Shown: positions 1 to 32,555 of the stretch, in pieces
Layout of the letters: each line of letters begins with the position of its first letter
Position numbering within the stretch: position 1 is the first letter of the stretch
Assembly (NCBI GenBank): GCA_016234155.1
Contig: JACRGZ010000013.1
Coordinates: 1 to 32,555, forward strand
Direction: 5' to 3'
Source of the DNA: Nitrospirota bacterium
Lineage (GTDB): Bacteria; Nitrospirota; 9FT-COMBO-42-15; HDB-SIOI813
Length of the DNA stretch: 32,555 bases
Made by a program: the position numbers and the translations under genes
The notes under the pieces: generated by a model
The model's database searches: none
Told to the model about the DNA's origin: nothing
Seen by the model: the letters and a program-made list of their open reading frames with translations, nothing else

Positions 1-2153
1 AATCTATCAATAAATCTAAAGGCCGGCGGTCCCTGATTCTCGAGGAGCATGCTTTTATTGGATATCCCAATATACCGCGGATGGGCCAGATTGGATACAA
101 AGAGGTCTAAGTCCCCGTCATTGTCATAGTCTCCCCACTCTGCGCCGATCGAATGTCCGTAGTAACCCTCTTCCTCATTCCCTTCTACGCCTGCCTCCAT
201 AGCAACATTTGTGAATGTGCCGTCCCCGTTATTCCGCCATAGGAAATTTGGGTCCAATCTATAATTCGCAACATATATATCGGGGTCTCCGTCATTATCA
301 TAGTCACCCCAGTTTACCCCCCTGCCGCACATCTTTTCCGGGGAGACTGTACCTACAAGAGCGCTTATGTCGGTAAATGAGCCGGCCATAAAGGCCGGCA
401 TGGACTCACCCTCCCCCGTACCCCCTCCCGTCAAGGGAGGGGGGGCATTTCTGAGGAGGCGGTCTTGTCGGCACCTTGCCCTCGCTACACTCTCAGACAA
501 TGGTCTTTCATAGTTGGCTATATATATGTCAATAAGGCCGTCATTGTCATAATCGCCCCATGCAGCAGCCTCGGTAGGAAGGGTGTCAGGGTCTGCCAGG
601 GCCGTTGGGGTAATATCAGTGAATGCCCCGTCCCCGTTATTCCTCCAAAATCTGTCAGTTGACCCCTTGCCTGATGCAAACGTATAAAAATCAATGTTGC
701 CGTCATTGTTGAAGTCCCCCCATAAACCTCCATTGGCGCCTGTAATACCGCCGATCCCTGCATCCTTCGTTACGTCAGTAAATGTCCCGTTGCCATTGTT
801 CTTAAAAAGTACCGTCCCATTAAACAGTATGTCTTCATATCCGTCATTATTATAGTCACCCCATGCGACCCTGCTTGCCCTTGCCTCTGATAATCCAGCC
901 TCTCTCGTTACGTCCGTAAATGATGTAACCCCCCTTTTTTTTGCAAAGAACTTGTTTGGCGGCTCTTCTACTAACAATCCCTCTAACCCTGTCGTCCTCC
1001 CTTTGATAAAGGGATATAAGGCCATGAGCCTCTCCTCTGCCTCCTTATTTTCTCCAGACTGATGGGCCTGCACATACGAATCAATTGCCCCGTATATCTC
1101 CCCATTTTCTTCGAGCAATAGTCCCTGGTGGTAGTACAGGTCCTTGTCATATTCAAGTAATTTAACTCCCCGTTTATATGCCTTCTCTGCATCTTTGTAT
1201 CTGCCAAGCTTGTAGTATGCCAAGCCAAGCGTGTCATAGTATGTCCCCTTTGCCTTTTTCAGGTCTTTGTGCCATTCAGTATCAGGGTAATGTTCAGGTT
1301 TATCAGCAGGGTCAGGATTGTTAATAAGGATTAATGCCTTTTTCAAATATGAGACTGCCATCTCTAAGGCGATATCCTTCTTTGTATACCAGTAGCCCAC
1401 AGAAAAATTTGCCCTCCTGTTATCAGGTTCATCCCTGATCCATTCTTCTCCGAATTGAAATAACCTCTCCTTATCTTTAAGTTCCTCTGCGGCTATGCTC
1501 ATCCGGATTGAGCGAACCATGTGGCGCTCTTTGCCTGAAGGAAATAGCCTCAAAAAGTCATCTATCATCTTCAGGCGCTTCTCTGCATCCTTCTCCGGCA
1601 GGATATTTTCTGAGAGATAATTAGAAAGGGTTGACCTGATCTCCTCATCAGGATCCAAGCCCATTATTTCTTCTGCTATTTTATCCGTCCTTTCATTTTT
1701 ATGAAGGAAGCTAAACCCTCTAAAGGCGGCCATAAGCCTCTCCGGGCCTTTATCTCCAGAGTTCATAAAGACCTCTATATCTATTTCCACTTCCTCCTTT
1801 GCCTTTTCCGAGTAACCGGACTCTTCTAATCTTACGGCCCAAAGGCCGACATAGGCCCCAAATGCATCCCTGTCATACCTTAATGCCTCTTTGTATGCAT
1901 GCCTGGCGCCTTCATAATTTTCTATTGTAAAATAGACATCCCCGAGGGCAACCCATGCCTCTGCATTCTTCTGATTATATCTAAGGGACTTTATCAGGGC
2001 GGCCTCTGCCCTGTCATATTTGCGCTTGTCAGCAAATGCCACCCCATTTTTAAGGTGTGTATCTGACTTGTAAGACTCTATAAGGGAGACACATCCCGTG
2101 GATATTAGAGAGGCATAGATGATAAGGGGGATCAGGGAAAGTTTTTTGACCAT
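1..2153 (-). CDS. TPR-repeat plus FG-GAP/VCBS-repeat (CRTAC1/ASPIC-UnbV-like) putative lipoprotein; C-terminal part runs off the window
   Basis: Absent from the ORF track because it has no stop in the window. Manual reverse-complement translation from ATG 2153-2151 stays open to position 1. It gives MVKKLSLIPLIIYASLISTGC (signal/lipobox-like), TPR-like helices, then repeated WGDY(D/N)NDG..D and (W/F)xNNG(D/N)GTFTDV motifs typical of FG-GAP/CRTAC1 proteins. The start overlaps the stop of the upstream gene by 22 nt. Confidence 0.75.
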   Translation of the reverse strand, partial: MVKKLSLIPLIIYASLISTGCVSLIESYKSDTHLKNGVAFADKRKYDRAEAALIKSLRYNQKNAEAWVALGDVYFTIENYEGARHAYKEALRYDRDAFGAYVGLWAVRLEESGYSEKAKEEVEIDIEVFMNSGDKGPERLMAAFRGFSFLHKNERTDKIAEEIMGLDPDEEIRSTLSNYLSENILPEKDAEKRLKMIDDFLRLFPSGKERHMVRSIRMSIAAEELKDKERLFQFGEEWIRDEPDNRRANFSVGYWYTKKDIALEMAVSYLKKALILINNPDPADKPEHYPDTEWHKDLKKAKGTYYDTLGLAYYKLGRYKDAEKAYKRGVKLLEYDKDLYYHQGLLLEENGEIYGAIDSYVQAHQSGENKEAEERLMALYPFIKGRTTGLEGLLVEEPPNKFFAKKRGVTSFTDVTREAGLSEARASRVAWGDYNNDGYEDILFNGTVLFKNNGNGTFTDVTKDAGIGGITGANGGLWGDFNNDGNIDFYTFASGKGSTDRFWRNNGDGAFTDITPTALADPDTLPTEAAAWGDYDNDGLIDIYIANYERPLSESVARARCRQDRLLRNAPPPLTGGGTGEGESMPAFMAGSFTDISALVGTVSPEKMCGRGVNWGDYDNDGDPDIYVANYRLDPNFLWRNNGDGTFTNVAMEAGVEGNEEEGYYGHSIGAEWGDYDNDGDLDLFVSNLAHPRYIGISNKSMLLENQGPPAFRFIDR
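381..399. repeat. R4 hairpin GCCGGCC-ATAAA-GGCCGGC (inside the CRTAC1-like CDS, adjoining R1 copy 1)
   Basis: Perfect 7-bp palindrome, 17/19 identical to 13911-13929. Confidence 0.8.
407..445 (-). repeat. R1 G/C-run hairpin module, copy 1 (inside the CRTAC1-like CDS)
   Basis: The sense strand reads CCCCCCCTCCC-TTGAC-GGGAGGGGG-TAC-GGGGGAGGGTG, with the same architecture as copies at 7916 and 22637. Confidence 0.85.
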
Positions 2154-3631
2154 TCCTTTGAGTGATAACAGGTAAGTCTCCACCGGTCATATAGTTTTAC
2201 GGCGTCCTGTTCGGCGATTTTAGGGTTAAATGTCTTTGCAGCAGGAGTGAGCCTTTCCACAGATGATACCCCCTGCCAGACCCTCCGGCTGAGACCGGCC
2301 AGGAAGGCGACACCGAGGGCAATGGAGTCCCCTTCCCTTGCCTTGTTCAAGGGTCTGCGCAGAATATCTGCCTGAAACTCTAAAAGATAGGGTATGTCCG
2401 CCACCTTACCGTTTGCAATAATCCTTTTTAGGGGTATACGCCCGTCTGCCAGTACTACGTTGATGGTATCTTTTACCAGGAATGCGATAGATTCTACAGC
2501 AGCTCGTACCATATCCTCCCTTGCCGTAGAAGATTTAAGCCCGTATATACAGGTTGTATTGTTAGTATCCCGGTAAGGGGAGCCGGCCCCTGTGATGGAC
2601 GGGAACATGAATAAACGGCCTGCAGATGCCCTGCATAACTTATCAATATCATCATTCTGTTTGATAATACCGAGGTTGGTTTGCATCCACTCTAATATTG
2701 AGCCGGCCGAGTTTATGACACCTTCAAGCATGTATGTAGTATTATCGCCATTTGACCAGGCGATAGTCGTCAGAAGTCCGGGCAATAAAAATATCTTCTT
2801 CCCTGTATTGGTGAGGATAAAACCGGTACTATTATAATTTATATGGACATCCCCTTCCTGAAACAGGCCGTGTCCGATAAGTGAGGCCTGATGTTCTGCT
2901 GTAGATGCATGAATTGGTATGGTCTGTCCTTCTATTAATGCATCTCCATAGTGGACTGATGTAGGGAGGATAGACGGGAGGATCTCAGGAGGTATATTGA
3001 ATAGTTCAAGCAGTTCTTTATCCCATGATTTTGTAAAAATATTACACAGGAGTGTCTGTGCGGCGCTTGCGTGGTCTATTGTAAATGCCGCCCCTTTTGT
3101 AAGGTGCCACATCAGGTATGTATTTACCGGGCCGCACAGCAGTCGCCCTTTTTCCAGCAGCTTTTGTGCTGACTTTGTATTCTCTAATACCCACTTTATC
3201 TTTGATGCGGAATAGTAAGGGGATAAGATAAGTCCTGTCCGTTCACGGACTGTCTCACGATAATCCACCTTCTCTTTGCATATCTCTGTTCCACGGGGAT
3301 CGGTATAGCTTATGGAATTATAGATTGGTTTGCCTGTATCTTTATCCCAGAGTATTATTGTAGAGCGTTGTCCTGCAAATCCTGCAGCGGCTATCTGACT
3401 CTTTTTATTCCCTATCTTTTTAAATAATACCTTTATTGCGTTCTGCTGGCTTTTCAGTATATCGGCGGGTCTGTATTCAATCCAGCCTGATTTAAGCCAG
3501 CCTGATTTAAGATAGATGGGCCGCAGGGGGTGTTCCCCCTGGGCGATAATTTTACCTTTATTATCAATGAGAGTTGCCTTTGAATTTAAAGAGCCTTGCT
3601 CAAGTGCAAGGATATATTGGCCCATGGGCAT
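2132..3631 (-). CDS. FGGY-family carbohydrate kinase, glycerol-kinase-like but divergent
   Basis: The 499-aa ORF is colinear with GlpK-type kinases (GKPIYN, SPYYSASKIKW, LLTTIAW, EGVINSAGS, ITGAGSPY, ALGVAFLAG). Several positions I recall as catalytic or substrate-binding in GlpK are replaced: DQGTT->EQGSL, QRET->QRST, GDQQAA->AEHQAS, VDGG->ANGK. Confidence 0.7.
   Translation of the reverse strand: MPMGQYILALEQGSLNSKATLIDNKGKIIAQGEHPLRPIYLKSGWLKSGWIEYRPADILKSQQNAIKVLFKKIGNKKSQIAAAGFAGQRSTIILWDKDTGKPIYNSISYTDPRGTEICKEKVDYRETVRERTGLILSPYYSASKIKWVLENTKSAQKLLEKGRLLCGPVNTYLMWHLTKGAAFTIDHASAAQTLLCNIFTKSWDKELLELFNIPPEILPSILPTSVHYGDALIEGQTIPIHASTAEHQASLIGHGLFQEGDVHINYNSTGFILTNTGKKIFLLPGLLTTIAWSNGDNTTYMLEGVINSAGSILEWMQTNLGIIKQNDDIDKLCRASAGRLFMFPSITGAGSPYRDTNNTTCIYGLKSSTAREDMVRAAVESIAFLVKDTINVVLADGRIPLKRIIANGKVADIPYLLEFQADILRRPLNKAREGDSIALGVAFLAGLSRRVWQGVSSVERLTPAAKTFNPKIAEQDAVKLYDRWRLTCYHSKEWSKNFP
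3482..3511 (-). repeat. Perfect tandem 15-bp duplication inside the FGGY kinase CDS
   Basis: CCAGCCTGATTTAAG occurs twice on the plus strand, giving the duplicated LKSGW-LKSGW in the protein. Confidence 0.9.
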
Positions 3632-3762
3632 TTGTCCCTATTTAACTGTGAAATTCGGCTTATAATAACAATCTGGGTTTGCAAAGTCAACGATAGACTT
3701 TTCCGTATTTGTGAACTGAGGCACTTAGCTAATTTTTCAACCTCCATCTGACGATATAACTA

Positions 3763-3787
3763 TAGCCTGCCCTGAACTTGTTTCAGG
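3763..3787 (-). repeat. R3 hairpin module (CCCTGAAACAAGTTCAGGGCAGGCT), copy a
   Basis: It is 25/25 identical to the reverse complement of 22607-22631 and contains a 7-bp-stem hairpin CCCTGAA/TTCAGGG. Intergenic, upstream of the GGDEF-EAL gene. Confidence 0.9.
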
Positions 3788-3825
3788 GTCATCGTACAAA
3801 AACCCCGGTGGCTGGCCTGAAGAGC

Positions 3826-5538
3826 ATGAAAAAATCAATTACAAAACGGCGAAAAAGGATGGAGTCAGAAGAGCTCTACCGCTCGGTAATCGAGCAGGCA
3901 TCAGAGGGGATACTGCTCGTTTCAATTAACAATAAAAAGATCATAGAGGGGAATGCGGCCTTTAACAATCTGCTCGGCTACAGCAGCGGGGAAGTTGTTA
4001 ATATGAGCCTCTACGACATAATTGCAGAGGGGCGTGAGACTATAGACCTTGAGGTTGATCGTATCCTTCGGGAAAAAAGAGATATAAGGCTGTACCACAG
4101 GGACGGGTCTTACGTCTATGCAGAATTATCGGCTAACAGTATTACTTATAATGACCAGGATACGATGTGCCTTGTTGTGCATGATATAACTGAAAGGAAA
4201 CGTTTTGAAGAACAACTGATGTTTCAGGCAAATCACGACTCACTGACCGGGCTTGCCAACAAGGGCCTCCTCGAGGACCGCCTTAGTCAGGCTACAGCCT
4301 ACCAGAAGCGGAAAAATAACATACTTGCGATAATGCTCCTTGACCTCGACCGCTTTAAGGTCATTAACGATACCCTTGGCCACCCTGCCGGGGACATCCT
4401 TTTACAGGCTGTTGCTGAACGGTTGAAGGTATCTGTGAGGAGCTATGATACCGTGGCACGCCTCGGAGGAGATGAGTTTGTCATCGTTGTTACAGATGTC
4501 TTAAACACCAATGATGTCATTACTATTGCAAAGAATATCCTGAATCTCTTTACCACACCATTTACGCTAAACGGACAGGAGTTATTTGTTACAGCAAGTA
4601 TCGGGATATCTGTCTATCCATTTGACGGTGATAGCGTTGAACACCTCTTGATGAAGGCAGATACGGCAATGTATCATTGTAAGGGGCAGGGCGGGAACAA
4701 CTATCAGTTTTTTGCTGAAGATATGAACATAAAGGTGAGAGACAGGCTTACGCTGGAAACAAGCCTGCGAAAGGCCATTGATCAGGAAGAACTGATCCTC
4801 TATTATCAGCCTAAGGTGGATCTGACAACAGGGCGTATCTGCGGGATGGAGGCCTTAATAAGGTGGCGGCGTGCAGACGGCAAATTGGTCTTACCCGCGG
4901 AATTTATACCATTGGCTGAAGAGACGGGATTAATAATCCCCATAGGTGAATGGGTGCTGCGTAATGCCTGCAGGGACACCAGACGGTTGCTGGATAAGGG
5001 ATACTCCGGACTACGTGTTTCGGTAAATCTCTCCGGCCGTCAATTTGCGCAGCAAAACCTGGTTGAGATGCTGAAGGATGCCCTGACGGAGAGCGGCCTC
5101 GATCCGGGACACCTTGAATTAGAGCTGACTGAGAGCGTCCTGATGAAGGATGAAGAAGGGATTATCAAAAAGCTTTGTGCAATGAAAGAAACAGGGGTAA
5201 TGCTGTCTATTGACGATTTTGGCACGGGTTATTCATCCCTGAGTTATCTGAAAAGATTCCCGATAGACGAGATCAAGATTGACAGGTCATTTGTTCAGGA
5301 CATCACAAACAATCCTGATGGCGCTGCAATCGTTAATGCAATCCTGGCAATGGCGCATACACTCAAATTGCGGGTTGTCGCCGAAGGGGTCGAGACTATG
5401 GAGCAGGCGATGTTCTTAGTCGAGCACCGGTGCGAAGAGATGCAGGGGTACTACTTTAGCCCGCCGTTGCCGCTTGAGGCATTTGAAGAGATGCTCCGTT
5501 CCGGGAAGCAACTGACCGTAGCATCTCAGCACATCTGA
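3826..5538 (+). CDS. PAS-GGDEF-EAL c-di-GMP signalling protein
   Basis: PAS-like N-terminus. The GGDEF domain has an intact ARLGGDEFVIV motif. The EAL domain has EALIRW, DDFGTGYSSLSYL and the Q..GYYFS tail. The track start TTG 3778 lies inside repeat R3, so the first ATG (3826) is preferred. Confidence 0.85.
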   Translation: MKKSITKRRKRMESEELYRSVIEQASEGILLVSINNKKIIEGNAAFNNLLGYSSGEVVNMSLYDIIAEGRETIDLEVDRILREKRDIRLYHRDGSYVYAELSANSITYNDQDTMCLVVHDITERKRFEEQLMFQANHDSLTGLANKGLLEDRLSQATAYQKRKNNILAIMLLDLDRFKVINDTLGHPAGDILLQAVAERLKVSVRSYDTVARLGGDEFVIVVTDVLNTNDVITIAKNILNLFTTPFTLNGQELFVTASIGISVYPFDGDSVEHLLMKADTAMYHCKGQGGNNYQFFAEDMNIKVRDRLTLETSLRKAIDQEELILYYQPKVDLTTGRICGMEALIRWRRADGKLVLPAEFIPLAEETGLIIPIGEWVLRNACRDTRRLLDKGYSGLRVSVNLSGRQFAQQNLVEMLKDALTESGLDPGHLELELTESVLMKDEEGIIKKLCAMKETGVMLSIDDFGTGYSSLSYLKRFPIDEIKIDRSFVQDITNNPDGAAIVNAILAMAHTLKLRVVAEGVETMEQAMFLVEHRCEEMQGYYFSPPLPLEAFEEMLRSGKQLTVASQHI

Positions 5539-5540
5539 CC

Positions 5541-5638
5541 TTTTACTCATTGGACAGACCTGAACAAATCCAAAATCCTAAATTTATTCTACCTACACTT
5601 GAATCCTCGACCCCTCGACCCCTTGAACCCTAATTTTC
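5541..5638 (+). repeat. Mosaic of repeat fragments (T3, T4, T1, and the right arm of T2) between convergent genes
   Basis: TTTTACTCATT (T3-like), GGACAGACCTGAA (T4 half), CAAATCCAAAATCCTAAATTT (T1-like), and ACTTGAATCCTCGACCCCTCGACCCCTTGAACCCTAATTT (T2 right arm only). Confidence 0.75.
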
Positions 5639-5658
5639 ATTAAGGCTAAAGCCTGCGG

Positions 5659-6750
5659 CTACAGTCTTGCAGCGCTGTAAAACATATACCCTCCGATACC
5701 CATAAATATTATATTTGCCAGCCAGGCCGAAAGTATGGCCGGCAGATAGCCTGAATAACCTATATGTAGTGAGAAGGAGAAGGAAACCCAGTATAAGACA
5801 CTTATGGCGATGCATAATCCAACTCCGCCGGCAATCCCGCCGTACCTTTTTATATGGAAGGCTATGGACATCCCCAGGACAGACATTATAAACCCTGCAA
5901 AAGGGAAGGATGTCTTTGCGTACAGGTCTACTGCAAGCCTTTTAATCTCGTAGCCCTCTTTTTTTATCTTCTCGATATAATTTTTTAACGTTGCAAACCT
6001 TGTCTCGGATGCCTGGATTGTAACATGCCTGAAGTCCTGCGTTTTAAAGGGAAATGCTACAGGAAGTCTGTCAAAGTTATAGATCTTTAATCCCCCTGCC
6101 TTTTCTCCCTCCCCCCAAGTCCTCCTTATACCTCCCAGTAAAAACCACTCCCCGTTCTCTGATACAGCCCCTTTTGCTGAGATACTCTCCCTGATCTGAA
6201 AATCAGGTGTCAGATAGTATACATTGACCCGCCCCATTACCTTTTTGTCAGGGTCTATAAACCTGACATTGTAAATAGTATAGTTGTCAGCCTTAAGCCA
6301 GAGGCTGTCTTCTTTAAAGAACATCTCCCTCGGTCTTGCCTCAGCCATTCTCTTTATATCTTCAGCCTTCCTGTTTGTTATCGGCATGAGGGAATCATTG
6401 AGGAAAAATGCTGCAACTGATATGACAACTGTTATTGCAAGGACAGGGAAGGTGATGTTCCGGACACTTAATCCCCCTGAACGCATTGCTGTCACCTCAT
6501 TGTATTTTGCAAAGAGCCCTAAATTGAGAAACGATGCAAAGAGGATGGAGAGCGGGATTATGTAGTAGACAGCCTGCGGTAACCGTAAAAGGAAATAGCC
6601 ATATATGGTGTGAAGATCAGTATGGGCCTTCGTAAAATCACTCAGATTTTCAAAAACATCTACTACCATGTAAAGGATTGTCAGACCTGCTGCAATAAGG
6701 AGCAGTATTTTAATAAATTCTATGGTTACGTATCTTGAAATAATTTTCAT
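5659..6750 (-). CDS. lptG: LPS export ABC permease LptG (YjgP/YjgQ family)
   Basis: 363 aa, MKIISRYV.. N-terminus, multi-TM with a periplasmic beta-jellyroll-like insert. It is the second gene of an adjacent pair of paralogous permeases. Confidence 0.8.
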   Translation of the reverse strand: MKIISRYVTIEFIKILLLIAAGLTILYMVVDVFENLSDFTKAHTDLHTIYGYFLLRLPQAVYYIIPLSILFASFLNLGLFAKYNEVTAMRSGGLSVRNITFPVLAITVVISVAAFFLNDSLMPITNRKAEDIKRMAEARPREMFFKEDSLWLKADNYTIYNVRFIDPDKKVMGRVNVYYLTPDFQIRESISAKGAVSENGEWFLLGGIRRTWGEGEKAGGLKIYNFDRLPVAFPFKTQDFRHVTIQASETRFATLKNYIEKIKKEGYEIKRLAVDLYAKTSFPFAGFIMSVLGMSIAFHIKRYGGIAGGVGLCIAISVLYWVSFSFSLHIGYSGYLPAILSAWLANIIFMGIGGYMFYSAARL

Positions 6751-6763
6751 CTGTAAATCCTGT

Positions 6764-7861
6764 TCATTTTCTTGCCACCACCGCTATAGAGAAACCGGCG
6801 AGCATGAGGGATACGGCGACAGTAGCCCACGCTGCCCAGAAAGGGTGTATAAAGCCTTCGACGGCTAATATCTCAAACCCGCTGTCTATAACATAATAAC
6901 AGAATACAATAGCGATACTTACTATAAAACCGGCGAACCTGCTTGAAAACTTAGACAAGATACCAACAGGCGCTCCAAGGATCCCGAGGACTAAAGCTGC
7001 TGCCGGGAGTGAGAATTTCTTATGGAACTCTATCATCGCCCTCCTGTATTCCCTGTATTTCCCCTGATCTAAATCCTCTTTCATCTTTTTCCTTAATTCA
7101 CCAAGTCCAATCCCCCATACATCTTTAAACAAACGCACCCTTTCTATTGAATTAGCCGCATCTAATCTGATGTAATATGTGGAAAATGAGGCCATCTGGT
7201 ATCTTTCTCTGTCTTCTAACTCAAAATATATACGGCCGTTTTCAAGTTTCAGGAAGATGTTCGCCGTGGATGGGTCATTAAGGAATTTGCCTCGCCGGGC
7301 TGTTATAATCTTTGAATCCTTCGATGATCTGTCAGAGATGAGAACGTCATTTAATGTGTCAGCTTCCTCTACTTTTTTTACATACACTAACAGATTAAAG
7401 AGGTTGTTAAATACCCCTTCCTGAAGGCCAAGATTCCTCTCACTTTTAAGGGCCTCATAGGATTGTAATCTTATATACCGGTTTCCCATAGGTTGAAGGA
7501 CAGTGGATGAGAGCAAGGCAAGTAAAAAGGCTATCAGCGAGAATATAAGCACAGGGGGGAGCATACGGTAAAGACTGATGCCTGCTGACCTCATGGCTGT
7601 TATCTCATGGTCAGTAGAGAGCCTGCTGAAGGTCAATATGGATGAGATTAGGACAGAGAGTGGTATTGCCAGCACTAAGAAAAGGGGTATAATGAATGGT
7701 GCAAATTTGACAAGGCCGAAGAAACTTATCCCAGTATCAGCGGAGAGCCGCGAGAATTTCATCATCTGCTGCATCAGAAAGGCTGACAGCAGGACTGCGA
7801 TGCTGAGCATAAAGGCGATGGTAAGTTCACGGAGGATGTATCTGTCGAGTATCTTAGTCAT
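6764..7861 (-). CDS. lptF: LPS export ABC permease LptF (YjgP/YjgQ family)
   Basis: 365 aa with the MTKILDRYILRE.. N-terminus typical of LptF/LptG. It is the first gene of the pair, 13 nt upstream of lptG. Confidence 0.8.
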   Translation of the reverse strand: MTKILDRYILRELTIAFMLSIAVLLSAFLMQQMMKFSRLSADTGISFFGLVKFAPFIIPLFLVLAIPLSVLISSILTFSRLSTDHEITAMRSAGISLYRMLPPVLIFSLIAFLLALLSSTVLQPMGNRYIRLQSYEALKSERNLGLQEGVFNNLFNLLVYVKKVEEADTLNDVLISDRSSKDSKIITARRGKFLNDPSTANIFLKLENGRIYFELEDRERYQMASFSTYYIRLDAANSIERVRLFKDVWGIGLGELRKKMKEDLDQGKYREYRRAMIEFHKKFSLPAAALVLGILGAPVGILSKFSSRFAGFIVSIAIVFCYYVIDSGFEILAVEGFIHPFWAAWATVAVSLMLAGFSIAVVARK

Positions 7862-7915
7862 AAGTTTCTACTATAGTTATTTTATCGTTGCTTGTAAATA
7901 GTGCTGCACCACTTT

Positions 7916-7953
7916 ACCCTCCCCCTTGATGGGGGAGGGTTAGGGTGGGGGTG
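7916..7953 (+). repeat. R1 G/C-run hairpin module, copy 2 (immediately upstream of the fdhE-like start)
   Basis: ACCCTCCCCC-TTGAT-GGGGGAGGG-TTA-GGGTGGGGGTG. Confidence 0.85.
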
Positions 7954-7956
7954 AAA

Positions 7957-9012
7957 ATGATGTCAAGAAACTTTTCAATATACAAGTCCTACCTTGACGA
8001 GCGGGGAAAACTGCATCCATTCATGCAGGACATGATCCTCTTCTACAAGGGGCTGATTGATATATGGGGTGAAGCCTCCCCTGACGACCTTTCTCCTTTG
8101 TTCCCCCCCCTCACTCAAGTTTTCCCCCCTTTTTTAAAGGGGGGTGAGGGGGGATTAAAGTGTATGCTCAACAAGGATAAAATCAAAGCCTTGGATTTTA
8201 CCAACAGCATAAGCGTCGCAAAGAAAATATTTAAATTATTCGAACAGGAGAAGAAAGATGCGGATATTGAATGTGCCGGCGCATCACCAGATGCCATTAT
8301 CGAATTTATAAAAGATGGCCTTGCCAGTGAGGAGAGATATAAAAACGCTATCCTTAAATGGATACTCAAGCCATCTTTTGAATACACAATAGGTAAGCTA
8401 AAAATAATTGGCCAAACTACCCTCCCCCCCTCGTTCATATCCCCTCTCCCCACCCCCCTCCATATCCTCCCCCCACACGGGGGGGAGGAAAAAAGCTTGC
8501 CCCCGAAGTATTTATCGGGGGGTGGGGGGGGTGATTTGCAGGGGGAGAGGGGAAGGGTGAGGGGGAGCAAATCGGTGAGGGGGAGCGTAGGCGGCATATG
8601 CCCCCTGTGCGCCTCCCCTCCAGGCATGGCCCTTGTCTATGCCCCTGGTGATGGAACATCTGATCAGCGCCTCCTCTCCTGCTGCTTCTGCGGATACAGG
8701 TGGCCTTATTCCATGACCGGCTGTCCGGCATGTGGCAATGACAGTCCGGAAAAGTTTGGTTTCTTTGTCGGGGATTCATCCCCCAAAGAAAGCCCAAAAG
8801 AACCCCCAAAAGAACCCCCAAAAGAAACTAATGACCAGGGTGTGCGTGCCGTAAGCTGTGAGGAGTGCAAGACTTATCTGAAGACCATCTTCATAGGATG
8901 CCGTGGTGACAACAGAGCCCCTGAGGACTTGGACATGGACATAGAAGACGTAGCTACCCTCCACCTCGATATAATAGCCAACCAGCGTGGGTACAAAGCC
9001 CTCTGTGGGTGA
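7957..9012 (+). CDS. FdhE-like zinc-ribbon protein carrying in-frame repeat insertions
   Basis: The C-terminal half follows the FdhE pattern: CPLC..(R)LLSCCFCGYRW..CPACG...VSCEECKTYLK...DMDIEDVATLHLDI...G. The track start GTG 7945 lies inside repeat R1, so ATG 7957 is preferred. No formate dehydrogenase genes are in the window. Confidence 0.65.
   Translation: MMSRNFSIYKSYLDERGKLHPFMQDMILFYKGLIDIWGEASPDDLSPLFPPLTQVFPPFLKGGEGGLKCMLNKDKIKALDFTNSISVAKKIFKLFEQEKKDADIECAGASPDAIIEFIKDGLASEERYKNAILKWILKPSFEYTIGKLKIIGQTTLPPSFISPLPTPLHILPPHGGEEKSLPPKYLSGGGGGDLQGERGRVRGSKSVRGSVGGICPLCASPPGMALVYAPGDGTSDQRLLSCCFCGYRWPYSMTGCPACGNDSPEKFGFFVGDSSPKESPKEPPKEPPKETNDQGVRAVSCEECKTYLKTIFIGCRGDNRAPEDLDMDIEDVATLHLDIIANQRGYKALCG
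8103..8153 (+). repeat. R1b nested G/C palindrome inside the fdhE-like CDS
   Basis: The outer stem pairs CCCCCCTCAC (8105-8114) with GTGAGGGGGG (8144-8153). The inner stem pairs CCCCCCTTT (8124-8132) with AAAGGGGGG (8136-8144). The 51 nt equal 17 codons. Confidence 0.8.
8441..8552 (+). repeat. R2 composite G/C palindromic element, copy a (inside the fdhE-like CDS; G/C-run flanks extend to ~8418-8595)
   Basis: The core CCTCCATATCCTCCCCCC-ACAC-GGGGGGGAGG-AAAAAAGCTTGCCCCCGAAGTATTTATCGGGGGGTGGGGG..ATTTGCAGGGGGAG matches the reverse complement of 26709-26820. The outer arms CCCCTCTCCCC and GGGGAGAGGGG pair. Confidence 0.85.
8782..8829 (+). repeat. In-frame tandem 12-nt repeat x4 (PKES-PKEP-PKEP-PKET) in the fdhE-like CDS
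   Basis: CCCAAAGAAAGC CCAAAAGAACCC CCAAAAGAACCC CCAAAAGAAACT. Confidence 0.9.
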
Positions 9013-9064
9013 ATGAGTGAATGGGTGAATGAGTAAAACCAATGATCCCATCTACCCATCTACC
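9007..9064 (+). repeat. T3 hairpin (GGGTGAAT/GAGTGAAT octamers), copy a
   Basis: GGGTGAATGAGTGAATGGGTGAATGAGTAAAACC .. CCCATCTACCCATCTACC. The fdhE-like stop TGA (9010-9012) lies inside it. Confidence 0.8.
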
Positions 9065-9068
9065 GATT

Positions 9069-9219
9069 GAGGCTCTTGCAAAAGTCCCCATTTTGTCATT
9101 CCCGCAGGGATTCTGAGCGGGAATCTGGTTCTAAGTGCTTGAAAAAGCATATCCCTCCCCGAGTGCTTCTATCGGGGATAGAAGATTTCGGGGATGACAT
9201 AGACTTTTGCAAGAACCTC
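9069..9219 (+). mobile_element. M1 MITE-like element, copy a (151 bp, 17-bp TIRs, GATT flanking duplication)
   Basis: The element runs GAGGCTCTTGCAAAAGT ... ACTTTTGCAAGAACCTC, with GATT on both flanks (9065-9068 and 9220-9223). The right ~70 nt are nearly identical to copy b. Internal hairpin ATTCCCGC/GCGGGAAT. Confidence 0.85.
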
Positions 9220-9245
9220 GATTTACCCATCTACTCTCAAAGCAC

Positions 9246-9275
9246 TTGCAAAAGAAAATAGCGCTATGTTAATAT
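9246..9275 (+). promoter_or_regulatory. Candidate sigma-70 promoter upstream of the HMGL-Cache/mdh/fumarase block
   Basis: TTGCAA (9246-9251), an 18-nt spacer, then TAATAT (9270-9275). The ATG at 9285 has no SD, so the mRNA would be nearly leaderless. Confidence 0.35.
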
Positions 9276-9284
9276 TCCATTACC

Positions 9285-11153
9285 ATGTCCGGTCTTGTAA
9301 AAGAAAAGAATCTTTTAACCAGGGCTGCCTATCACTATGAGATTGTAGATGTAAAAGGGCCAAATCTGTTCAGGGAGTTCTTCCCTTATAATGAGGTCCC
9401 AAAGATCCCATTTAATCACCGTATTGTTCCGATGTATACCCCTGATGAGTTCTGGATTACTGATACCACCTTCAGGGATGGGCAGCAGGCAAGGCCGCCG
9501 TACGGTGTCGAACATATAGTAAAGATCTATGACATGCTCCACAGGTTGAGCGGCCCTAATGGTGTGATAAGACAGTGCGAGTTCTTTCTTTACAGCAAGA
9601 AGGACAGGGAGGCTGTAGAGAAGTGTCTTGAGAAGGGGTACAGGTATCCTGAGATAACGGGGTGGATAAGGGCGGTCAAGGAAGATTTCCAGATCGTCAG
9701 GGAGGCGGGCCTTAAAGAGACCGGTATCCTTACATCATGCTCTGACTACCATATCTTTTTAAAGCTTGGAACGACGAGGCGTGAGGCGGCCGACAAATAC
9801 CTTGATATAGTCAGGACGGCACTGGATGCCGGCATTGTGCCCCGCTGTCACCTTGAAGATATCACCCGTGCAGACTTCTATGGGTTTGTAATCCCCTTTG
9901 TCCAGAGGCTGATGGAGATCTCTGAGCAGAGCGGGATACCGGTCAAGATAAGGGCATGTGACACAATGGGGTATGGTGTCCCTTATATGGGCGCCTCAAC
10001 ACCCCGCGGGATACCGGAGCTTATCTATGGTCTTGTGCACTATGGCGGTGTTCCTTCAGAGCAGCTTGAGTGGCACGGGCATAATGATTTTCACAAGGCC
10101 CTGATAAATGCAACAACGGCATGGGTATATGGATGCAGTGCGGCTAACGGGGTCATATTCGGCTTTGGGGAGAGGACCGGCAATACCCCGATTGAGGCAT
10201 TAGTTATGGAGTATATATCATTGCGGGGGGATACAAATGGTGTAGATACAACCGTGATTACAGAGATAGCTGAATATTTCAGAAAGGAGCTCGGTGTCCT
10301 GATACCCTCAAATTACCCCTTTGTCGGCGCTGACTTTAATAACACAAGCGCCGGTATCCACGCGGACGGGGCGCTGAAGAACGAAGAGATATATAACATA
10401 TTTGATACTGTAAGACTCCTTAAGAGACCGATGGGGATTACTATTACGGACAAGTCCGGGGTTGCCGGTATTGCATACTGGGTGAACAGTCACCTGGGAT
10501 TGGAGGATGACCGTAAGGTGGATAAAAAACACCCCGGGATTGAAAAGATATACAGATGGGTTATGGAACAGTATGAAATGGGGAGGCTTACGGCCATATC
10601 GTCTGATGAGATGTTTACTCAGGCCAAGAAGCATCTGCCGGAATATTTTGGTTCAGAGCTTGACCGCCTGAAGAAGAGGGCTGAGGATATTATGGTGCCT
10701 CTGGTAGAGGATGTTGTTGATGATGGTTCATTTAAGACTATGAGTTTCGGGCAGATGGAGGCGATTATGCAGAAGCTGGTGGATGATAATCCGTTTATAC
10801 AGTTTGCCTATGTTGTTAACATGGACGGACGGCTTCTGACAAAAAATATAACCCAGTCGGCCGATAGGGCAAGATATGAGAGATTTGGCGTCGGACAGGA
10901 TTTCTCGAACAGGCCATGGTTTATCGAGCCGCTGAAGAGTGGTAATACCTTTGTCACCGATTTCTACAAGTCTACAATAACCGATGCCCTCTGTATAACG
11001 GTTTCTACCCCTGTCAGGAATGAGACAGGGGAGGTGAAGGGTGTATTTGGTGTTGATTTAAAGTTTGAGGATGTGGTAAAGATTGACAGGAGGATGGAGT
11101 TTGGCAGGGTATCTGCAGAGGAGAAGGGTGGAGTTGAAGGGGAGATAATATGA
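9285..11153 (+). CDS. HMGL-like (DRE-TIM) 2-oxoacid:acetyl-CoA condensing enzyme (homocitrate / Re-citrate synthase-like) fused to a C-terminal Cache/PDC-like domain
   Basis: ITDTTFRDGQQ, CDTMGYG, EWHGHNDFH and GERTGN are the catalytic signature of the IPMS/homocitrate/Re-citrate synthase family. The last ~170 aa show a Cache-like pattern (YVVNMDGRLL.., NRPWF, GVFGVDLKFEDV). It is followed by mdh and fumarase. Confidence 0.7.
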   Translation: MSGLVKEKNLLTRAAYHYEIVDVKGPNLFREFFPYNEVPKIPFNHRIVPMYTPDEFWITDTTFRDGQQARPPYGVEHIVKIYDMLHRLSGPNGVIRQCEFFLYSKKDREAVEKCLEKGYRYPEITGWIRAVKEDFQIVREAGLKETGILTSCSDYHIFLKLGTTRREAADKYLDIVRTALDAGIVPRCHLEDITRADFYGFVIPFVQRLMEISEQSGIPVKIRACDTMGYGVPYMGASTPRGIPELIYGLVHYGGVPSEQLEWHGHNDFHKALINATTAWVYGCSAANGVIFGFGERTGNTPIEALVMEYISLRGDTNGVDTTVITEIAEYFRKELGVLIPSNYPFVGADFNNTSAGIHADGALKNEEIYNIFDTVRLLKRPMGITITDKSGVAGIAYWVNSHLGLEDDRKVDKKHPGIEKIYRWVMEQYEMGRLTAISSDEMFTQAKKHLPEYFGSELDRLKKRAEDIMVPLVEDVVDDGSFKTMSFGQMEAIMQKLVDDNPFIQFAYVVNMDGRLLTKNITQSADRARYERFGVGQDFSNRPWFIEPLKSGNTFVTDFYKSTITDALCITVSTPVRNETGEVKGVFGVDLKFEDVVKIDRRMEFGRVSAEEKGGVEGEII

Positions 11154-11301
11154 GGTAAAATCCTAAGCACTAAATCCTAAATTCTAAACAATATCAAATG
11201 ACCAAAATCCAAAATTCAAAACAGCAAGGCTTTAGAAGTTTTGAACATTTGGATTTAGGATTTTGAATTTGTTTAGGATTTAGATATTAGGATTTAGGAT
11301 T
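11154..11301 (+). repeat. T1 long imperfect hairpin built from AATCCTA-type heptamers, copy a
   Basis: The left arm is AAATCCTAAGCACTAAATCCTAAATTCTAAACAATATCAAATGACCAAAATCC. The right arm is ..GAATTTGTTTAGGATTTAGATATTAGGATTTAGGATT. It starts right after the stop at 11153. The arms are shared with 31572-31711. Confidence 0.85.
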
Positions 11302-11318
11302 GCAATAAGGAGGCGAAA

Positions 11319-12269
11319 TTGGGCGGACGGAATAAAATAACCATTATCGGCGCCGGCAATGTAGGGGCCTCTACGGCCCAGAGGGTGATGGAGAAATCCC
11401 TGGGGGATGTGGTGTTAATAGACGTTGTAGAAGGGATCCCTCAGGGTAAGGCGCTTGATATCTTAGAAGCTGCCCCTTTAAGCAATGCCGATGTAAGTGT
11501 CACGGGAACAAATAGTTATGATGAGACCGCAGGGTCTGATATTATTGTTATAACGGCAGGACTTGCAAGAAAACCCGGTATGAGCCGGCGGGATCTGTTA
11601 GAAAAAAATGCCAGGATAGTAAGGGATGTTACTGCAGAGGCTGTAAGACACTCACCTGACGCAATACTTATCGTTGTAACAAACCCCATGGATCTTATGA
11701 CATCTGTATCATGGAACGTCTCGGGTTTTCCAAGTCATCGTGTGATAGGGATGGGTGGTGTGCTTGATTCATCCAGGTTCAGATGTTTTATTGCCTCCGA
11801 ACTTAATGTATCAGTAGAGAATATACATGCCTTTGTACTTGGCGGTCATGGAGACCTCATGGTGCCGCTGCCGAGATTTTCCACCGTCGCCGGTGTCCCG
11901 ATAACTGAGATATTGTCAAATGCCCGGATAGACAAGATGGTGGAGCGTACAAGGTCTGGCGGCGGCGAGATCGTGGGGCTTCTTAAGACGGGGAGCGCCT
12001 ATGTGGCGCCTGCGGCGGCGATTACAGAGATGGTGGAGGCTATTATTCTTGACAAAAAGAAGATAATGCCATGCGCAGTGTATTTAGACGGGGAGTATGG
12101 GGTGAAAGACATGTTTGTTGGTGTGCCAGTAAAACTGGGGAAGAAAGGTGTAGAGGAGATTATTGAGATAAAGTTTACGGATGAGGAGAGGGAGGCGTTT
12201 CTTAAGTCTGTTGACAGGGTCAGGAGCGGAGTAGATGAGGTAAAACAAATCCTAAATCCTAAATCCTAA
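11319..12269 (+). CDS. mdh: Malate dehydrogenase (LDH-like family)
   Basis: [13 protein letters not shown] Rossmann motif, VVTNPMD, and ~316 aa. The TTG start sits 5 nt after AAGGAGG (11307-11313). The last 8 codons and the stop lie in a repeat. Confidence 0.85.
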
Positions 12270-12377
12270 ATTATTGGTAAGGGGTCAAGGGGTCAAGGAT
12301 TCAAGGGGTCAAGTGATATTAATTCACTTGAATCCTTGACCCCTCGACCCCTTGAACCCTAATTTAGGATTTTACCG
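12243..12377 (+). repeat. Nested composite hairpin: T1-type outer arms around T2 (GGGGTCAA octamer) inner arms
   Basis: The sequence runs AAATCCTAAATCCTAAATCCTAAATT .. GGGGTCAAGGGGTCAAGGATTCAAGGGGTCAAGTGA-TATTAA-TTCACTTGAATCCTTGACCCCTCGACCCCTTGAACCC .. TAATTTAGGATTTT. Confidence 0.85.
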
Positions 12378-12393
12378 AAGAGGGTTCTTAGGG

Positions 12394-13239
12394 ATGCGGC
12401 GCATACATTACAACGATATAGCGGACAAGATCAGTGACATCTGTATAGAGGCTAACTACAGCCTCAGCGGGGATGTCATTGCAGCGTATGAGAAGGCCCT
12501 TGAGATGGAAAAATCCCCCCTTGGCCAGGAGGTGCTGAGGCAGATTATGGAGAACTCGCAGATCGCCGGTAAGGAAGGTATGCCCCTCTGTCAGGATACG
12601 GGGCTTGCGGTCTTTTTTGTTGAGCTTGGTCAGGATGTCTCTATAGCCGGCGGACTCCTGAGTGATGCGATAAATGAAGGGGTGAGACAGGGGTACAGCA
12701 AGGGTTATCTCAGGAAATCTGTTGTGGAAGAGCCTATCTTTGGCAGGAGAAATACCACTGATAATACCCCGGCTATTATCCATACTGAAATTGTTCCGGG
12801 TGACAAAATCAAGGTTACACTTGATGTTGCCGGTGGTGGGTGTGAAAATATGGCGGCGTTAAAGATGTTCCGTCCGGCAGACGGGATTGAAGGGGTAAGG
12901 CAGTTTGTCATTGAAACGGTGAGAAATGCAGGTGCGAATCCATGTCCGCCTGTTGTTGTCGGAGTTGGTATCGGGGGGGATTTTGAGAAGGCTGCCATTT
13001 TGGCGAAGAGGGCATTGCTGAGGCCGGTTGGACAGCCGCATCCCAAGATGGAGGTGGCTGCTGTAGAGGAGGACCTCTTAAAGAGGATAAATCAACTTGG
13101 CATCGGACCTGTAGGTCTGGGTGGCAATATAACCGCCCTTGCGGTTCATATAGAGATACACCCATGCCATATCGCCAGTCTGCCGGTGGCGGTAAATTTA
13201 GGATGTCATTCGAGCAGGCATAAAAGCATGGTTGTATGA
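12394..13239 (+). CDS. Class I (Fe-S) fumarate hydratase, alpha (N-terminal) subunit
   Basis: PLCQDTGLAVFFVELG and GGGCENM are motifs of the Fe-S hydro-lyase alpha type. The track start TTG 12352 is inside the T2 hairpin, so ATG 12394 is preferred. Confidence 0.8.
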   Translation: MRRIHYNDIADKISDICIEANYSLSGDVIAAYEKALEMEKSPLGQEVLRQIMENSQIAGKEGMPLCQDTGLAVFFVELGQDVSIAGGLLSDAINEGVRQGYSKGYLRKSVVEEPIFGRRNTTDNTPAIIHTEIVPGDKIKVTLDVAGGGCENMAALKMFRPADGIEGVRQFVIETVRNAGANPCPPVVVGVGIGGDFEKAAILAKRALLRPVGQPHPKMEVAAVEEDLLKRINQLGIGPVGLGGNITALAVHIEIHPCHIASLPVAVNLGCHSSRHKSMVV

Positions 13240-13799
13240 AAATAACTACACCCCTTACAGACAATGTTATCACAGGACTTAAGGCAGGTGACAGGGTAGA
13301 GATAACAGGCGTCTTATATACTGCCCGGGATGTGGCGCACAAGCGGCTTGTCCAAATGATTAAAGAGGGGGAGAAGTTACCCTTTGATCTCAGAGGACAG
13401 ATTATCTATTTTGTGGGTCCGACACCTGCAAAACCAGGGATGCCAATAGGTTCTGCCGGTCCTACAACAAGCGGGAGGATGGACCCCTATTCCCCTTATC
13501 TTATTGAGCAGGGTCTTAAAGGGATGATCGGAAAGGGTGGGAGGTCTAAAGAGGTCGTTGATGCAATGGCTGAACATAAGTGCATATACTTTGCCGCTGT
13601 CGGCGGCGTTGCGGCGCTCCTTTCAAAGAAGATAAAGAAGGCAGAGGTGATTGCCTTTGAAGACCTCGGGACAGAGGCAGTCAGGAGATTAGAGGTAGAG
13701 GACTTCCCGGCGATCGTAATAAATGATATTTACGGTGGAGACCTCTACAAAGAAGGCGTAGCCAGGTATTCCAGCCCCCCGAGTAGCCGCATCCTTTAG
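13236..13799 (+). CDS. Class I (Fe-S) fumarate hydratase, beta (C-terminal) subunit
   Basis: GPTTSGRMD and IGKGGR are motifs of the beta type. It has an ATGA overlap with the alpha subunit gene. Confidence 0.8.
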   Translation: MKITTPLTDNVITGLKAGDRVEITGVLYTARDVAHKRLVQMIKEGEKLPFDLRGQIIYFVGPTPAKPGMPIGSAGPTTSGRMDPYSPYLIEQGLKGMIGKGGRSKEVVDAMAEHKCIYFAAVGGVAALLSKKIKKAEVIAFEDLGTEAVRRLEVEDFPAIVINDIYGGDLYKEGVARYSSPPSSRIL

Positions 13800-13809
13800 G
13801 TAGGATGCG
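13788..13809 (+). repeat. Hairpin CGCATCCT-TTAGGT-AGGATGCG with the fumarase-beta stop codon in its loop
   Basis: Perfect 8-bp stem. The TAG at 13797-13799 is in the loop. No U-tract follows. Confidence 0.7.
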
Positions 13810-13847
13810 AAATTTACACAGACCCAGCGCAGGGGTCATCCCCCATT

Positions 13848-13878
13848 ATTTTGGACAGACCTGAAGGTCTGTCCCTAC
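13848..13878 (+). repeat. T4 palindromic 31-mer ATTTTGGACAGACCTGAAGGTCTGTCCCTAC, copy a (nested in outer stem GGGTCATC/GATGACCC, 13833-13893)
   Basis: The 9-bp stem pairs GGACAGACC with GGTCTGTCC. It is identical to the reverse complement of 15348-15378. Confidence 0.9.
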
Positions 13879-13910
13879 GTCTCCCGATGACCCTACACCC
13901 TAGACTATAG

Positions 13911-13929
13911 GCCGGCCATGAAGGTCGGC
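13911..13929. repeat. R4 hairpin GCCGGCC-ATGAA-GGTCGGC (intergenic)
   Basis: 17/19 identical to 381-399. Confidence 0.75.
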
Positions 13930-14033
13930 GCTGCAGGCATAGCATATTCACATAAGGTTTATGCAAAATTCGTGCTTAAAATCCTTTACTTGAATTTTCG
14001 TTTGTGTTATATTTCATTTTATCTAATAAGCCA

Positions 14034-14594
14034 ATGGATATTTCAAGAAAATGGAAGTATATCGGGATAATCTGTTTTCTCTTATTTGTTGTCATTCTTA
14101 CAGGGCTTTTAAAGGGGAAAGAGGAAGGGAAGGGTGAGCGGTTAGAGACAGCCGTGCTTGGAGATATAGTGCAGCGCATAGAGAATTTTCACCTTATACG
14201 TTTTAAAGGTGAAGATGTGGAGTGGGAAATAGCGGCAAAAAAGGCGGTGATACATAACGGAGAAGATGATGCCTCACTTCAGGAGATAGGGATTACTCAT
14301 AACCCGTATAATGGAGAGCCAATCAGGCTTACAGCAGAGAGAGGAAGATACAACATAGATTCAAATGCCTTTCTTTTAGAAAAGGTAGAGAGGGAAGTAG
14401 ATGTAAAGATTGGCGAAGGTCTTACGATAAATGTCGGCAGCCTTTCGTGGTCTGAAGATGACAGGGAGATATGGGGTCCCGGGAAGGTGCTGTTAGTGGG
14501 CCAAAGATTTATACTTGAAGGAGAGGACCTTATAGCGAATCTGGATAAAGGGGTGTATGAGATTAAAAATAACATCCGGGCGGCTATGTGGTAA
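14034..14594 (+). CDS. lptC: LPS export protein LptC-like (single N-terminal TM anchor)
   Basis: MDISRKWKYIGIICFLLFVVILTGLL anchor followed by a beta-rich domain. It lies immediately upstream of lptA-lptB-rpoN, the canonical order. Confidence 0.6.
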   Translation: MDISRKWKYIGIICFLLFVVILTGLLKGKEEGKGERLETAVLGDIVQRIENFHLIRFKGEDVEWEIAAKKAVIHNGEDDASLQEIGITHNPYNGEPIRLTAERGRYNIDSNAFLLEKVEREVDVKIGEGLTINVGSLSWSEDDREIWGPGKVLLVGQRFILEGEDLIANLDKGVYEIKNNIRAAMW

Positions 14595-14633
14595 TTGGGG
14601 TGGTAATTGGGTAATGTCAAATGTCAAAATTCA
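14589..14633 (+). repeat. Tandem 12-mers (TGGTAATTGGGG/TGGTAATTGGGT) followed by heptamers (AATGTCA x2, AAATTCA)
   Basis: Read directly. The lptC stop TAA (14592-14594) is inside the first 12-mer. Confidence 0.8.
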
Positions 14634-14635
14634 AA

Positions 14636-14786
14636 GAGGCTCTTGCAAAAGTATAAAAATGTTGTCATTCCCGCATGGTTTAAGCGGGAATATAGTGTTT
14701 TATTACAGAAAATCATATCCGTCCCCGAGTGGCTTCTATCGGGGATAGAAGATTTCGGGGATGACATAGACTTTTGCAAGAGCCTC
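14636..14786 (+). mobile_element. M1 MITE-like element, copy b (151 bp, perfect 17-bp TIRs, CAAA flanking duplication)
   Basis: The element runs GAGGCTCTTGCAAAAGT ... ACTTTTGCAAGAGCCTC, with CAAA on both flanks (14632-14635 and 14787-14790). It lies between lptC and the body of lptA. Confidence 0.85.
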
Positions 14787-14810
14787 CAAAGTTCAAATTA
14801 TTTTAGGATT

Positions 14811-15323
14811 TTGATTTTCATCTCTGGATTTTGTTTAATATTTTTATTTAATTCTTCAACAGTAAGGGGAGAAGAGTCGCCGGTTACGAGGTTCATCAGT
14901 CAGGGGGAGGAAGGGGCGCTCTCTATAACATCCAGGAAGATGACCCTCAAGAACCAGGAGAATACGATACTGTTTGAAGGGGATGTTGTTTTAGAGCGCG
15001 GCTCAATGAGGTTAAAGGCCAGGAGGGTAGAAGCTGTGTTCACATCGCTGCCGGAGGGAGAGCAGGGTTTATTTGAGAGTGCAGATAAAAAAAGAGGGCT
15101 TTCTACTATTACTGCTACAGGGGATGTCGAATTTATCCAGGGTTCCAGAACTGTCCTTTCAAACAAGGTCATTTATTTTAAAAAAGATGAGAGGATGGTC
15201 TTTACAGGCTCACCGAATATCCGGGAAGGTAAGGATGAACTCAAGGGTGAAAAGATCACAGTCCATATACTGGAGGACAGGGTTGTGGTAGAGGGAGGGG
15301 AAGCAATTATACATCCCAGGTAG
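14811..15323 (+). CDS. lptA: LptA (OstA-like) periplasmic LPS transport protein; 5' end interrupted by the M1 element, functional start uncertain
   Basis: OstA-N-like body (ITSRKMTLKNQENTILFEGDVVLERGSMRLKARRVE.., ATGDVEF.., TGSPNIREGKDELKGEKI). The track ORF 14607..15323 reads through the 151-bp M1 repeat. TTG 14811 is the first conventional start after M1 but has poor SD spacing. See findings. Confidence 0.7.
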   Translation: MIFISGFCLIFLFNSSTVRGEESPVTRFISQGEEGALSITSRKMTLKNQENTILFEGDVVLERGSMRLKARRVEAVFTSLPEGEQGLFESADKKRGLSTITATGDVEFIQGSRTVLSNKVIYFKKDERMVFTGSPNIREGKDELKGEKITVHILEDRVVVEGGEAIIHPR

Positions 15324-15347
15324 GGCTAAGTTAGGGTGAAGAAAGAT

Positions 15348-15378
15348 GTAGGGACAGACCTTCAGGTCTGTCCAAAAT
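15348..15378 (-). repeat. T4 palindromic 31-mer, copy b (inverted), between lptA and lptB
   Basis: It is 31/31 identical to the reverse complement of 13848-13878. Confidence 0.9.
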
Positions 15379-15391
15379 GGCGGCAGGTTAA

Positions 15392-16165
15392 ATGGCAACG
15401 CTTAAAGTAGAAAATATAGAGAAGATTTACAAGGGCCGTAAGGTAGTGGATAAGGTAAGCCTCACATTAAACAGGGGTGAGGTGGTAGGTATTTTAGGGC
15501 CTAATGGGGCTGGTAAGACCACGATCTTTTCCATTATTATAGGTATCTTAAAACCCTCTGCCGGCCGGATATTCTTAGATGATACCGAGATAACCTGCCT
15601 CCCTACTTATAAGCGTGCACGCCTTGGGATATGCTACCTTCCCCAGGAACCATCGATTTTCAGGAAACTTACAGTAGAAGAGAATATTATGGGAGTCCTC
15701 GAATTTCAAGACCTGTCTTCATACGAACGTCATGACAGATTAAATCAGCTTATCAGGGAACTCAATGTAGCCCATCTTGCCAGGCAGCCGGCCAATACCC
15801 TTTCGGGTGGTGAGAGGAGGCGGGTAGAGATTGCCCGTTCGCTTGCCTCATCGCCCACATTTATCTTTCTCGATGAGCCCTTTGCCGGTATAGACCCCAT
15901 TTCTGTAACAGACCTGCAACAGATAATCCTTCAGTTAAAGGACAAAGATATAGGTATATTAATAACGGATCACAATGTTAAGAATACACTTGAGGTCTGT
16001 GACAGGGTATATATATTAAATGAGGGTATTATTTTAAAATCAGGAACTCCGTATGATATAGCTGCAAGCGCTGAGGTTAGATCTACCTATTTGGGAGAAA
16101 GGTTCAGGTTAGAACCAGAGCATACTGTGCCGGAGCATATCCCAGAGCATATAATAGACAGATAG
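15392..16165 (+). CDS. lptB: LPS export ABC transporter ATPase LptB
   Basis: Walker A GPNGAGKTT, signature LSGGERRRVEIAR, Walker B FIFLDEPFAGIDP, and position between lptA and rpoN. Confidence 0.9.
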   Translation: MATLKVENIEKIYKGRKVVDKVSLTLNRGEVVGILGPNGAGKTTIFSIIIGILKPSAGRIFLDDTEITCLPTYKRARLGICYLPQEPSIFRKLTVEENIMGVLEFQDLSSYERHDRLNQLIRELNVAHLARQPANTLSGGERRRVEIARSLASSPTFIFLDEPFAGIDPISVTDLQQIILQLKDKDIGILITDHNVKNTLEVCDRVYILNEGIILKSGTPYDIAASAEVRSTYLGERFRLEPEHTVPEHIPEHIIDR

Positions 16166-16179
16166 TAGGGGGTCAGAAT

Positions 16180-17631
16180 ATGCATACGAAATTAGATATC
16201 AGGCTTGCACAGAAGCTTATAATGACCCCTCAGCTTCAGCAGGCCATAAAGCTCCTTCAACTCTCAAAACTTGAGTTACAGCAGATAATAAATCAGGCGC
16301 TCATGGAAAACCCTTTCCTTGATGAGATCCCGGAAGAAACAGCAGAGGCGGATGAAGATGAAATGTATAAGACAACTACCACTTCGGAGAGTGACAGTAA
16401 AGTAGAGGTTGAAGCAGAACAAGTCACGCCACTCGATGGAATGGACCTGAAGTGGGATGACTATCTCTCTGATGACGGAGTTGACACCAAAGAGTTAAGC
16501 TATTTTAAGGATAGCGACGAAGATGCCATGACATATGAGCAGACAGTGTCCAGGCCCTCTTCACTCTCTGAACACCTGTCATGGCAGCTTAATCTTTCTA
16601 CTTCTGATCCGGTTATCAAAAATATAGGCGAGGCCATAATTGGCAATATAGATGATAATGGTTATCTTCAAGCGACTATGGAAGAGATAAGCGGGATATG
16701 TGGTGTATCAAAAGATATAGTTCTTGGTGTATTGACGTTAATGCAGGGATTTGACCCGCCCGGTATAGCCGCAAGGGATATGAGGGAGTGTCTTCTTATT
16801 CAGATTGCGCAATTAGGTTTTAAAGACACCATTGTTGAGGCAATTGTCTCTGAACATCTCCCGGATTTTGAGAAAAAACGCTTCCCTGTTATAGCGCGTA
16901 AGCTGGGTATTACATTAGATGATTTATCGCATGCCATCAAGATTATAGAAAGGCTTGAACCAAAACCAGGGAGGTCATTTTATTCCTCTGATAATCTTTA
17001 TATAGTCCCGGATGTATTTGTTATAAAATACGAAGGTGAGTATCTCGTTATATTGAGTGATGATGGATTGCCAAGGCTCAAACTGAACCCGACATACAAG
17101 CGGATGCTTAAAAAGGGGAGTGGCCTTGCTGAAGATGCCCGCGGCTACTTAGAGGATAAGTTCCGTTCTGCCATCTGGATGATAAGGAGTATAGAACAGC
17201 GCAACAGGACTATATATAAGGTGGCGCAGAGCATCGTCAGATGTCAGGAGGAATTCCTCGAAAAGGGGATTAATTACCTGAAACCACTGACACTGAGAGA
17301 GATTGCAGATGATATCAATATGCATGAATCCACTGTCAGCCGTGTTACTAACAATAAATATATATGTACACCTCAGGGCATTTTTGAGTTGAAATACTTT
17401 TTCAGCAGCGGTCTGTCAACGAGTGATGGAAACAGTTGTTCGTCAACAAGTGTCAGAGATATGCTCCAGAGGCTAATCGCAGATGAAAACCACAAAAAAC
17501 CTTACAGTGATCAACAGATAATGGAGTTTCTGAAAGGACAGCAGATAGAGATAGCAAGGAGAACGGTTGCCAAGTACAGAAAAGAGTTAAAGATTCCTTC
17601 TGCAAGCAGGCGGAGAAAACTATTAATATGA
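16180..17631 (+). CDS. rpoN: RNA polymerase sigma-54 factor
   Basis: N-terminal LQQAIKLLQLSKLEL region I, an acidic linker, and a C-terminal RpoN box ARRTVAKYR. Confidence 0.95.
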   Translation: MHTKLDIRLAQKLIMTPQLQQAIKLLQLSKLELQQIINQALMENPFLDEIPEETAEADEDEMYKTTTTSESDSKVEVEAEQVTPLDGMDLKWDDYLSDDGVDTKELSYFKDSDEDAMTYEQTVSRPSSLSEHLSWQLNLSTSDPVIKNIGEAIIGNIDDNGYLQATMEEISGICGVSKDIVLGVLTLMQGFDPPGIAARDMRECLLIQIAQLGFKDTIVEAIVSEHLPDFEKKRFPVIARKLGITLDDLSHAIKIIERLEPKPGRSFYSSDNLYIVPDVFVIKYEGEYLVILSDDGLPRLKLNPTYKRMLKKGSGLAEDARGYLEDKFRSAIWMIRSIEQRNRTIYKVAQSIVRCQEEFLEKGINYLKPLTLREIADDINMHESTVSRVTNNKYICTPQGIFELKYFFSSGLSTSDGNSCSSTSVRDMLQRLIADENHKKPYSDQQIMEFLKGQQIEIARRTVAKYRKELKIPSASRRRKLLI

Positions 17632-18506
17632 GATTTAAGAATCTCCGCGTGGTGGTTATAAGCGGACTTTCAGGGGCCGGCAGGAGCAGCGCCCTGAAAT
17701 GTTTTGAGGATTTAGGTTTTTTCTGCATAGACAATCTCCCCCCGCAGCTTCTTCCCAAGTTAGTTGAACTCTGTACCCAGTCCGGGAGTGAAATCAGCAA
17801 GATAGCATTAGGTATAGATATACGTGAGAGGGGATTTTTCCGTGATTTTGAGAACGTATTGAATGATCTGATAAAGAGCGGGTACCCTATAGAGATTGCA
17901 TATCTCGATGCGAGGGATGAGGCGCTTGTCAGACGTTTTAGCGAGACAAGAAGGCCCCACCCACTTGCAAAGGAGATGCCTGTCATCGATGGTATAAGAC
18001 TTGAACGTGAGAGGTTAAGGTGGTTGCGCGAGAAGGCCACCCTGATTATAGACACCTCAGATTTCAATATCCATCAACTCAAGAATGAAATCTACAGGCA
18101 CTTCTTCGAGGCAGAAAGAGACAAAAAGATAATCGTAAATATAGTCTCTTTTGGTTTTAAATACGGGGTGCCCTATGACATTGATATGTTATTTGATATA
18201 AGGTTCCTCCCGAATCCCAACTTTGTCTCTCATCTTAAACCACTATCCGGAGGGGATAAAGATGTGTCAGAATATCTCTTGTCGAGCCCTCAGACCAAAC
18301 TCTTCTTAGAGAGATTTTTTCAGTTTGTAGATTTCCTTATGTCCCAGTATGAACAGGAGGGGAGATATTATCTCAGCATAGGAATTGGCTGCACAGGGGG
18401 GAGACACAGGTCGGTTTTTATAGCAGAAAGCCTTGAAAGGCATATAAGGGATATGGGTTATGAGACAACCTTACGCCACAGGGATATTGAGAAAGTGAAT
18501 GTCTGA
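17628..18506 (+). CDS. rapZ: RNase adapter / nucleotide-binding protein RapZ (YhbJ family)
   Basis: VVISGLSGAGRSSALKCFEDLGFFCIDNLP, GCTGGRHRSV, and an ATGA overlap with rpoN. Confidence 0.85.
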   Translation: MRFKNLRVVVISGLSGAGRSSALKCFEDLGFFCIDNLPPQLLPKLVELCTQSGSEISKIALGIDIRERGFFRDFENVLNDLIKSGYPIEIAYLDARDEALVRRFSETRRPHPLAKEMPVIDGIRLERERLRWLREKATLIIDTSDFNIHQLKNEIYRHFFEAERDKKIIVNIVSFGFKYGVPYDIDMLFDIRFLPNPNFVSHLKPLSGGDKDVSEYLLSSPQTKLFLERFFQFVDFLMSQYEQEGRYYLSIGIGCTGGRHRSVFIAESLERHIRDMGYETTLRHRDIEKVNV

Positions 18507-19116
18507 GACGATGTCTTCATACATAATTGCCATTACAGGTGCAAGCGGCACTGTCTATGGTATAAGACTGTTGAAGTACATGCTCGGAAACGGGATCAGG
18601 GTCTATCTTACTATTACTAAGGAAGGGTGGGATATATTGAGGGATGAGGCCGGGTTATACTGGGAGGGGGGAGAAGATGAGGTCAACTCCGCCCTCAGGA
18701 AATATTTTGGGGCAGCGGAAGAGACACTTCGCTACTACCATGAAGATAACCTCAGGGCATCCATAGCGAGCGGCTCTGTTCATACTGACGGGATGATAAT
18801 AGTTCCATCTTCCATGAAGACTGTTGCTTCCATAGCATCAGGTGTTGCCTCTAATCTTGTTGGACGTGCCGCCGATGTTATTTTGAAGGAGAAGAGAAAA
18901 TTGGTTATAGTCCCACGGGAGACACCATTGAATAGTATACACTTACGTAACCTCCTCACCCTTTCCGAGATGGGCGCCCATATTATCCCCGCCATGCCGG
19001 CATTCTATAACAGACCAAAGACCATAGAAGATATTGTGGATTTTATAGCCGGCCGCATCCTTGATGCCCTATATATAGATAATAGCCTATATAGGCGATG
19101 GGGTGACAAGGAATAA
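18499..19116 (+). CDS. ubiX: Flavin prenyltransferase UbiX family
   Basis: IAITGASGTVYGIRLL, MIIVPSSMKTVASIASG, and ~200 aa. Confidence 0.8.
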   Translation: MSETMSSYIIAITGASGTVYGIRLLKYMLGNGIRVYLTITKEGWDILRDEAGLYWEGGEDEVNSALRKYFGAAEETLRYYHEDNLRASIASGSVHTDGMIIVPSSMKTVASIASGVASNLVGRAADVILKEKRKLVIVPRETPLNSIHLRNLLTLSEMGAHIIPAMPAFYNRPKTIEDIVDFIAGRILDALYIDNSLYRRWGDKE

Positions 19117-19123
19117 AAAATAC

Positions 19124-19152
19124 TTGACTCTGGTTATTATATGAAGTATAGT
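19124..19152 (+). promoter_or_regulatory. Near-consensus sigma-70 promoter for the MerR-like/pilMNOPQ operon
   Basis: TTGACT (19124-19129), a 17-nt spacer, then TATAGT (19147-19152). It lies in the ubiX-MerR intergenic region, 92 nt upstream of the ATG. Confidence 0.6.
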
Positions 19153-19164
19153 TAGTATATGTGA

Positions 19165-19234
19165 AGGGTTCAAGGGTTCAAGGGGTCAAGGGGTCGAGGG
19201 GTCAAGTGAAATTCACTCGACCCCTTGACCCCTT
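19165..19234 (+). repeat. T2 hairpin (GGGTTCAA/GGGGTCAA octamers), copy in the 5' leader of the MerR-pil operon
   Basis: AGGGTTCAAGGGTTCAAGGGGTCAAGGGGTCGAGGGGTCAAGTGAA-ATTCACTCGACCCCTTGACCCCTT. The arms have unequal unit numbers. Confidence 0.85.
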
Positions 19235-19243
19235 ATATGTAAT

Positions 19244-19435
19244 ATGAGTCAGAACAAAAAATATTACGCAAGAGACATATGCACCCTTTTTGATATTTCA
19301 AAGGCTACCCTTTTCAGATGGGAAAGCGATGGATTGATCTCCAATATTAAGAGAGACTGGCGGAACTGGCGCATGTACAGTGAAGAGAATATTGAAGAGA
19401 TCAAGAAGATAATAGAGGCAAAGGGAAAGAAATAA
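19244..19435 (+). CDS. Small MerR-family helix-turn-helix protein (DNA-binding domain only)
   Basis: 63 aa. The sequence (Y)ARDICTLFDISKATLFRWESDGLI....R..NWRMYSEENIEEIKKI matches the MerR N-terminal HTH pattern. Its TAA overlaps the pilM ATG (TAATG). Confidence 0.6.
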   Translation: MSQNKKYYARDICTLFDISKATLFRWESDGLISNIKRDWRNWRMYSEENIEEIKKIIEAKGKK

Positions 19436-20496
19436 TGTTATTCCGCAGAAAGAAAGAGACAATAGGCATTGACATAGGTTCAAGCTCAATCAAGCTTATT
19501 CAATTGGAAGAGAGCGAGGGACGTTATAGGCTGTCCAAGTTTGGTATTTCGTATCTCGCCCCTGAAATGATTGTGGACGGGACTATTATGGACTCTGTCC
19601 GGTGTGTCGAGGCCGTACAGGATCTTATTAAGGAACAGTCCATATCTACTAAGGATGCTGTTATATCTGTATCCGGTCACTCAGTTATAGTTAAAAGGGT
19701 TACCCTCCCCCAGATGTCGGAAGGTGAGCTTGCTGAATCTATTAAATGGGAGGCGGAACAGTATATACCCTTTGACATTAATGATGTGAACATGGACTTT
19801 CAGATATTGAACACCTTTGTCGGCCCTGATGGAAAACCGCAGATGAATGTTTTATTGGCAGCGGTAAAGAAGGACAAGCTTACAGACTACACCTCCCTTG
19901 TCATAGAGGCAGGTCTTAGACCTGCTATTGTTGATATTGACTCCTTTGCCCTCGAAAATATGTATGGGATTAACTACGAGGTCAGGGAGGGTGAGGGTGT
20001 GGCGTTGATAAATATTGGGGCAAGTCTTACAAACATTAACATCCTTCAGGGGGGGATGTTTGCATTTACGCGGGACATTTCCATCGGCGGGAACAGGTAT
20101 ACGGAGTCTATTCAGAAGGACTTGGGCCTTTCCTATGATGATGCAGAGAAGGTGAAGAAAGGGGAAAATGTAGAGGGGATTGACCCTCTCGCTTTAGACG
20201 CGATTATCGGGAATGTCTCTTCAGAGATCGCAGGCGAGATAACAAGATCCTTTGGTTACTTCAAGACCACTTTGGGAAGTGAAAATATAGATAAGGTGAT
20301 GTTGAGCGGCGGTTCATCAAAGGTAAAAAATATAGATGTATTCTTACAGGAACGTCTTGAACTGCCGGTTGAGATTGCAAATCCCTTCAAGAAGATCGAT
20401 GTGCCCCCGGAATTTGACGCTGACTACATAAGAGATATATCCCCAATGGCATCAGTTGCTGTGGGCCTTGGGATACGAAGGTTAGACGACAGATGA
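19435..20496 (+). CDS. pilM: Type IV pilus assembly protein PilM (actin-like ATPase fold)
   Basis: IGIDIGSSSIKLIQL, 353 aa, first gene of a pilMNOPQ order. Confidence 0.9.
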   Translation: MLFRRKKETIGIDIGSSSIKLIQLEESEGRYRLSKFGISYLAPEMIVDGTIMDSVRCVEAVQDLIKEQSISTKDAVISVSGHSVIVKRVTLPQMSEGELAESIKWEAEQYIPFDINDVNMDFQILNTFVGPDGKPQMNVLLAAVKKDKLTDYTSLVIEAGLRPAIVDIDSFALENMYGINYEVREGEGVALINIGASLTNINILQGGMFAFTRDISIGGNRYTESIQKDLGLSYDDAEKVKKGENVEGIDPLALDAIIGNVSSEIAGEITRSFGYFKTTLGSENIDKVMLSGGSSKVKNIDVFLQERLELPVEIANPFKKIDVPPEFDADYIRDISPMASVAVGLGIRRLDDR

Positions 20497-21056
20497 TAAA
20501 AATAAACCTTCTACCGGCTGCTAAAAAGGCAGGTAAGGCTACTCACATCAAGTTCGGTCTTAACTCTTATGTGACACTTTTTATTATTGCCGTGGCGGCC
20601 GTGATACTGATAGAGGGGTTTACATGGTATTGGTTAAACAGCAGGATATCGTCACGCACAACAGAGAAACAGACCCTTGAGACGAGGCTTGCCGGATTAA
20701 AGGAAAAGGTTAAAGAGGTAGAGAATTATGAAAAGGACAAGAAGACCTTCGAGCAGAAGATAGCAATAATACAGAATTTAAAGAAGGGGCAGAAGGGGCC
20801 TGTTCATGTATTGGATGAAATCAGCCGCATGCTGCCGGAGAGGGTCTGGCTTGTATCCCTTAAAGAAAAGGGCGCCGATATAAGTATTACCGGTTCAGGG
20901 ATGACGAATGACGATATAGTCAGGTATGTAAATAATCTCAAGACCTCCAGTCTCTTCCGGAATATCCAGCTTATCGAATCAAGGCAGGTAGTAGATTCAG
21001 GAATTCCTGTTTATAGTTTCAGTTTAACCTTTAGTGTTAATCTTGATACGGTATAG
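20493..21056 (+). CDS. pilN: Type IV pilus assembly protein PilN
   Basis: MIKINLLP N-terminus, single TM, coiled coil, ATGA overlap with pilM. Confidence 0.85.
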   Translation: MIKINLLPAAKKAGKATHIKFGLNSYVTLFIIAVAAVILIEGFTWYWLNSRISSRTTEKQTLETRLAGLKEKVKEVENYEKDKKTFEQKIAIIQNLKKGQKGPVHVLDEISRMLPERVWLVSLKEKGADISITGSGMTNDDIVRYVNNLKTSSLFRNIQLIESRQVVDSGIPVYSFSLTFSVNLDTV

Positions 21057-21058
21057 AA

Positions 21059-21628
21059 ATGAATCTTGAATCCCTTGCAAATATACCACGCTCACAAAAG
21101 ATCCTCGTAATAGTCTTGTTGTGGGTAGTTATAATAGGCGGATTTGTTTACTATGTATTTTTGCCGGCTAAAAGCAGGATGGATGTACTTAATAATGCTA
21201 TATATGACCTGAACCTGCAGATAGTCAACAATGAAGTAAAGTTGAGAAGACTTGATCAGTTGAAGGTAGAAAATGCCCAGCTCCAGCAGCAACTAAAGAT
21301 ACTTCAGGCACAACTTCCGGCAGAACAAGAGGTCTCGGGGTTACTAAAACAGATATCGGATTTAAGTATAGAGTCAGGTTTAGAGGTTAAACTGTGGAAA
21401 CCTGGAGAAAGAAAGAAGGACCCCTCCGGACTTTATATAGAAATTCCTGTTGACGTGGACGTCTCTGGTGGTTATCATGCCTTAGCCACATTCTTTGACC
21501 GTGTCAGCAAGCTGCCGAGAATAGTTAATATAACTAATTTAAATATGGAAGGGACCAAAGCGGCGGGCGATAAAGTCTTTATCCAGAACAAATTTGTGGC
21601 TATAACGTTTGCAGCAACCGGAGAATAG
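21059..21628 (+). CDS. pilO: Type IV pilus assembly protein PilO
   Basis: 189 aa, single TM plus coiled coil plus ferredoxin-like C-terminus, and position in the operon. Confidence 0.8.
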   Translation: MNLESLANIPRSQKILVIVLLWVVIIGGFVYYVFLPAKSRMDVLNNAIYDLNLQIVNNEVKLRRLDQLKVENAQLQQQLKILQAQLPAEQEVSGLLKQISDLSIESGLEVKLWKPGERKKDPSGLYIEIPVDVDVSGGYHALATFFDRVSKLPRIVNITNLNMEGTKAAGDKVFIQNKFVAITFAATGE

Positions 21629-21634
21629 GCAAAA

Positions 21635-22156
21635 GTGGCGGCATCAATTTTAATGATTATTTTGTTGACAATCGTTGGCTGTTCTGAACAGACGGTTCAG
21701 ACGCCAGGCCTGCAGCCGGCGACGCAGCAAGATATGAAGGGAAAACAACCTCCCCAGGCTGTTGCCCGGACATCTGTAGAAAGTGCGGCGGGGGAGGCAG
21801 CGGCCGCATATAGTTACAGGACCGGGGGGAGGAGAGATCCGTTCAGGTCACTGATTTTAGGGCTTAGAGAGAAAAAAACAGTTGGTCTCACGCCTCTTCA
21901 GCAGAGAAGTTTGGGAGAGCTCAAGGTAATTGGGATTATCTGGGGGAGCGGGGGGTATGTTGCAATGATAGAGACCCCGGATGGAAAAGGGTATTTAATA
22001 AAAGAAGGGGTTCTGATAGGTTCTGAGGGAGGGGTTATAAAAAAGATTACAGAGGATTCTGTAATCATCGAAGAGGTATATACAGATTATTATGGCAGAA
22101 AGATGTCTAAAAAGACCGTGTTAGGGCTTCATGCTAAAGAGGAGGGTGGTGGATGA
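21635..22156 (+). CDS. pilP: Type IV pilus assembly lipoprotein PilP
   Basis: Lipobox LTIVGC, ~170 aa, position between pilO and pilQ. GTG start. Confidence 0.7.
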   Translation: MAASILMIILLTIVGCSEQTVQTPGLQPATQQDMKGKQPPQAVARTSVESAAGEAAAAYSYRTGGRRDPFRSLILGLREKKTVGLTPLQQRSLGELKVIGIIWGSGGYVAMIETPDGKGYLIKEGVLIGSEGGVIKKITEDSVIIEEVYTDYYGRKMSKKTVLGLHAKEEGGG

Positions 22157-24876
22157 AGTTATTTAATTTTCATGGGATCATCTGTGCAGTATTTGCAGCC
22201 TTATGTCTTTCTGCATGTTCTCCAAAGGTTCAACAGGTGGTAAGCAGTGCAGAGGTCATAGGGGCTGTACAGGCGACTGCTATCCCAAGGCTTACAAAAA
22301 TTGAAGTGGACGATTTACCGGCGAGCACGCAGATTCTATTAGAGGCGGAGGATGTTTTGAATTATACATCCTTTAATCTCTCCGATCCTCCAAGACTGAT
22401 TATTGATTTGGCGGATATCTCCCTGGGAGAGTTTAAGGAACCTATATCAGTAAATAAGGGGTCTGTTATAGATATCTACCCTATTGAGGCAGATACCCCC
22501 GGGAGGATTACAAGGCTGAATATAAAACTCGTCAGTGATTCCGTAGAATCACAGATTTTCAGAAAGGACGGCACGCTTGTAGTAGATATTCCGAAGATAC
22601 CCCCAACCCTGAAACAAGTTCAGGGCAGGCTCTATCCCTCCCCCCTTGAGGGGGAGGGCAAGGGTGGGGGGGGTAAGGAGGAAGAAGTTACAGCAGAGGC
22701 TTTTGCTGTAGAACCTATTGCGGAAGTACCGCCTGTTGCAGGACCACTTGCTATAGAACTGCCTGTTGCAGAGCCTCTTGCTGCAGAACCTCCTGTCGAA
22801 GTGCCGTCCGTTGAGGAACCTCCTATGGAAGTAACATCTGTTGCAGAACCTCCTGTGGAAGTGCCGCCTGCGGCAGAATCCTATGCAGCAGAGTCTCCTT
22901 TACCTGCTCCTGTTGCTGGAGTTCCTGTGTCTGGGATGGTGGGCAATGTCCGCCCTACACCTGAGGCTTCTGTGTCAGAGACGACTGCAGTGCCGGATAC
23001 GTCTACAGCAAAAGCTGCTGTCTCAGAAGCGGACACTCCTCCTATACAAAAGGAATTCAACATTGTTAAAGATGTAAAGAGCCTTTCATCTGATGATAAA
23101 GACAGCATTGTTATTACCGCTGATAAAGATATTAATGCAGAGACATTTATTGTTGAAGGCGGCAAGTTAGTAGTTGATATAAAAGATGCGACCCATTCGA
23201 TTTACCCATCTGAGAAACCTGTTGAAAGCAGTTTGATATCAAAGATCAGGATCGGACTTCACCCAGCGCCGGTCAACAAGGTAAGGGTTGTTGCTGACCT
23301 CAAAAGGGAGATAAGATACGATGTCAGCAGACATGGGAGCGGTTTGACCATAGATATTTTTCCAAAATCCGGAAAAATAACGCTAAAAAAACCTGATGAG
23401 AAAACCATGTCTGACATTACCGGGGCATCTGCTGAAACCCCTTTGCAAAAAGGGGACGCATCCGTCAGCGCTCCTCCCGCTGACACAAAGGAATCTCCCG
23501 CAACTGTGACACCTCCGCCGGCTCCGTTAGCAGCAGCAATGAACACGGATAAGGTCGTTTCTGAGGTGTCAACAACTGAAGTAAGAGAAGAAAAGCCGGC
23601 GCCGCCTCCTCAAGTTACCACTAATGTGCCGGAGAAAAAGAACGGCACATATGCCAGCAAGAAGGTATCCCTTGATTTTCAGGACGCGGACATAGTGAAT
23701 GTCCTGAGACTGCTTGCAGAGGTAAGCAGGTTAAATATGATCATAGGGGATAATGTCAAGGGGAGGATAACAATAAAGATGCTGGATGTGCCATGGGACC
23801 AGGCCCTTGATGTGATCTTGAAGATGAAAGGGCTTGGCAAGATATTTGAAAACAACGTTGTCAGGATAGACACCCTTGCTAATATTGCCCAGCAACAGGA
23901 GGAGGAGGCAAGGGCAAAAGAGGCAATGGTCAAGGCAGAGGATCTGGAGACAAAGATATTTCCTGTAAATTATGCGCGGGGAAAAGAAGTCGCTGAATCG
24001 GTCAGAAAGACCCTGAGCGCAAGGGGTGATATTACGGTAGACGACCGCACAAATACCCTGATTATAAAAGACGTTAAGGATAAACATGAAGAGATCAGCA
24101 GGCTTCTTAAGGCGCTTGACAGGCCAACCCCGCAGGTTTTGATTGAGGCGCGGATTGTTCAGGCAGACACGAATTTCGCAAAAGACCTTGGAATACAGTG
24201 GGGGGGTGACTATTCTTCAAATCCTGGCAGTTACAATATAGGCGTTATCGGCGGGCCCACAGGAACGGTGGGAGCTCCAACAACGGGATTTGTAGTTAAC
24301 CTTCCGGCGTCCGGTGTGGCAGGGGCTAAAGGCAGTCTTGGTTTTACAATAGGGAAGACGGTAGGGGATGCCTTTAATCTTGACTTAAGGCTTTCTGCCG
24401 GGGAGACAAAGGGGTTAACAAAGGTACTGTCAGCCCCCAAGATTGCCACCCTCGATAACAGGGAGGCTACAATCCAGCAGGGGGAATCAATCCCGTACAA
24501 GACTGTGTCACAGGGTGGGACAAAGACGGAGTTTATTGACGCCACCCTTACACTTAAGGTGACCCCGAAGGTCACCCCCGATGGCCATATTGCGATGAAT
24601 ATCAAGATAACCAAGAACCGCCAGGGCTCGATAGTGGTAGAAGGGACACCCAGCATAAACAAGAAAGAGGCCACAACAGAGGTTCTTGTGAAAGACGGTG
24701 AGACGACAGTGATCGGCGGTATTTACGAGATTTCAGATGTAGATAATCTCAGTGCAGTCCCATGGGTTCATCAGGTCCCGCTGCTTGGATGGCTTTTTAA
24801 GAGCACACAGAAGTCAAATATCAAGAGTGAACTCCTGATATTTATCACACCTAAGATCATTCCTGTGACTTTATGA
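22153..24876 (+). CDS. pilQ: Type IV pilus secretin PilQ with AMIN domains and a long Pro/Glu/Ala/Val-rich linker
   Basis: Lipoprotein-type signal (LCLSAC), AMIN-like modules (..PPRLIIDLADI.., ..KLVVDIKDA.., ..GLTIDIFP), and a secretin C-terminus (VPLLGWLFK....ELLIFITPKII). Confidence 0.9.
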   Translation: MKLFNFHGIICAVFAALCLSACSPKVQQVVSSAEVIGAVQATAIPRLTKIEVDDLPASTQILLEAEDVLNYTSFNLSDPPRLIIDLADISLGEFKEPISVNKGSVIDIYPIEADTPGRITRLNIKLVSDSVESQIFRKDGTLVVDIPKIPPTLKQVQGRLYPSPLEGEGKGGGGKEEEVTAEAFAVEPIAEVPPVAGPLAIELPVAEPLAAEPPVEVPSVEEPPMEVTSVAEPPVEVPPAAESYAAESPLPAPVAGVPVSGMVGNVRPTPEASVSETTAVPDTSTAKAAVSEADTPPIQKEFNIVKDVKSLSSDDKDSIVITADKDINAETFIVEGGKLVVDIKDATHSIYPSEKPVESSLISKIRIGLHPAPVNKVRVVADLKREIRYDVSRHGSGLTIDIFPKSGKITLKKPDEKTMSDITGASAETPLQKGDASVSAPPADTKESPATVTPPPAPLAAAMNTDKVVSEVSTTEVREEKPAPPPQVTTNVPEKKNGTYASKKVSLDFQDADIVNVLRLLAEVSRLNMIIGDNVKGRITIKMLDVPWDQALDVILKMKGLGKIFENNVVRIDTLANIAQQQEEEARAKEAMVKAEDLETKIFPVNYARGKEVAESVRKTLSARGDITVDDRTNTLIIKDVKDKHEEISRLLKALDRPTPQVLIEARIVQADTNFAKDLGIQWGGDYSSNPGSYNIGVIGGPTGTVGAPTTGFVVNLPASGVAGAKGSLGFTIGKTVGDAFNLDLRLSAGETKGLTKVLSAPKIATLDNREATIQQGESIPYKTVSQGGTKTEFIDATLTLKVTPKVTPDGHIAMNIKITKNRQGSIVVEGTPSINKKEATTEVLVKDGETTVIGGIYEISDVDNLSAVPWVHQVPLLGWLFKSTQKSNIKSELLIFITPKIIPVTL
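22607..22631 (+). repeat. R3 hairpin module, copy b (inside pilQ, fused to R1 copy 3)
   Basis: It is an identical 25-mer, translated in frame as TLKQVQGR. Confidence 0.9.
22637..22673 (+). repeat. R1 G/C-run hairpin module, copy 3 (inside pilQ)
   Basis: CCCTCCCCCC-TTGA-GGGGGAGGG-CAA-GGGTGGGGGGGG, translated in frame as PSPLEGEGKGGGG. Confidence 0.85.
22780..22869 (+). repeat. In-frame tandem 30-nt repeat x3 in the PilQ linker
   Basis: The three units are GCTGCAGAACCTCCTGTCGAAGTGCCGTCC, GTTGAGGAACCTCCTATGGAAGTAACATCT and GTTGCAGAACCTCCTGTGGAAGTGCCGCCT. Confidence 0.85.
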
Positions 24877-24974
24877 GGGGTAAATGAGTAAATGGGTAAA
24901 TGAGTGAATGAGTATATGAGTAAAACCACCCATTTTACCCATCTACTCATTTACCCATTCACTCATTCACTCAC
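24877..24974 (+). repeat. T3 hairpin, copy b; fills the whole pilQ-aroC intergenic space
   Basis: GGGGTAAATGAGTAAATGGGTAAATGAGTGAATGAGTATATGAGTAAAACC-ACCCATTTTACCCATCTACTCATTTACCCATTCACTCATTCACTCAC. Confidence 0.85.
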
Positions 24975-26138
24975 ATGATTAGCTTTCTTACAGCAGGAGA
25001 GTCCCACGGCCAGCTTCTCTTAGGCGTCATCGAAGGCATTCCTGCCGGTTTGGAACTTGCCAGTAATGACATAAACATAGATCTCTCCCGCAGGCAGATT
25101 GGTTACGGCCGCGGCGGGAGGATGCGGATTGAGAAGGATCTTGCAGAAATTACCTGCGGGGTCAGATGGGGCAAGACCATGGGGGGGCCGATAGGGCTTT
25201 TAATAAGGAATAAAGACTGGGTAAACTGGTCAGACAGTATGTCACCGGACTCGTCCCTGTCAGGCTGTATCCCGCCTGAGACAAGGCCAAGACCAGGCCA
25301 TGCCGACCTTTGCGGCATCATTAAATATTCTCATGACGATATCAGAAATGTGCTGGAGCGGGCGAGTGCAAGAGAGACTGCAATGAGGGTGGCCATCGGC
25401 GCCGTGGCAAAGAGGTTTTTAGCGGTATTTAGCATTGAGGTCTTAAGTCATGTTACAGAGATCGGGGGGGAGAAGGCAAAGCTTCTTAATCGTCAGCTTG
25501 ATTCTATCATTCAGGATGCAGAGAGGTCTGAGTTTCGGTGTGGTGATAAAAAGGCCGGGGCAAGGATGCGGAAAAAGATAGATGAGGCCAAGAAAAAGGG
25601 TGATTCAGTAGGGGGTATATTTGAGATAATTGCCACAAACGTCCCTGTTGGATTGGGGAGTTACTCACAGTGGGACAGGCGTTTTAATGCAAAACTTTCA
25701 TATGCGGTGATGAGTATACAGGCGATTAAAGGTGTGGAGATTGGGATTGGATTTGAGGCGGCAAGACGGTTTGGTTCGGAAGTCCATGATGCCATCTATT
25801 ATGATAAGGTCAGACGCAGGTTCTACAGAAAGACAAACAGGGCAGGCGGTATAGAAGGCGGCATAACTAACGGCGAAAATATAATAATTCGCGCTGCCAT
25901 GAAGCCTATAGCCACATTATATTCACCTTTAGATTCGGTTGATATAAAGACAAAGAAACCTTTTAAGGCGTCTGTTGAGCGCTCTGACATATGTGCAGTC
26001 CCTGCGGCAAGCGTAGTCGGTGAGGCGATGATTGCGGTAGAGATAGCTAATGCATTCATAGAGAAGTTCGGCGGCGATTCGATGACAGAGATAAAGAGAA
26101 ATTACGAAGGATACCTTGAGTATATAAAAGAGATTTAA
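24975..26138 (+). CDS. aroC: Chorismate synthase
   Basis: [27 protein letters not shown], and 387 aa. Confidence 0.9.
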
Positions 26139-26154
26139 GTTAATTTATTTTCAG

Positions 26155-26679
26155 ATGAAAAACATCGTACTGATCGGCTTCATGGGCAGCGGCAAGACAG
26201 AGGTGGGAAAGAGACTGGCTGAGAGGCTATCCTATACCTTTGTGGATACAGACAGACTGATAGAGGAAAAGAGAGGGAAAAGTGTTGCAGGTATATTCTG
26301 GGGAGAAGGAGAGTCTCGCTTCAGGGAGCTTGAGGTCTCAATAATAAGAGAGTTATCAATTAGAGCTTTATCAGTGGTAACAGGGCATGTAATATCCACC
26401 GGCGGCGGGATAGTTATAAGCAGTGATAATATCCGGAGTCTTAAAAAAATAGGATTACTTGTATGGCTTAAGGCATCTCCTGAGACTATCTATAGAAGAG
26501 TGAGTTCTGAGACACACAGGCCGCTATTAAATTTAGATGATCCGCTTGCAGAGATCAAAAGGCTCCTCTCTTTTCGCGAACAATTTTATTCGGAGGCTGA
26601 TATATCGGTTGACACTGATGGACTTGATGTGGATAAGATAGTTGATGTTATAATAAGAAGGGTAAGAAGTAAGAAGTAA
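26155..26679 (+). CDS. aroK: Shikimate kinase
   Basis: LIGFMGSGKTEVGKRLA Walker A, ~170 aa, located between aroC and aroB. Confidence 0.85.
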   Translation: MKNIVLIGFMGSGKTEVGKRLAERLSYTFVDTDRLIEEKRGKSVAGIFWGEGESRFRELEVSIIRELSIRALSVVTGHVISTGGGIVISSDNIRSLKKIGLLVWLKASPETIYRRVSSETHRPLLNLDDPLAEIKRLLSFREQFYSEADISVDTDGLDVDKIVDVIIRRVRSKK

Positions 26680-26703
26680 GACGTGAGACGTGAGACATGA
26701 GAA
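26662..26703 (+). repeat. Tandem heptamer array (GTAAGAA x2, GTAAGAC, GTGAGAC x2, ATGAGAA)
   Basis: Six contiguous 7-mers. The aroK stop TAA (26677-26679) lies in the third unit. The 17-mer 26688-26704 recurs at 28002-28018. Confidence 0.85.
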
Positions 26704-26708
26704 AGAAT

Positions 26709-26820
26709 CCCCTCCCCCTGTAAATTGCCCCCCACCCCCCGATAAATACTTCGGGGGCAAGCTTTATTCCTCCCCCCCCTTGTGGGGGGGGAGGATATGG
26801 AGGGGGGGGGAGGGTTAGAG
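26709..26820 (-). repeat. R2 composite G/C palindromic element, copy b (intergenic aroK-aroB, inverted relative to copy a)
   Basis: Its reverse complement aligns to 8455-8552 at roughly 90% identity by eye. It contains C8, G8 and G9 runs. Confidence 0.85.
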
Positions 26821-26850
26821 CCACCCCCTGCATGTATTAATCAGGGGGTG
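26821..26850. repeat. 10-bp-stem hairpin CCACCCCCTG / CAGGGGGTGG adjoining R2b
   Basis: Perfect inverted repeat with a 10-nt loop (CATGTATTAAT region). Confidence 0.7.
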
Positions 26851-26908
26851 GGGGTGGAAATGGCCCATTCAGCATAGAATGGGCTTATTTATTTTGCCCG
26901 GAGGTTTC

Positions 26909-28042
26909 ATGCGAAAAGTCAGGGTGGAGTTGGGCCAGAGGAGTTATGATATCTGCATAGGTCATAACATCCTGACTGGATTAGCAAGACACCTGAAAGG
27001 GCTTTCCGTAGGAAAAAAGGGGGCCATAATTACAAATCCCATTATAAAAAAGCCCTATGGTGATCCCATCCAGCAGCATTTAATAGACGAAGGTTTTTCT
27101 ATCACTACCATTGAACTTCCGGCGGGTGAACGATATAAAACACTCAGGTCTGTCGGCAAGATATATGACATTCTTATTGAAAAGAAGTTTGAACGGGATT
27201 CTTTTATCATAGCCCTCGGGGGCGGAGTGATAGGGGATATAGCAGGATTTGCAGCAGCGACTTATTTGCGGGGGATACCGTATATACAGGTCCCTACATC
27301 GTTAGTTGCGCAGGTAGACAGCAGTGTAGGCGGGAAGACAGGGGTGAATCATCCGCTCGGCAAGAACTTGATCGGGGCGTTCTATCAACCTATCCTTGTC
27401 TGGATTGATGTGGAGGTGTTGAAAACACTCCCACGCCGTGAGCTGATAGCGGGGATGGCGGAGGTGGTAAAATACGGCGTGATTGCAGATACCCGATTTT
27501 TTAATTTTATCGGGGAAAATTACAAAAATGTCCTTTCCCTTGAGCAGAAGGCCTTGATTCACACTGTGGCAAGATCTTGCGAGATAAAGGCTATGGTAGT
27601 CAGCGCTGATGAGAGGGAGAAGGGGCAAAGGGCTATCCTCAACTTCGGGCATACCATGGGACACGCCATAGAGACGGCAACGGATTACAGGAGATACAGG
27701 CATGGTGAGGCCGTAGCCATGGGGATGGCCTTCGCTGCAAGACTGGCTACTGTCCTGGGGATGTGCCATAAGGATGTGCTCAACTGGATAGAGAGGGTGT
27801 GCAGCTCTATAGGGCTAAGGACATCTTTGCCCGCGGCAGGGTTTGAAACACTCTGGGATATCCTTCAGAGGGATAAGAAGGTTATTAATGAAAGGCTCAG
27901 ATTTGTCCTTCCGGTGAGACTCGGAGAGGTAAAGATAGTAGATGGAATAGGCAGGGTGGTGTTGCAAAAGACAGTACAATCATGTTATAGTTCATACAAA
28001 AACGTGAGACATGAGAAAAGAGTATCAGGACATCATAAATGA
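26909..28042 (+). CDS. aroB: 3-dehydroquinate synthase
   Basis: GGGVIGDIAGFAAATYLRGI, VPTSLVAQVDSSVGGKTGVN, and GHTMGHAIE. ATG 26909 lies 5 nt after GGAGG. The track start 26879 has no SD. Confidence 0.9.
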   Translation: MRKVRVELGQRSYDICIGHNILTGLARHLKGLSVGKKGAIITNPIIKKPYGDPIQQHLIDEGFSITTIELPAGERYKTLRSVGKIYDILIEKKFERDSFIIALGGGVIGDIAGFAAATYLRGIPYIQVPTSLVAQVDSSVGGKTGVNHPLGKNLIGAFYQPILVWIDVEVLKTLPRRELIAGMAEVVKYGVIADTRFFNFIGENYKNVLSLEQKALIHTVARSCEIKAMVVSADEREKGQRAILNFGHTMGHAIETATDYRRYRHGEAVAMGMAFAARLATVLGMCHKDVLNWIERVCSSIGLRTSLPAAGFETLWDILQRDKKVINERLRFVLPVRLGEVKIVDGIGRVVLQKTVQSCYSSYKNVRHEKRVSGHHK

Positions 28043-29582
28043 ACTTAACTATAAGATAGCAGAGCTCTCGACCCTTTATGAGATAGCAAAGAGGCTGGGC
28101 TCTTCCCTTGACCTGAAGGTTACGCTCCCGTCCATCCTTGAAATCCTGTCTGAGAGTATGGGTATGCGCCGCGGCACATTGACATTGCTCGACCCTGAGA
28201 CAAAGCAGTTGTACATAGAGTTTGCCCACGGCCTTAGTGCGGAAGAAAAAAGGCGCGGCATATACAAGATAGGGGAAGGGGTCACAGGGAAAGTTGTAGA
28301 GACAGGAGAGCCTATTATAGTGCCGGATATCGGTAAAGAGCCTCTTTTTCTGAACAGGACAAGGTCGAGGGGGGACATTAAGAAAGAAAATATATCTTTC
28401 ATATCAGTGCCTGTAAAATCCAAGGGTGAGACTATGGGGGTACTCAGTGTGGACAGACTCTTTCCGGACAAGGCTGTCTCATTGGATGAGGATGTCAGGG
28501 TACTTACAGTAATGGCATCCCTGATAGGTCAGGCCATTACTATCGCGAGGATGGTTGAGTCTGAGAGAAGCAATCTGATCAAGGAGAAGATGACACTTCA
28601 GAGGGAGCTTAAATCCCCATACCGTTTTGCAAATATAGTCTTTGTGAGTGATAAGATGCGGGAGGTGCTTGATGCGGCGTGGAGGGTCAGCCAGAGCAAG
28701 GCTACAGTCCTCCTGAGGGGTGAGAGCGGAACAGGCAAGGAGTTAATTGCAAAGACGATACACTATCATAGTAAGCGCTGCGACAAACCTTTTATCAATG
28801 TGAACTGTGCGGCAATCCCGGAGACACTGATAGAAAGTGACCTCTTCGGACATGTAAAGGGGGCTTTTACAGGCGCCATACATGAGAAAAGGGGGAGGTT
28901 TGAGATGGCTGACGGCGGCACCTTATTCCTTGACGAGATTGGGGACATACCATTGACTACTCAGGTTAAACTCCTGCGGGTGCTTCAGGAGAGGAGGTTT
29001 GAGAGGGTTGGCGGCTCAAAGGGCATAACAGCGGATGTGCGCATAATTGCCGCTACCAACCTTAATTTAGAAGAGGCGGTAAGGGATGGCAAATTCCGTG
29101 AAGATCTATATTACAGGTTGAATGTGGTGCCGGTCAGGATACCGTCGCTTAGAGAAAGGAAAGAGGATATCCCGCCGCTTGTCGGCCATTTTCTTCAATT
29201 ATACAACGAGGAAAACGGGAGAGACGTCAAGATATCCAATGAGGCGCTTGACACCCTCCTCATGCATGACTGGCCGGGGAATGTGAGGGAGCTTGAAAAC
29301 TGTATAGAACGTATGATAGTCATGGCCAAAAATGACTTGATAATGACGGAGGATGTCCCAATTACTATAGAAGCAAGTCTCAAGACTAAAAACGCAGTTG
29401 AGGGTAGTATATATGGTCAGGCAAAGACCCTTGACAAGACTGTAGAAGAGATTGAAAAAGAAAAGATCTTTGATGCATTGAAGAGGGCCGGATATGTACA
29501 GGCAAAGGCTGCGAGACAGCTTGGCATTACTTCCAGGCAGATAGGTTATAAGATCAGGAAATATAGTATAGATATAGAGTAA
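28011..29582 (+). CDS. Sigma-54-dependent transcriptional activator with N-terminal GAF domain (NifA-like architecture)
   Basis: GAF-like N-terminus. The AAA+ core has [14 protein letters not shown], and RVGG/ESELFGH-type motifs. C-terminal Fis-type HTH ([18 protein letters not shown]). Confidence 0.9.
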
Positions 29583-29591
29583 ATATTTTAC

Positions 29592-30482
29592 ATGATTCAA
29601 AGCATGACAGGATATGGCTCAGGTGACGGTGTATGCGGTGGAATAACATACAGGGTAGAGGTGCGTTCGGTCAACCACAGATATTGTGAAATAAACGTCA
29701 GACTGCCGGACTCCCTTGCAAGGTTAGAGCAGAGGATAAGGAATACTATTTCGGGCAGATTTTCCCGCGGCAAGTTTGACGTATATATTTCACAGGTGGA
29801 TATTTCGGCAAGGTATGCAGAGCCTGCATTAAATATAGCGGCAATAACACAATATCAGTCCATATTAAAAGAGCTGTCAGAATTTTTTAATGTCAACTTT
29901 AAGATAAAGGGGGAGATAGGCATTGCAGACATCCTGGCATTAAAAGAAATGATTGTAGTCCAGGGTGGGGACATTAACAGGCCTGAGCTTGATGAAATCC
30001 TGATGAAGATTGCCGGCAAGTCAGTTGACAACCTTATGAGGATGAGGCTTAAGGAGGGAGAGATAATATATAAAGACCTTAAACGGCGTGTTAACAGACT
30101 GGGGACTTTAACAAGGCATATAGAGAAACGTGTTCCGGCAGTTATACAGGGGATGAGAAGGCGGTACGTTGATAGGGTAAAAGAGCTGTCAGGAGGTCAA
30201 CAGGCAGACATGGACAGGTTATCTCAGGAGATTGCCGTTATGGTTGAACGGTTGGACATCACTGAGGAGATCGTGCGGGTAGGCAGTCACATAGTCCAGG
30301 TTAAAGAAAAACTTGATAATGGGATAGTGGTGGGGCGTACCATAGATTTCCTCCTTCAGGAGATTAACCGTGAGGTCAATACAATTGCCTCAAAGTCCTC
30401 TGACGTGAAGATCTCCCAGATTGCAGTTGACATGAAGGCCGAGATTGAGCGTATAAGGGAACAGGTGCAGAATGTGGAATAG
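29592..30482 (+). CDS. yicC: YicC-family stress-induced protein
   Basis: MIQSMTGYG N-terminus, a C-terminal EINREVNTI..K motif, and the conserved yicC-gmk-rpoZ neighbourhood. Confidence 0.85.
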   Translation: MIQSMTGYGSGDGVCGGITYRVEVRSVNHRYCEINVRLPDSLARLEQRIRNTISGRFSRGKFDVYISQVDISARYAEPALNIAAITQYQSILKELSEFFNVNFKIKGEIGIADILALKEMIVVQGGDINRPELDEILMKIAGKSVDNLMRMRLKEGEIIYKDLKRRVNRLGTLTRHIEKRVPAVIQGMRRRYVDRVKELSGGQQADMDRLSQEIAVMVERLDITEEIVRVGSHIVQVKEKLDNGIVVGRTIDFLLQEINREVNTIASKSSDVKISQIAVDMKAEIERIREQVQNVE

Positions 30483-30498
30483 ACACCTTCTTTTATTG

Positions 30499-30528
30499 TT
30501 GAGATTTTTTGACCGGATATTGTATACT
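30499..30528 (+). promoter_or_regulatory. Candidate sigma-70 promoter upstream of gmk
   Basis: TTGAGA (30499-30504), an 18-nt spacer, then TATACT (30523-30528). ATG 30536 follows about 8 nt later with no SD. Confidence 0.3.
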
Positions 30529-30535
30529 ATGCAAC

Positions 30536-31201
30536 ATGAGTATGCCGGGGTTAAAAAAAGGGAGTGGCATAAGCCCTCGTGTAAGCGAGGGGCTCCTTTT
30601 TGTTGTTTCTGCACCGTCCGGGGCAGGTAAGACATCATTATGCAAAGAGGTTATAAAGTACATACCAAATATCCAGCACTCTGTGTCCTATACAACAAGG
30701 TCTTCACGTCCGTCAGAAACAGACGGTACTGATTATCACTTTATCACAGAAGGCACATTCAGGAAGATGATAGAGGATGATGCCTTTATAGAATGGGCTA
30801 TTGTGCATGGCAACTATTACGGGACTTCAAAAAAAGATTTGGGGGTATTATTAAGCCGCGGCATTGATATAATATTGGATATCGACTCTCAGGGCGCCAT
30901 GCAGATAAAAAAGAGGTTTAAAAACGGTGTGTTTTGTTATGTATTGCCCCCTTCTTTTGAACACCTTATAGAGAGACTGACTGTAAGAAAAGGCGATACC
31001 CCGAAGGAGATTAAGAGGAGACTGAAGGTGGCCAGAGAGGAGGTAAAAGATTACAGGATGTATGATTACCTTATTGTGAATGATGATTTTGACAGGGCGC
31101 TGGGAGAACTTAAGGCCATTATTACATCTGCAAGGATAAAGATGGACAGGATAAACCCTGCATGGGTTGAGTATAACTTCTTTGAACGGAGAGGGGGGTA
31201 A
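30536..31201 (+). CDS. gmk: Guanylate kinase
   Basis: LFVVSAPSGAGKTSL P-loop, SVSYTTR, and DGTDYHF. The track start TTG 30509 looks too long at the N-terminus, so ATG 30536 (or 30542) is preferred. Confidence 0.85.
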   Translation: MSMPGLKKGSGISPRVSEGLLFVVSAPSGAGKTSLCKEVIKYIPNIQHSVSYTTRSSRPSETDGTDYHFITEGTFRKMIEDDAFIEWAIVHGNYYGTSKKDLGVLLSRGIDIILDIDSQGAMQIKKRFKNGVFCYVLPPSFEHLIERLTVRKGDTPKEIKRRLKVAREEVKDYRMYDYLIVNDDFDRALGELKAIITSARIKMDRINPAWVEYNFFERRGG

Positions 31202-31205
31202 ATAG

Positions 31206-31574
31206 TTGGATATAGTATCACTACCGATTGTATTTGATAAGGGGAGATTAGACAGCAGGTTCCGATTAGTTGTCCTTGCTACTGAAAGGGCACGGCAACT
31301 CATGAGCGGGGCAAAACCTGGTATTTCTACAAGGTATATAAAGGCCTCCACTATTAGCCTTGAAGAGCTTGCATCGTGTGAGTTTGAATATGTTACAGGT
31401 AAAGATGCACGTAAGGCGATACAGGAGACGATAGCTAAGAAAGAACTGGGGGGTATGGGTGTTGCCGGAGAAGTTGTAGAAGAGGATGAGACAAAGAAAG
31501 AGATAGAAAAGGACCTTGGTGTTTATATACCGGAGGCCGGGAGTGGGACAGGGGCTGGAGGAGGGGAGGAGTAA
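31206..31574 (+). CDS. rpoZ: DNA-directed RNA polymerase subunit omega
   Basis: SRFRLVVLATERARQL core motif, position after gmk, and a TTG start. The acidic, Gly-rich C-terminal tail ends in a TAA that is the first base triplet of repeat T1b. Confidence 0.8.
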   Translation: MDIVSLPIVFDKGRLDSRFRLVVLATERARQLMSGAKPGISTRYIKASTISLEELASCEFEYVTGKDARKAIQETIAKKELGGMGVAGEVVEEDETKKEIEKDLGVYIPEAGSGTGAGGGEE

Positions 31575-31711
31575 ATCCTAAACTCTAAATCCTAAATCCT
31601 AAACAATATCAAATGACCAAAATTCAAATGTTGAAAACGGCATAGAGTTTTGAATTTAGGTCATTTGGATTTCGAATTTGTTTAGGATTTAGATATTAGG
31701 ATTTAGGGTTT
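31572..31711 (+). repeat. T1 long imperfect hairpin, copy b
   Basis: AAATCCTAAACTCTAAATCCTAAATCCTAAACAATATCAAATGACCAAAATTCAAA ... GAATTTGTTTAGGATTTAGATATTAGGATTTAGGGTT. The rpoZ TAA is its first triplet. Confidence 0.85.
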
Positions 31712-31723
31712 GATTATTTTCGT

Positions 31724-32555
31724 ATGGTATTGTCAGGGAAAAAAATAATGCTTGGTGTTACTGGGAGTATAGCCGCCTATAAGTCTGTGTACCTATTGAG
31801 AAGGCTTGTTGAAGAGGGCGCTGATGTTACAGTTGTCATGACGCATGAGGCCGTCAGGTTTGTTGCCCCGCTGACCTTCCATGTATTATCACGAAAACCT
31901 GTCTGCATGGAGATGTTTGATTCCGGCCAGGCTGGAGAGATAATTCACCTATACCTTGGAAGGGATGCTGACATTGTTGTAGTGGCCCCTGCAACCGCAA
32001 ATATTATAGGTAAGATGGCTAACGGCATAGCTGATGACCTGCTCAGCACAATTCTTGTAGCACGCAGGCGCCCTGTAATAATGGCCCCTGCAATGGACCC
32101 TGAGATGTATGAAAATAGAGTGGTGCAGAAGAACATATCATACCTGCGCCAATTAGACGTTGATTTCATAGGGCCTGTAACCGGCCCCCTTGCCTCAGGC
32201 GCTGAAGGGCCTGGACGAATGTCAGAACCTGAAGATATTCTGGCGTTTATTGAAAACAGGCTTAAAGACAGAATAGACCCAGAATATCTTCCGGAATATC
32301 TTATGGAAGGATACGTGGTATTGGTGACAGCCGGCCCTACGAGGGAGGCAATAGACCCTGTCCGTTATATCAGTAACCGTTCATCGGGCAAGATGGGCTA
32401 TGCTGTCGCTGAGACCGCTAAAAGACGCGGCGCCAGGGTAATACTAATCAGTGGTCCTGTTTCTCTTACCTCTCCATCAGGTGTAGAGTGCATAAAGGTG
32501 ACGACAGCGGAGGAGATGTTCAATAGTGTGATAAACAGGTTTGGAGAGTCTGATG
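31724..32555 (+). CDS. coaBC: Bifunctional phosphopantothenoylcysteine decarboxylase / phosphopantothenate-cysteine ligase (partial, runs off the window)
   Basis: Not in the track because it has no stop in the window. Manual translation gives MVLSGKKIMLGVTGSIAAYKSVYLLRRL..., PATANIIGKMANGIADDLLST, and ISNRSSGKMGYAVAE, colinear with Dfp. Confidence 0.9.
   Translation, partial: MVLSGKKIMLGVTGSIAAYKSVYLLRRLVEEGADVTVVMTHEAVRFVAPLTFHVLSRKPVCMEMFDSGQAGEIIHLYLGRDADIVVVAPATANIIGKMANGIADDLLSTILVARRRPVIMAPAMDPEMYENRVVQKNISYLRQLDVDFIGPVTGPLASGAEGPGRMSEPEDILAFIENRLKDRIDPEYLPEYLMEGYVVLVTAGPTREAIDPVRYISNRSSGKMGYAVAETAKRRGARVILISGPVSLTSPSGVECIKVTTAEEMFNSVINRFGESD

Follow-up and report, generated by a model that had tools for sequence, protein, structure and literature searches.

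An FdhE-like gene enlarged by in-frame inserts

The window, that is the whole 32,555-nt stretch of Nitrospirota DNA analysed here, contains a gene whose product resembles FdhE, the formate dehydrogenase accessory protein of PDB entry 2FIY. The assignment was based on the ORF list, Pfam/TIGRFAM profile scores, 65 homologues from a protein database search, Foldseek and dN/dS. Several segments of the gene were delimited by comparison with L001, a close relative from an independent assembly whose FdhE-like gene is about 96% identical in DNA. The features of this locus are as follows.

7957..9012, + strand: FdhE-like CDS, 351 aa
8103..8153, + strand: insert 1 (R1b), a 51-nt four-block palindrome of layout C1-C2-loop-G2-G1, which reads PPLTQVFPPFLKGGEGG
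8419..8586, + strand: insert 2 as a whole, 168 nt (56 codons), delimited by protein alignment and located after the helical domain and ahead of the first CxxC
8419..8451, + strand: C-rich arm of the outer element of insert 2 (CCCTCCCCCCCTC..CCCCTCTCCCC), from the comparison with L001
8452..8540, + strand: nested element, net +87 nt relative to L001, absent from L001 and found by the triplex-motif finder
8541..8573, + strand: G-rich arms of the outer element (GGGGGAGAGGGG AA GGGTGAGGGGGAG), from the comparison with L001
8556..8591, + strand: 18-nt tandem duplication (GGTGAGGGGGAGCAAATC / GGTGAGGGGGAGCGTAGG), of which L001 has a single copy
8779..8826, + strand: 12-nt tandem repeat coding SPKESPKEPPKEPPKE (PKE repeat), with 24 nt more than its L001 counterpart and no equivalent in other orthologues

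The ATG at 7960 is a possible alternative start and corresponds to the start in L001. In the window and its syntenic relatives the gene is always preceded by lptF/lptG. The single significant Foldseek match of the modelled protein was FdhE (2FIY, E 3.7e-7, TM 0.63 on the target), with which it shares a helical N-domain and, after it, two rubredoxin-like CxxC pairs. Nevertheless, the protein differs from FdhE in that its sequence scores lie at or below the family cut-offs. With the inserts left in, Pfam FdhE_C reached 27.5 bits (cut-off 27), FdhE_central 19 (cut-off 27) and TIGR01562 41.7 bits, far under its cut-off of 187.65. It also differs in its surroundings, formate dehydrogenase genes being absent from the 32-kb window and from its syntenic counterparts in L001, L007 and L040. 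FdhE-like proteins of this type form a distinct Nitrospirota clade.

Orthologues measure 273-282 aa (about 275 aa) against 351 aa for the protein of the window, and the extra length falls in three places: 8103-8153, 8419-8586 and the PKE repeat at 8779-8826, which is a third in-frame expansion of the gene. These segments are not ancestral parts of the family, as the shorter orthologues lack them and the FdhE_C score rose to 33.5 bits once they were cut out. The original prediction was of two in-frame G/C-palindrome insertions of about 17 and 58 codons. In-frame insertion was borne out, while the second insert proved to be 56 codons long and the outcome of at least three events rather than one. 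It had also held that the FdhE-type cysteine pattern and the C-terminal LD motif remain in frame downstream, and indeed the four CxxC pairs (CPLC, CCFC, CPAC and CEEC) and the LDMDIEDV motif are all in frame and invariant across 22 orthologues. In total, 43 invariant alignment columns are kept. AlphaFold modelled an FdhE fold with good confidence except at the inserts, which come out as predicted disordered loops: the sole stretches with pLDDT under 50 were residues 54-66 (insert 1), 151-211 (insert 2) and 274-292 (PKE repeat), and values were 80-96 over most other residues, with one further 10-residue block averaging 63.

Composition of the two inserts

Insert 1 consists of CCCCCCCCTCAC TCAAGTTTT CCCCCC TTTTTTAAA GGGGGG TGA GGGGGG and reads (F)PPLTQVFPPFLKGGEGG in the frame of the ORF; both sequence and frame agree with the earlier claim of an element of exactly 51 nt. 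It is open in just one of the six frames, and its predicted RNA fold has an energy of -34 kcal/mol. A near-identical 39-43-nt copy lies at positions 6963-7005 of contig L013, outside any long ORF. Insert 1 is also present in L001, and no empty-site allele was found among close relatives. The loop that it occupies is variable in every orthologue, hence the net gain from this insert amounts to only about 4-10 residues.

Insert 2 has a composite structure that can be read by reference to a motif described in E. coli and further bacterial species, BoxC/PIT (potential intrastrand triplex)/TMECO (Holder et al. 2015, PMC4666352). This pattern comprises a C-stem of about 9 nt, a loop of 3-6 nt, a complementary G-stem, a loop of 3 nt, and a mirror G-stem, with T/A opposite A (PMC4666352). 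In L001, a TTT loop joins the C-rich arm to GGGGAGAGGG AAA GGGTGAGGGGG, so that the outer element is an uninterrupted match to this pattern inside a coding sequence. Alignment of the two genes puts the 87-nt insertion point in the TTT loop of this otherwise intact motif. The nested element is itself a triplex motif (CCTCCCCCC ACAC GGGGGGGAGG ... GGTGGGGGGG) that carries a hairpin, H2 (CCCCCGAAGTATTTATCGGGGGG), in its second loop, and it reads TPLHILPPHGGEEKSLPPKYLSGGGGGDL in the ORF frame. Based on this comparison, insert 2 is the product of at least three events: the outer hairpin/triplex motif, the nesting of the 87-nt element in its loop, and an 18-nt tandem duplication. The nested insertion was seen in this window only; a scan of genome contigs with the protein alignment gave only four distant orthologues, and the metagenome scan did not return the window's own locus.

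The peptide originally quoted for this region (R2) is exact, although the insert does not end immediately before the first CxxC (CPLC, 8599-8610): four codons (VGGI) lie between them. The RNA fold prediction for 8410-8600 gave -114 kcal/mol with a z-score of -4.8.

A dispersed family of triplex-type repeats

The inserts belong to a repeat family with further copies in the window, listed below.

409..443, - strand: triplex motif in frame in an FG-GAP/UnbV_ASPIC repeat protein (APPPLTGGGTGEGES), from the motif finder and an orthologue
3761..3789, + strand: solitary intergenic module of linker and H2' hairpin (TATAGCCTG CCCTGAACTTGTTTCAGGG), from a repeat pair in the window
7917..7951, + strand: intergenic triplex motif CCCTCCCCC TTGAT GGGGGAGGG TTA GGGTGGGGG, directly 5' of the FdhE-like start codon
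22601..22675, + strand: triplex motif with the variant hairpin H2', read in the frame of PilQ (PTLKQVQGRLYPSPLEGEGKGGGGKE), from the motif finder and the window sequence alone
26709..26820, - strand: nested element, in an intergenic copy that is enclosed by an outer CCCTCCCCC..GGGGGAGGG hairpin, from repeat comparison and the motif finder

The core of the repeat has three blocks: one rich in C, its G-rich complement after a first loop, and, beyond a second loop, another G-rich block that is the mirror image of the complement. That second loop often houses the accessory hairpin H2, and some copies also have an outer stem. A search for this triplex motif retrieved 6 window loci and nothing from 30 Markov-shuffled controls. 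Among 89 hairpins with asymmetric stems, the third block was a mirror only in 20 cases, a direct repeat only in 0, both in 30 and neither in 39; the test counted asymmetric stems only, as 8-mers from near-symmetric stems are uninformative. The G-blocks of the repeats also show G-quadruplex potential.

A non-coding copy of the R2 core at 26709-26820 had been proposed from the outset, and it was found: 8448-8529 and 26728-26809 match in inverted orientation, with 83% complementarity over 82 nt, and the second copy sits between ORFs 26155-26679 and 26879-28042. In the FG-GAP protein, the syntenic orthologue from L040 has NGDGT at the position where the window has the triplex motif. The hairpin module of PilQ is oriented opposite to the FdhE copy, and this placement of the linker-hairpin module on the other strand rules out a strict orientation bias of the coding copies. 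Rfam at gathering thresholds gave no match over the whole window, thus no known structured RNA explains the hairpins. No transposase or RAYT domains were detected in the 27 window proteins scanned.

Copies also occur beyond the window. The H2 hairpin was found on 31 metagenome contigs that represent about 15 distinct, unrelated sites; its sequence does not vary between these sites, and all of them have the H1-linker-H2-tail layout. Long ORFs contain 3 of 17 distinct H2 sites. In related metagenome contigs, the element lies in frame in an aspartyl-tRNA synthetase (AspRS), between the positions of Thermus AspRS residues 412 and 415, and in a glycyl-radical enzyme. Locus L018 has it in frame in an apparent membrane-protein ORF, a candidate membrane glycosyltransferase. 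The peptide SLPPKYLSGG(E/G)G is common to three unrelated proteins, namely the FdhE-like protein, AspRS and the glycyl-radical enzyme; the shared frame of these three H2 copies is not significant alone, having a chance of about 1 in 9 given three open frames.

Comparison with described repeats

The elements had been described simply as G/C palindromes. They are palindromic, yet they also match a described family, as their block order and sequence (CCCTCNCCC N3-6 GGGNGAGGG N3 GGGNGAGGG) fit a BoxC/PIT/TMECO-type assignment. The strict pattern fits 7917-7951, 22636-22670, the outer element of insert 2 where it is uninterrupted (L001, 2101-2158), and the inserts of L007 (3200-3232) and L040 (site 2). 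Other likenesses include the palindromic four-block form, as seen in the BoxC copy of the E. coli 042 phnL-phnK spacer, and a third block that mirrors the purine stem, and is hence triplex-compatible, instead of repeating it directly. In both cases the copies are multiple and dispersed, mobility genes are not nearby, and indels cluster around the motif. When a consensus element was compared with E. coli genomes by BLAST, the hits were weak throughout (E 0.6, 34-36 nt) and on inspection proved to be BoxC copies; they are a lead to the BoxC literature and not evidence of homology.

TMECO has been catalogued in proteobacteria (PMC4666352), and in E. coli MG1655 the motif is reported to be always intergenic (Holder et al., PMC4666352). 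Those authors saw no link of TMECO to mobility genes (PMC4666352); E. coli sites are associated with small local rearrangements and not with a transposase, and neither duplex DNA nor in vivo footprinting in E. coli revealed stable triplex formation. Intrastrand triplex formation in vitro by the single-stranded DNA is a further criterion of the family; the folding energies computed for the present repeats are those of RNA hairpins. Earlier work by Bachellier/Hofnung and by the Maher laboratory is cited in PMC4666352. In contrast, the host here belongs to the Nitrospirota, the motif lies in frame inside at least 3 genes of the 32-kb window and several genes of related contigs, and copies nest inside each other. 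Many copies also carry H2 or H2' in the second loop, which is then about 30 nt long instead of 3. All three blocks are retained in the nested core and in copies bearing H2, which are thus a variant of the motif with an extended second loop.

The Rickettsia palindromic elements (RPE), in-frame palindromic repeats in unrelated housekeeping genes (Ogata et al. 2000, as summarised in PMC10969869), offer a second point of comparison. According to the same summary, RPE are likewise read as the same peptide in different proteins, their hosts are apparently functional, and the inserts are predicted at the protein surface. However, RPE are described there as about 100-150 bp long and residing in an AT-rich genome, whereas the repeats reported here are G/C blocks of 35-90 nt with triplex-type mirror symmetry; nesting and recurrent hits at the same two orthologue loops are also prominent here. 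We treat RPE as an analogue and do not propose membership, since composition, length and host differ; sequence similarity was neither found nor expected.

The repeats further resemble REP/BIME elements with their RAYT, and MITEs, in being short, G/C-rich imperfect palindromes arranged in multi-hairpin mosaics that differ in copy number between close relatives. REPs, however, are extragenic by definition and carry a conserved GTAG head; such a head is not evident in the window's repeats, and the window has no RAYT gene. Terminal inverted repeats with short target duplications, as in MITEs, were not seen, the exception being a 14-nt duplication in L007.

Presence/absence and selection among relatives

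Of 21 aligned orthologues, 20 lack these particular inserts. L001 has insert 1 as well as the outer element that surrounds the nested one in insert 2, and the alignment of the two coding sequences shows differences of +87, +18, +24 and -33 nt, all four being multiples of three. Meanwhile, a 34-nt segment just upstream of the gene, which holds the 7917-7951 motif and whose length is not a multiple of 3, is absent from L001. Four of these five indels (four in the CDS, one upstream) lie within or beside a motif, a qualitative observation from one genome pair with no control regions; the fifth, the 24-nt expansion, is in the PKE tandem repeat about 200 nt downstream of the motif. No clear target-site duplications were found at the window's polymorphic sites in the alignment with L001, and for this reason we do not regard a mobile element as demonstrated.

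At a synonymous divergence of about 14%, dN/dS between the window and L001 was 0.27 outside the inserts and 0.61 inside. The former value indicates that the FdhE-like gene is under purifying selection and not decaying. That it is no decaying pseudogene is also evident from its CDS indels of 33, 87, 18 and 24 nt, all in frame, and from the retention of its cysteine ligands.

Several orthologues carry other G/C-palindrome inserts at the same two loops, and one of them (P0019) has inserts at both. L006 and L007, mutual close relatives, hold different elements at site 1, that of L007 being flanked by the 14-nt direct duplication. At site 2, L040 carries a triplex motif of its own; this and the site-2 motif of the window could be one ancient insertion rather than two.

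Origin of the inserts

Based on these findings, we consider it highly probable that a dispersed family of short G/C-rich repeats colonised the FdhE-like gene several times. Copies would arise throughout the genome, and intragenic ones would persist only if they keep the frame, are free of stops and lie in tolerant surface loops or linkers. The repeats would then be translated into disordered peptides of the Pro/Leu/Ser...Gly/Glu/Arg type while the host protein stays functional. An existing copy may become a target or hot spot, with a second element nesting in the loop of the first, and slippage-type changes in the flanks would follow, such as the 18-nt duplication here and the 33-nt deletion in L001. 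We infer that the inserts are translated, and the in-frame pattern presumably arises from a selective filter. Copying may involve an enzyme that acts in trans and recognises hairpins, or else template switching at such structures.

Two accounts of the frame preservation had been offered initially: that only in-frame landings survive, or that the elements are biased to be open in the sense frames. The latter did not hold, as about three of six frames are open in these repeats (range 1-3 of 6, one for R1b), which rules out intrinsic openness in all frames. With only about half of the frames open, survival of in-frame landings is the preferred account, and it better fits the intergenic 34-nt difference and the small share of H2 sites (3 of 17) in long ORFs.

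It is possible, though on balance doubtful, that BoxC/PIT/TMECO-type motifs are an actively spreading class in this Nitrospirota clade, with a preference for hairpin loops and landings in coding DNA as well. A rather unlikely alternative is that the repeats are not transposed, and that replication errors at stable hairpins or triplexes (template switching, slippage, gene conversion between copies) both generate and spread the copies. The insertions would in that case be side effects of local instability caused by the structures, and no mobile element would be involved. Three changes that directly flank the motif or lie near it, namely the duplication of 18 nt, the repeat expansion of 24 nt and the deletion of 33 nt, would be expected from such errors, as would the local rearrangements without transposase link at E. 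coli TMECO sites. The missing target-site duplications of the window copies point the same way, as does the length of the L007 duplication, which exceeds typical transposase footprints. An 83%-identical copy of the 87-nt element 18 kb away and identical H2 hairpins at about 15 unrelated sites on different contigs speak against this alternative, and spread to AspRS and the glycyl-radical enzyme needs copying from distant loci, which is beyond local slippage.

Three further explanations were considered and rejected. Ribosomal bypassing is known from T4 gene 60 and from the GC-rich mitochondrial 'byp' elements. It is very improbable that bypassing at stable RNA hairpins, or RNA processing, keeps the inserts out of the mature protein, despite the extreme predicted RNA structure of both inserts (-114 and -34 kcal/mol). 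Bypassed or excised segments would be free of frame and stop constraint, whereas every insert and later indel here is frame-keeping and stop-free in the frame used, though about half of the frames are closed; moreover, the SLPPKYLSGG frame is used in three unrelated proteins, and matched take-off and landing codons are absent. A decaying pseudogene, or assembly artefacts at repeats, has hardly any plausibility left. The source organism is uncultured, the nested element occurs in one assembly only, and the window's own protein is absent from the searched protein database, but these points must be set against the dN/dS of 0.27, the in-frame indels, and the complete set of cysteine ligands and invariant columns. 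Insert 1 recurs in an independent assembly together with the outer element of insert 2, and nested copies that are only 83% identical over 82 nt are, we reason, too divergent to be collapsed by an assembler. The inserts might finally be ancestral, lineage-specific loops of the FdhE-like clade whose G/C-palindromic character is coincidental, and both sites are in fact variable loops in all orthologues, with insert 1 common to L001. This idea has next to no chance of being right and is already contradicted by the same sequences recurring in non-coding DNA and in unrelated genes, and by presence/absence polymorphism at about 14% synonymous divergence.

Implications for protein evolution and annotation

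In-frame colonisation of genes by selfish palindromes is known mainly from Rickettsia. The same outcome in a free-living phylum, with a different type of element, suggests a general route to disordered loops in bacterial proteins. To our knowledge, the origin and function of BoxC/PIT/TMECO have been without an answer for three decades, and the motif was thought to be strictly intergenic. Our data suggest that it is confined neither to proteobacteria nor to intergenic DNA, and that it nests within itself. If the motif does spread actively, an RPE-like set of translated insertions would be expected across the proteome, essential enzymes included, and the 87-nt loop insertion, the 34-nt upstream copy and the L007 duplication would make the copying mechanism directly tractable. 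Clean insertions between close relatives such as these can be used to work out how the motif is copied. In practical terms, the inserts inflate protein length, reduce family-profile scores and put extremely stable hairpins in mRNAs, and they may mislead the annotation of metagenome-assembled genomes.

Insertions in the FdhE-like gene

The label FdhE-like was chosen because of the combined evidence on this gene. Its product scored 27.5 bits against the Pfam FdhE_C profile (cut-off 27 bits) and far under the family cut-off of TIGR01562, four Cys pairs were invariant in a 22-sequence protein alignment, Pseudomonas FdhE (2FIY) was the only significant structural match (E 3.7e-7; AlphaFold model, 22 homologues), and no formate dehydrogenase genes were found within the window. 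The database search returned 65 homologues, mostly of 273-282 aa and named only as Nitrospirota/Nitrospirae MAG proteins. In the window and in all syntenic relatives fetched, the gene is preceded by lptF/lptG. The reading frame and the extra material located by the 22-sequence alignment, which served as orthologue comparison, are as follows.

7945/7957-9012, plus strand: FdhE-like open reading frame, 351-355 aa
8103-8153, plus strand: insert 1 (R1b), 51 nt, reading PPLTQVFPPFLKGGEGG, extra material at site 1, after LSPLF
8419-8586, plus strand: extra material at site 2, 56 codons, lying after the helical domain and before the first CxxC
8779-8826, plus strand: extra material in the form of a 12-nt tandem repeat coding PKE, located after the second Cys pair and before the third

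Both segments named in the original prediction were present as written, and the second peptide was exact. Four codons separate the end of the second segment from CPLC, the first CxxC. Site 1 is a loop that varies in all orthologues, hence the net gain there is small. In agreement with the proposal that the three segments are insertions, the protein without them matched FdhE_C at 33.5 bits, up from 27.5, and over a longer part of the profile. We conclude that these segments are insertions, that they belong to a repeat family, and that the reading frame is preserved across them; we infer that they are translated as part of the protein. The AlphaFold model places the inserts in disordered loops: residues 54-66, 151-211, 274-280, and 287-292 were the only ones with pLDDT under 50, and values were 80-96 over most remaining residues, with an average of 63 in the 10-residue block 101-110.

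Comparison with a close relative

The independent ENA contig L001 encodes the homologous protein P0001 in the same gene order, with a coding sequence about 96% identical to that of the window (DNA alignment). The two differ by these indels.

Coding, 33 nt: L001 lacks IGKLKIIGQT, an ancestral segment that abuts insert 2 on its left side
Coding, 87 nt: extra in the window
Coding, 18 nt: tandem duplication in the window
Coding: two additional 12-nt PKE units in the window
Non-coding, 34 nt: G/C hairpin just 5′ of the FdhE-like start, missing from L001

All four coding indels are divisible by three (chance about 1 in 81), and the length of the upstream non-coding one is not. Nei-Gojobori estimates between window and L001 gave dS 0.146 and dN/dS 0.27 outside the inserts, and dS 0.13 and dN/dS 0.61, from few sites, in the shared insert codons. 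Purifying selection acts on the gene and rules out its being a pseudogene.

Site 2 in L001 reads ACCCTCCCCCCCTC TTTCATAT CCCCTCTCCCC TTT GGGGAGAGGG AAA GGGTGAGGGGG. The 87-nt element is nested: where L001 has the TTT loop, the window has an element of 89-90 nt (8452-8540). It is made up of CCTCCCCCC ACAC GGGGGGGAGG, an A-rich linker, a second hairpin, CCCCCGAAGTATTTATCGGGGGG (H2), and GGTGGGGGGG. The predicted second copy of this core was recovered at 26728-26809, inverted and 83% identical over 82 nt, and it too lies inside an outer hairpin, CCCTCCCCC...GGGGGAGGG. A preference of the elements for hairpin loops would account for this, as would movement of a composite as a single unit. RNA folding yielded -114 kcal/mol for 8410-8600 (z -4.8) and -34 kcal/mol for R1b.

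A dispersed family resembling TMECO

A metagenome scan found the 22-nt H2 hairpin in 31 contigs, at about 15 distinct sites. Aligned by eye, the copies share an optional CCCCTCACC block, a first hairpin H1 (CCCTCTCCCC-loop-GGGAGAGGG) with stems that differ between copies through compensatory changes, a linker TCAGAGCCTG, H2, and the tail TGAGGGG. Of 17 distinct H2 sites, only 3 fall within long ORFs; the remainder are mostly intergenic, with several directly preceding start codons. The copies at 7917-7951 and 22636-22670 are the same unit without H2. R1b has the outer stem and, in addition, a C6/G6 hairpin like H2; contig L013 contains a near-identical copy outside any long ORF. The following window features lie outside genes.

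7917-7951, plus strand: motif of the triplex pattern, contained in the 34-nt segment missing from L001 and placed immediately before the FdhE-like start; the last of its G-blocks, the third block, continues into a Shine-Dalgarno-like GGTGA
3761-3789: solitary module of the H2 variant H2′, intergenic

Several metagenome copies likewise stand just before an ATG, e.g., 5′ of flhA in contig L010.

A search program written for this motif, which required a perfect C/G stem of 8 and a mirrored third block with one mismatch at most, detected six loci in the window; 30 Markov shuffles yielded none. The motif matches TMECO (formerly BoxC or PIT), CCCTCNCCC N3-6 GGGNGAGGG N3 GGGNGAGGG, of which E. coli MG1655 has 23 copies, "always located intergenically" and without link to transposons (Holder et al. 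2015, PMC4666352). The phnL-phnK spacer of E. coli 042, CCCCTCACCC TAG CCCTCTCCCC TCT GGGGAGAGGG CCG GGGTGAGGGG, has the four-block layout seen in the elements from Nitrospirota. Changes in the purine stem are matched by mirror-image changes in the third block (e.g., GGGGGAGGG with GGGTGGGGG, GGGGGGGAGG with GGTGGGGGGG): among 89 asymmetric-stem hairpins it fitted a mirror only in 20, a direct repeat only in 0, both in 30, and neither in 39. Such covariation is what a triplex-type constraint would predict, and is no proof of a triplex in vivo. Stable triplex was not seen with double-stranded TMECO sequence, nor by in vivo footprinting (PMC4666352).

Elements in frame in other genes

409-443, minus strand: triplex motif in frame in a conserved FG-GAP repeat of an FG-GAP/UnbV_ASPIC protein, RN[APPPLTGGGTGEGESMPAFMAGS]FTD
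22601-22675: motif plus H2′ in frame in PilQ, a putative insert reading PTLKQVQGRLYPSPLEGEGKGGGGKE

The syntenic L040 orthologue of the former has NGDGT at the motif position. On metagenome contigs, an aspartyl-tRNA synthetase carries LIPSPLEGEGQSLPPKYLSGGEGGV at a point that aligns between residues 412 and 415 of Thermus AspRS, as well as a second G/C-palindrome insert, PNSPPFQGGDNRG (L038 3791-3836), a glycyl-radical enzyme contains LSPLVGEGRSLPPKYLSGGEGD, and a putative membrane-protein ORF holds an 81-nt double motif. SLPPKYLSGG is read by three unrelated proteins in the same frame as in the FdhE-like gene.

Other repeats touch some of these genes. A 15-nt tandem array coding (A/V)EPPVEVP-like units (22688-22900) directly follows the PilQ motif and H2′, and repeats seem to make up most of the N-terminal linker in this secretin. 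The glycyl-radical enzyme (L015) has an extra SHQSSVISHQS at about residues 150-170, resembling a translated short tandem repeat. In chorismate synthase (24975-26138), the region matched by Pfam spans 361 residues against 326 profile positions, an excess of about 34 residues, and G-runs lie at 25181 and 25464; it may hold a further in-frame insert.

Recurrent insertion and its possible causes

Site 1 elements differ between the close relatives L006 and L007. In L007 the insert combines a small hairpin with a motif that fits the TMECO pattern exactly, and a direct duplication of 14 nt (TTTCGGATGAAACC) flanks it. L006 contains CCTCCCCCCACACGGGGGGGAG, identical to window 8466-8487. In L040, whose protein is 61% identical, site 2 holds CCCCTCCCCCC TCGC GGGGGAGGG ACA GGGTGGGG in frame, and P0019 and P0016 also have additional residues at sites 1/2 in the 22-sequence alignment. 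Different elements at identical loops fit a filter that keeps insertions only in permissive loops; a true insertional hot spot is possible.

The original prediction offered two explanations of the open frames: that only in-frame landings survive, or that the elements are biased to be open. Six-frame translation gave these counts.

H1-H2 consensus: 3 of 6 frames open
Nested element: 4 of 6
L001 outer element: 4 of 6
R1b: 1 of 6

With just 1-4 of 6 frames open, the elements are not intrinsically open, and the second explanation is rejected. The first is favored by these counts, the in-frame coding indels, and the 34-nt non-coding indel, and we infer that a selective filter on the sites at which copies persist produced the observed pattern. 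The limits on frame and stops that the inserts obey make it unlikely that ribosomes bypass the hairpins. An assembly artefact is also unlikely, because L001 independently has two of the elements and the nested element and its second copy are only 83% identical.

No transposase was found among the proteins of the window, and TMECO of E. coli has no link to one either (PMC4666352). Copies might be made by a trans-acting hairpin-recognising enzyme, or by template switching where stable hairpins or triplexes form. Between-strain variation flanking TMECO is elevated, and the structure-induced instability described there (PMC4666352) fits the small duplication and deletion beside the window motif. 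In-frame palindromic elements (the Rickettsia palindromic elements, RPE) and BoxC/PIT/TMECO are already known, each separately. A self-nesting triplex-type G/C motif that is probably translated in several Nitrospirota genes, essential ones included, appears undescribed in the literature searched.

Other repeats and gene neighborhood

Three families of octamer tandem arrays form inverted pairs in intergenic DNA.

TGAATGAG: 9004-9060, 24877-24975
AAGGGGTC: 5596-5636, 12279-12365, 19156-19233
AAATCCTA: 11158-11301, 12243-12272, 31570-31715

The FdhE-like stop TGA (9010-9012) falls in the first TGAATGAG unit. L001 lacks this array and its protein ends in ..AVCQR, versus ..ALCG in the window; thus, the array appears to have replaced the last codons of the gene. 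A repeat cluster 3′ of the gene (9097-9219, GTCATTCCCGCAGGGATTCTGAGCGGGAATC) is wholly missing from L001, and its 55-nt unit recurs at 14732-14786 with 98% identity. Downstream, 9285-11153 encodes an unusual fusion of an HMGL-like (homocitrate/isopropylmalate synthase-type) catalytic domain and, after it, a dCache sensor domain. In L040 the fusion gene is likewise a neighbor of the FdhE-like gene, with an extra 261-aa gene lacking a Pfam match (L040 10810-11595) between them; in the window, this interval consists solely of intergenic DNA filled with repeats. A 35-nt inverted pair (13848-13882 and 15344-15378, 97% complementary) brackets lptC-lptA, each copy itself a hairpin, GGACAGACCTGAAGGTCTGTCC. 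By eye, a GCGGGAATGAC-like hairpin sequence was also seen in metagenome contig L024.

Follow-up and report, generated by a model that had tools for sequence, protein, structure and literature searches.

Two Re-citrate synthases provide the described systems with which the present locus can be compared. That of Clostridium kluyveri, CKL_0973, was reportedly described by Li et al. in 2007 (J Bacteriol 189:4299) and is a short form; that of Syntrophus aciditrophicus SB, SYN_02536, is said to have been described by Kim et al. in 2013 (J Bacteriol 195:1689), who reportedly obtained this long form, on purification, as a homotetramer with subunits of ~73 kDa. The CKL_0973 sequence is printed in PMC12016533, where SYN_02536 is printed as a characterised Re-citrate synthase (Table S1); we found the full SYN_02536 sequence by searching genomes across the order for the N-terminal peptide that this paper gives (genome of 3,179,300 bp). 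Paralogous DRE-TIM synthases carry a domain in the same C-terminal place as the tail described below, namely LeuA_dimer in isopropylmalate and citramalate synthases (IPMS and CMS) and the RAM domain in the homocitrate synthase (HCS) of Sulfolobus, but with an unrelated fold. In LeuA, CimA and HCS, feedback by an amino-acid end product on the enzyme of the first committed step is well established, whereas here we infer it. A third group, the dCache_1AA sensors PctA, PctB and Tlp3, has the same PDC fold in its distal module as this tail; PctA-type sensors are, however, periplasmic, double-module proteins flanked by transmembrane segments and wired to signalling domains, while the tail is a single, cytoplasmic module at the C-terminus of an enzyme.

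Identity and genomic context of the enzyme

The window (the whole stretch of 32,555 nucleotides that was analysed) carries an open reading frame of 622 amino acids followed by malate dehydrogenase and fumarase genes. The features are as follows.

9285..11153, + strand: gene assigned to a long-form Re-citrate synthase, open reading frame, 622 amino acids
9342..10649, + strand: catalytic region (residues 20-455), DRE-TIM/HMGL-like barrel and post-barrel subdomain
9456-10274, + strand: Pfam HMGL-like match (residues 58-330), E 1.7e-30
10650..10787, + strand: helical linker (residues 456-501), with AF2 helices at 458-478, 481-484 and 488-501
10788..11105, + strand: single Cache/PDC module (residues 502-607), predicted from Pfam, profile and fold matches, cytoplasmic
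11159..11301, + strand: long imperfect hairpin within the citrate synthase-mdh spacer, RNA fold of -51.3 kcal/mol, z -7.67
11319..12269, + strand: malate dehydrogenase (Ldh_1_N, Ldh_1_C)
12352-13239, + strand: class I fumarase alpha subunit (Fumerase, 3.7e-114)
13236-13799, + strand: class I fumarase beta subunit (Fumerase_C, 1.1e-59)

An earlier sequence-only reading of this DNA had recognised a DRE-TIM/HMGL signature in the product, and the Pfam HMGL-like match agrees with it, as do the positions of the three motifs that it quoted (TDTTFRDGQQ from residue 59, HGHNDFH from 264 and GERTGN from 295). Residues R64, D65, E191, H264, H266, E296 and N300 are invariant in the alignment of homologues. 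The AF2 model used here was alignment-based (pLDDT 90.5, against only 39 for a single-sequence AF2 model), and its catalytic domain matches the folds of HCS (6ktq, Z 34.4), MAM, IPMS and CMS (Z 30-34 to HCS, IPMS and CMS). The post-barrel subdomain is common to the short-form Re-citrate synthases and the 622-amino-acid protein, and the printed CKL_0973 sequence, which belongs to the same catalytic family and has the same motifs, is collinear with residues 20-455.

SYN_02536 and the 622-amino-acid protein are 59% identical without a single gap over residues 16-599 (584 residues); their catalytic parts agree at 63% of positions, their tails at 47%. In a catalytic-region tree, which is a quick one with long outer branches, built without the C. 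kluyveri sequence and with the LeuA of the same genome as outgroup, both lie inside one 84-row core clade (SH-aLRT 99), apart from LeuA. This LeuA, a canonical one with a LeuA_dimer domain (3e-38), is encoded elsewhere in the genome, on contig C1. A search for Si-citrate synthase found no full-length enzyme either in this genome (70% complete) or in 10 genomes of its family, four of them 98-100% complete: Citrate_synt matches in these genomes are AclA-type partial matches only, a 36-residue Citrate_synt-like fragment lies at the end of contig C76 of the incomplete genome, and a Pfam search of the 622-amino-acid protein gave no match to Citrate_synt (PF00285). The long-form gene is present in 8 of the 10 family genomes (79-83% identity), and aconitase, sucCD and the ATP-citrate lyase genes aclBA are encoded in the same genome as the enzyme studied here. 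This groundwater Nitrospirota genome probably encodes no citrate synthase other than the 622-amino-acid enzyme. The identity to SYN_02536, the shared clade, the separate LeuA and the search for Si-citrate synthase together make the assignment as a Re-face citrate synthase, rather than as an enzyme of the leucine or lysine pathway, well supported at the level of sequence comparison, which is the role that the earlier reading had preferred.

It could be argued that the gene encodes some other 2-oxoacid:acetyl-CoA condensing enzyme with a sensor tail, making homocitrate, citramalate, isopropylmalate or an unknown product, as sequence cannot give specificity with certainty and as NCBIfam has no equivalog model for the Re-citrate synthase family, the best matches being to nifV, IPMS and HCS models and far under their cut-offs (130 bits vs 463). 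We regard this as very improbable, because the catalytic part is 63% identical to that of SYN_02536, a demonstrated Re-citrate synthase, because the other HMGL paralogues in the genomes of relatives are only 27-31% identical to the 622-amino-acid protein and LeuA is encoded separately, and because aconitase is present although no other citrate synthase was found in the family.

The genes downstream add little to this assignment. The gene had been described as heading a block with malate dehydrogenase and both fumarase subunits; these genes do lie downstream, but a spacer of 165 nt that contains the hairpin separates the citrate synthase gene from mdh, and the neighbourhood is specific to the lineage. 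Of the relatives that we looked at, only the nearest (82% identity) shares it; it is missing in relatives of 69% and 64% identity and from the majority of 80 named loci, so that we reject a conserved mdh-fumarase operon. Being lineage-specific, the TCA neighbourhood is weak evidence for the role of the enzyme. In S. aciditrophicus, SYN_02536 is flanked by a UvrD-like helicase gene on one side and by aspS-hisS on the other. None of 200 shuffled sequences folded as well as the hairpin; a search of Rfam gave no RNA family within the window, and a promoter and terminator scan of the window stayed at background level. The sequencing runs found to match this DNA are mostly groundwater metagenomes, with no RNA run among them.

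The C-terminal tail and its distribution

The C-terminal region had been read as a Cache/PDC domain from its motifs, and it passes the Pfam cut-offs for dCache_1 (residues 490-596, 53.3 bits, cut-off 45) and MCP-like_PDC_1 (residues 494-596, 49.6 bits, cut-off 27). The dCache_1 match covers only positions 49-154 of the 240 of the profile, and the AF2 model contains one module. A profile made from 12 tails matches KinD best in the PDB (1.8e-9), followed by Tlp3 (1.1e-6) and PctA (2.9e-6). The tail is modelled with a pLDDT of about 85-95, and residues 456-610 match KinD (4jgo, Z 17.1), 5ere (Z 15.7), McpX (6d8v, Z 15.1), WalK (4ywz, Z 14.4), DctB (2zbb, Z 14.2) and CitA (2j80, Z 14.2); these fold matches come from the exhaustive VIA search only, Foldseek with the whole model returning TIM-barrel enzymes only. 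A LeuA-type regulatory domain had been named as the alternative for this region, and a search for LeuA_dimer (PF08502) in the 622-amino-acid protein gave no match at E <= 1. The highest Kyte-Doolittle mean over 19 residues is 1.0 in the whole protein, which indicates a soluble protein with no transmembrane segment, as had been noted. Judged by profile matches and by its predicted fold, the tail is a Cache/PDC module (the PDC fold being defined by a long N-terminal helix and a central antiparallel sheet with helices on its sides), in a cytoplasmic variant without transmembrane helices, and its counterpart in a dCache_1 chemoreceptor sensor is the membrane-distal half, the one that binds the ligand. 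Such modules typically, though not universally, lie outside the cytoplasm between transmembrane helices; this one is joined to an enzyme that uses acetyl-CoA.

The earlier reading implied that this fusion is new, and here it must be corrected: the fusion is already known. SYN_02536 (629 amino acids vs 622) has the same barrel, subdomain, helical linker and single Cache/PDC tail, with the same HMGL-like and MCP-like_PDC_1 layout, although its phylum is Thermodesulfobacteriota; a further difference from Syntrophus is the presence here of ATP-citrate lyase genes in the same genome. Thousands of database proteins carry the same tail, in Nitrospirota, Thermodesulfobacteriota, Desulfovibrionaceae, Omnitrophota and others. 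The short-form relatives (Bacillota, Planctomycetota and Elusimicrobiota), which are 59-65% identical within the catalytic region, stop in the alignment where the linker begins, and the printed CKL_0973 ends there too, without a Cache module. The presence of the tail switches at least eight times on the tree. As short forms are active without it, the tail is dispensable for catalysis.

Predicted ligand pocket and possible roles of the tail

Three elements of the tail align with residues of the PctA amino-acid pocket.

10911..10922, + strand: R543-P-W545-F546, equivalent of PctA R126-x-W128-Y129 in the alignment to PctA 5ltx, codon positions confirmed
10965..10967, + strand: Y561, equivalent of PctA Y144 (amino-group contact), 18 residues after R543, a distance shared with PctA
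11055..11057, + strand: D591, equivalent of PctA D173 (amino-group contact) in the alignment to PctA

The amino-acid motif of dCache_1AA consists of Y121, R126, W128, Y129, Y144 and D173 (PctA numbering), of which R126-x-W128-Y129 is the carboxylate-binding half, and D173 is essential, since PctA D173A and D173N lose binding (Gumerov et al. 2022, PMC8915833). Among 193 tails R543 is conserved in 98%, W545 in 100%, F546 in 99%, Y561 in 95% and D591 in 100%, with the same spacing as in PctA, PctB and Tlp3, and SYN_02536 has the same residue at each of these five positions. Two divergent tails have K or H at R543 and F at Y561. The first Tyr of the motif, Y121, has no equivalent here, the aligned position being D, E, T or Q. 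Part of the conservation of R-x-W-[YF] and of the late Asp may be structural, because these are general in dCache_1 profiles. Taken on sequence, the conserved pocket suggests a carboxylate or amino-acid ligand and an allosteric feedback on the enzyme, and the allosteric control proposed by the sequence-only reading seems a reasonable idea that is helped by this motif. No assay or ligand test of the tail was found in the searchable literature.

These observations can be accommodated in a model in which an enzyme of the C. kluyveri and S. aciditrophicus type (EC 2.3.3.3) would use its metal-dependent DRE-TIM barrel to condense acetyl-CoA with oxaloacetate, while the Cache module would bind a small carboxylate metabolite, an alpha-amino acid (for instance glutamate or aspartate) being the likeliest, and the bound metabolite would tune citrate synthase activity. 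Such control would mirror that exerted by the C-terminal end-product domains of isopropylmalate, citramalate and archaeal homocitrate synthases, with a different fold. The account as a whole, that of a cytoplasmic long-form Re-citrate synthase for whose Cache tail we infer the role of a metabolite-binding regulator, appears likely. Its most specific version, an intracellular amino-acid sensor that binds glutamate, aspartate or a relative through R543, W545, Y561 and D591 and throttles the Re-citrate synthase, is put forward tentatively, as one possibility that may well prove wrong.

The ligand might instead be a carboxylic acid that lacks an amino group, with pyruvate, 2-oxoglutarate, oxaloacetate, malate and citrate as candidates, in which case the tail would report carbon status directly. 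The best PDB profile match, KinD, has an arginine, R131, aligned with R543 (the second PDB match being an alanine mutant of KinD R131), and the KinD distal module structure is reported to have pyruvate bound near this residue. The fold matches to DctB and CitA, which sense dicarboxylates and citrate, and the absence of the tyrosine with which the amino-acid motif begins, point in the same direction. Y561 and the invariant D591 are, however, at the positions of the amino-group contacts of that motif, and KinD has no Asp at the place aligned with D591, the residue whose substitution in PctA abolishes binding. On balance we consider a keto- or hydroxy-acid ligand unlikely.

A role of the tail that involves no effector has also to be weighed, in which it would only stabilise the protein or hold subunits together, for example by linking two dimers of the barrel as a tetramer. 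Dimerisation is a known function of sensor Cache/PDC domains and of the LeuA regulatory domain, the homotetramer cited above for the S. aciditrophicus long form would fit such a role, and the C. kluyveri short form is active without the tail. A two-copy complex prediction for the tail, run without controls, had a score of 0.00 and speaks neither for nor against dimerisation. Against a structural role, the residues conserved at 95-100% are, beyond core residues, those of the pocket of ligand-binding Cache domains, and a purely structural tail has no obvious need for R543 and D591. We hold a solely structural tail to be quite unlikely, and retain the metabolite-binding regulator as the preferred reading.

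Implications for citrate synthesis in the family

An immediate consequence is a correction of annotation, as public records name these proteins 'histone-lysine N-methyltransferase', 'cache domain-containing protein' or generic IPMS/HCS/CMS synthase. In the literature searched we found no study of the role of the Cache tail on Re-citrate synthase, and nothing relevant on cytoplasmic or soluble Cache domains or on Cache on isopropylmalate synthase. One enzyme with this tail has already been purified, and only the role of the tail would be new; if the amino-acid sensor proposal is true, it would give the first demonstrated case of a Cache domain that serves a metabolic enzyme as its allosteric regulator. 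Beyond this locus, a chemoreceptor-type ligand-binding module, with a near-intact predicted amino-acid pocket, is found on an enzyme of central metabolism in thousands of anaerobes. For the Nitrospirota family considered here, the gene content indicates that citrate is made by a Re-type enzyme while ATP-citrate lyase is also encoded, and the tail, if it does sense an amino acid, could stop an ATP-wasting citrate synthase/lyase cycle in genomes with ATP-citrate lyase.

Identity of the enzyme

The gene at window:9285-11153(+) consists of 622 codons with the frame open throughout. The sequence-only reading had described its product as an HMGL-type condensing enzyme carrying a C-terminal Cache/PDC domain and no transmembrane segment, and Pfam recovered both halves of this architecture:

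Residues 58-330: HMGL-like (E 1.7e-30)
Residues 490-596: dCache_1 (53.3 bits, cut-off 45)
Residues 494-596: MCP-like_PDC_1 (49.6 bits, cut-off 27)

The Cache-type matches occupy the last quarter of the protein, and LeuA_dimer gave no Pfam match, in the C-terminal region or elsewhere in the protein. Hydrophobic segments are lacking (the Kyte-Doolittle mean over 19 residues peaks at 1.0), and the protein is therefore predicted to be soluble. In the NCBIfam search no equivalog was found, the top model being nifV, at 130 bits where 463 are required.

The sequences of characterised Re-citrate synthases are printed in the supplement of PMC12016533. Syntrophus aciditrophicus SYN_02536 has the same C-terminal region as the window protein, whereas Clostridium kluyveri CKL_0973 stops where the linker of the window protein starts. 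When the printed N-terminal 49 residues of SYN_02536 were searched against 201 Syntrophales genomes, a 98% match was found on a single contig (3,179,300 bp), from which we read a 629-aa protein (P0307) consistent with the printed sequence; the peptide was matched in 141 of the 201 genomes, where the open frames holding it mostly run to 630-690 aa. The window protein aligns with P0307 without gaps over residues 16-599 (BLASTP, 59% identity; the catalytic part is 63% identical, the tail 47%), and the Pfam layouts of the two proteins are identical. The recombinant S. aciditrophicus enzyme is said to have been described by Kim et al. in 2013 as a homotetramer of ~73-kDa subunits, a size that implies a full-length protein including the tail.

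In a quick IQ-TREE phylogeny of the catalytic region (95 rows, outgroup LeuA of the window's genome), the window protein and its nearest partner, another Nitrospirota sequence (SH-aLRT 96), fall with SYN_02536 in an 84-row core clade (SH-aLRT 99). An AF2 model built from a 43-row alignment (pLDDT 90.5, pTM 0.75) superposes at residues 53-456 on the catalytic domains of homocitrate, methylthioalkylmalate, isopropylmalate and citramalate synthases (Z 30-34). Homology thus predicts a metal-dependent Re-citrate synthase, and the gene is an ordinary long-form member, with an architecture that is already that of a characterised enzyme.

The tail and its putative ligand pocket

The assignment of the C-terminal region to the Cache/PDC fold was borne out by the model, in which sensor domains superpose on residues 456-610.

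Sensor domains superposed on tail residues 456-610
KinD 4jgo: Z 17.1, 164 aligned
5ere: Z 15.7
McpX 6d8v: Z 15.1
WalK 4ywz: Z 14.4
DctB 2zbb: Z 14.2
CitA 2j80: Z 14.2, rmsd 2.5 over 125

Linker helices (458-501) precede the PDC module, and since the dCache_1 profile is matched in its distal half only (positions 49-154 of 240), the tail is a single PDC module. By phmmer its top PDB matches were the amino-acid chemoreceptors PctA, PctB and Tlp3 (E about 2e-6 to 7e-6), while with a profile of 12 tails KinD came out on top (1.8e-9), followed by Tlp3 and PctA/B, and the cytoplasmic C-terminal domain of YkuI was matched too.

In the alignment, R543, W545, F546, Y561 and D591 of the tail correspond to PctA R126, W128, Y129, Y144 and D173, with an R-to-Y spacing of 18 in both. 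In amino-acid receptors, R and W contact the ligand's carboxyl group and Y and D its amino group; binding is 61-fold weaker in PctA R126A and lost in D173A and D173N (Gumerov et al., PMC8915833). Over 193 long-form sequences (a redundant set from several phyla) these positions are R in 98%, W in 100%, F in 99%, Y in 95% and D in 100%; the equivalent of PctA Y121 is D, E, T or Q. With these five equivalents conserved at 95-100%, the pocket looks functional and fit for a carboxylate, which probably also bears an amino group. The sensors KinD, DctB and CitA point to the main alternative, a keto or hydroxy acid ligand. Literature searches found no paper discussing the tail of Re-citrate synthase.

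Distribution and history of the tail

The best 120 of more than 8000 database matches all combine HMGL-like, dCache_1 and MCP-like_PDC_1 in 586-645 aa, and clustering of the matches at 50% yielded long forms of 593-615 aa and short forms of ~445-476 aa. Among species-representative genomes, the long form occurs in Nitrospirota, many Thermodesulfobacteriota orders, Desulfovibrionaceae including Bilophila, Omnitrophota, Armatimonadota, Margulisiibacteriota and Lentisphaeria, and the short form in Bacillota, Planctomycetota (anammox) and Elusimicrobiota. The basal groups of the 84-row clade, whose branching order is unresolved, are all long forms but for one short Oceanidesulfovibrio row, and most short forms are nested inside the clade. 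Tail presence switches at least 8 times on the tree, after setting aside two rows, of which one is truncated at a contig end and the other has a premature stop. This pattern fits early gain and repeated loss, the count itself being blind to gain versus loss and the outer branches being long.

The orthologue of Lentisphaeria bacterium UBA1407 stops within its locus, and its alignment reaches no further than query residue 505; it may carry a frameshift or a decaying tail. The tail is complete in its sister P0121. Many family members are named 'histone-lysine N-methyltransferase' by NCBI, among them both long forms and a short one, the 449-aa protein of Oceanidesulfovibrio indonesiensis. Members so named contain no methyltransferase domain, and the label looks like a propagated mis-annotation; some members are already labelled 'cache domain-containing protein'.

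Genomic setting and possible role of the tail

Other genes and features of the window are as follows:

3778-5538: PAS-GGDEF-EAL protein
5659-7861: lptF/lptG
7945-9012, same strand, directly upstream: 355-aa protein, weak FdhE_C match only
11159-11301, spacer before mdh: long imperfect hairpin (143 nt; RNA fold -51.3 kcal/mol, z -7.67) made of AATCCTA-like short repeats
14004-18506: lptC-lptA-lptB-rpoN-rapZ
19435-24876: type IV pilus pilMNOPQ

Malate dehydrogenase and both class I fumarase subunits are encoded next downstream, which the sequence-only reading had taken to favour a Re-citrate synthase over a leucine or lysine pathway role. This arrangement is shared by a relative of 82% identity, where the block lies between an FdhE_C-like gene and lptC, but not by relatives of 69% and 64% identity or by most of 80 named loci, so that the context agrees with a TCA role but on its own is no strong argument for one. 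Synteny of the lpt-rpoN-rapZ block extends to relatives, and the mdh-fumarase genes appear to have been inserted between lptC and the gene for citrate synthase. The upstream position is held by an FdhE_C gene in the 82% relative and by FdhD in the 69% relative. Intergenic 9013-9284 contains short direct repeats (CCCATCTAC twice, and GAATGAGT-like units) and the inverted repeat CTCTTGCAAAAGTC ... GACTTTTGCAAGAAC. The sequence upstream of ATG 9285 has no clear Shine-Dalgarno; the N-terminus is kept in 82% identity relatives.

In the window's genome (1.66 Mb, 70% complete) the sole clear Citrate_synt match lies in the C-terminal portion of a 598-aa protein encoded directly downstream of a Citrate_bind protein; the pair is aclBA, the two-subunit ATP-citrate lyase:

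Contig C171, locus L122 1922-3154: aclB (Citrate_bind)
Contig C171, locus L122 3313-5106: aclA (CoA_binding, Ligase_CoA, Citrate_synt)

On the minus strand at the end of contig C76 (locus L002, 1423-1608), an open frame of 61 aa is truncated by the end of the contig. Its first 36 residues resemble the C-terminus of the Citrate_synt profile (22 bits, below cut-off), and it may represent an aclA strain variant, a citryl-CoA lyase or an Si-citrate synthase. Across ten further genomes of the family, of which four are 98-100% complete, Citrate_synt matches are AclA-type only, and eight of the ten have the long-form gene (79-83% identity). Most genomes of the family combine ATP-citrate lyase and Re-citrate synthase without a full-length Si-citrate synthase. 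Other Nitrospirota families have a full-length Si-citrate synthase and mostly lack the Re-type gene, some having both. Also encoded in the window's genome are sucCD, aconitase (1012 bits, cut-off 612) and, adjoining LeuC, a LeuA of the normal type; no Iso_dh-family gene was found, which carries little weight at 70% completeness.

We propose that the tail would act as a cytoplasmic ligand-binding module modulating Re-citrate synthase; it may instead be purely structural. In the paralogues IPMS, citramalate synthase and archaeal HCS, C-terminal domains bind the amino acid in which the pathway ends, and in the organisms where Re-citrate synthase has been studied it supplies glutamate synthesis. 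By analogy, the most economical guess would be that glutamate or a related amino acid exerts feedback on the enzyme. Since ATP-citrate lyase is encoded in the same genome, control of Re-citrate synthase would avoid a futile cycle between the two enzymes. The role of the tail is a testable question, general to the long forms rather than specific to the window.

Follow-up and report, generated by a model that had tools for sequence, protein, structure and literature searches.

Can a bacterium still make an essential envelope protein when a mobile element has cut the gene off from its start codon? LptA, which bridges the periplasm as part of the machinery for lipopolysaccharide export, is an essential protein of model diderm bacteria. 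The question is raised by a stretch of 32,555 nt of Nitrospirota DNA (contig JACRGZ010000013.1, GenBank assembly GCA_016234155.1; hereafter the window), in which lptC, lptA, lptB and rpoN, with LptC, OstA-like, ABC ATPase and sigma-54 domains, follow one another in the same order as in relatives. The parts of the locus on either side of the element are:

14034–14594, plus strand: lptC, likely start ATG 14034, stop TAA 14592–14594; Pfam LptC 2.3e-09.
14808–14870, plus strand: signal-peptide hydrophobic core and c-region ILIFISGFCLIFLFNSSTVRG, assigned by eye and by homologue alignment, with predicted cleavage before EES.
14871–15323, plus strand: mature LptA (OstA-like domain) and stop; PF03968 1.4e-14, with no frameshift or internal stop.

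The element itself has the anatomy of a miniature inverted-repeat transposable element (MITE), and a second copy is present elsewhere in the window:

14636–14786, no strand assigned: MITE copy b, 151 nt, with 17 nt perfect terminal inverted repeats.
14632–14635, no strand assigned: left CAAA of the target-site duplication, read from the sequence.
14787–14790, no strand assigned: right CAAA of the target-site duplication, read from the sequence.
9069–9219, no strand assigned: MITE copy a, 151 nt, approximately 84 % identical to copy b.

The arms of copy b (14636–14652 and 14770–14786) are complementary at 17 of 17 positions, the right arm ACTTTTGCAAGAGCCTC being the exact reverse complement of the left arm GAGGCTCTTGCAAAAGT. 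Chance alone would give 0.09 occurrences of this terminal-repeat motif in the window; there are four, a number reached in none of 100 shuffles. Copy a is intergenic, is flanked by its own target duplication (GATT at 9065–9068 and 9220–9223), and is located within another short-unit hairpin repeat. The open stretches of copy b, about 50 codons, are too short for a transposase, and a Pfam search found no domain match in the element part of the ORF that reads through it. The predicted RNA fold of copy b reaches −68.6 kcal/mol, and the region as a whole has a z-score of −6.2. Searches against Rfam gave no match at E≤1 between 13500 and 16000, and none at gathering score in the whole window; a promoter and terminator scan returned no site in or beside copy b, and no sigma-70-like outward promoter passed. 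Positions 14636–14786 are a genuine MITE that arrived by real transposition.

The effect of the insertion on the reading frame is severe. The 151 nt element and one copy of CAAA together add 155 nt, which is 2 modulo 3, and both upstream ATG codons are cut off from lptA by the resulting frame shift:

14557–14559, plus strand: orthologous lptA start ATG, overlapping the lptC 3′ end and now opening a 63 aa ORF.
14614–14635, plus strand: repeat-derived ATG and first seven codons, from a hairpin-repeat 5′ arm; the repeat arm continues at 14791–14798.
14746–14748, plus strand: TAG stop for the frame of ATG 14557 and ATG 14614, from the ORF list.

ORF 14557–14748 includes ATG 14614 in frame and ends within the element, so that only a 63 aa peptide (from 14557) or a 44 aa peptide (from 14614) is left, both ending at TAG 14746. 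The frame of lptA itself stays open, and ORF 14607–15323 (238 aa, opening with TTG) spans the entire element before continuing into lptA.

Relatives that lack the element provide the most direct view of the locus before the insertion. A search with the reconstructed protein retrieved a protein of 185 aa (P0001, contig L001) that is 97 % identical and begins MSNVKIQSSNYFRILIFISGFCLIFLLFNSSTVRGEE. The L001 contig aligns with the window base for base, minus exactly the 155 nt of the element and one CAAA, and deletion of those 155 nt from the window gives the L001 sequence AAAATT-CAAA-GTTCAAATT. Empty sites were found in five close-relative contigs, L001 and four drawn from the same 90 %-identity protein cluster (L056, L057, L059 and L060), so the filled site is carried by one of six resolved alleles. 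Two of the five empty-site contigs encode the restored N-terminus, either exactly or with a single Gly-to-Glu change, and P0059 (184 aa) has the LIFLFNSS variant of the window itself. The only cluster member matching the window is its own NCBI protein (P0058, 170 aa); exact-protein look-ups of the window LptB and of the 170 aa LptA returned no other contig.

These alignments bear out much of the first-pass annotation, which had been made from the letters of the window and whose coordinates and sequence statements all proved correct. The 151 bp mobile element with its CAAA duplication is confirmed by the terminal repeats, the second copy and the empty sites. The proposal that removal of 155 nt would bring ATG 14614 into the lptA frame is matched exactly by L001, and the N-terminus restored on paper is found in three proteins (P0001, P0059 and P0062). 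The ending of the ATG 14614 frame at TAG 14746–14748, in the tail of ORF 14557–14748, agrees with the ORF list, and the suggested alignment of lptC–lptA junctions from relatives has yielded both the five empty sites and an older start at ATG 14557, described below. A conserved N-terminal domain, which would have given the 151 nt a different meaning, is not what the relatives contain: the sequence is present in the lptA of none of them.

The same evidence bears on an assembly artefact, another option that had been raised. The element is a multi-copy repeat of the kind that can induce a chimera, and the assembly of a related contig, L058, failed at this very place, with a 100-N scaffold gap exactly over the lptC–lptA junction. 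However, a chimera joins unrelated flanks, and here both flanks are contiguous lptC–lptA sequence, collinear with five relatives, whilst complete terminal repeats and a perfect 4 bp target duplication bound the insertion. We therefore consider an artefact very unlikely. The perfection of the repeats and of the duplication, the 98.7 % identity of copy b to a copy in a groundwater Nitrospirae metagenome-assembled genome (MAG) (L027), and the presence of the insertion in one of six resolved alleles all argue that the insertion is recent.

The MITE landed in a junction that had already been remodelled. In distant relatives (L051, L053 and L055) the lptA ATG lies within the last 38–41 nt of lptC and opens an N-terminus of the form MKLxKIFGxLCGN; relatives' lptC is called at 186 aa. 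Protein alignment at ATG 14557 of the window (MRLKITSGRLCGN versus MKLAKIFGRLCGN) shows an invariant Met1 and Gly12. A very close allele (P0060, in L056 and L057) likewise starts MRLKITSGQLCGS at an ATG inside the lptC 3′ end; its start, MRLKITSGQLCGSEY, is followed by the hydrophobic core with no sequence in between. Relative to L056 and L057, the other alleles carry extra junction DNA: 42 nt in L060; 47 nt in L059, including an 11 nt duplication and a 6 nt deletion; 57 nt in L001; and in the window the same 57 nt, minus a 3 nt deletion and plus the 155 nt of the MITE insertion. Part of the older extra DNA is a tandem duplication:

14589–14612, plus strand: 12 nt tandem duplication, TGGTAATTGGGG then TGGTAATTGGGT; older extra DNA, absent in L056 and L057.

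In the allele alignment this duplication is absent from L060, 11 nt long in L059, and 12 nt long in L001 and the window. The lptC–lptA junction is hypervariable, and near-identical relatives show five allele states.

The first 23–30 nt of the extra DNA, ATGTCAAATGTCAAAATTCAAAG(TTCAAAT), exactly match the 5′ arm of a dispersed hairpin repeat, a unit of roughly 110–140 nt made up of an A-rich arm and a T-rich arm. The exact junction 23-mer is present in 19 unrelated JGI metagenome contigs, where it is non-coding, and the ATG of the dispersed repeat opens only ORFs of 10–51 aa in the 18 of these 19 contigs that are readable to a stop. The scan of JGI contigs with this 23-mer had been aimed at filled and empty alleles; it was uninformative on allele frequency, and gave instead the origin of ATG 14614. 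Because the start of the extra DNA is identical to the repeat arm, we conclude that ATG 14614 was donated to lptA by an older, repeat-derived insertion of 42–57 nt. The gene calls of P0001, P0059 and P0062 all begin at the equivalent of ATG 14614, and in L059 the older ATG is no longer in frame, owing to the 11 nt duplication, which means that the ATG 14614 equivalent must be the working start there. Taken together, the alleles show ATG 14557 to be the deeper ancestral start and ATG 14614 the start in use immediately before the MITE arrived. The description of ATG 14614 as ancestral in the first-pass annotation thus holds for the state just before the MITE; for the deep ancestor the relatives and P0060 indicate ATG 14557.

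What remains to initiate lptA in the filled allele is limited to three codons. Among in-frame ATG, GTG and TTG codons before the hydrophobic core, there are only the following:

14607–14609, plus strand: TTG 14607, the first of the lptA frame, directly after TAA 14604–14606; 238 aa precursor.
14643–14645, plus strand: TTG 14643, within the left terminal repeat; a GAGG lies 3 nt upstream.
14811–14813, plus strand: TTG 14811, the NCBI lptA start, 170 aa (P0058).

The opening of the frame through the element from TTG 14607, after a TAA, had been recognized from the outset, as had TTG 14811 with AGGA 2 nt upstream, and the sequence agrees on both; TTG 14643 had been missed. Automatic annotation shortened LptA to 170 aa without flagging the element.

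Each of the three candidates has evident weaknesses. TTG 14607 has a Shine–Dalgarno (SD)-like GGGGUGG that pairs with the 16S rRNA 3′ end at −9.2 kcal/mol, but this lies only 3 nt upstream and is shared with the better-placed ATG 14614. Initiation there would give an n-region of 67 residues with 10 K/R against 7 D/E and, close to the core, an acidic patch. TTG 14643 (−5.8 kcal/mol) is buried in the terminal-repeat stem, and its n-region would be 55 residues long. In the read-through n-region the acidic cluster EDFGDDID lies near the core, and the last 15 residues have a net charge of 0, versus +2 in the restored protein. TTG 14811 has a weak SD sequence (AGGA, 2 nt spacing, −4.0 kcal/mol) and no n-region at all, Met standing directly before the core with no K/R; the n-region restored from ATG 14614 has two K/R. 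On inspection, the core IFISGFCLIFLF and the c-region VRG-EE are present in all candidate precursors. A strong SD sequence is often missing from genes of the window, and the ATG of lptC at 14034 scores +0.4 kcal/mol.

Our data are most consistent with a model in which LptA is probably still made from one of these substitute in-frame TTG codons, with its hydrophobic core and cleavage site retained. The MITE itself inserted behind the seventh codon of the reading frame that lptA used at the time, with duplication of CAAA; this is the part of the gene that codes for the signal-peptide n-region, and the older repeat-derived insertion had already altered it. In the model, the effect would be displacement of the start rather than loss of the gene. 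Within this model we slightly prefer, as a tentative choice, initiation at TTG 14811, which is also the start called by NCBI. The product, MIFISGFCLIFLF, would have a very hydrophobic signal peptide and no charged n-region. Ribosomes could reach TTG 14811 through the AU-rich leader, or could re-initiate after the upstream ORF has ended at 14748, in which case translation of that ORF would melt the hairpin of the element. Nearly as likely is initiation at TTG 14607 or TTG 14643 with read-through of the element, its stop-free frame being translated to give a precursor with an n-region of 55–67 residues. A long n-region may be tolerable in this lineage, which already has 14–19 extra n-region codons.

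Conservation of the gene body is relevant to this model and to its main rival. The 178 codons that follow the element are intact; compared with L001 they show 13 synonymous differences and 5 non-synonymous ones. The dN/dS ratio against L001 is 0.10 for lptA, similar to those of its neighbours lptB (0.19) and rpoN (0.15), and the mature LptA regions of relatives are 57–97 % identical. This pattern indicates that lptA matters in the lineage, which is a statement about the lineage and not about the function of the MITE allele: because the element is young, little about selection after its arrival can be read from the intact body.

In a different reading, the MITE insertion has abolished or strongly impaired lptA function, and the allele, very recent and possibly deleterious, happens to have been captured in one MAG. 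A null allele may persist as a sub-population variant, through a second lptA-like gene, or because LptA is dispensable. The allele is carried by only one of the six resolved related contigs, and the junction is polymorphic and hard to assemble, as the gap in L058 illustrates. Nevertheless, we regard a null or minority allele, although a serious rival, as less likely than a displaced start. The allele in a consensus assembly is normally the most common one, which a lethal allele could not be; constraint on LptA is strong in the clade; three in-frame starts, the core and the cleavage site are all retained; and no second lptA is present within the 32.5 kb window.

The family to which the element belongs provides a wider context for a displaced start. 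Searching one genome of each species for terminal repeats paired at a distance of 136–166 nt, we identified 30 loci (31 copies) in 15 genomes beyond the window, which with the two window copies make 33. The hosts are mostly Thermodesulfovibrionia/Nitrospirae MAGs, with 11 loci in Bacterium BMS3Abin06 alone; the outliers, with one match each, are a Thermodesulfobacteriota MAG, a Bacteroidales MAG and a Candidatus Tariuqbacter MAG. Copies are 130–166 nt long and share their terminal repeats, whilst the interiors are modular, with sub-families of 143, 151 and 155–166 nt built from different small hairpins. The target duplication is exact and 4 bp long in 18 of the 33 copies, and longer (5–6 bp) in two; the 4 bp duplications are AT-rich. 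About seven of the 33 copies lie in or beside short-unit hairpin repeats, which is suggestive of a target preference for such repeats and would fit a plain preference for AT-rich DNA as well. Most copies are intergenic, and the family is therefore not specialized for life inside genes. We considered whether a stop-free frame marks a ‘coding’ MITE. With about 31 % of the frames in the 33 copies free of stops, and most copies intergenic, it is weak evidence of coding, and the open frame through copy b lends correspondingly little to the read-through starts.

No pair of terminal repeats enclosing a transposase was found among the fetched family loci and the viral-contig matches. Two lone repeat-like matches (L014 and L022) were considered as the parent transposase and proved to be ordinary genes, and the viral-contig matches turned out to be either phage genes or additional MITE copies. 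When the read-through peptide was used as a protein query, only four tiny hypothetical ORFs over other MITE copies were returned, and no second filled lptA. As our literature search found no paper that mentions the terminal-repeat sequence or MITEs in Nitrospirae, the family seems to be undescribed, although the kind of element is well known.

Three of the 33 copies, in the window lptA and at loci L031 and L006, separate the core of a signal peptide from the start or n-region before it, and in each the frame of the gene is open throughout. At L031 the family member interrupts the part of a pilQ-type secretin gene that codes for its lipoprotein signal peptide. This gene has a strong SD sequence and an ATG, and its 797 aa ORF is intact through the element, which is read in the same terminal-repeat frame (RFLQKY...DFCKSL) and runs on into LLLCSLLIAFWGC. 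Relatives of the secretin (L069 and P0064) have the uninterrupted sequence MKKNILYYLLLY..LIAFWGC, so the insertion adds 174 nt, or 58 in-frame codons. An ORF that has stayed intact through a family element supports the tolerability of a long n-region in the lptA precursor. The L031 element also carries a strong SD sequence of its own and, 21 nt short of its end, an ATG from which translation would give MDFCKSL followed by the lipoprotein core; the corresponding position of copy b is ATA (14766–14768). The third insertion, at L006, is in the gene of a secreted protein of unknown function, and here no usable in-frame start is left. Such insertions can thus simply break genes, and L006 counts against a displaced start at lptA and in favour of a null allele.

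Signal-peptide N-termini are encoded by about 1 % of a genome, as a rough estimate. Three of 33 copies exceed that share, albeit on small numbers. This suggests that the family favours signal-peptide-coding DNA, which is AT-rich, as a target and is tolerated there; a bias towards AT-rich sequence close to gene starts could account for the excess.

The structure of the insertion also invites an explanation in which the 155 nt are skipped with no change to the DNA, by translational bypassing or by excision at the RNA level, either of which would restore a protein beginning MSNVKIQ-SSNYF. In the bypass route, peptidyl-tRNA-Gln would leave CAA 14632–14634 and land on CAA 14787–14789 at the base of the hairpin. 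The duplicated CAAA indeed provides matched in-frame CAA codons at the foot of a 17 bp perfect stem, and the fold of the element and of its region is stable; at L006 the two corresponding codons are both TCT, and the take-off codon is directly followed by TGA. However, matched codons are the automatic result of a 4 bp target duplication, the window take-off codon is followed by AGA rather than by a stop, and most family copies are intergenic. To our knowledge, the longest bypass (T4 gene 60, yeast mitochondrial ‘byps’) is about one-third of 155 nt, so the gap would be some three times the longest on record. Removal at the RNA level, which the first-pass annotation had listed, finds no support, there being no Rfam intron or ribozyme match. 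We judge skipping of either kind to be most improbable, and a ribosome hopping the 155 nt hairpin from CAA 14632 to CAA 14787, after starting at ATG 14614 or ATG 14557, to be more improbable still. A displaced start remains our preferred reading.

Several known systems resemble parts of what is seen here. The Correia elements of Neisseria and the ERIC elements of enterobacteria are approximately 100–160 bp long, have terminal inverted repeats and a target duplication, occur in many copies, encode no transposase and are transcribed as a long hairpin; they alter the expression of adjacent genes, and RNase III cuts their paired terminal repeats (PMC10969869). The window element shares this typical anatomy of bacterial MITEs. 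Unlike Correia and ERIC elements, its family has the terminal repeat GAGGCTCTTGCAAAAGT, a 4 bp AT-rich duplication instead of TA, Nitrospirota hosts, and a modular interior in sub-families of different length; no promoter-like site was detected in the window element. Rickettsia palindromic elements and intragenic ERIC elements are palindromes of about 150 bp that lie within genes and are translated with the host protein (PMC10969869). The pilQ-type copy at L031, with its 58 extra in-frame codons, behaves in the same way. In contrast, the insertion in the window breaks the native frame, so that only a different, upstream TTG reads through, and most copies of the family lie outside genes.

Insertion sequences and MITEs can also displace or donate the 5′ ends of genes, by forming hybrid promoters or supplying new start codons. 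An element at the 5′ end of lptA that changes where expression starts would belong to this class, and the L031 element supplies an SD sequence and an ATG of its own; the window copy differs in having ATA in place of ATG and no outward promoter in the scan. Finally, as in the bypass of T4 gene 60, matched CAA codons flank a structured gap and both are in the required frames. The likeness ends there: the gap is 155 nt, compared with about 50 nt in T4, no stop follows the take-off codon, no nascent-peptide signal is in evidence, and bypassing is a formal possibility only.

Overall, the lptC–lptA junction represents a natural allelic series, running from no insert through +42, +47 and +57 nt to a further 155 nt on top. 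In this series a dispersed hairpin repeat donated a start codon and n-region to lptA, and the MITE then displaced both. If bypassing were true, MITEs of this family could sit silently in signal-peptide-coding regions, such as those of lptA and perhaps the gene at L006, and the locus would be the counterpart, on a bacterial chromosome, of T4 gene 60. If, as we think probable, the MITE allele survives with its former start codons cut off, it would show how tolerant the 5′ end and the signal peptide of an essential gene can be.

At locus L031 (3400-5793, PEUB01000014.1), a pilQ-type secretin has a 166-nt member of the MITE family within its lipoprotein signal peptide, where the copy adds 58 in-frame codons to the secretin ORF; in the relatives L069 and P0064 the corresponding sequence, MKKNILYYLLLY..LIAFWGC, is uninterrupted. 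The L031 element carries its own strong Shine-Dalgarno site and an ATG 21 nt before the element end, and a start at this ATG would yield MDFCKSL followed by the hydrophobic core. In copy b of the window, the position of that ATG is occupied by an ATA (14766-14768), which is in the lptA frame; GGGGA lies 4 nt upstream of the ATA and the right terminal repeat 3 nt downstream. Speculatively, use of this ATA as a near-cognate start would yield a well-formed signal peptide, made up of MDFCKSLQSSNYFR and the hydrophobic core.

The gene of a secreted protein at locus L006 (JACRHB010000085.1) contains a 143-nt family member at 3522-3664, with an insertion junction of TCT-TGA at the left and TCT at the right. 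The putative start (TTG, MSFQISYTKHILS) lies on one side of the element and the hydrophobic core with the cleavage site (FVLIFLLTYLIASSQSWA|EQ) on the other; the gene frame runs open across the element without a canonical start. Single copies with identical terminal repeats were found in MAGs classified in other phyla, namely a Thermodesulfobacteriota MAG (L012), Candidatus Tariuqbacter (L024) and a Bacteroidales MAG (L030), a distribution that could be due either to contamination during binning or to a mobilising transposase that has spread horizontally.

The lptC-lptA pair is flanked by a 35-nt inverted repeat, 97% complementary (window 13848-13882 and 15344-15378), with the palindrome GGACAGACC-TGAA-GGTCTGTCC present in both arms. 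In the relative's contig L001 the downstream arm is retained, and an extra small hairpin, absent from the window, lies between lptA and lptB. In a related assembly (L058, ENA ERZ28563660 scaffold_114379), a 100-N scaffold gap at 1350-1449 falls exactly over the lptC-lptA junction, consistent with a heterogeneous population or repetitive sequence at this site.

One class of intergenic hairpin repeats in the window is composed of short units of 7-8 nt (for example xxTCAAA, AAATCCT, AAGGGGTC and GAATGAGT); in each repeat, one arm is rich in A or in purines and the other is complementary to it:

14614-14635 and 14791-14798, hairpin repeat at the lptC-lptA junction
5563-5636, similar hairpin element
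9004-9060 with 9220-9240, similar hairpin element
11158-11301, similar hairpin element
12243-12373, similar hairpin element
19156-19233, similar hairpin element
24877-24975, similar hairpin element
31570-31715, similar hairpin element

Both MITE copies of the window are enclosed by such repeats, one of which donated the lptA ATG at 14614. An exact 23-30-mer of one type is common to 19 unrelated JGI metagenome contigs (L032-L050), and no Rfam family matched the short-unit hairpin repeats.

Elsewhere in the window, about 12 tandem 15-nt units (22688-22900) lie within a 907-aa ORF (22153-24876); they would specify a degenerate pentapeptide repeat.

G/C-rich palindromes of the type CCCTCCCC..GGGGAGGG occur in the window at four places:

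7917-7960, G/C-rich palindrome
8448-8529, G/C-rich palindrome
22636-22679, G/C-rich palindrome
26728-26863, G/C-rich palindrome

Because this same module recurs inside some MITE sub-families (the variants at L004 and L031), our data suggest that MITE interiors are put together from other small repeats.

Follow-up and report, generated by a model that had tools for sequence, protein, structure and literature searches.

A 24-nt repeat nested in a palindrome within the coding sequence of pilQ from a Nitrospirota MAG contig: a probable two-step insertion

REPINs and BIMEs are short extragenic palindromes, often arranged as inverted doublets and forming mosaics, and are generally regarded as mobile DNA of a non-autonomous kind; they carry GTAG-type tags and have an associated gene for a RAYT, an IS200-like Y1 transposase. 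The small dispersed repeats (SDRs) of Nostocaceae, the subject of work by Elhai et al. (2008, Genome Res 18:1484), are reportedly hairpin-containing units of 21–27 nt that behave as mobile DNA, and they are said to be nested in each other and sometimes placed inside genes. SDRs have been reported from Nostocaceae only. Rickettsia palindromic elements (RPEs) are repeats lying in frame in unrelated genes, where the extra peptides are compatible with protein function; those first described were about 150 bp long, each with a conserved peptide ORF (PMC10969869). Another group, the CGTC-tagged REPs, was treated by Di Nocera, De Gregorio & Rocco 2013 (BMC Genomics 14:522; PMC3733652), who describe a stem-loop that ends on one side in an unpaired CGTC (variants TGTC and CCTC), a 3-nt unpaired tail, mostly CCA, a stem of 8–9 bp with a loop of 4–5 nt (Table 1 there), and an arrangement mainly as head-to-head dimers. 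According to the same paper, they occur in several phyla, intragenic copies are on record and no dedicated transposase is known. CGTC-2 is one of their families, and RPE-4 (a CGTC-4 REP) and RPE-6 (a CGTC-1 REP) belong to the same superfamily. Additional file 3 of that paper gives an in-frame CGTC-2 peptide, RHSELVSGS, in Sulfurovum SUN_0512. In-frame insertions of REPs and RPEs are already known, and the basic phenomenon is not new. One thing that the present case adds is a base-exact stepwise reconstruction, from genomes 94–97% identical, in which a palindrome would have entered a gene and a 24-nt unit would then have become nested in it.

The DNA analyzed, referred to below as the window, is a metagenome-assembled (MAG) contig stretch of 32,555 nt. 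The features of its pilQ gene needed for the argument are the following:

22153–24876, plus strand: pilQ, coding for a type IV pilus secretin of 907 aa; uninterrupted ORF, assigned by Pfam and by synteny with relatives
22306–22587, plus strand: first AMIN domain (AMIN1), residues 52–145; Pfam PF11741, E = 3.1e-7
22600–22607, plus strand: left part, CCCCCAAC, of the C-rich 5′ arm of the R1 palindrome; the intact arm in the relatives L198 and L205 is CCCCCACCCTTGCCCCCCCCCC
22606–23046, plus strand: disordered linker between the AMIN domains, residues 152–298; AlphaFold pLDDT below 50
22608–22631, plus strand: R3, the 24-nt unit CCTGAAACAAGTTCAGGGCAGGCT; identical to an inverted copy at 3764–3787, missing in L198 and L205
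22632–22673, plus strand: remainder of R1, with CTATCCCTCCCCCC, the loop TTGA and the G-rich 3′ arm GGGGGAGGGCAAGGGTGGGGGGGG; recognized by the hairpin pattern
22688–22900, plus strand: 15/30-nt tandem repeat coding for Pro/Glu/Val pentapeptides over much of the linker; found by repeat search and TRF

The gene belongs to a pilMNOPQ-aroC-aroK-aroB cluster, as judged from synteny with relatives and from a PilM Pfam match upstream in the window. Its product shows the composition of a PilQ coded after pilMNOP: AMIN domains (residues 52–145 and 313–401), GspD N0, Secretin_N and the C-terminal Secretin domain in the Pfam scan; the AlphaFold model shows domains of high confidence. AMIN1 was located by Pfam, the similarity between the two AMIN domains not being significant by BLASTP. 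In the AlphaFold model, the folded core of AMIN1 extends to residue 151 (pLDDT about 90 over 43–151, final strand 141–147). Codons 152–174, made of R3 and R1 repeat DNA, read TLKQVQGRLYPSPLEGEGKGGGG, so the repeat-derived segment starts at the first residue of the predicted disordered linker. A previous reading of this DNA from the letters alone (the sequence-only reading) had given the same translation, had placed the segment between AMIN1 and the Pro/Glu-rich linker, and had seen the ORF continue in frame to a secretin C-terminus; the translation was correct, the placement follows from the Pfam domain limits, and the ORF list together with Pfam agrees on the third point. In orthologues, the length of this linker ranges between 0 and about 180 aa (alignment of 40 homologues). 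Its tandem repeat counted 12 copies by repeat search, with a TRF period of 30 and scores of 89 and 116; a supposed thirteenth family member at 3355 was discarded as a chance match.

Within the window, the 25-mer CCCTGAAACAAGTTCAGGGCAGGCT occurs exactly twice, at 22607–22631 (plus strand) and 3764–3788 (minus strand), while the mean expected by chance was 0.00 (100 shuffles). The inverted identity had been noticed before, but with the second copy one position off, at 3763–3787. The exact match actually spans 26 nt (22606–22631 versus 3764–3789), and 29 nt match at 97%. The second copy is:

3764–3787, minus strand: intergenic copy of R3; exact match, with a clean empty site in the relative L202

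It lies between divergent genes for an FGGY kinase and a PAS-GGDEF-EAL protein, about 40 nt upstream of the ATG of the latter. R3 forms the hairpin CCCTGAA-ACAAG-TTCAGGG, for which a single flanking C is borrowed, and the tail CAGGCT comes next. In both copies the stem has 7 bp (6 bp inside the unit), the eighth position being an A·C mismatch, and the loop (ACAAG) has 5 nt. The modules had been called extremely G/C-rich, which does not apply to R3 itself. The unit amounts to 8 codons, read in the PilQ frame as (T)LKQVQGR(L), and is free of stops in four of the six frames. In pilQ, R3 separates the left part of the R1 arm from the rest, and the R1 remainder is translated as (L)YPSPLEGEGKGGGG. 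R1 as a whole is a C-arm/G-arm palindrome of roughly 47 nt. Its presence at this place had been correctly recognized, but the two modules are nested, R3 lying in the 5′ arm of the older R1, and not juxtaposed as had been supposed.

The possibility that the segment is an ordinary low-complexity linker, a Gly/Pro-rich peptide made by local slippage and resembling the repeats only secondarily or by chance, would fit a linker that is hypervariable and partly composed of 15-nt tandem repeats. In that case the peptide could be expected in PilQ of distant relatives lacking the repeats. The comparison of PilQ orthologues, proposed in the sequence-only reading, retrieved 77 other PilQ homologues, all of them lacking the pattern LKQVQG..PSPLEGEG, and both modules were absent from orthologues at 82% identity or less. 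In 52 kb of sequence, from four syntenic loci of the nearest named relatives, there were no R1-like and no R3-like hairpins, as compared with six and two in the window. An LKQVQ string in one homologue (P0074) was a chance match within the secretin domain, with no repeat. The 26-nt identity to an intergenic copy, with none expected, the occurrence of the identical core in many phyla and the empty sites of close relatives also contradict slippage. On the sequences compared, the 26-nt match and the empty sites effectively refute this explanation, which has next to no probability left. Near-identical relatives lacking one or both copies indicate instead that R3 and R1 entered recently and belong to a type of bacterial repeat already known.

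In GTDB species genomes, where about 4.3 exact matches to the 19-nt core of R3 would be expected, there are at least 136 (in 120 stretches), and the core occurs in more than 15 phyla. Among the 136 copies listed, 116 carry a TGAC(G/A) tag (CGTC/TGTC on the other strand) and just 3 a CAGGC tag; most have a TCC(A)/TCT tail, and 59 are accompanied by an inverted sibling no more than 90 nt away. The hairpin core, CTGAAC-TTGT-TTCAG, coincides with that of CGTC-2 in PMC3733652, and the core CTGAACTTGTTTCAG encodes ..SELVSGS, as in the peptide listed there for SUN_0512. The parallel with Rickettsia RPEs that had been drawn is therefore closer than claimed, since the CGTC-2 superfamily includes RPE-4 and RPE-6. 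Nevertheless, the window copies differ from CGTC-2. Both read AGCCTG-CCCTGAAC... and lack a CGTC, TGTC or CCTC tag; they end in ...TTCAGGG-TCA (at 3789) and ...TTCAGGG-TTG (PilQ), without a CCA-type tail; their stem of 7 bp stands against 8–9 bp in the published table, with a 5-nt loop that falls within the 4–5 nt given there; and they are single units, only two in number, rather than head-to-head dimers. Clean 24-nt empty sites and nesting within another palindrome inside a gene are not among the properties of the CGTC-2 family in the sections of PMC3733652 concerned. R3 is best regarded as a CGTC-2 REP with a variant tag, and it would presumably be mobile.

With the RPEs, the pilQ segment shares the in-frame insertion, but its units are of 24 nt and about 47 nt instead of about 100–150 bp, and its host is a free-living Nitrospirota MAG, whereas RPE hosts are obligate intracellular alphaproteobacteria. 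As far as description goes, R3 resembles the SDRs in being 24 nt long, in having empty sites at two loci and in lying inside R1 and inside loops of further hairpins; it departs from them in its range, since metagenomes of many habitats contain the unit and more than 15 phyla its core, as compared with reports from Nostocaceae only for the SDRs. In other phyla, canonical R3-core copies frequently form doublets, as REPINs and BIMEs do, but the window copies are singletons without a GTAG tag, and no RAYT was found among the window ORFs. Nor did Pfam scans find any transposase among these ORFs. Likewise, tRNA and tmRNA searches of the window found none, and Rfam gave no gathering-score match in the whole window, only a sub-threshold chance match to a miRNA model near the insert. 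No mention of the R3 core sequence or of its peptides (e.g. LKQVQHD) was found in a literature search.

Concerning close relatives, two of them, from different samples, had pilQ with R1 present and R3 absent (L198, 96.4% identity over 3026 nt; L205, 96.9%). The net difference from the window was exactly 24 nt. Both read ...CCGAAGTTACCCCCACCCTTGCCCCCCCCCCTTGAGGGGGAGGGCAAGGGTGGGGG, where R1 is a near-perfect palindrome of 20–21 bp, and the empty site is CCCCCACCCTTG... After removal of the 24 nt, four of the 22 positions beside the junction in the window arm were still different in L198, so that either the R3 event was imperfectly clean or the arm diverged later. For the intergenic R3, a 94% relative (L202) showed a clean 24-nt empty site, AACTAT^GTCATC, without target duplication. 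These filled and empty sites, together with the absence of the segment from the 77 homologues, support the view that repeat DNA of intergenic type has become coding without disrupting pilQ.

An assembly artefact, in which the repeat was joined to pilQ by the assembler or was lost by collapse in the relatives, was considered because the window is a MAG contig and the contigs of L198 and L205 stop within or just after the pilQ palindrome, which indicates a region hard to assemble. However, the insert is flanked by pilQ on both sides in correct order and frame, which would demand two frame-restoring mis-joins, two independent assemblies (ERZ28563660 and ERZ4903185) gave the allele without R3, and the 24-nt difference equals a clean indel at an unlinked intergenic locus. 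An artefact is accordingly very improbable.

The polarity of the difference could also be reversed: the ancestor would have had R3 in R1, the relatives would have lost it by deletion, and the same would hold for the intergenic copy. Palindromes are prone to deletion, there is no outgroup at intermediate distance, and the differences in the flanks could be read in this sense. On the other hand, a deletion would need to restore CCCTTG, the exact complement of CAAGGG in the 3′ arm of the palindrome seen in L198 and L205; precise 24-nt losses would be required at two unlinked sites; and the AGCCTG-tagged unit was absent from about 39 kb of close-relative sequence. Loss is held to be improbable, and insertion of R3 is preferred, its direction being deduced from the near-perfect palindrome of the relatives rather than from an outgroup.

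The reading held with good confidence is that pilQ acquired repeat DNA, selfish or neutral, in two steps, and tolerated it owing to its landing site. In the first, which the comparison of genomes bears out, the R1 palindrome entered in frame at the start of the disordered linker, just past AMIN1; R1 is common to the window and its 96–97% relatives and absent from all more distant orthologues. In the second, R3 would have entered the 5′ arm of R1 in the window lineage only, the difference being seen directly and its direction following from the reasoning above. The same unit would also have inserted cleanly in the FGGY/GGDEF spacer, without target-site duplication. Since 24 nt are 8 codons, R3 cannot shift a reading frame, and the survival of pilQ can be ascribed to the scarcity of stops in R3, to R1 arms that are almost free of stop codons and to a site that is a hypervariable, unstructured spacer. 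The insert is probably neutral for PilQ.

An alternative is exaptation: the nested hairpins or a G4 would act in pilQ mRNA or DNA, as a translational pause after AMIN1, a site of mRNA processing or stability or a recombination hot spot, or else the 23-residue peptide would be useful to the periplasmic linker. The 101-nt region 22590–22690 does fold into a Y shape more stable than its shuffles (RNA, −50.9 kcal/mol, z = −2.5), GGGGGAGGGCAAGGGTGGGG in the G-rich arm reads as a canonical four-tract G-quadruplex motif, R1 has been kept in two lineages at 96% identity, and a Shine-Dalgarno-like string, AAGGAGG, follows the G-run. That string is, though, followed by no start codon; orthologues work with linkers of 0–180 aa lacking any such element; R3 is polymorphic among near-identical genomes; and the same units occur in unrelated genes and spacers, a kind of distribution that, as Di Nocera et al. 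argue for insertions in unrelated proteins, speaks against functional constraint. Exaptation is thus held to be unlikely, and a function for PilQ is neither needed nor indicated.

Returning to the insertion of repeats, the AGCCTG-tagged unit was found to adjoin R1-type hairpins in at least nine metagenome loci; in at least nine it lies in the loop of a different REP hairpin. In-frame copies with a Pfam match on either side occur in genes for TrpD, CobW, ZnuA, MetE, GT2 and FecR, and a unit length and codon content almost harmless to reading frames help explain the recurrence of the core in frame in TrpD, MetE, ZnuA, CobW and PilQ across phyla. Long stop-free frames across R3 in high-GC Sphingomonad loci were rejected as spurious unless Pfam domains occurred on both sides. 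A target-site logo of the flanks gave only a weak (R)AC^ preference. A single composite mobile unit of R3 plus R1 was contemplated, in view of the recurrence in metagenomes and of the outer stem of the Y fold, and was discarded: R1 stands alone at the same site in L198 and L205, so sequential insertion fits better, with R1-type palindromes as a preferred target. R3 may then behave as a very small non-autonomous mobile element that favors other palindromic repeats, landing in their arms or loops. It would probably travel as a hairpin of single-stranded DNA, with the help of an enzyme whose gene lies elsewhere. A more ambitious and tentative proposal, which is rather to be doubted, is that the AGCCTG-tagged unit is a currently active, frame-neutral 'nano-element' of exactly 8 codons, spreading within and between phyla, preferentially targeting arms or loops of palindromic repeats without target duplication and moved in trans by an enzyme so far unconnected with CGTC-type REPs. 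If it were true, its defined ends and empty sites would be a substrate for solving how CGTC REPs are mobilized, and the rate of protein remodeling by such elements would become measurable. In any case, defined ends and empty sites are now in hand for a repeat superfamily without a known mobilizing enzyme, and such modules create spurious similarity among unrelated proteins and break metagenome assemblies.

As to R1 elsewhere in the window, the hairpin pattern CCCTCCCCC-N5-GGGGGAGGG gave four matches (0.02 expected): perfect copies at 7917–7939 (intergenic) and 22636–22658 (PilQ), and degenerate ones at 8465–8487 and 26768–26790. A G-rich tail, GGGAGGGNNAGGGTGGGGG, is common to the copies at 7933 and 22652. 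R1 and related elements outside pilQ are:

405–447, minus strand: diverged R1-like hairpin with G-rich tail in the 'CRTAC1-like' gene; in frame
7913–7951, plus strand: intergenic R1 copy, hairpin 7917–7939 plus tail TTAGGGTGGGGG; missing in the relative L197
8452–8541, plus strand: G/C-rich composite of about 87–90 nt in the fdhE-like ORF; has an inverted sibling and is missing in L197
26700–26863, plus strand: G/C-rich composite of R1-type hairpins in the aroK-aroB spacer; intergenic

The R1 module announced upstream of the fdhE-like gene was found as a perfect hairpin immediately before the start of that gene. The one announced in the CRTAC1-like gene exists too, but as a diverged relative and not an identical copy: it reads CCCCCTCCC-TTGAC-GGGAGGGGG-TAC-GGGGGAGGGTGAG and is translated as APPPLTGGGTGEGES within a TPR/FG-GAP protein. 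In L197 (96% relative), AAAC stands in place of the roughly 38 nt of the intergenic R1, which points to a replacement and not to a clean insertion. The fdhE composite is in frame (29 codons), occupies the loop of an R1-like hairpin (8441–8451 / 8542–8552) and has its inverted sibling, 83% identical, at 26728–26809; L197/P0079 lacks it and elsewhere matches at about 96% (nt) and 91% (aa). In another 96% relative (L199), the aroK-aroB spacer holds instead a canonical TGTC-tagged CGTC-2 hairpin.

The sequence-only reading had proposed that a mosaic of two palindromic repeats, R3 (a 24-nt hairpin unit with AGCCTG in the tag position) and R1 (a palindrome of about 47 nt with a C-rich arm, a TTGA loop and a G-rich arm), is translated in frame inside the PilQ secretin. 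The 25-mer CCCTGAAACAAGTTCAGGGCAGGCT, which contains R3, occurs twice in the window, at 22607–22631 (+) in pilQ and at 3764–3788 (−) in intergenic DNA, with no third site in the window even allowing 3 mismatches; none was expected by chance in shuffles. The proposed identity with inverted intergenic DNA thus holds, with the intergenic coordinates corrected by one base. A repeat search of the window extended the exact match between both copies to 26 nt, and to 29 nt at 97%. The R3 hairpin itself is CCCTGAA-ACAAG-TTCAGGG. It is adjoined in pilQ by the R1 hairpin CCCTCCCCC-N5-GGGGGAGGG, with four matches in the window versus 0.02 expected. These and a further R1-like copy are:

7917–7939, R1 hairpin, perfect
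22636–22658, R1 hairpin, perfect (pilQ)
8465–8487, R1 hairpin, degenerate
26768–26790, R1 hairpin, degenerate
405–447, minus strand, diverged R1-like hairpin with a G-rich tail, translated in frame as APPPLTGGGTGEGES within the TPR/FG-GAP ORF 3–2129

The copy expected upstream of the fdhE-like gene is the perfect hairpin at 7917–7939, which shares the tail ..AGGGTGGGGG with the pilQ copy and ends 3 nt 5′ of the fdhE start codon, so that it supplies a G-rich stretch at the expected position of a ribosome-binding site. The copy expected inside a 'CRTAC1-like' gene exists, in frame, at 405–447, in diverged form. Of the six R1-like hairpins found in the 32.5-kb window, four lie within ORFs. The G-rich R1 arms at 22650–22673 and 7929–7951 (GGGGGAGGGCAAGGGTGGGGGGGG, GGGGGAGGGTTAGGGTGGGGG) are four-tract G-quadruplex motifs, which would compete with hairpin formation.

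Contigs of relatives 94–97% identical to the window were found via the 90% protein clusters of its proteins. Two of them, which come from independent assemblies and share 99.4% identity, extend into pilQ: L198 (ENA ERZ28563660; 96.4% identity to the window over 3026 nt) and L205 (ERZ4903185; 96.9%). Their pilQ reads ...GATATTCCGAAGTTA-CCCCCACCCTTGCCCCCCCCCC-TTGA-GGGGGAGGGCAAGGGTGGGGG..., translated VVDIPKLPPPLPPPLEGEGKGGGGKEEEVT, so R1 is there as a near-perfect 20–21 bp palindrome, with no R3. In the window the sequence is CCCCCAAC[CCTGAAACAAGTTCAGGGCAGGCT]CTATCCCTCCCCCC-TTGA-..., exactly 24 nt (8 codons) longer. Since R1 is common to both lineages, while R3 in pilQ differs between them, R1 entered pilQ first. 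As the allele without R3 forms a near-perfect palindrome, with its 5′ CCCTTG complementary to its 3′ CAAGGG, the insertion of R3 into the R1 arm appears far more parsimonious than a deletion which recreated the palindrome. The window arm minus the 24 nt still differs from L198 at 4/22 positions near the junction.

The empty site of the intergenic R3 was found in L202, a contig about 94% identical to the window (Logan SRR22388270). The window reads AACTAT[AGCCTGCCCTGAACTTGTTTCAGG]GTCATCG versus AACTAT-GTCATCT in L202, a difference of exactly 24 nt, and comparison of the two sequences revealed no target-site duplication at this site. Another contig, L197 (about 96% identical), has AAAC in place of the intergenic R1 at 7913–7951 and also lacks an in-frame, G/C-rich element of about 87–90 nt (29 codons) of the window's fdhE-like ORF; an R1-like hairpin carries this element in its loop, and an inverted sibling of the element lies in the aroK-aroB spacer. 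Discrete units are present or absent at three loci between near-identical genomes, and other spacers differ wholesale. In about 39 kb of close-relative sequence there was no AGCCTG-tagged unit, and one canonical TGTC-tagged hairpin of the R3 family.

The PilQ ORF of the window is intact (22153–24876, 907 aa), with TLKQVQGRLYPSPLEGEGKGGGG as residues 152–174. Pfam places AMIN1 at 52–145 and AMIN2 at 313–401, followed by N0, Secretin_N and Secretin, which confirms that the repeat DNA lies between the first AMIN domain and the Pro/Glu-rich linker of an undisrupted gene. An AlphaFold model with 35 homologues as input gave pLDDT values around 90 for residues 43–151 and 301–405, and below 50 for 152–298. 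The drop starts at residue 152, so the first residue of the insert is also the start of the low-confidence linker. Among 40 aligned homologues the inter-AMIN linker has a length of between 0 and about 180 residues, and that of the window also contains 15/30-nt tandem repeats.

The segment is lineage-specific. In the other 77 PilQ homologues (Nitrospirae wherever annotated by name; best identity 71–86%, over part of the protein), LKQVQG, PSPLEG and EGEGKG were absent from the insert site, and four syntenic pilMNOPQ-aroC loci of relatives (52 kb) contained neither R1-like nor R3-like hairpins, versus 6 and 2 in the window. An ordinary peptide shared by distant PilQ proteins of repeat-free genomes does not agree with these data. 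A single LKQVQ in another homologue sits in the secretin domain and was rejected as a chance match. The insert region folds as a Y-shaped RNA structure (−50.9 kcal/mol, z = −2.5), the G-arm being a G-quadruplex motif. The repeats may act in cis on pilQ expression, with low probability, and no observation demands such an effect.

Beyond the window, the 19-nt core of R3 was matched exactly at least 136 times, in at least 120 stretches of GTDB species genomes, versus about 4.3 expected (our own arithmetic for 596 Gb, both strands). Hosts among the matches listed included Sphingomonadales, Bacteroidota, Melainabacteria, Nitrospirota, Nitrospinota, Elusimicrobia, Spirochaetota, Dadabacteria, Caldiserica, CPR, Chloroflexota and others. 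Among the 136 matches listed, TGAC(G/A) was directly 3′ of the core in 116, GGA or AGA directly 5′ in 117, and an inverted sibling ≤90 nt upstream in 59. With these flanks the opposite strand reads (C/T)GTC-ACCCTGAA-CTTGT-TTCAGGGT-CC(A), which is how CGTC-tagged REPs are built: a CGTC/TGTC tag, an 8–9 bp stem, a 4–5 nt loop and a 3-nt tail, mostly as head-to-head dimers, with intragenic units and no dedicated transposase known (Di Nocera et al. 2013, PMC3733652). The superfamily takes in Neisseria dRS3 and Rickettsia RPE-4 and RPE-6. Moreover, 'RHSELVSGS', the intragenic CGTC-2 element of Sulfurovum SUN_0512 (Di Nocera et al. 2013, PMC3733652), corresponds to the R3 core. On the other hand, the window copies carry AGCCTG in place of the defining tag, as do only 3 of the 136 matches listed, so that strict membership fails though the core is in common. 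The present case is a CGTC-2 tag-variant that lies within a palindrome of a second family, R1, inside a Nitrospirota secretin gene and with base-exact empty sites. Palindromic repeats are already known to insert in frame in the case of RPEs (review PMC10969869), as well as of GTAG and CGTC REPs.

A metagenome scan with the 24-mer yielded 72 loci. The AGCCTG-tagged unit lies just 5′ of R1-type hairpins, C-rich before and G-rich after, in at least nine of them, and occupies the loop of a different REP hairpin in at least nine, e.g., gtcatYctgaa^unit^ttgtttcagRatc and gtcattgcgag^unit^..gcaatc. T follows CAGGC in 46 of 58 non-redundant unit copies, and the opposite side has only a weak preference for (R)AC. 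Genuine genes also contain the unit or the core in frame, and their Pfam matches span or flank it. These loci are:

Upstream of R1-type hairpin (as in PilQ): L121, L134, L145, L155, L158, L165, L167, L178, L180
In REP hairpin loop: L125, L132, L142, L156, L174, L177, L181, L184, L187
In frame, TrpD, L143: AGCCTG-tagged unit in the catalytic domain (GEG-SPETSSGQA-LDEIS)
In frame, CobW-type GTPase, L168 and L192: AGCCTG-tagged unit, two copies, in His-rich loop
In frame, ZnuA, L166: AGCCTG-tagged unit in His-rich loop
In frame, FecR, L140: AGCCTG-tagged unit
In frame, MetE, L034: canonical core at two sites (genome scan)
In frame, GT2 glycosyltransferase, L064: canonical core (genome scan)

The in-frame cases belong to other phyla, as does a BNR-repeat protein (L159/L136) with the R3 hairpin core in frame. 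With a length of 24 nt, R3 leaves the reading frame unchanged wherever it inserts. One strand can be read as PETSSGQA or LKQVQGR, the other as ACPELVSG or PALNLFQ, and each strand has a stop (TGA) in a single frame; the R1 arms consist purely of C/T or of G/A, and the TTGA loop is the only possible source of a stop.

R3 shows no target duplication, nests in palindromes, keeps the frame and occupies in PilQ a disordered, length-variable linker. It was probably mobilised in the form of single-stranded hairpin DNA, with an enzyme acting in trans. Its behaviour is similar to that expected from IS200/IS605- or RAYT-type chemistry, where no target duplication is left; no transposase was found within the window. 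Very small mobile repeats (21–27 nt) were reportedly described in Nostocaceae by Elhai et al. in 2008. The main value of the pilQ case is as a clean substrate for asking how CGTC-type REPs are mobilised.

Further repeats and differences were observed. The FdhE-like ORF (7954–9012) contains several in-frame repeat-derived stretches, mainly 8124–8144, 8452–8541, 8553–8570 and 8780–8828, which comprise a C6/G6 hairpin (PFLKGGEGG), the nested 29-codon element, a duplication of 18 nt and a tandem repeat with 12-nt units. The 96%-identical L197/P0079 lacks three of these, namely the nested element, the duplication and two of the repeat units, and P0097, from a different lineage, has another insert at the first of these sites. 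The PAS-GGDEF-EAL gene (3826–5538) is about 880 nt shorter than in the 94% relative L202 (570 versus 857 aa), the CHASE4 sensor region being missing directly after codon 7. Intergenic 7–8-nt tandem arrays (AAGGGGTC, GTAAATGA, AAATCCT and others) occur as inverted pairs which could form long hairpins. The 93-nt pilQ-aroC array is absent from the 96% relatives L199–L201, where the spacer is below 10 nt. Other repeats of the window are:

5596–5636, 9004–9041, 11158–11301, 12279–12360, 19164–19233, 24880–24973, 31573–31711: 7–8-nt tandem arrays in intergenic spacers
About 9088–9125: TGTC-tagged ATTCCCGC...GCGGGAAT hairpin, CGTC-1/dRS3-like
13848–13882 / 15344–15378: 35-nt hairpin repeat, 97%
9165–9219 / 14732–14786: 55-nt direct repeat, 98%

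Conversely, the 96% relative L199 (1843–2018, 2528–2617) has an aroC-aroK insert of about 190 nt not in the window, starting GTCATGAGCC..GGCT..AAGGAGCATGAAAAT, and the same module also flanks R3+R1 composites at the metagenome loci L121, L178 and L180.
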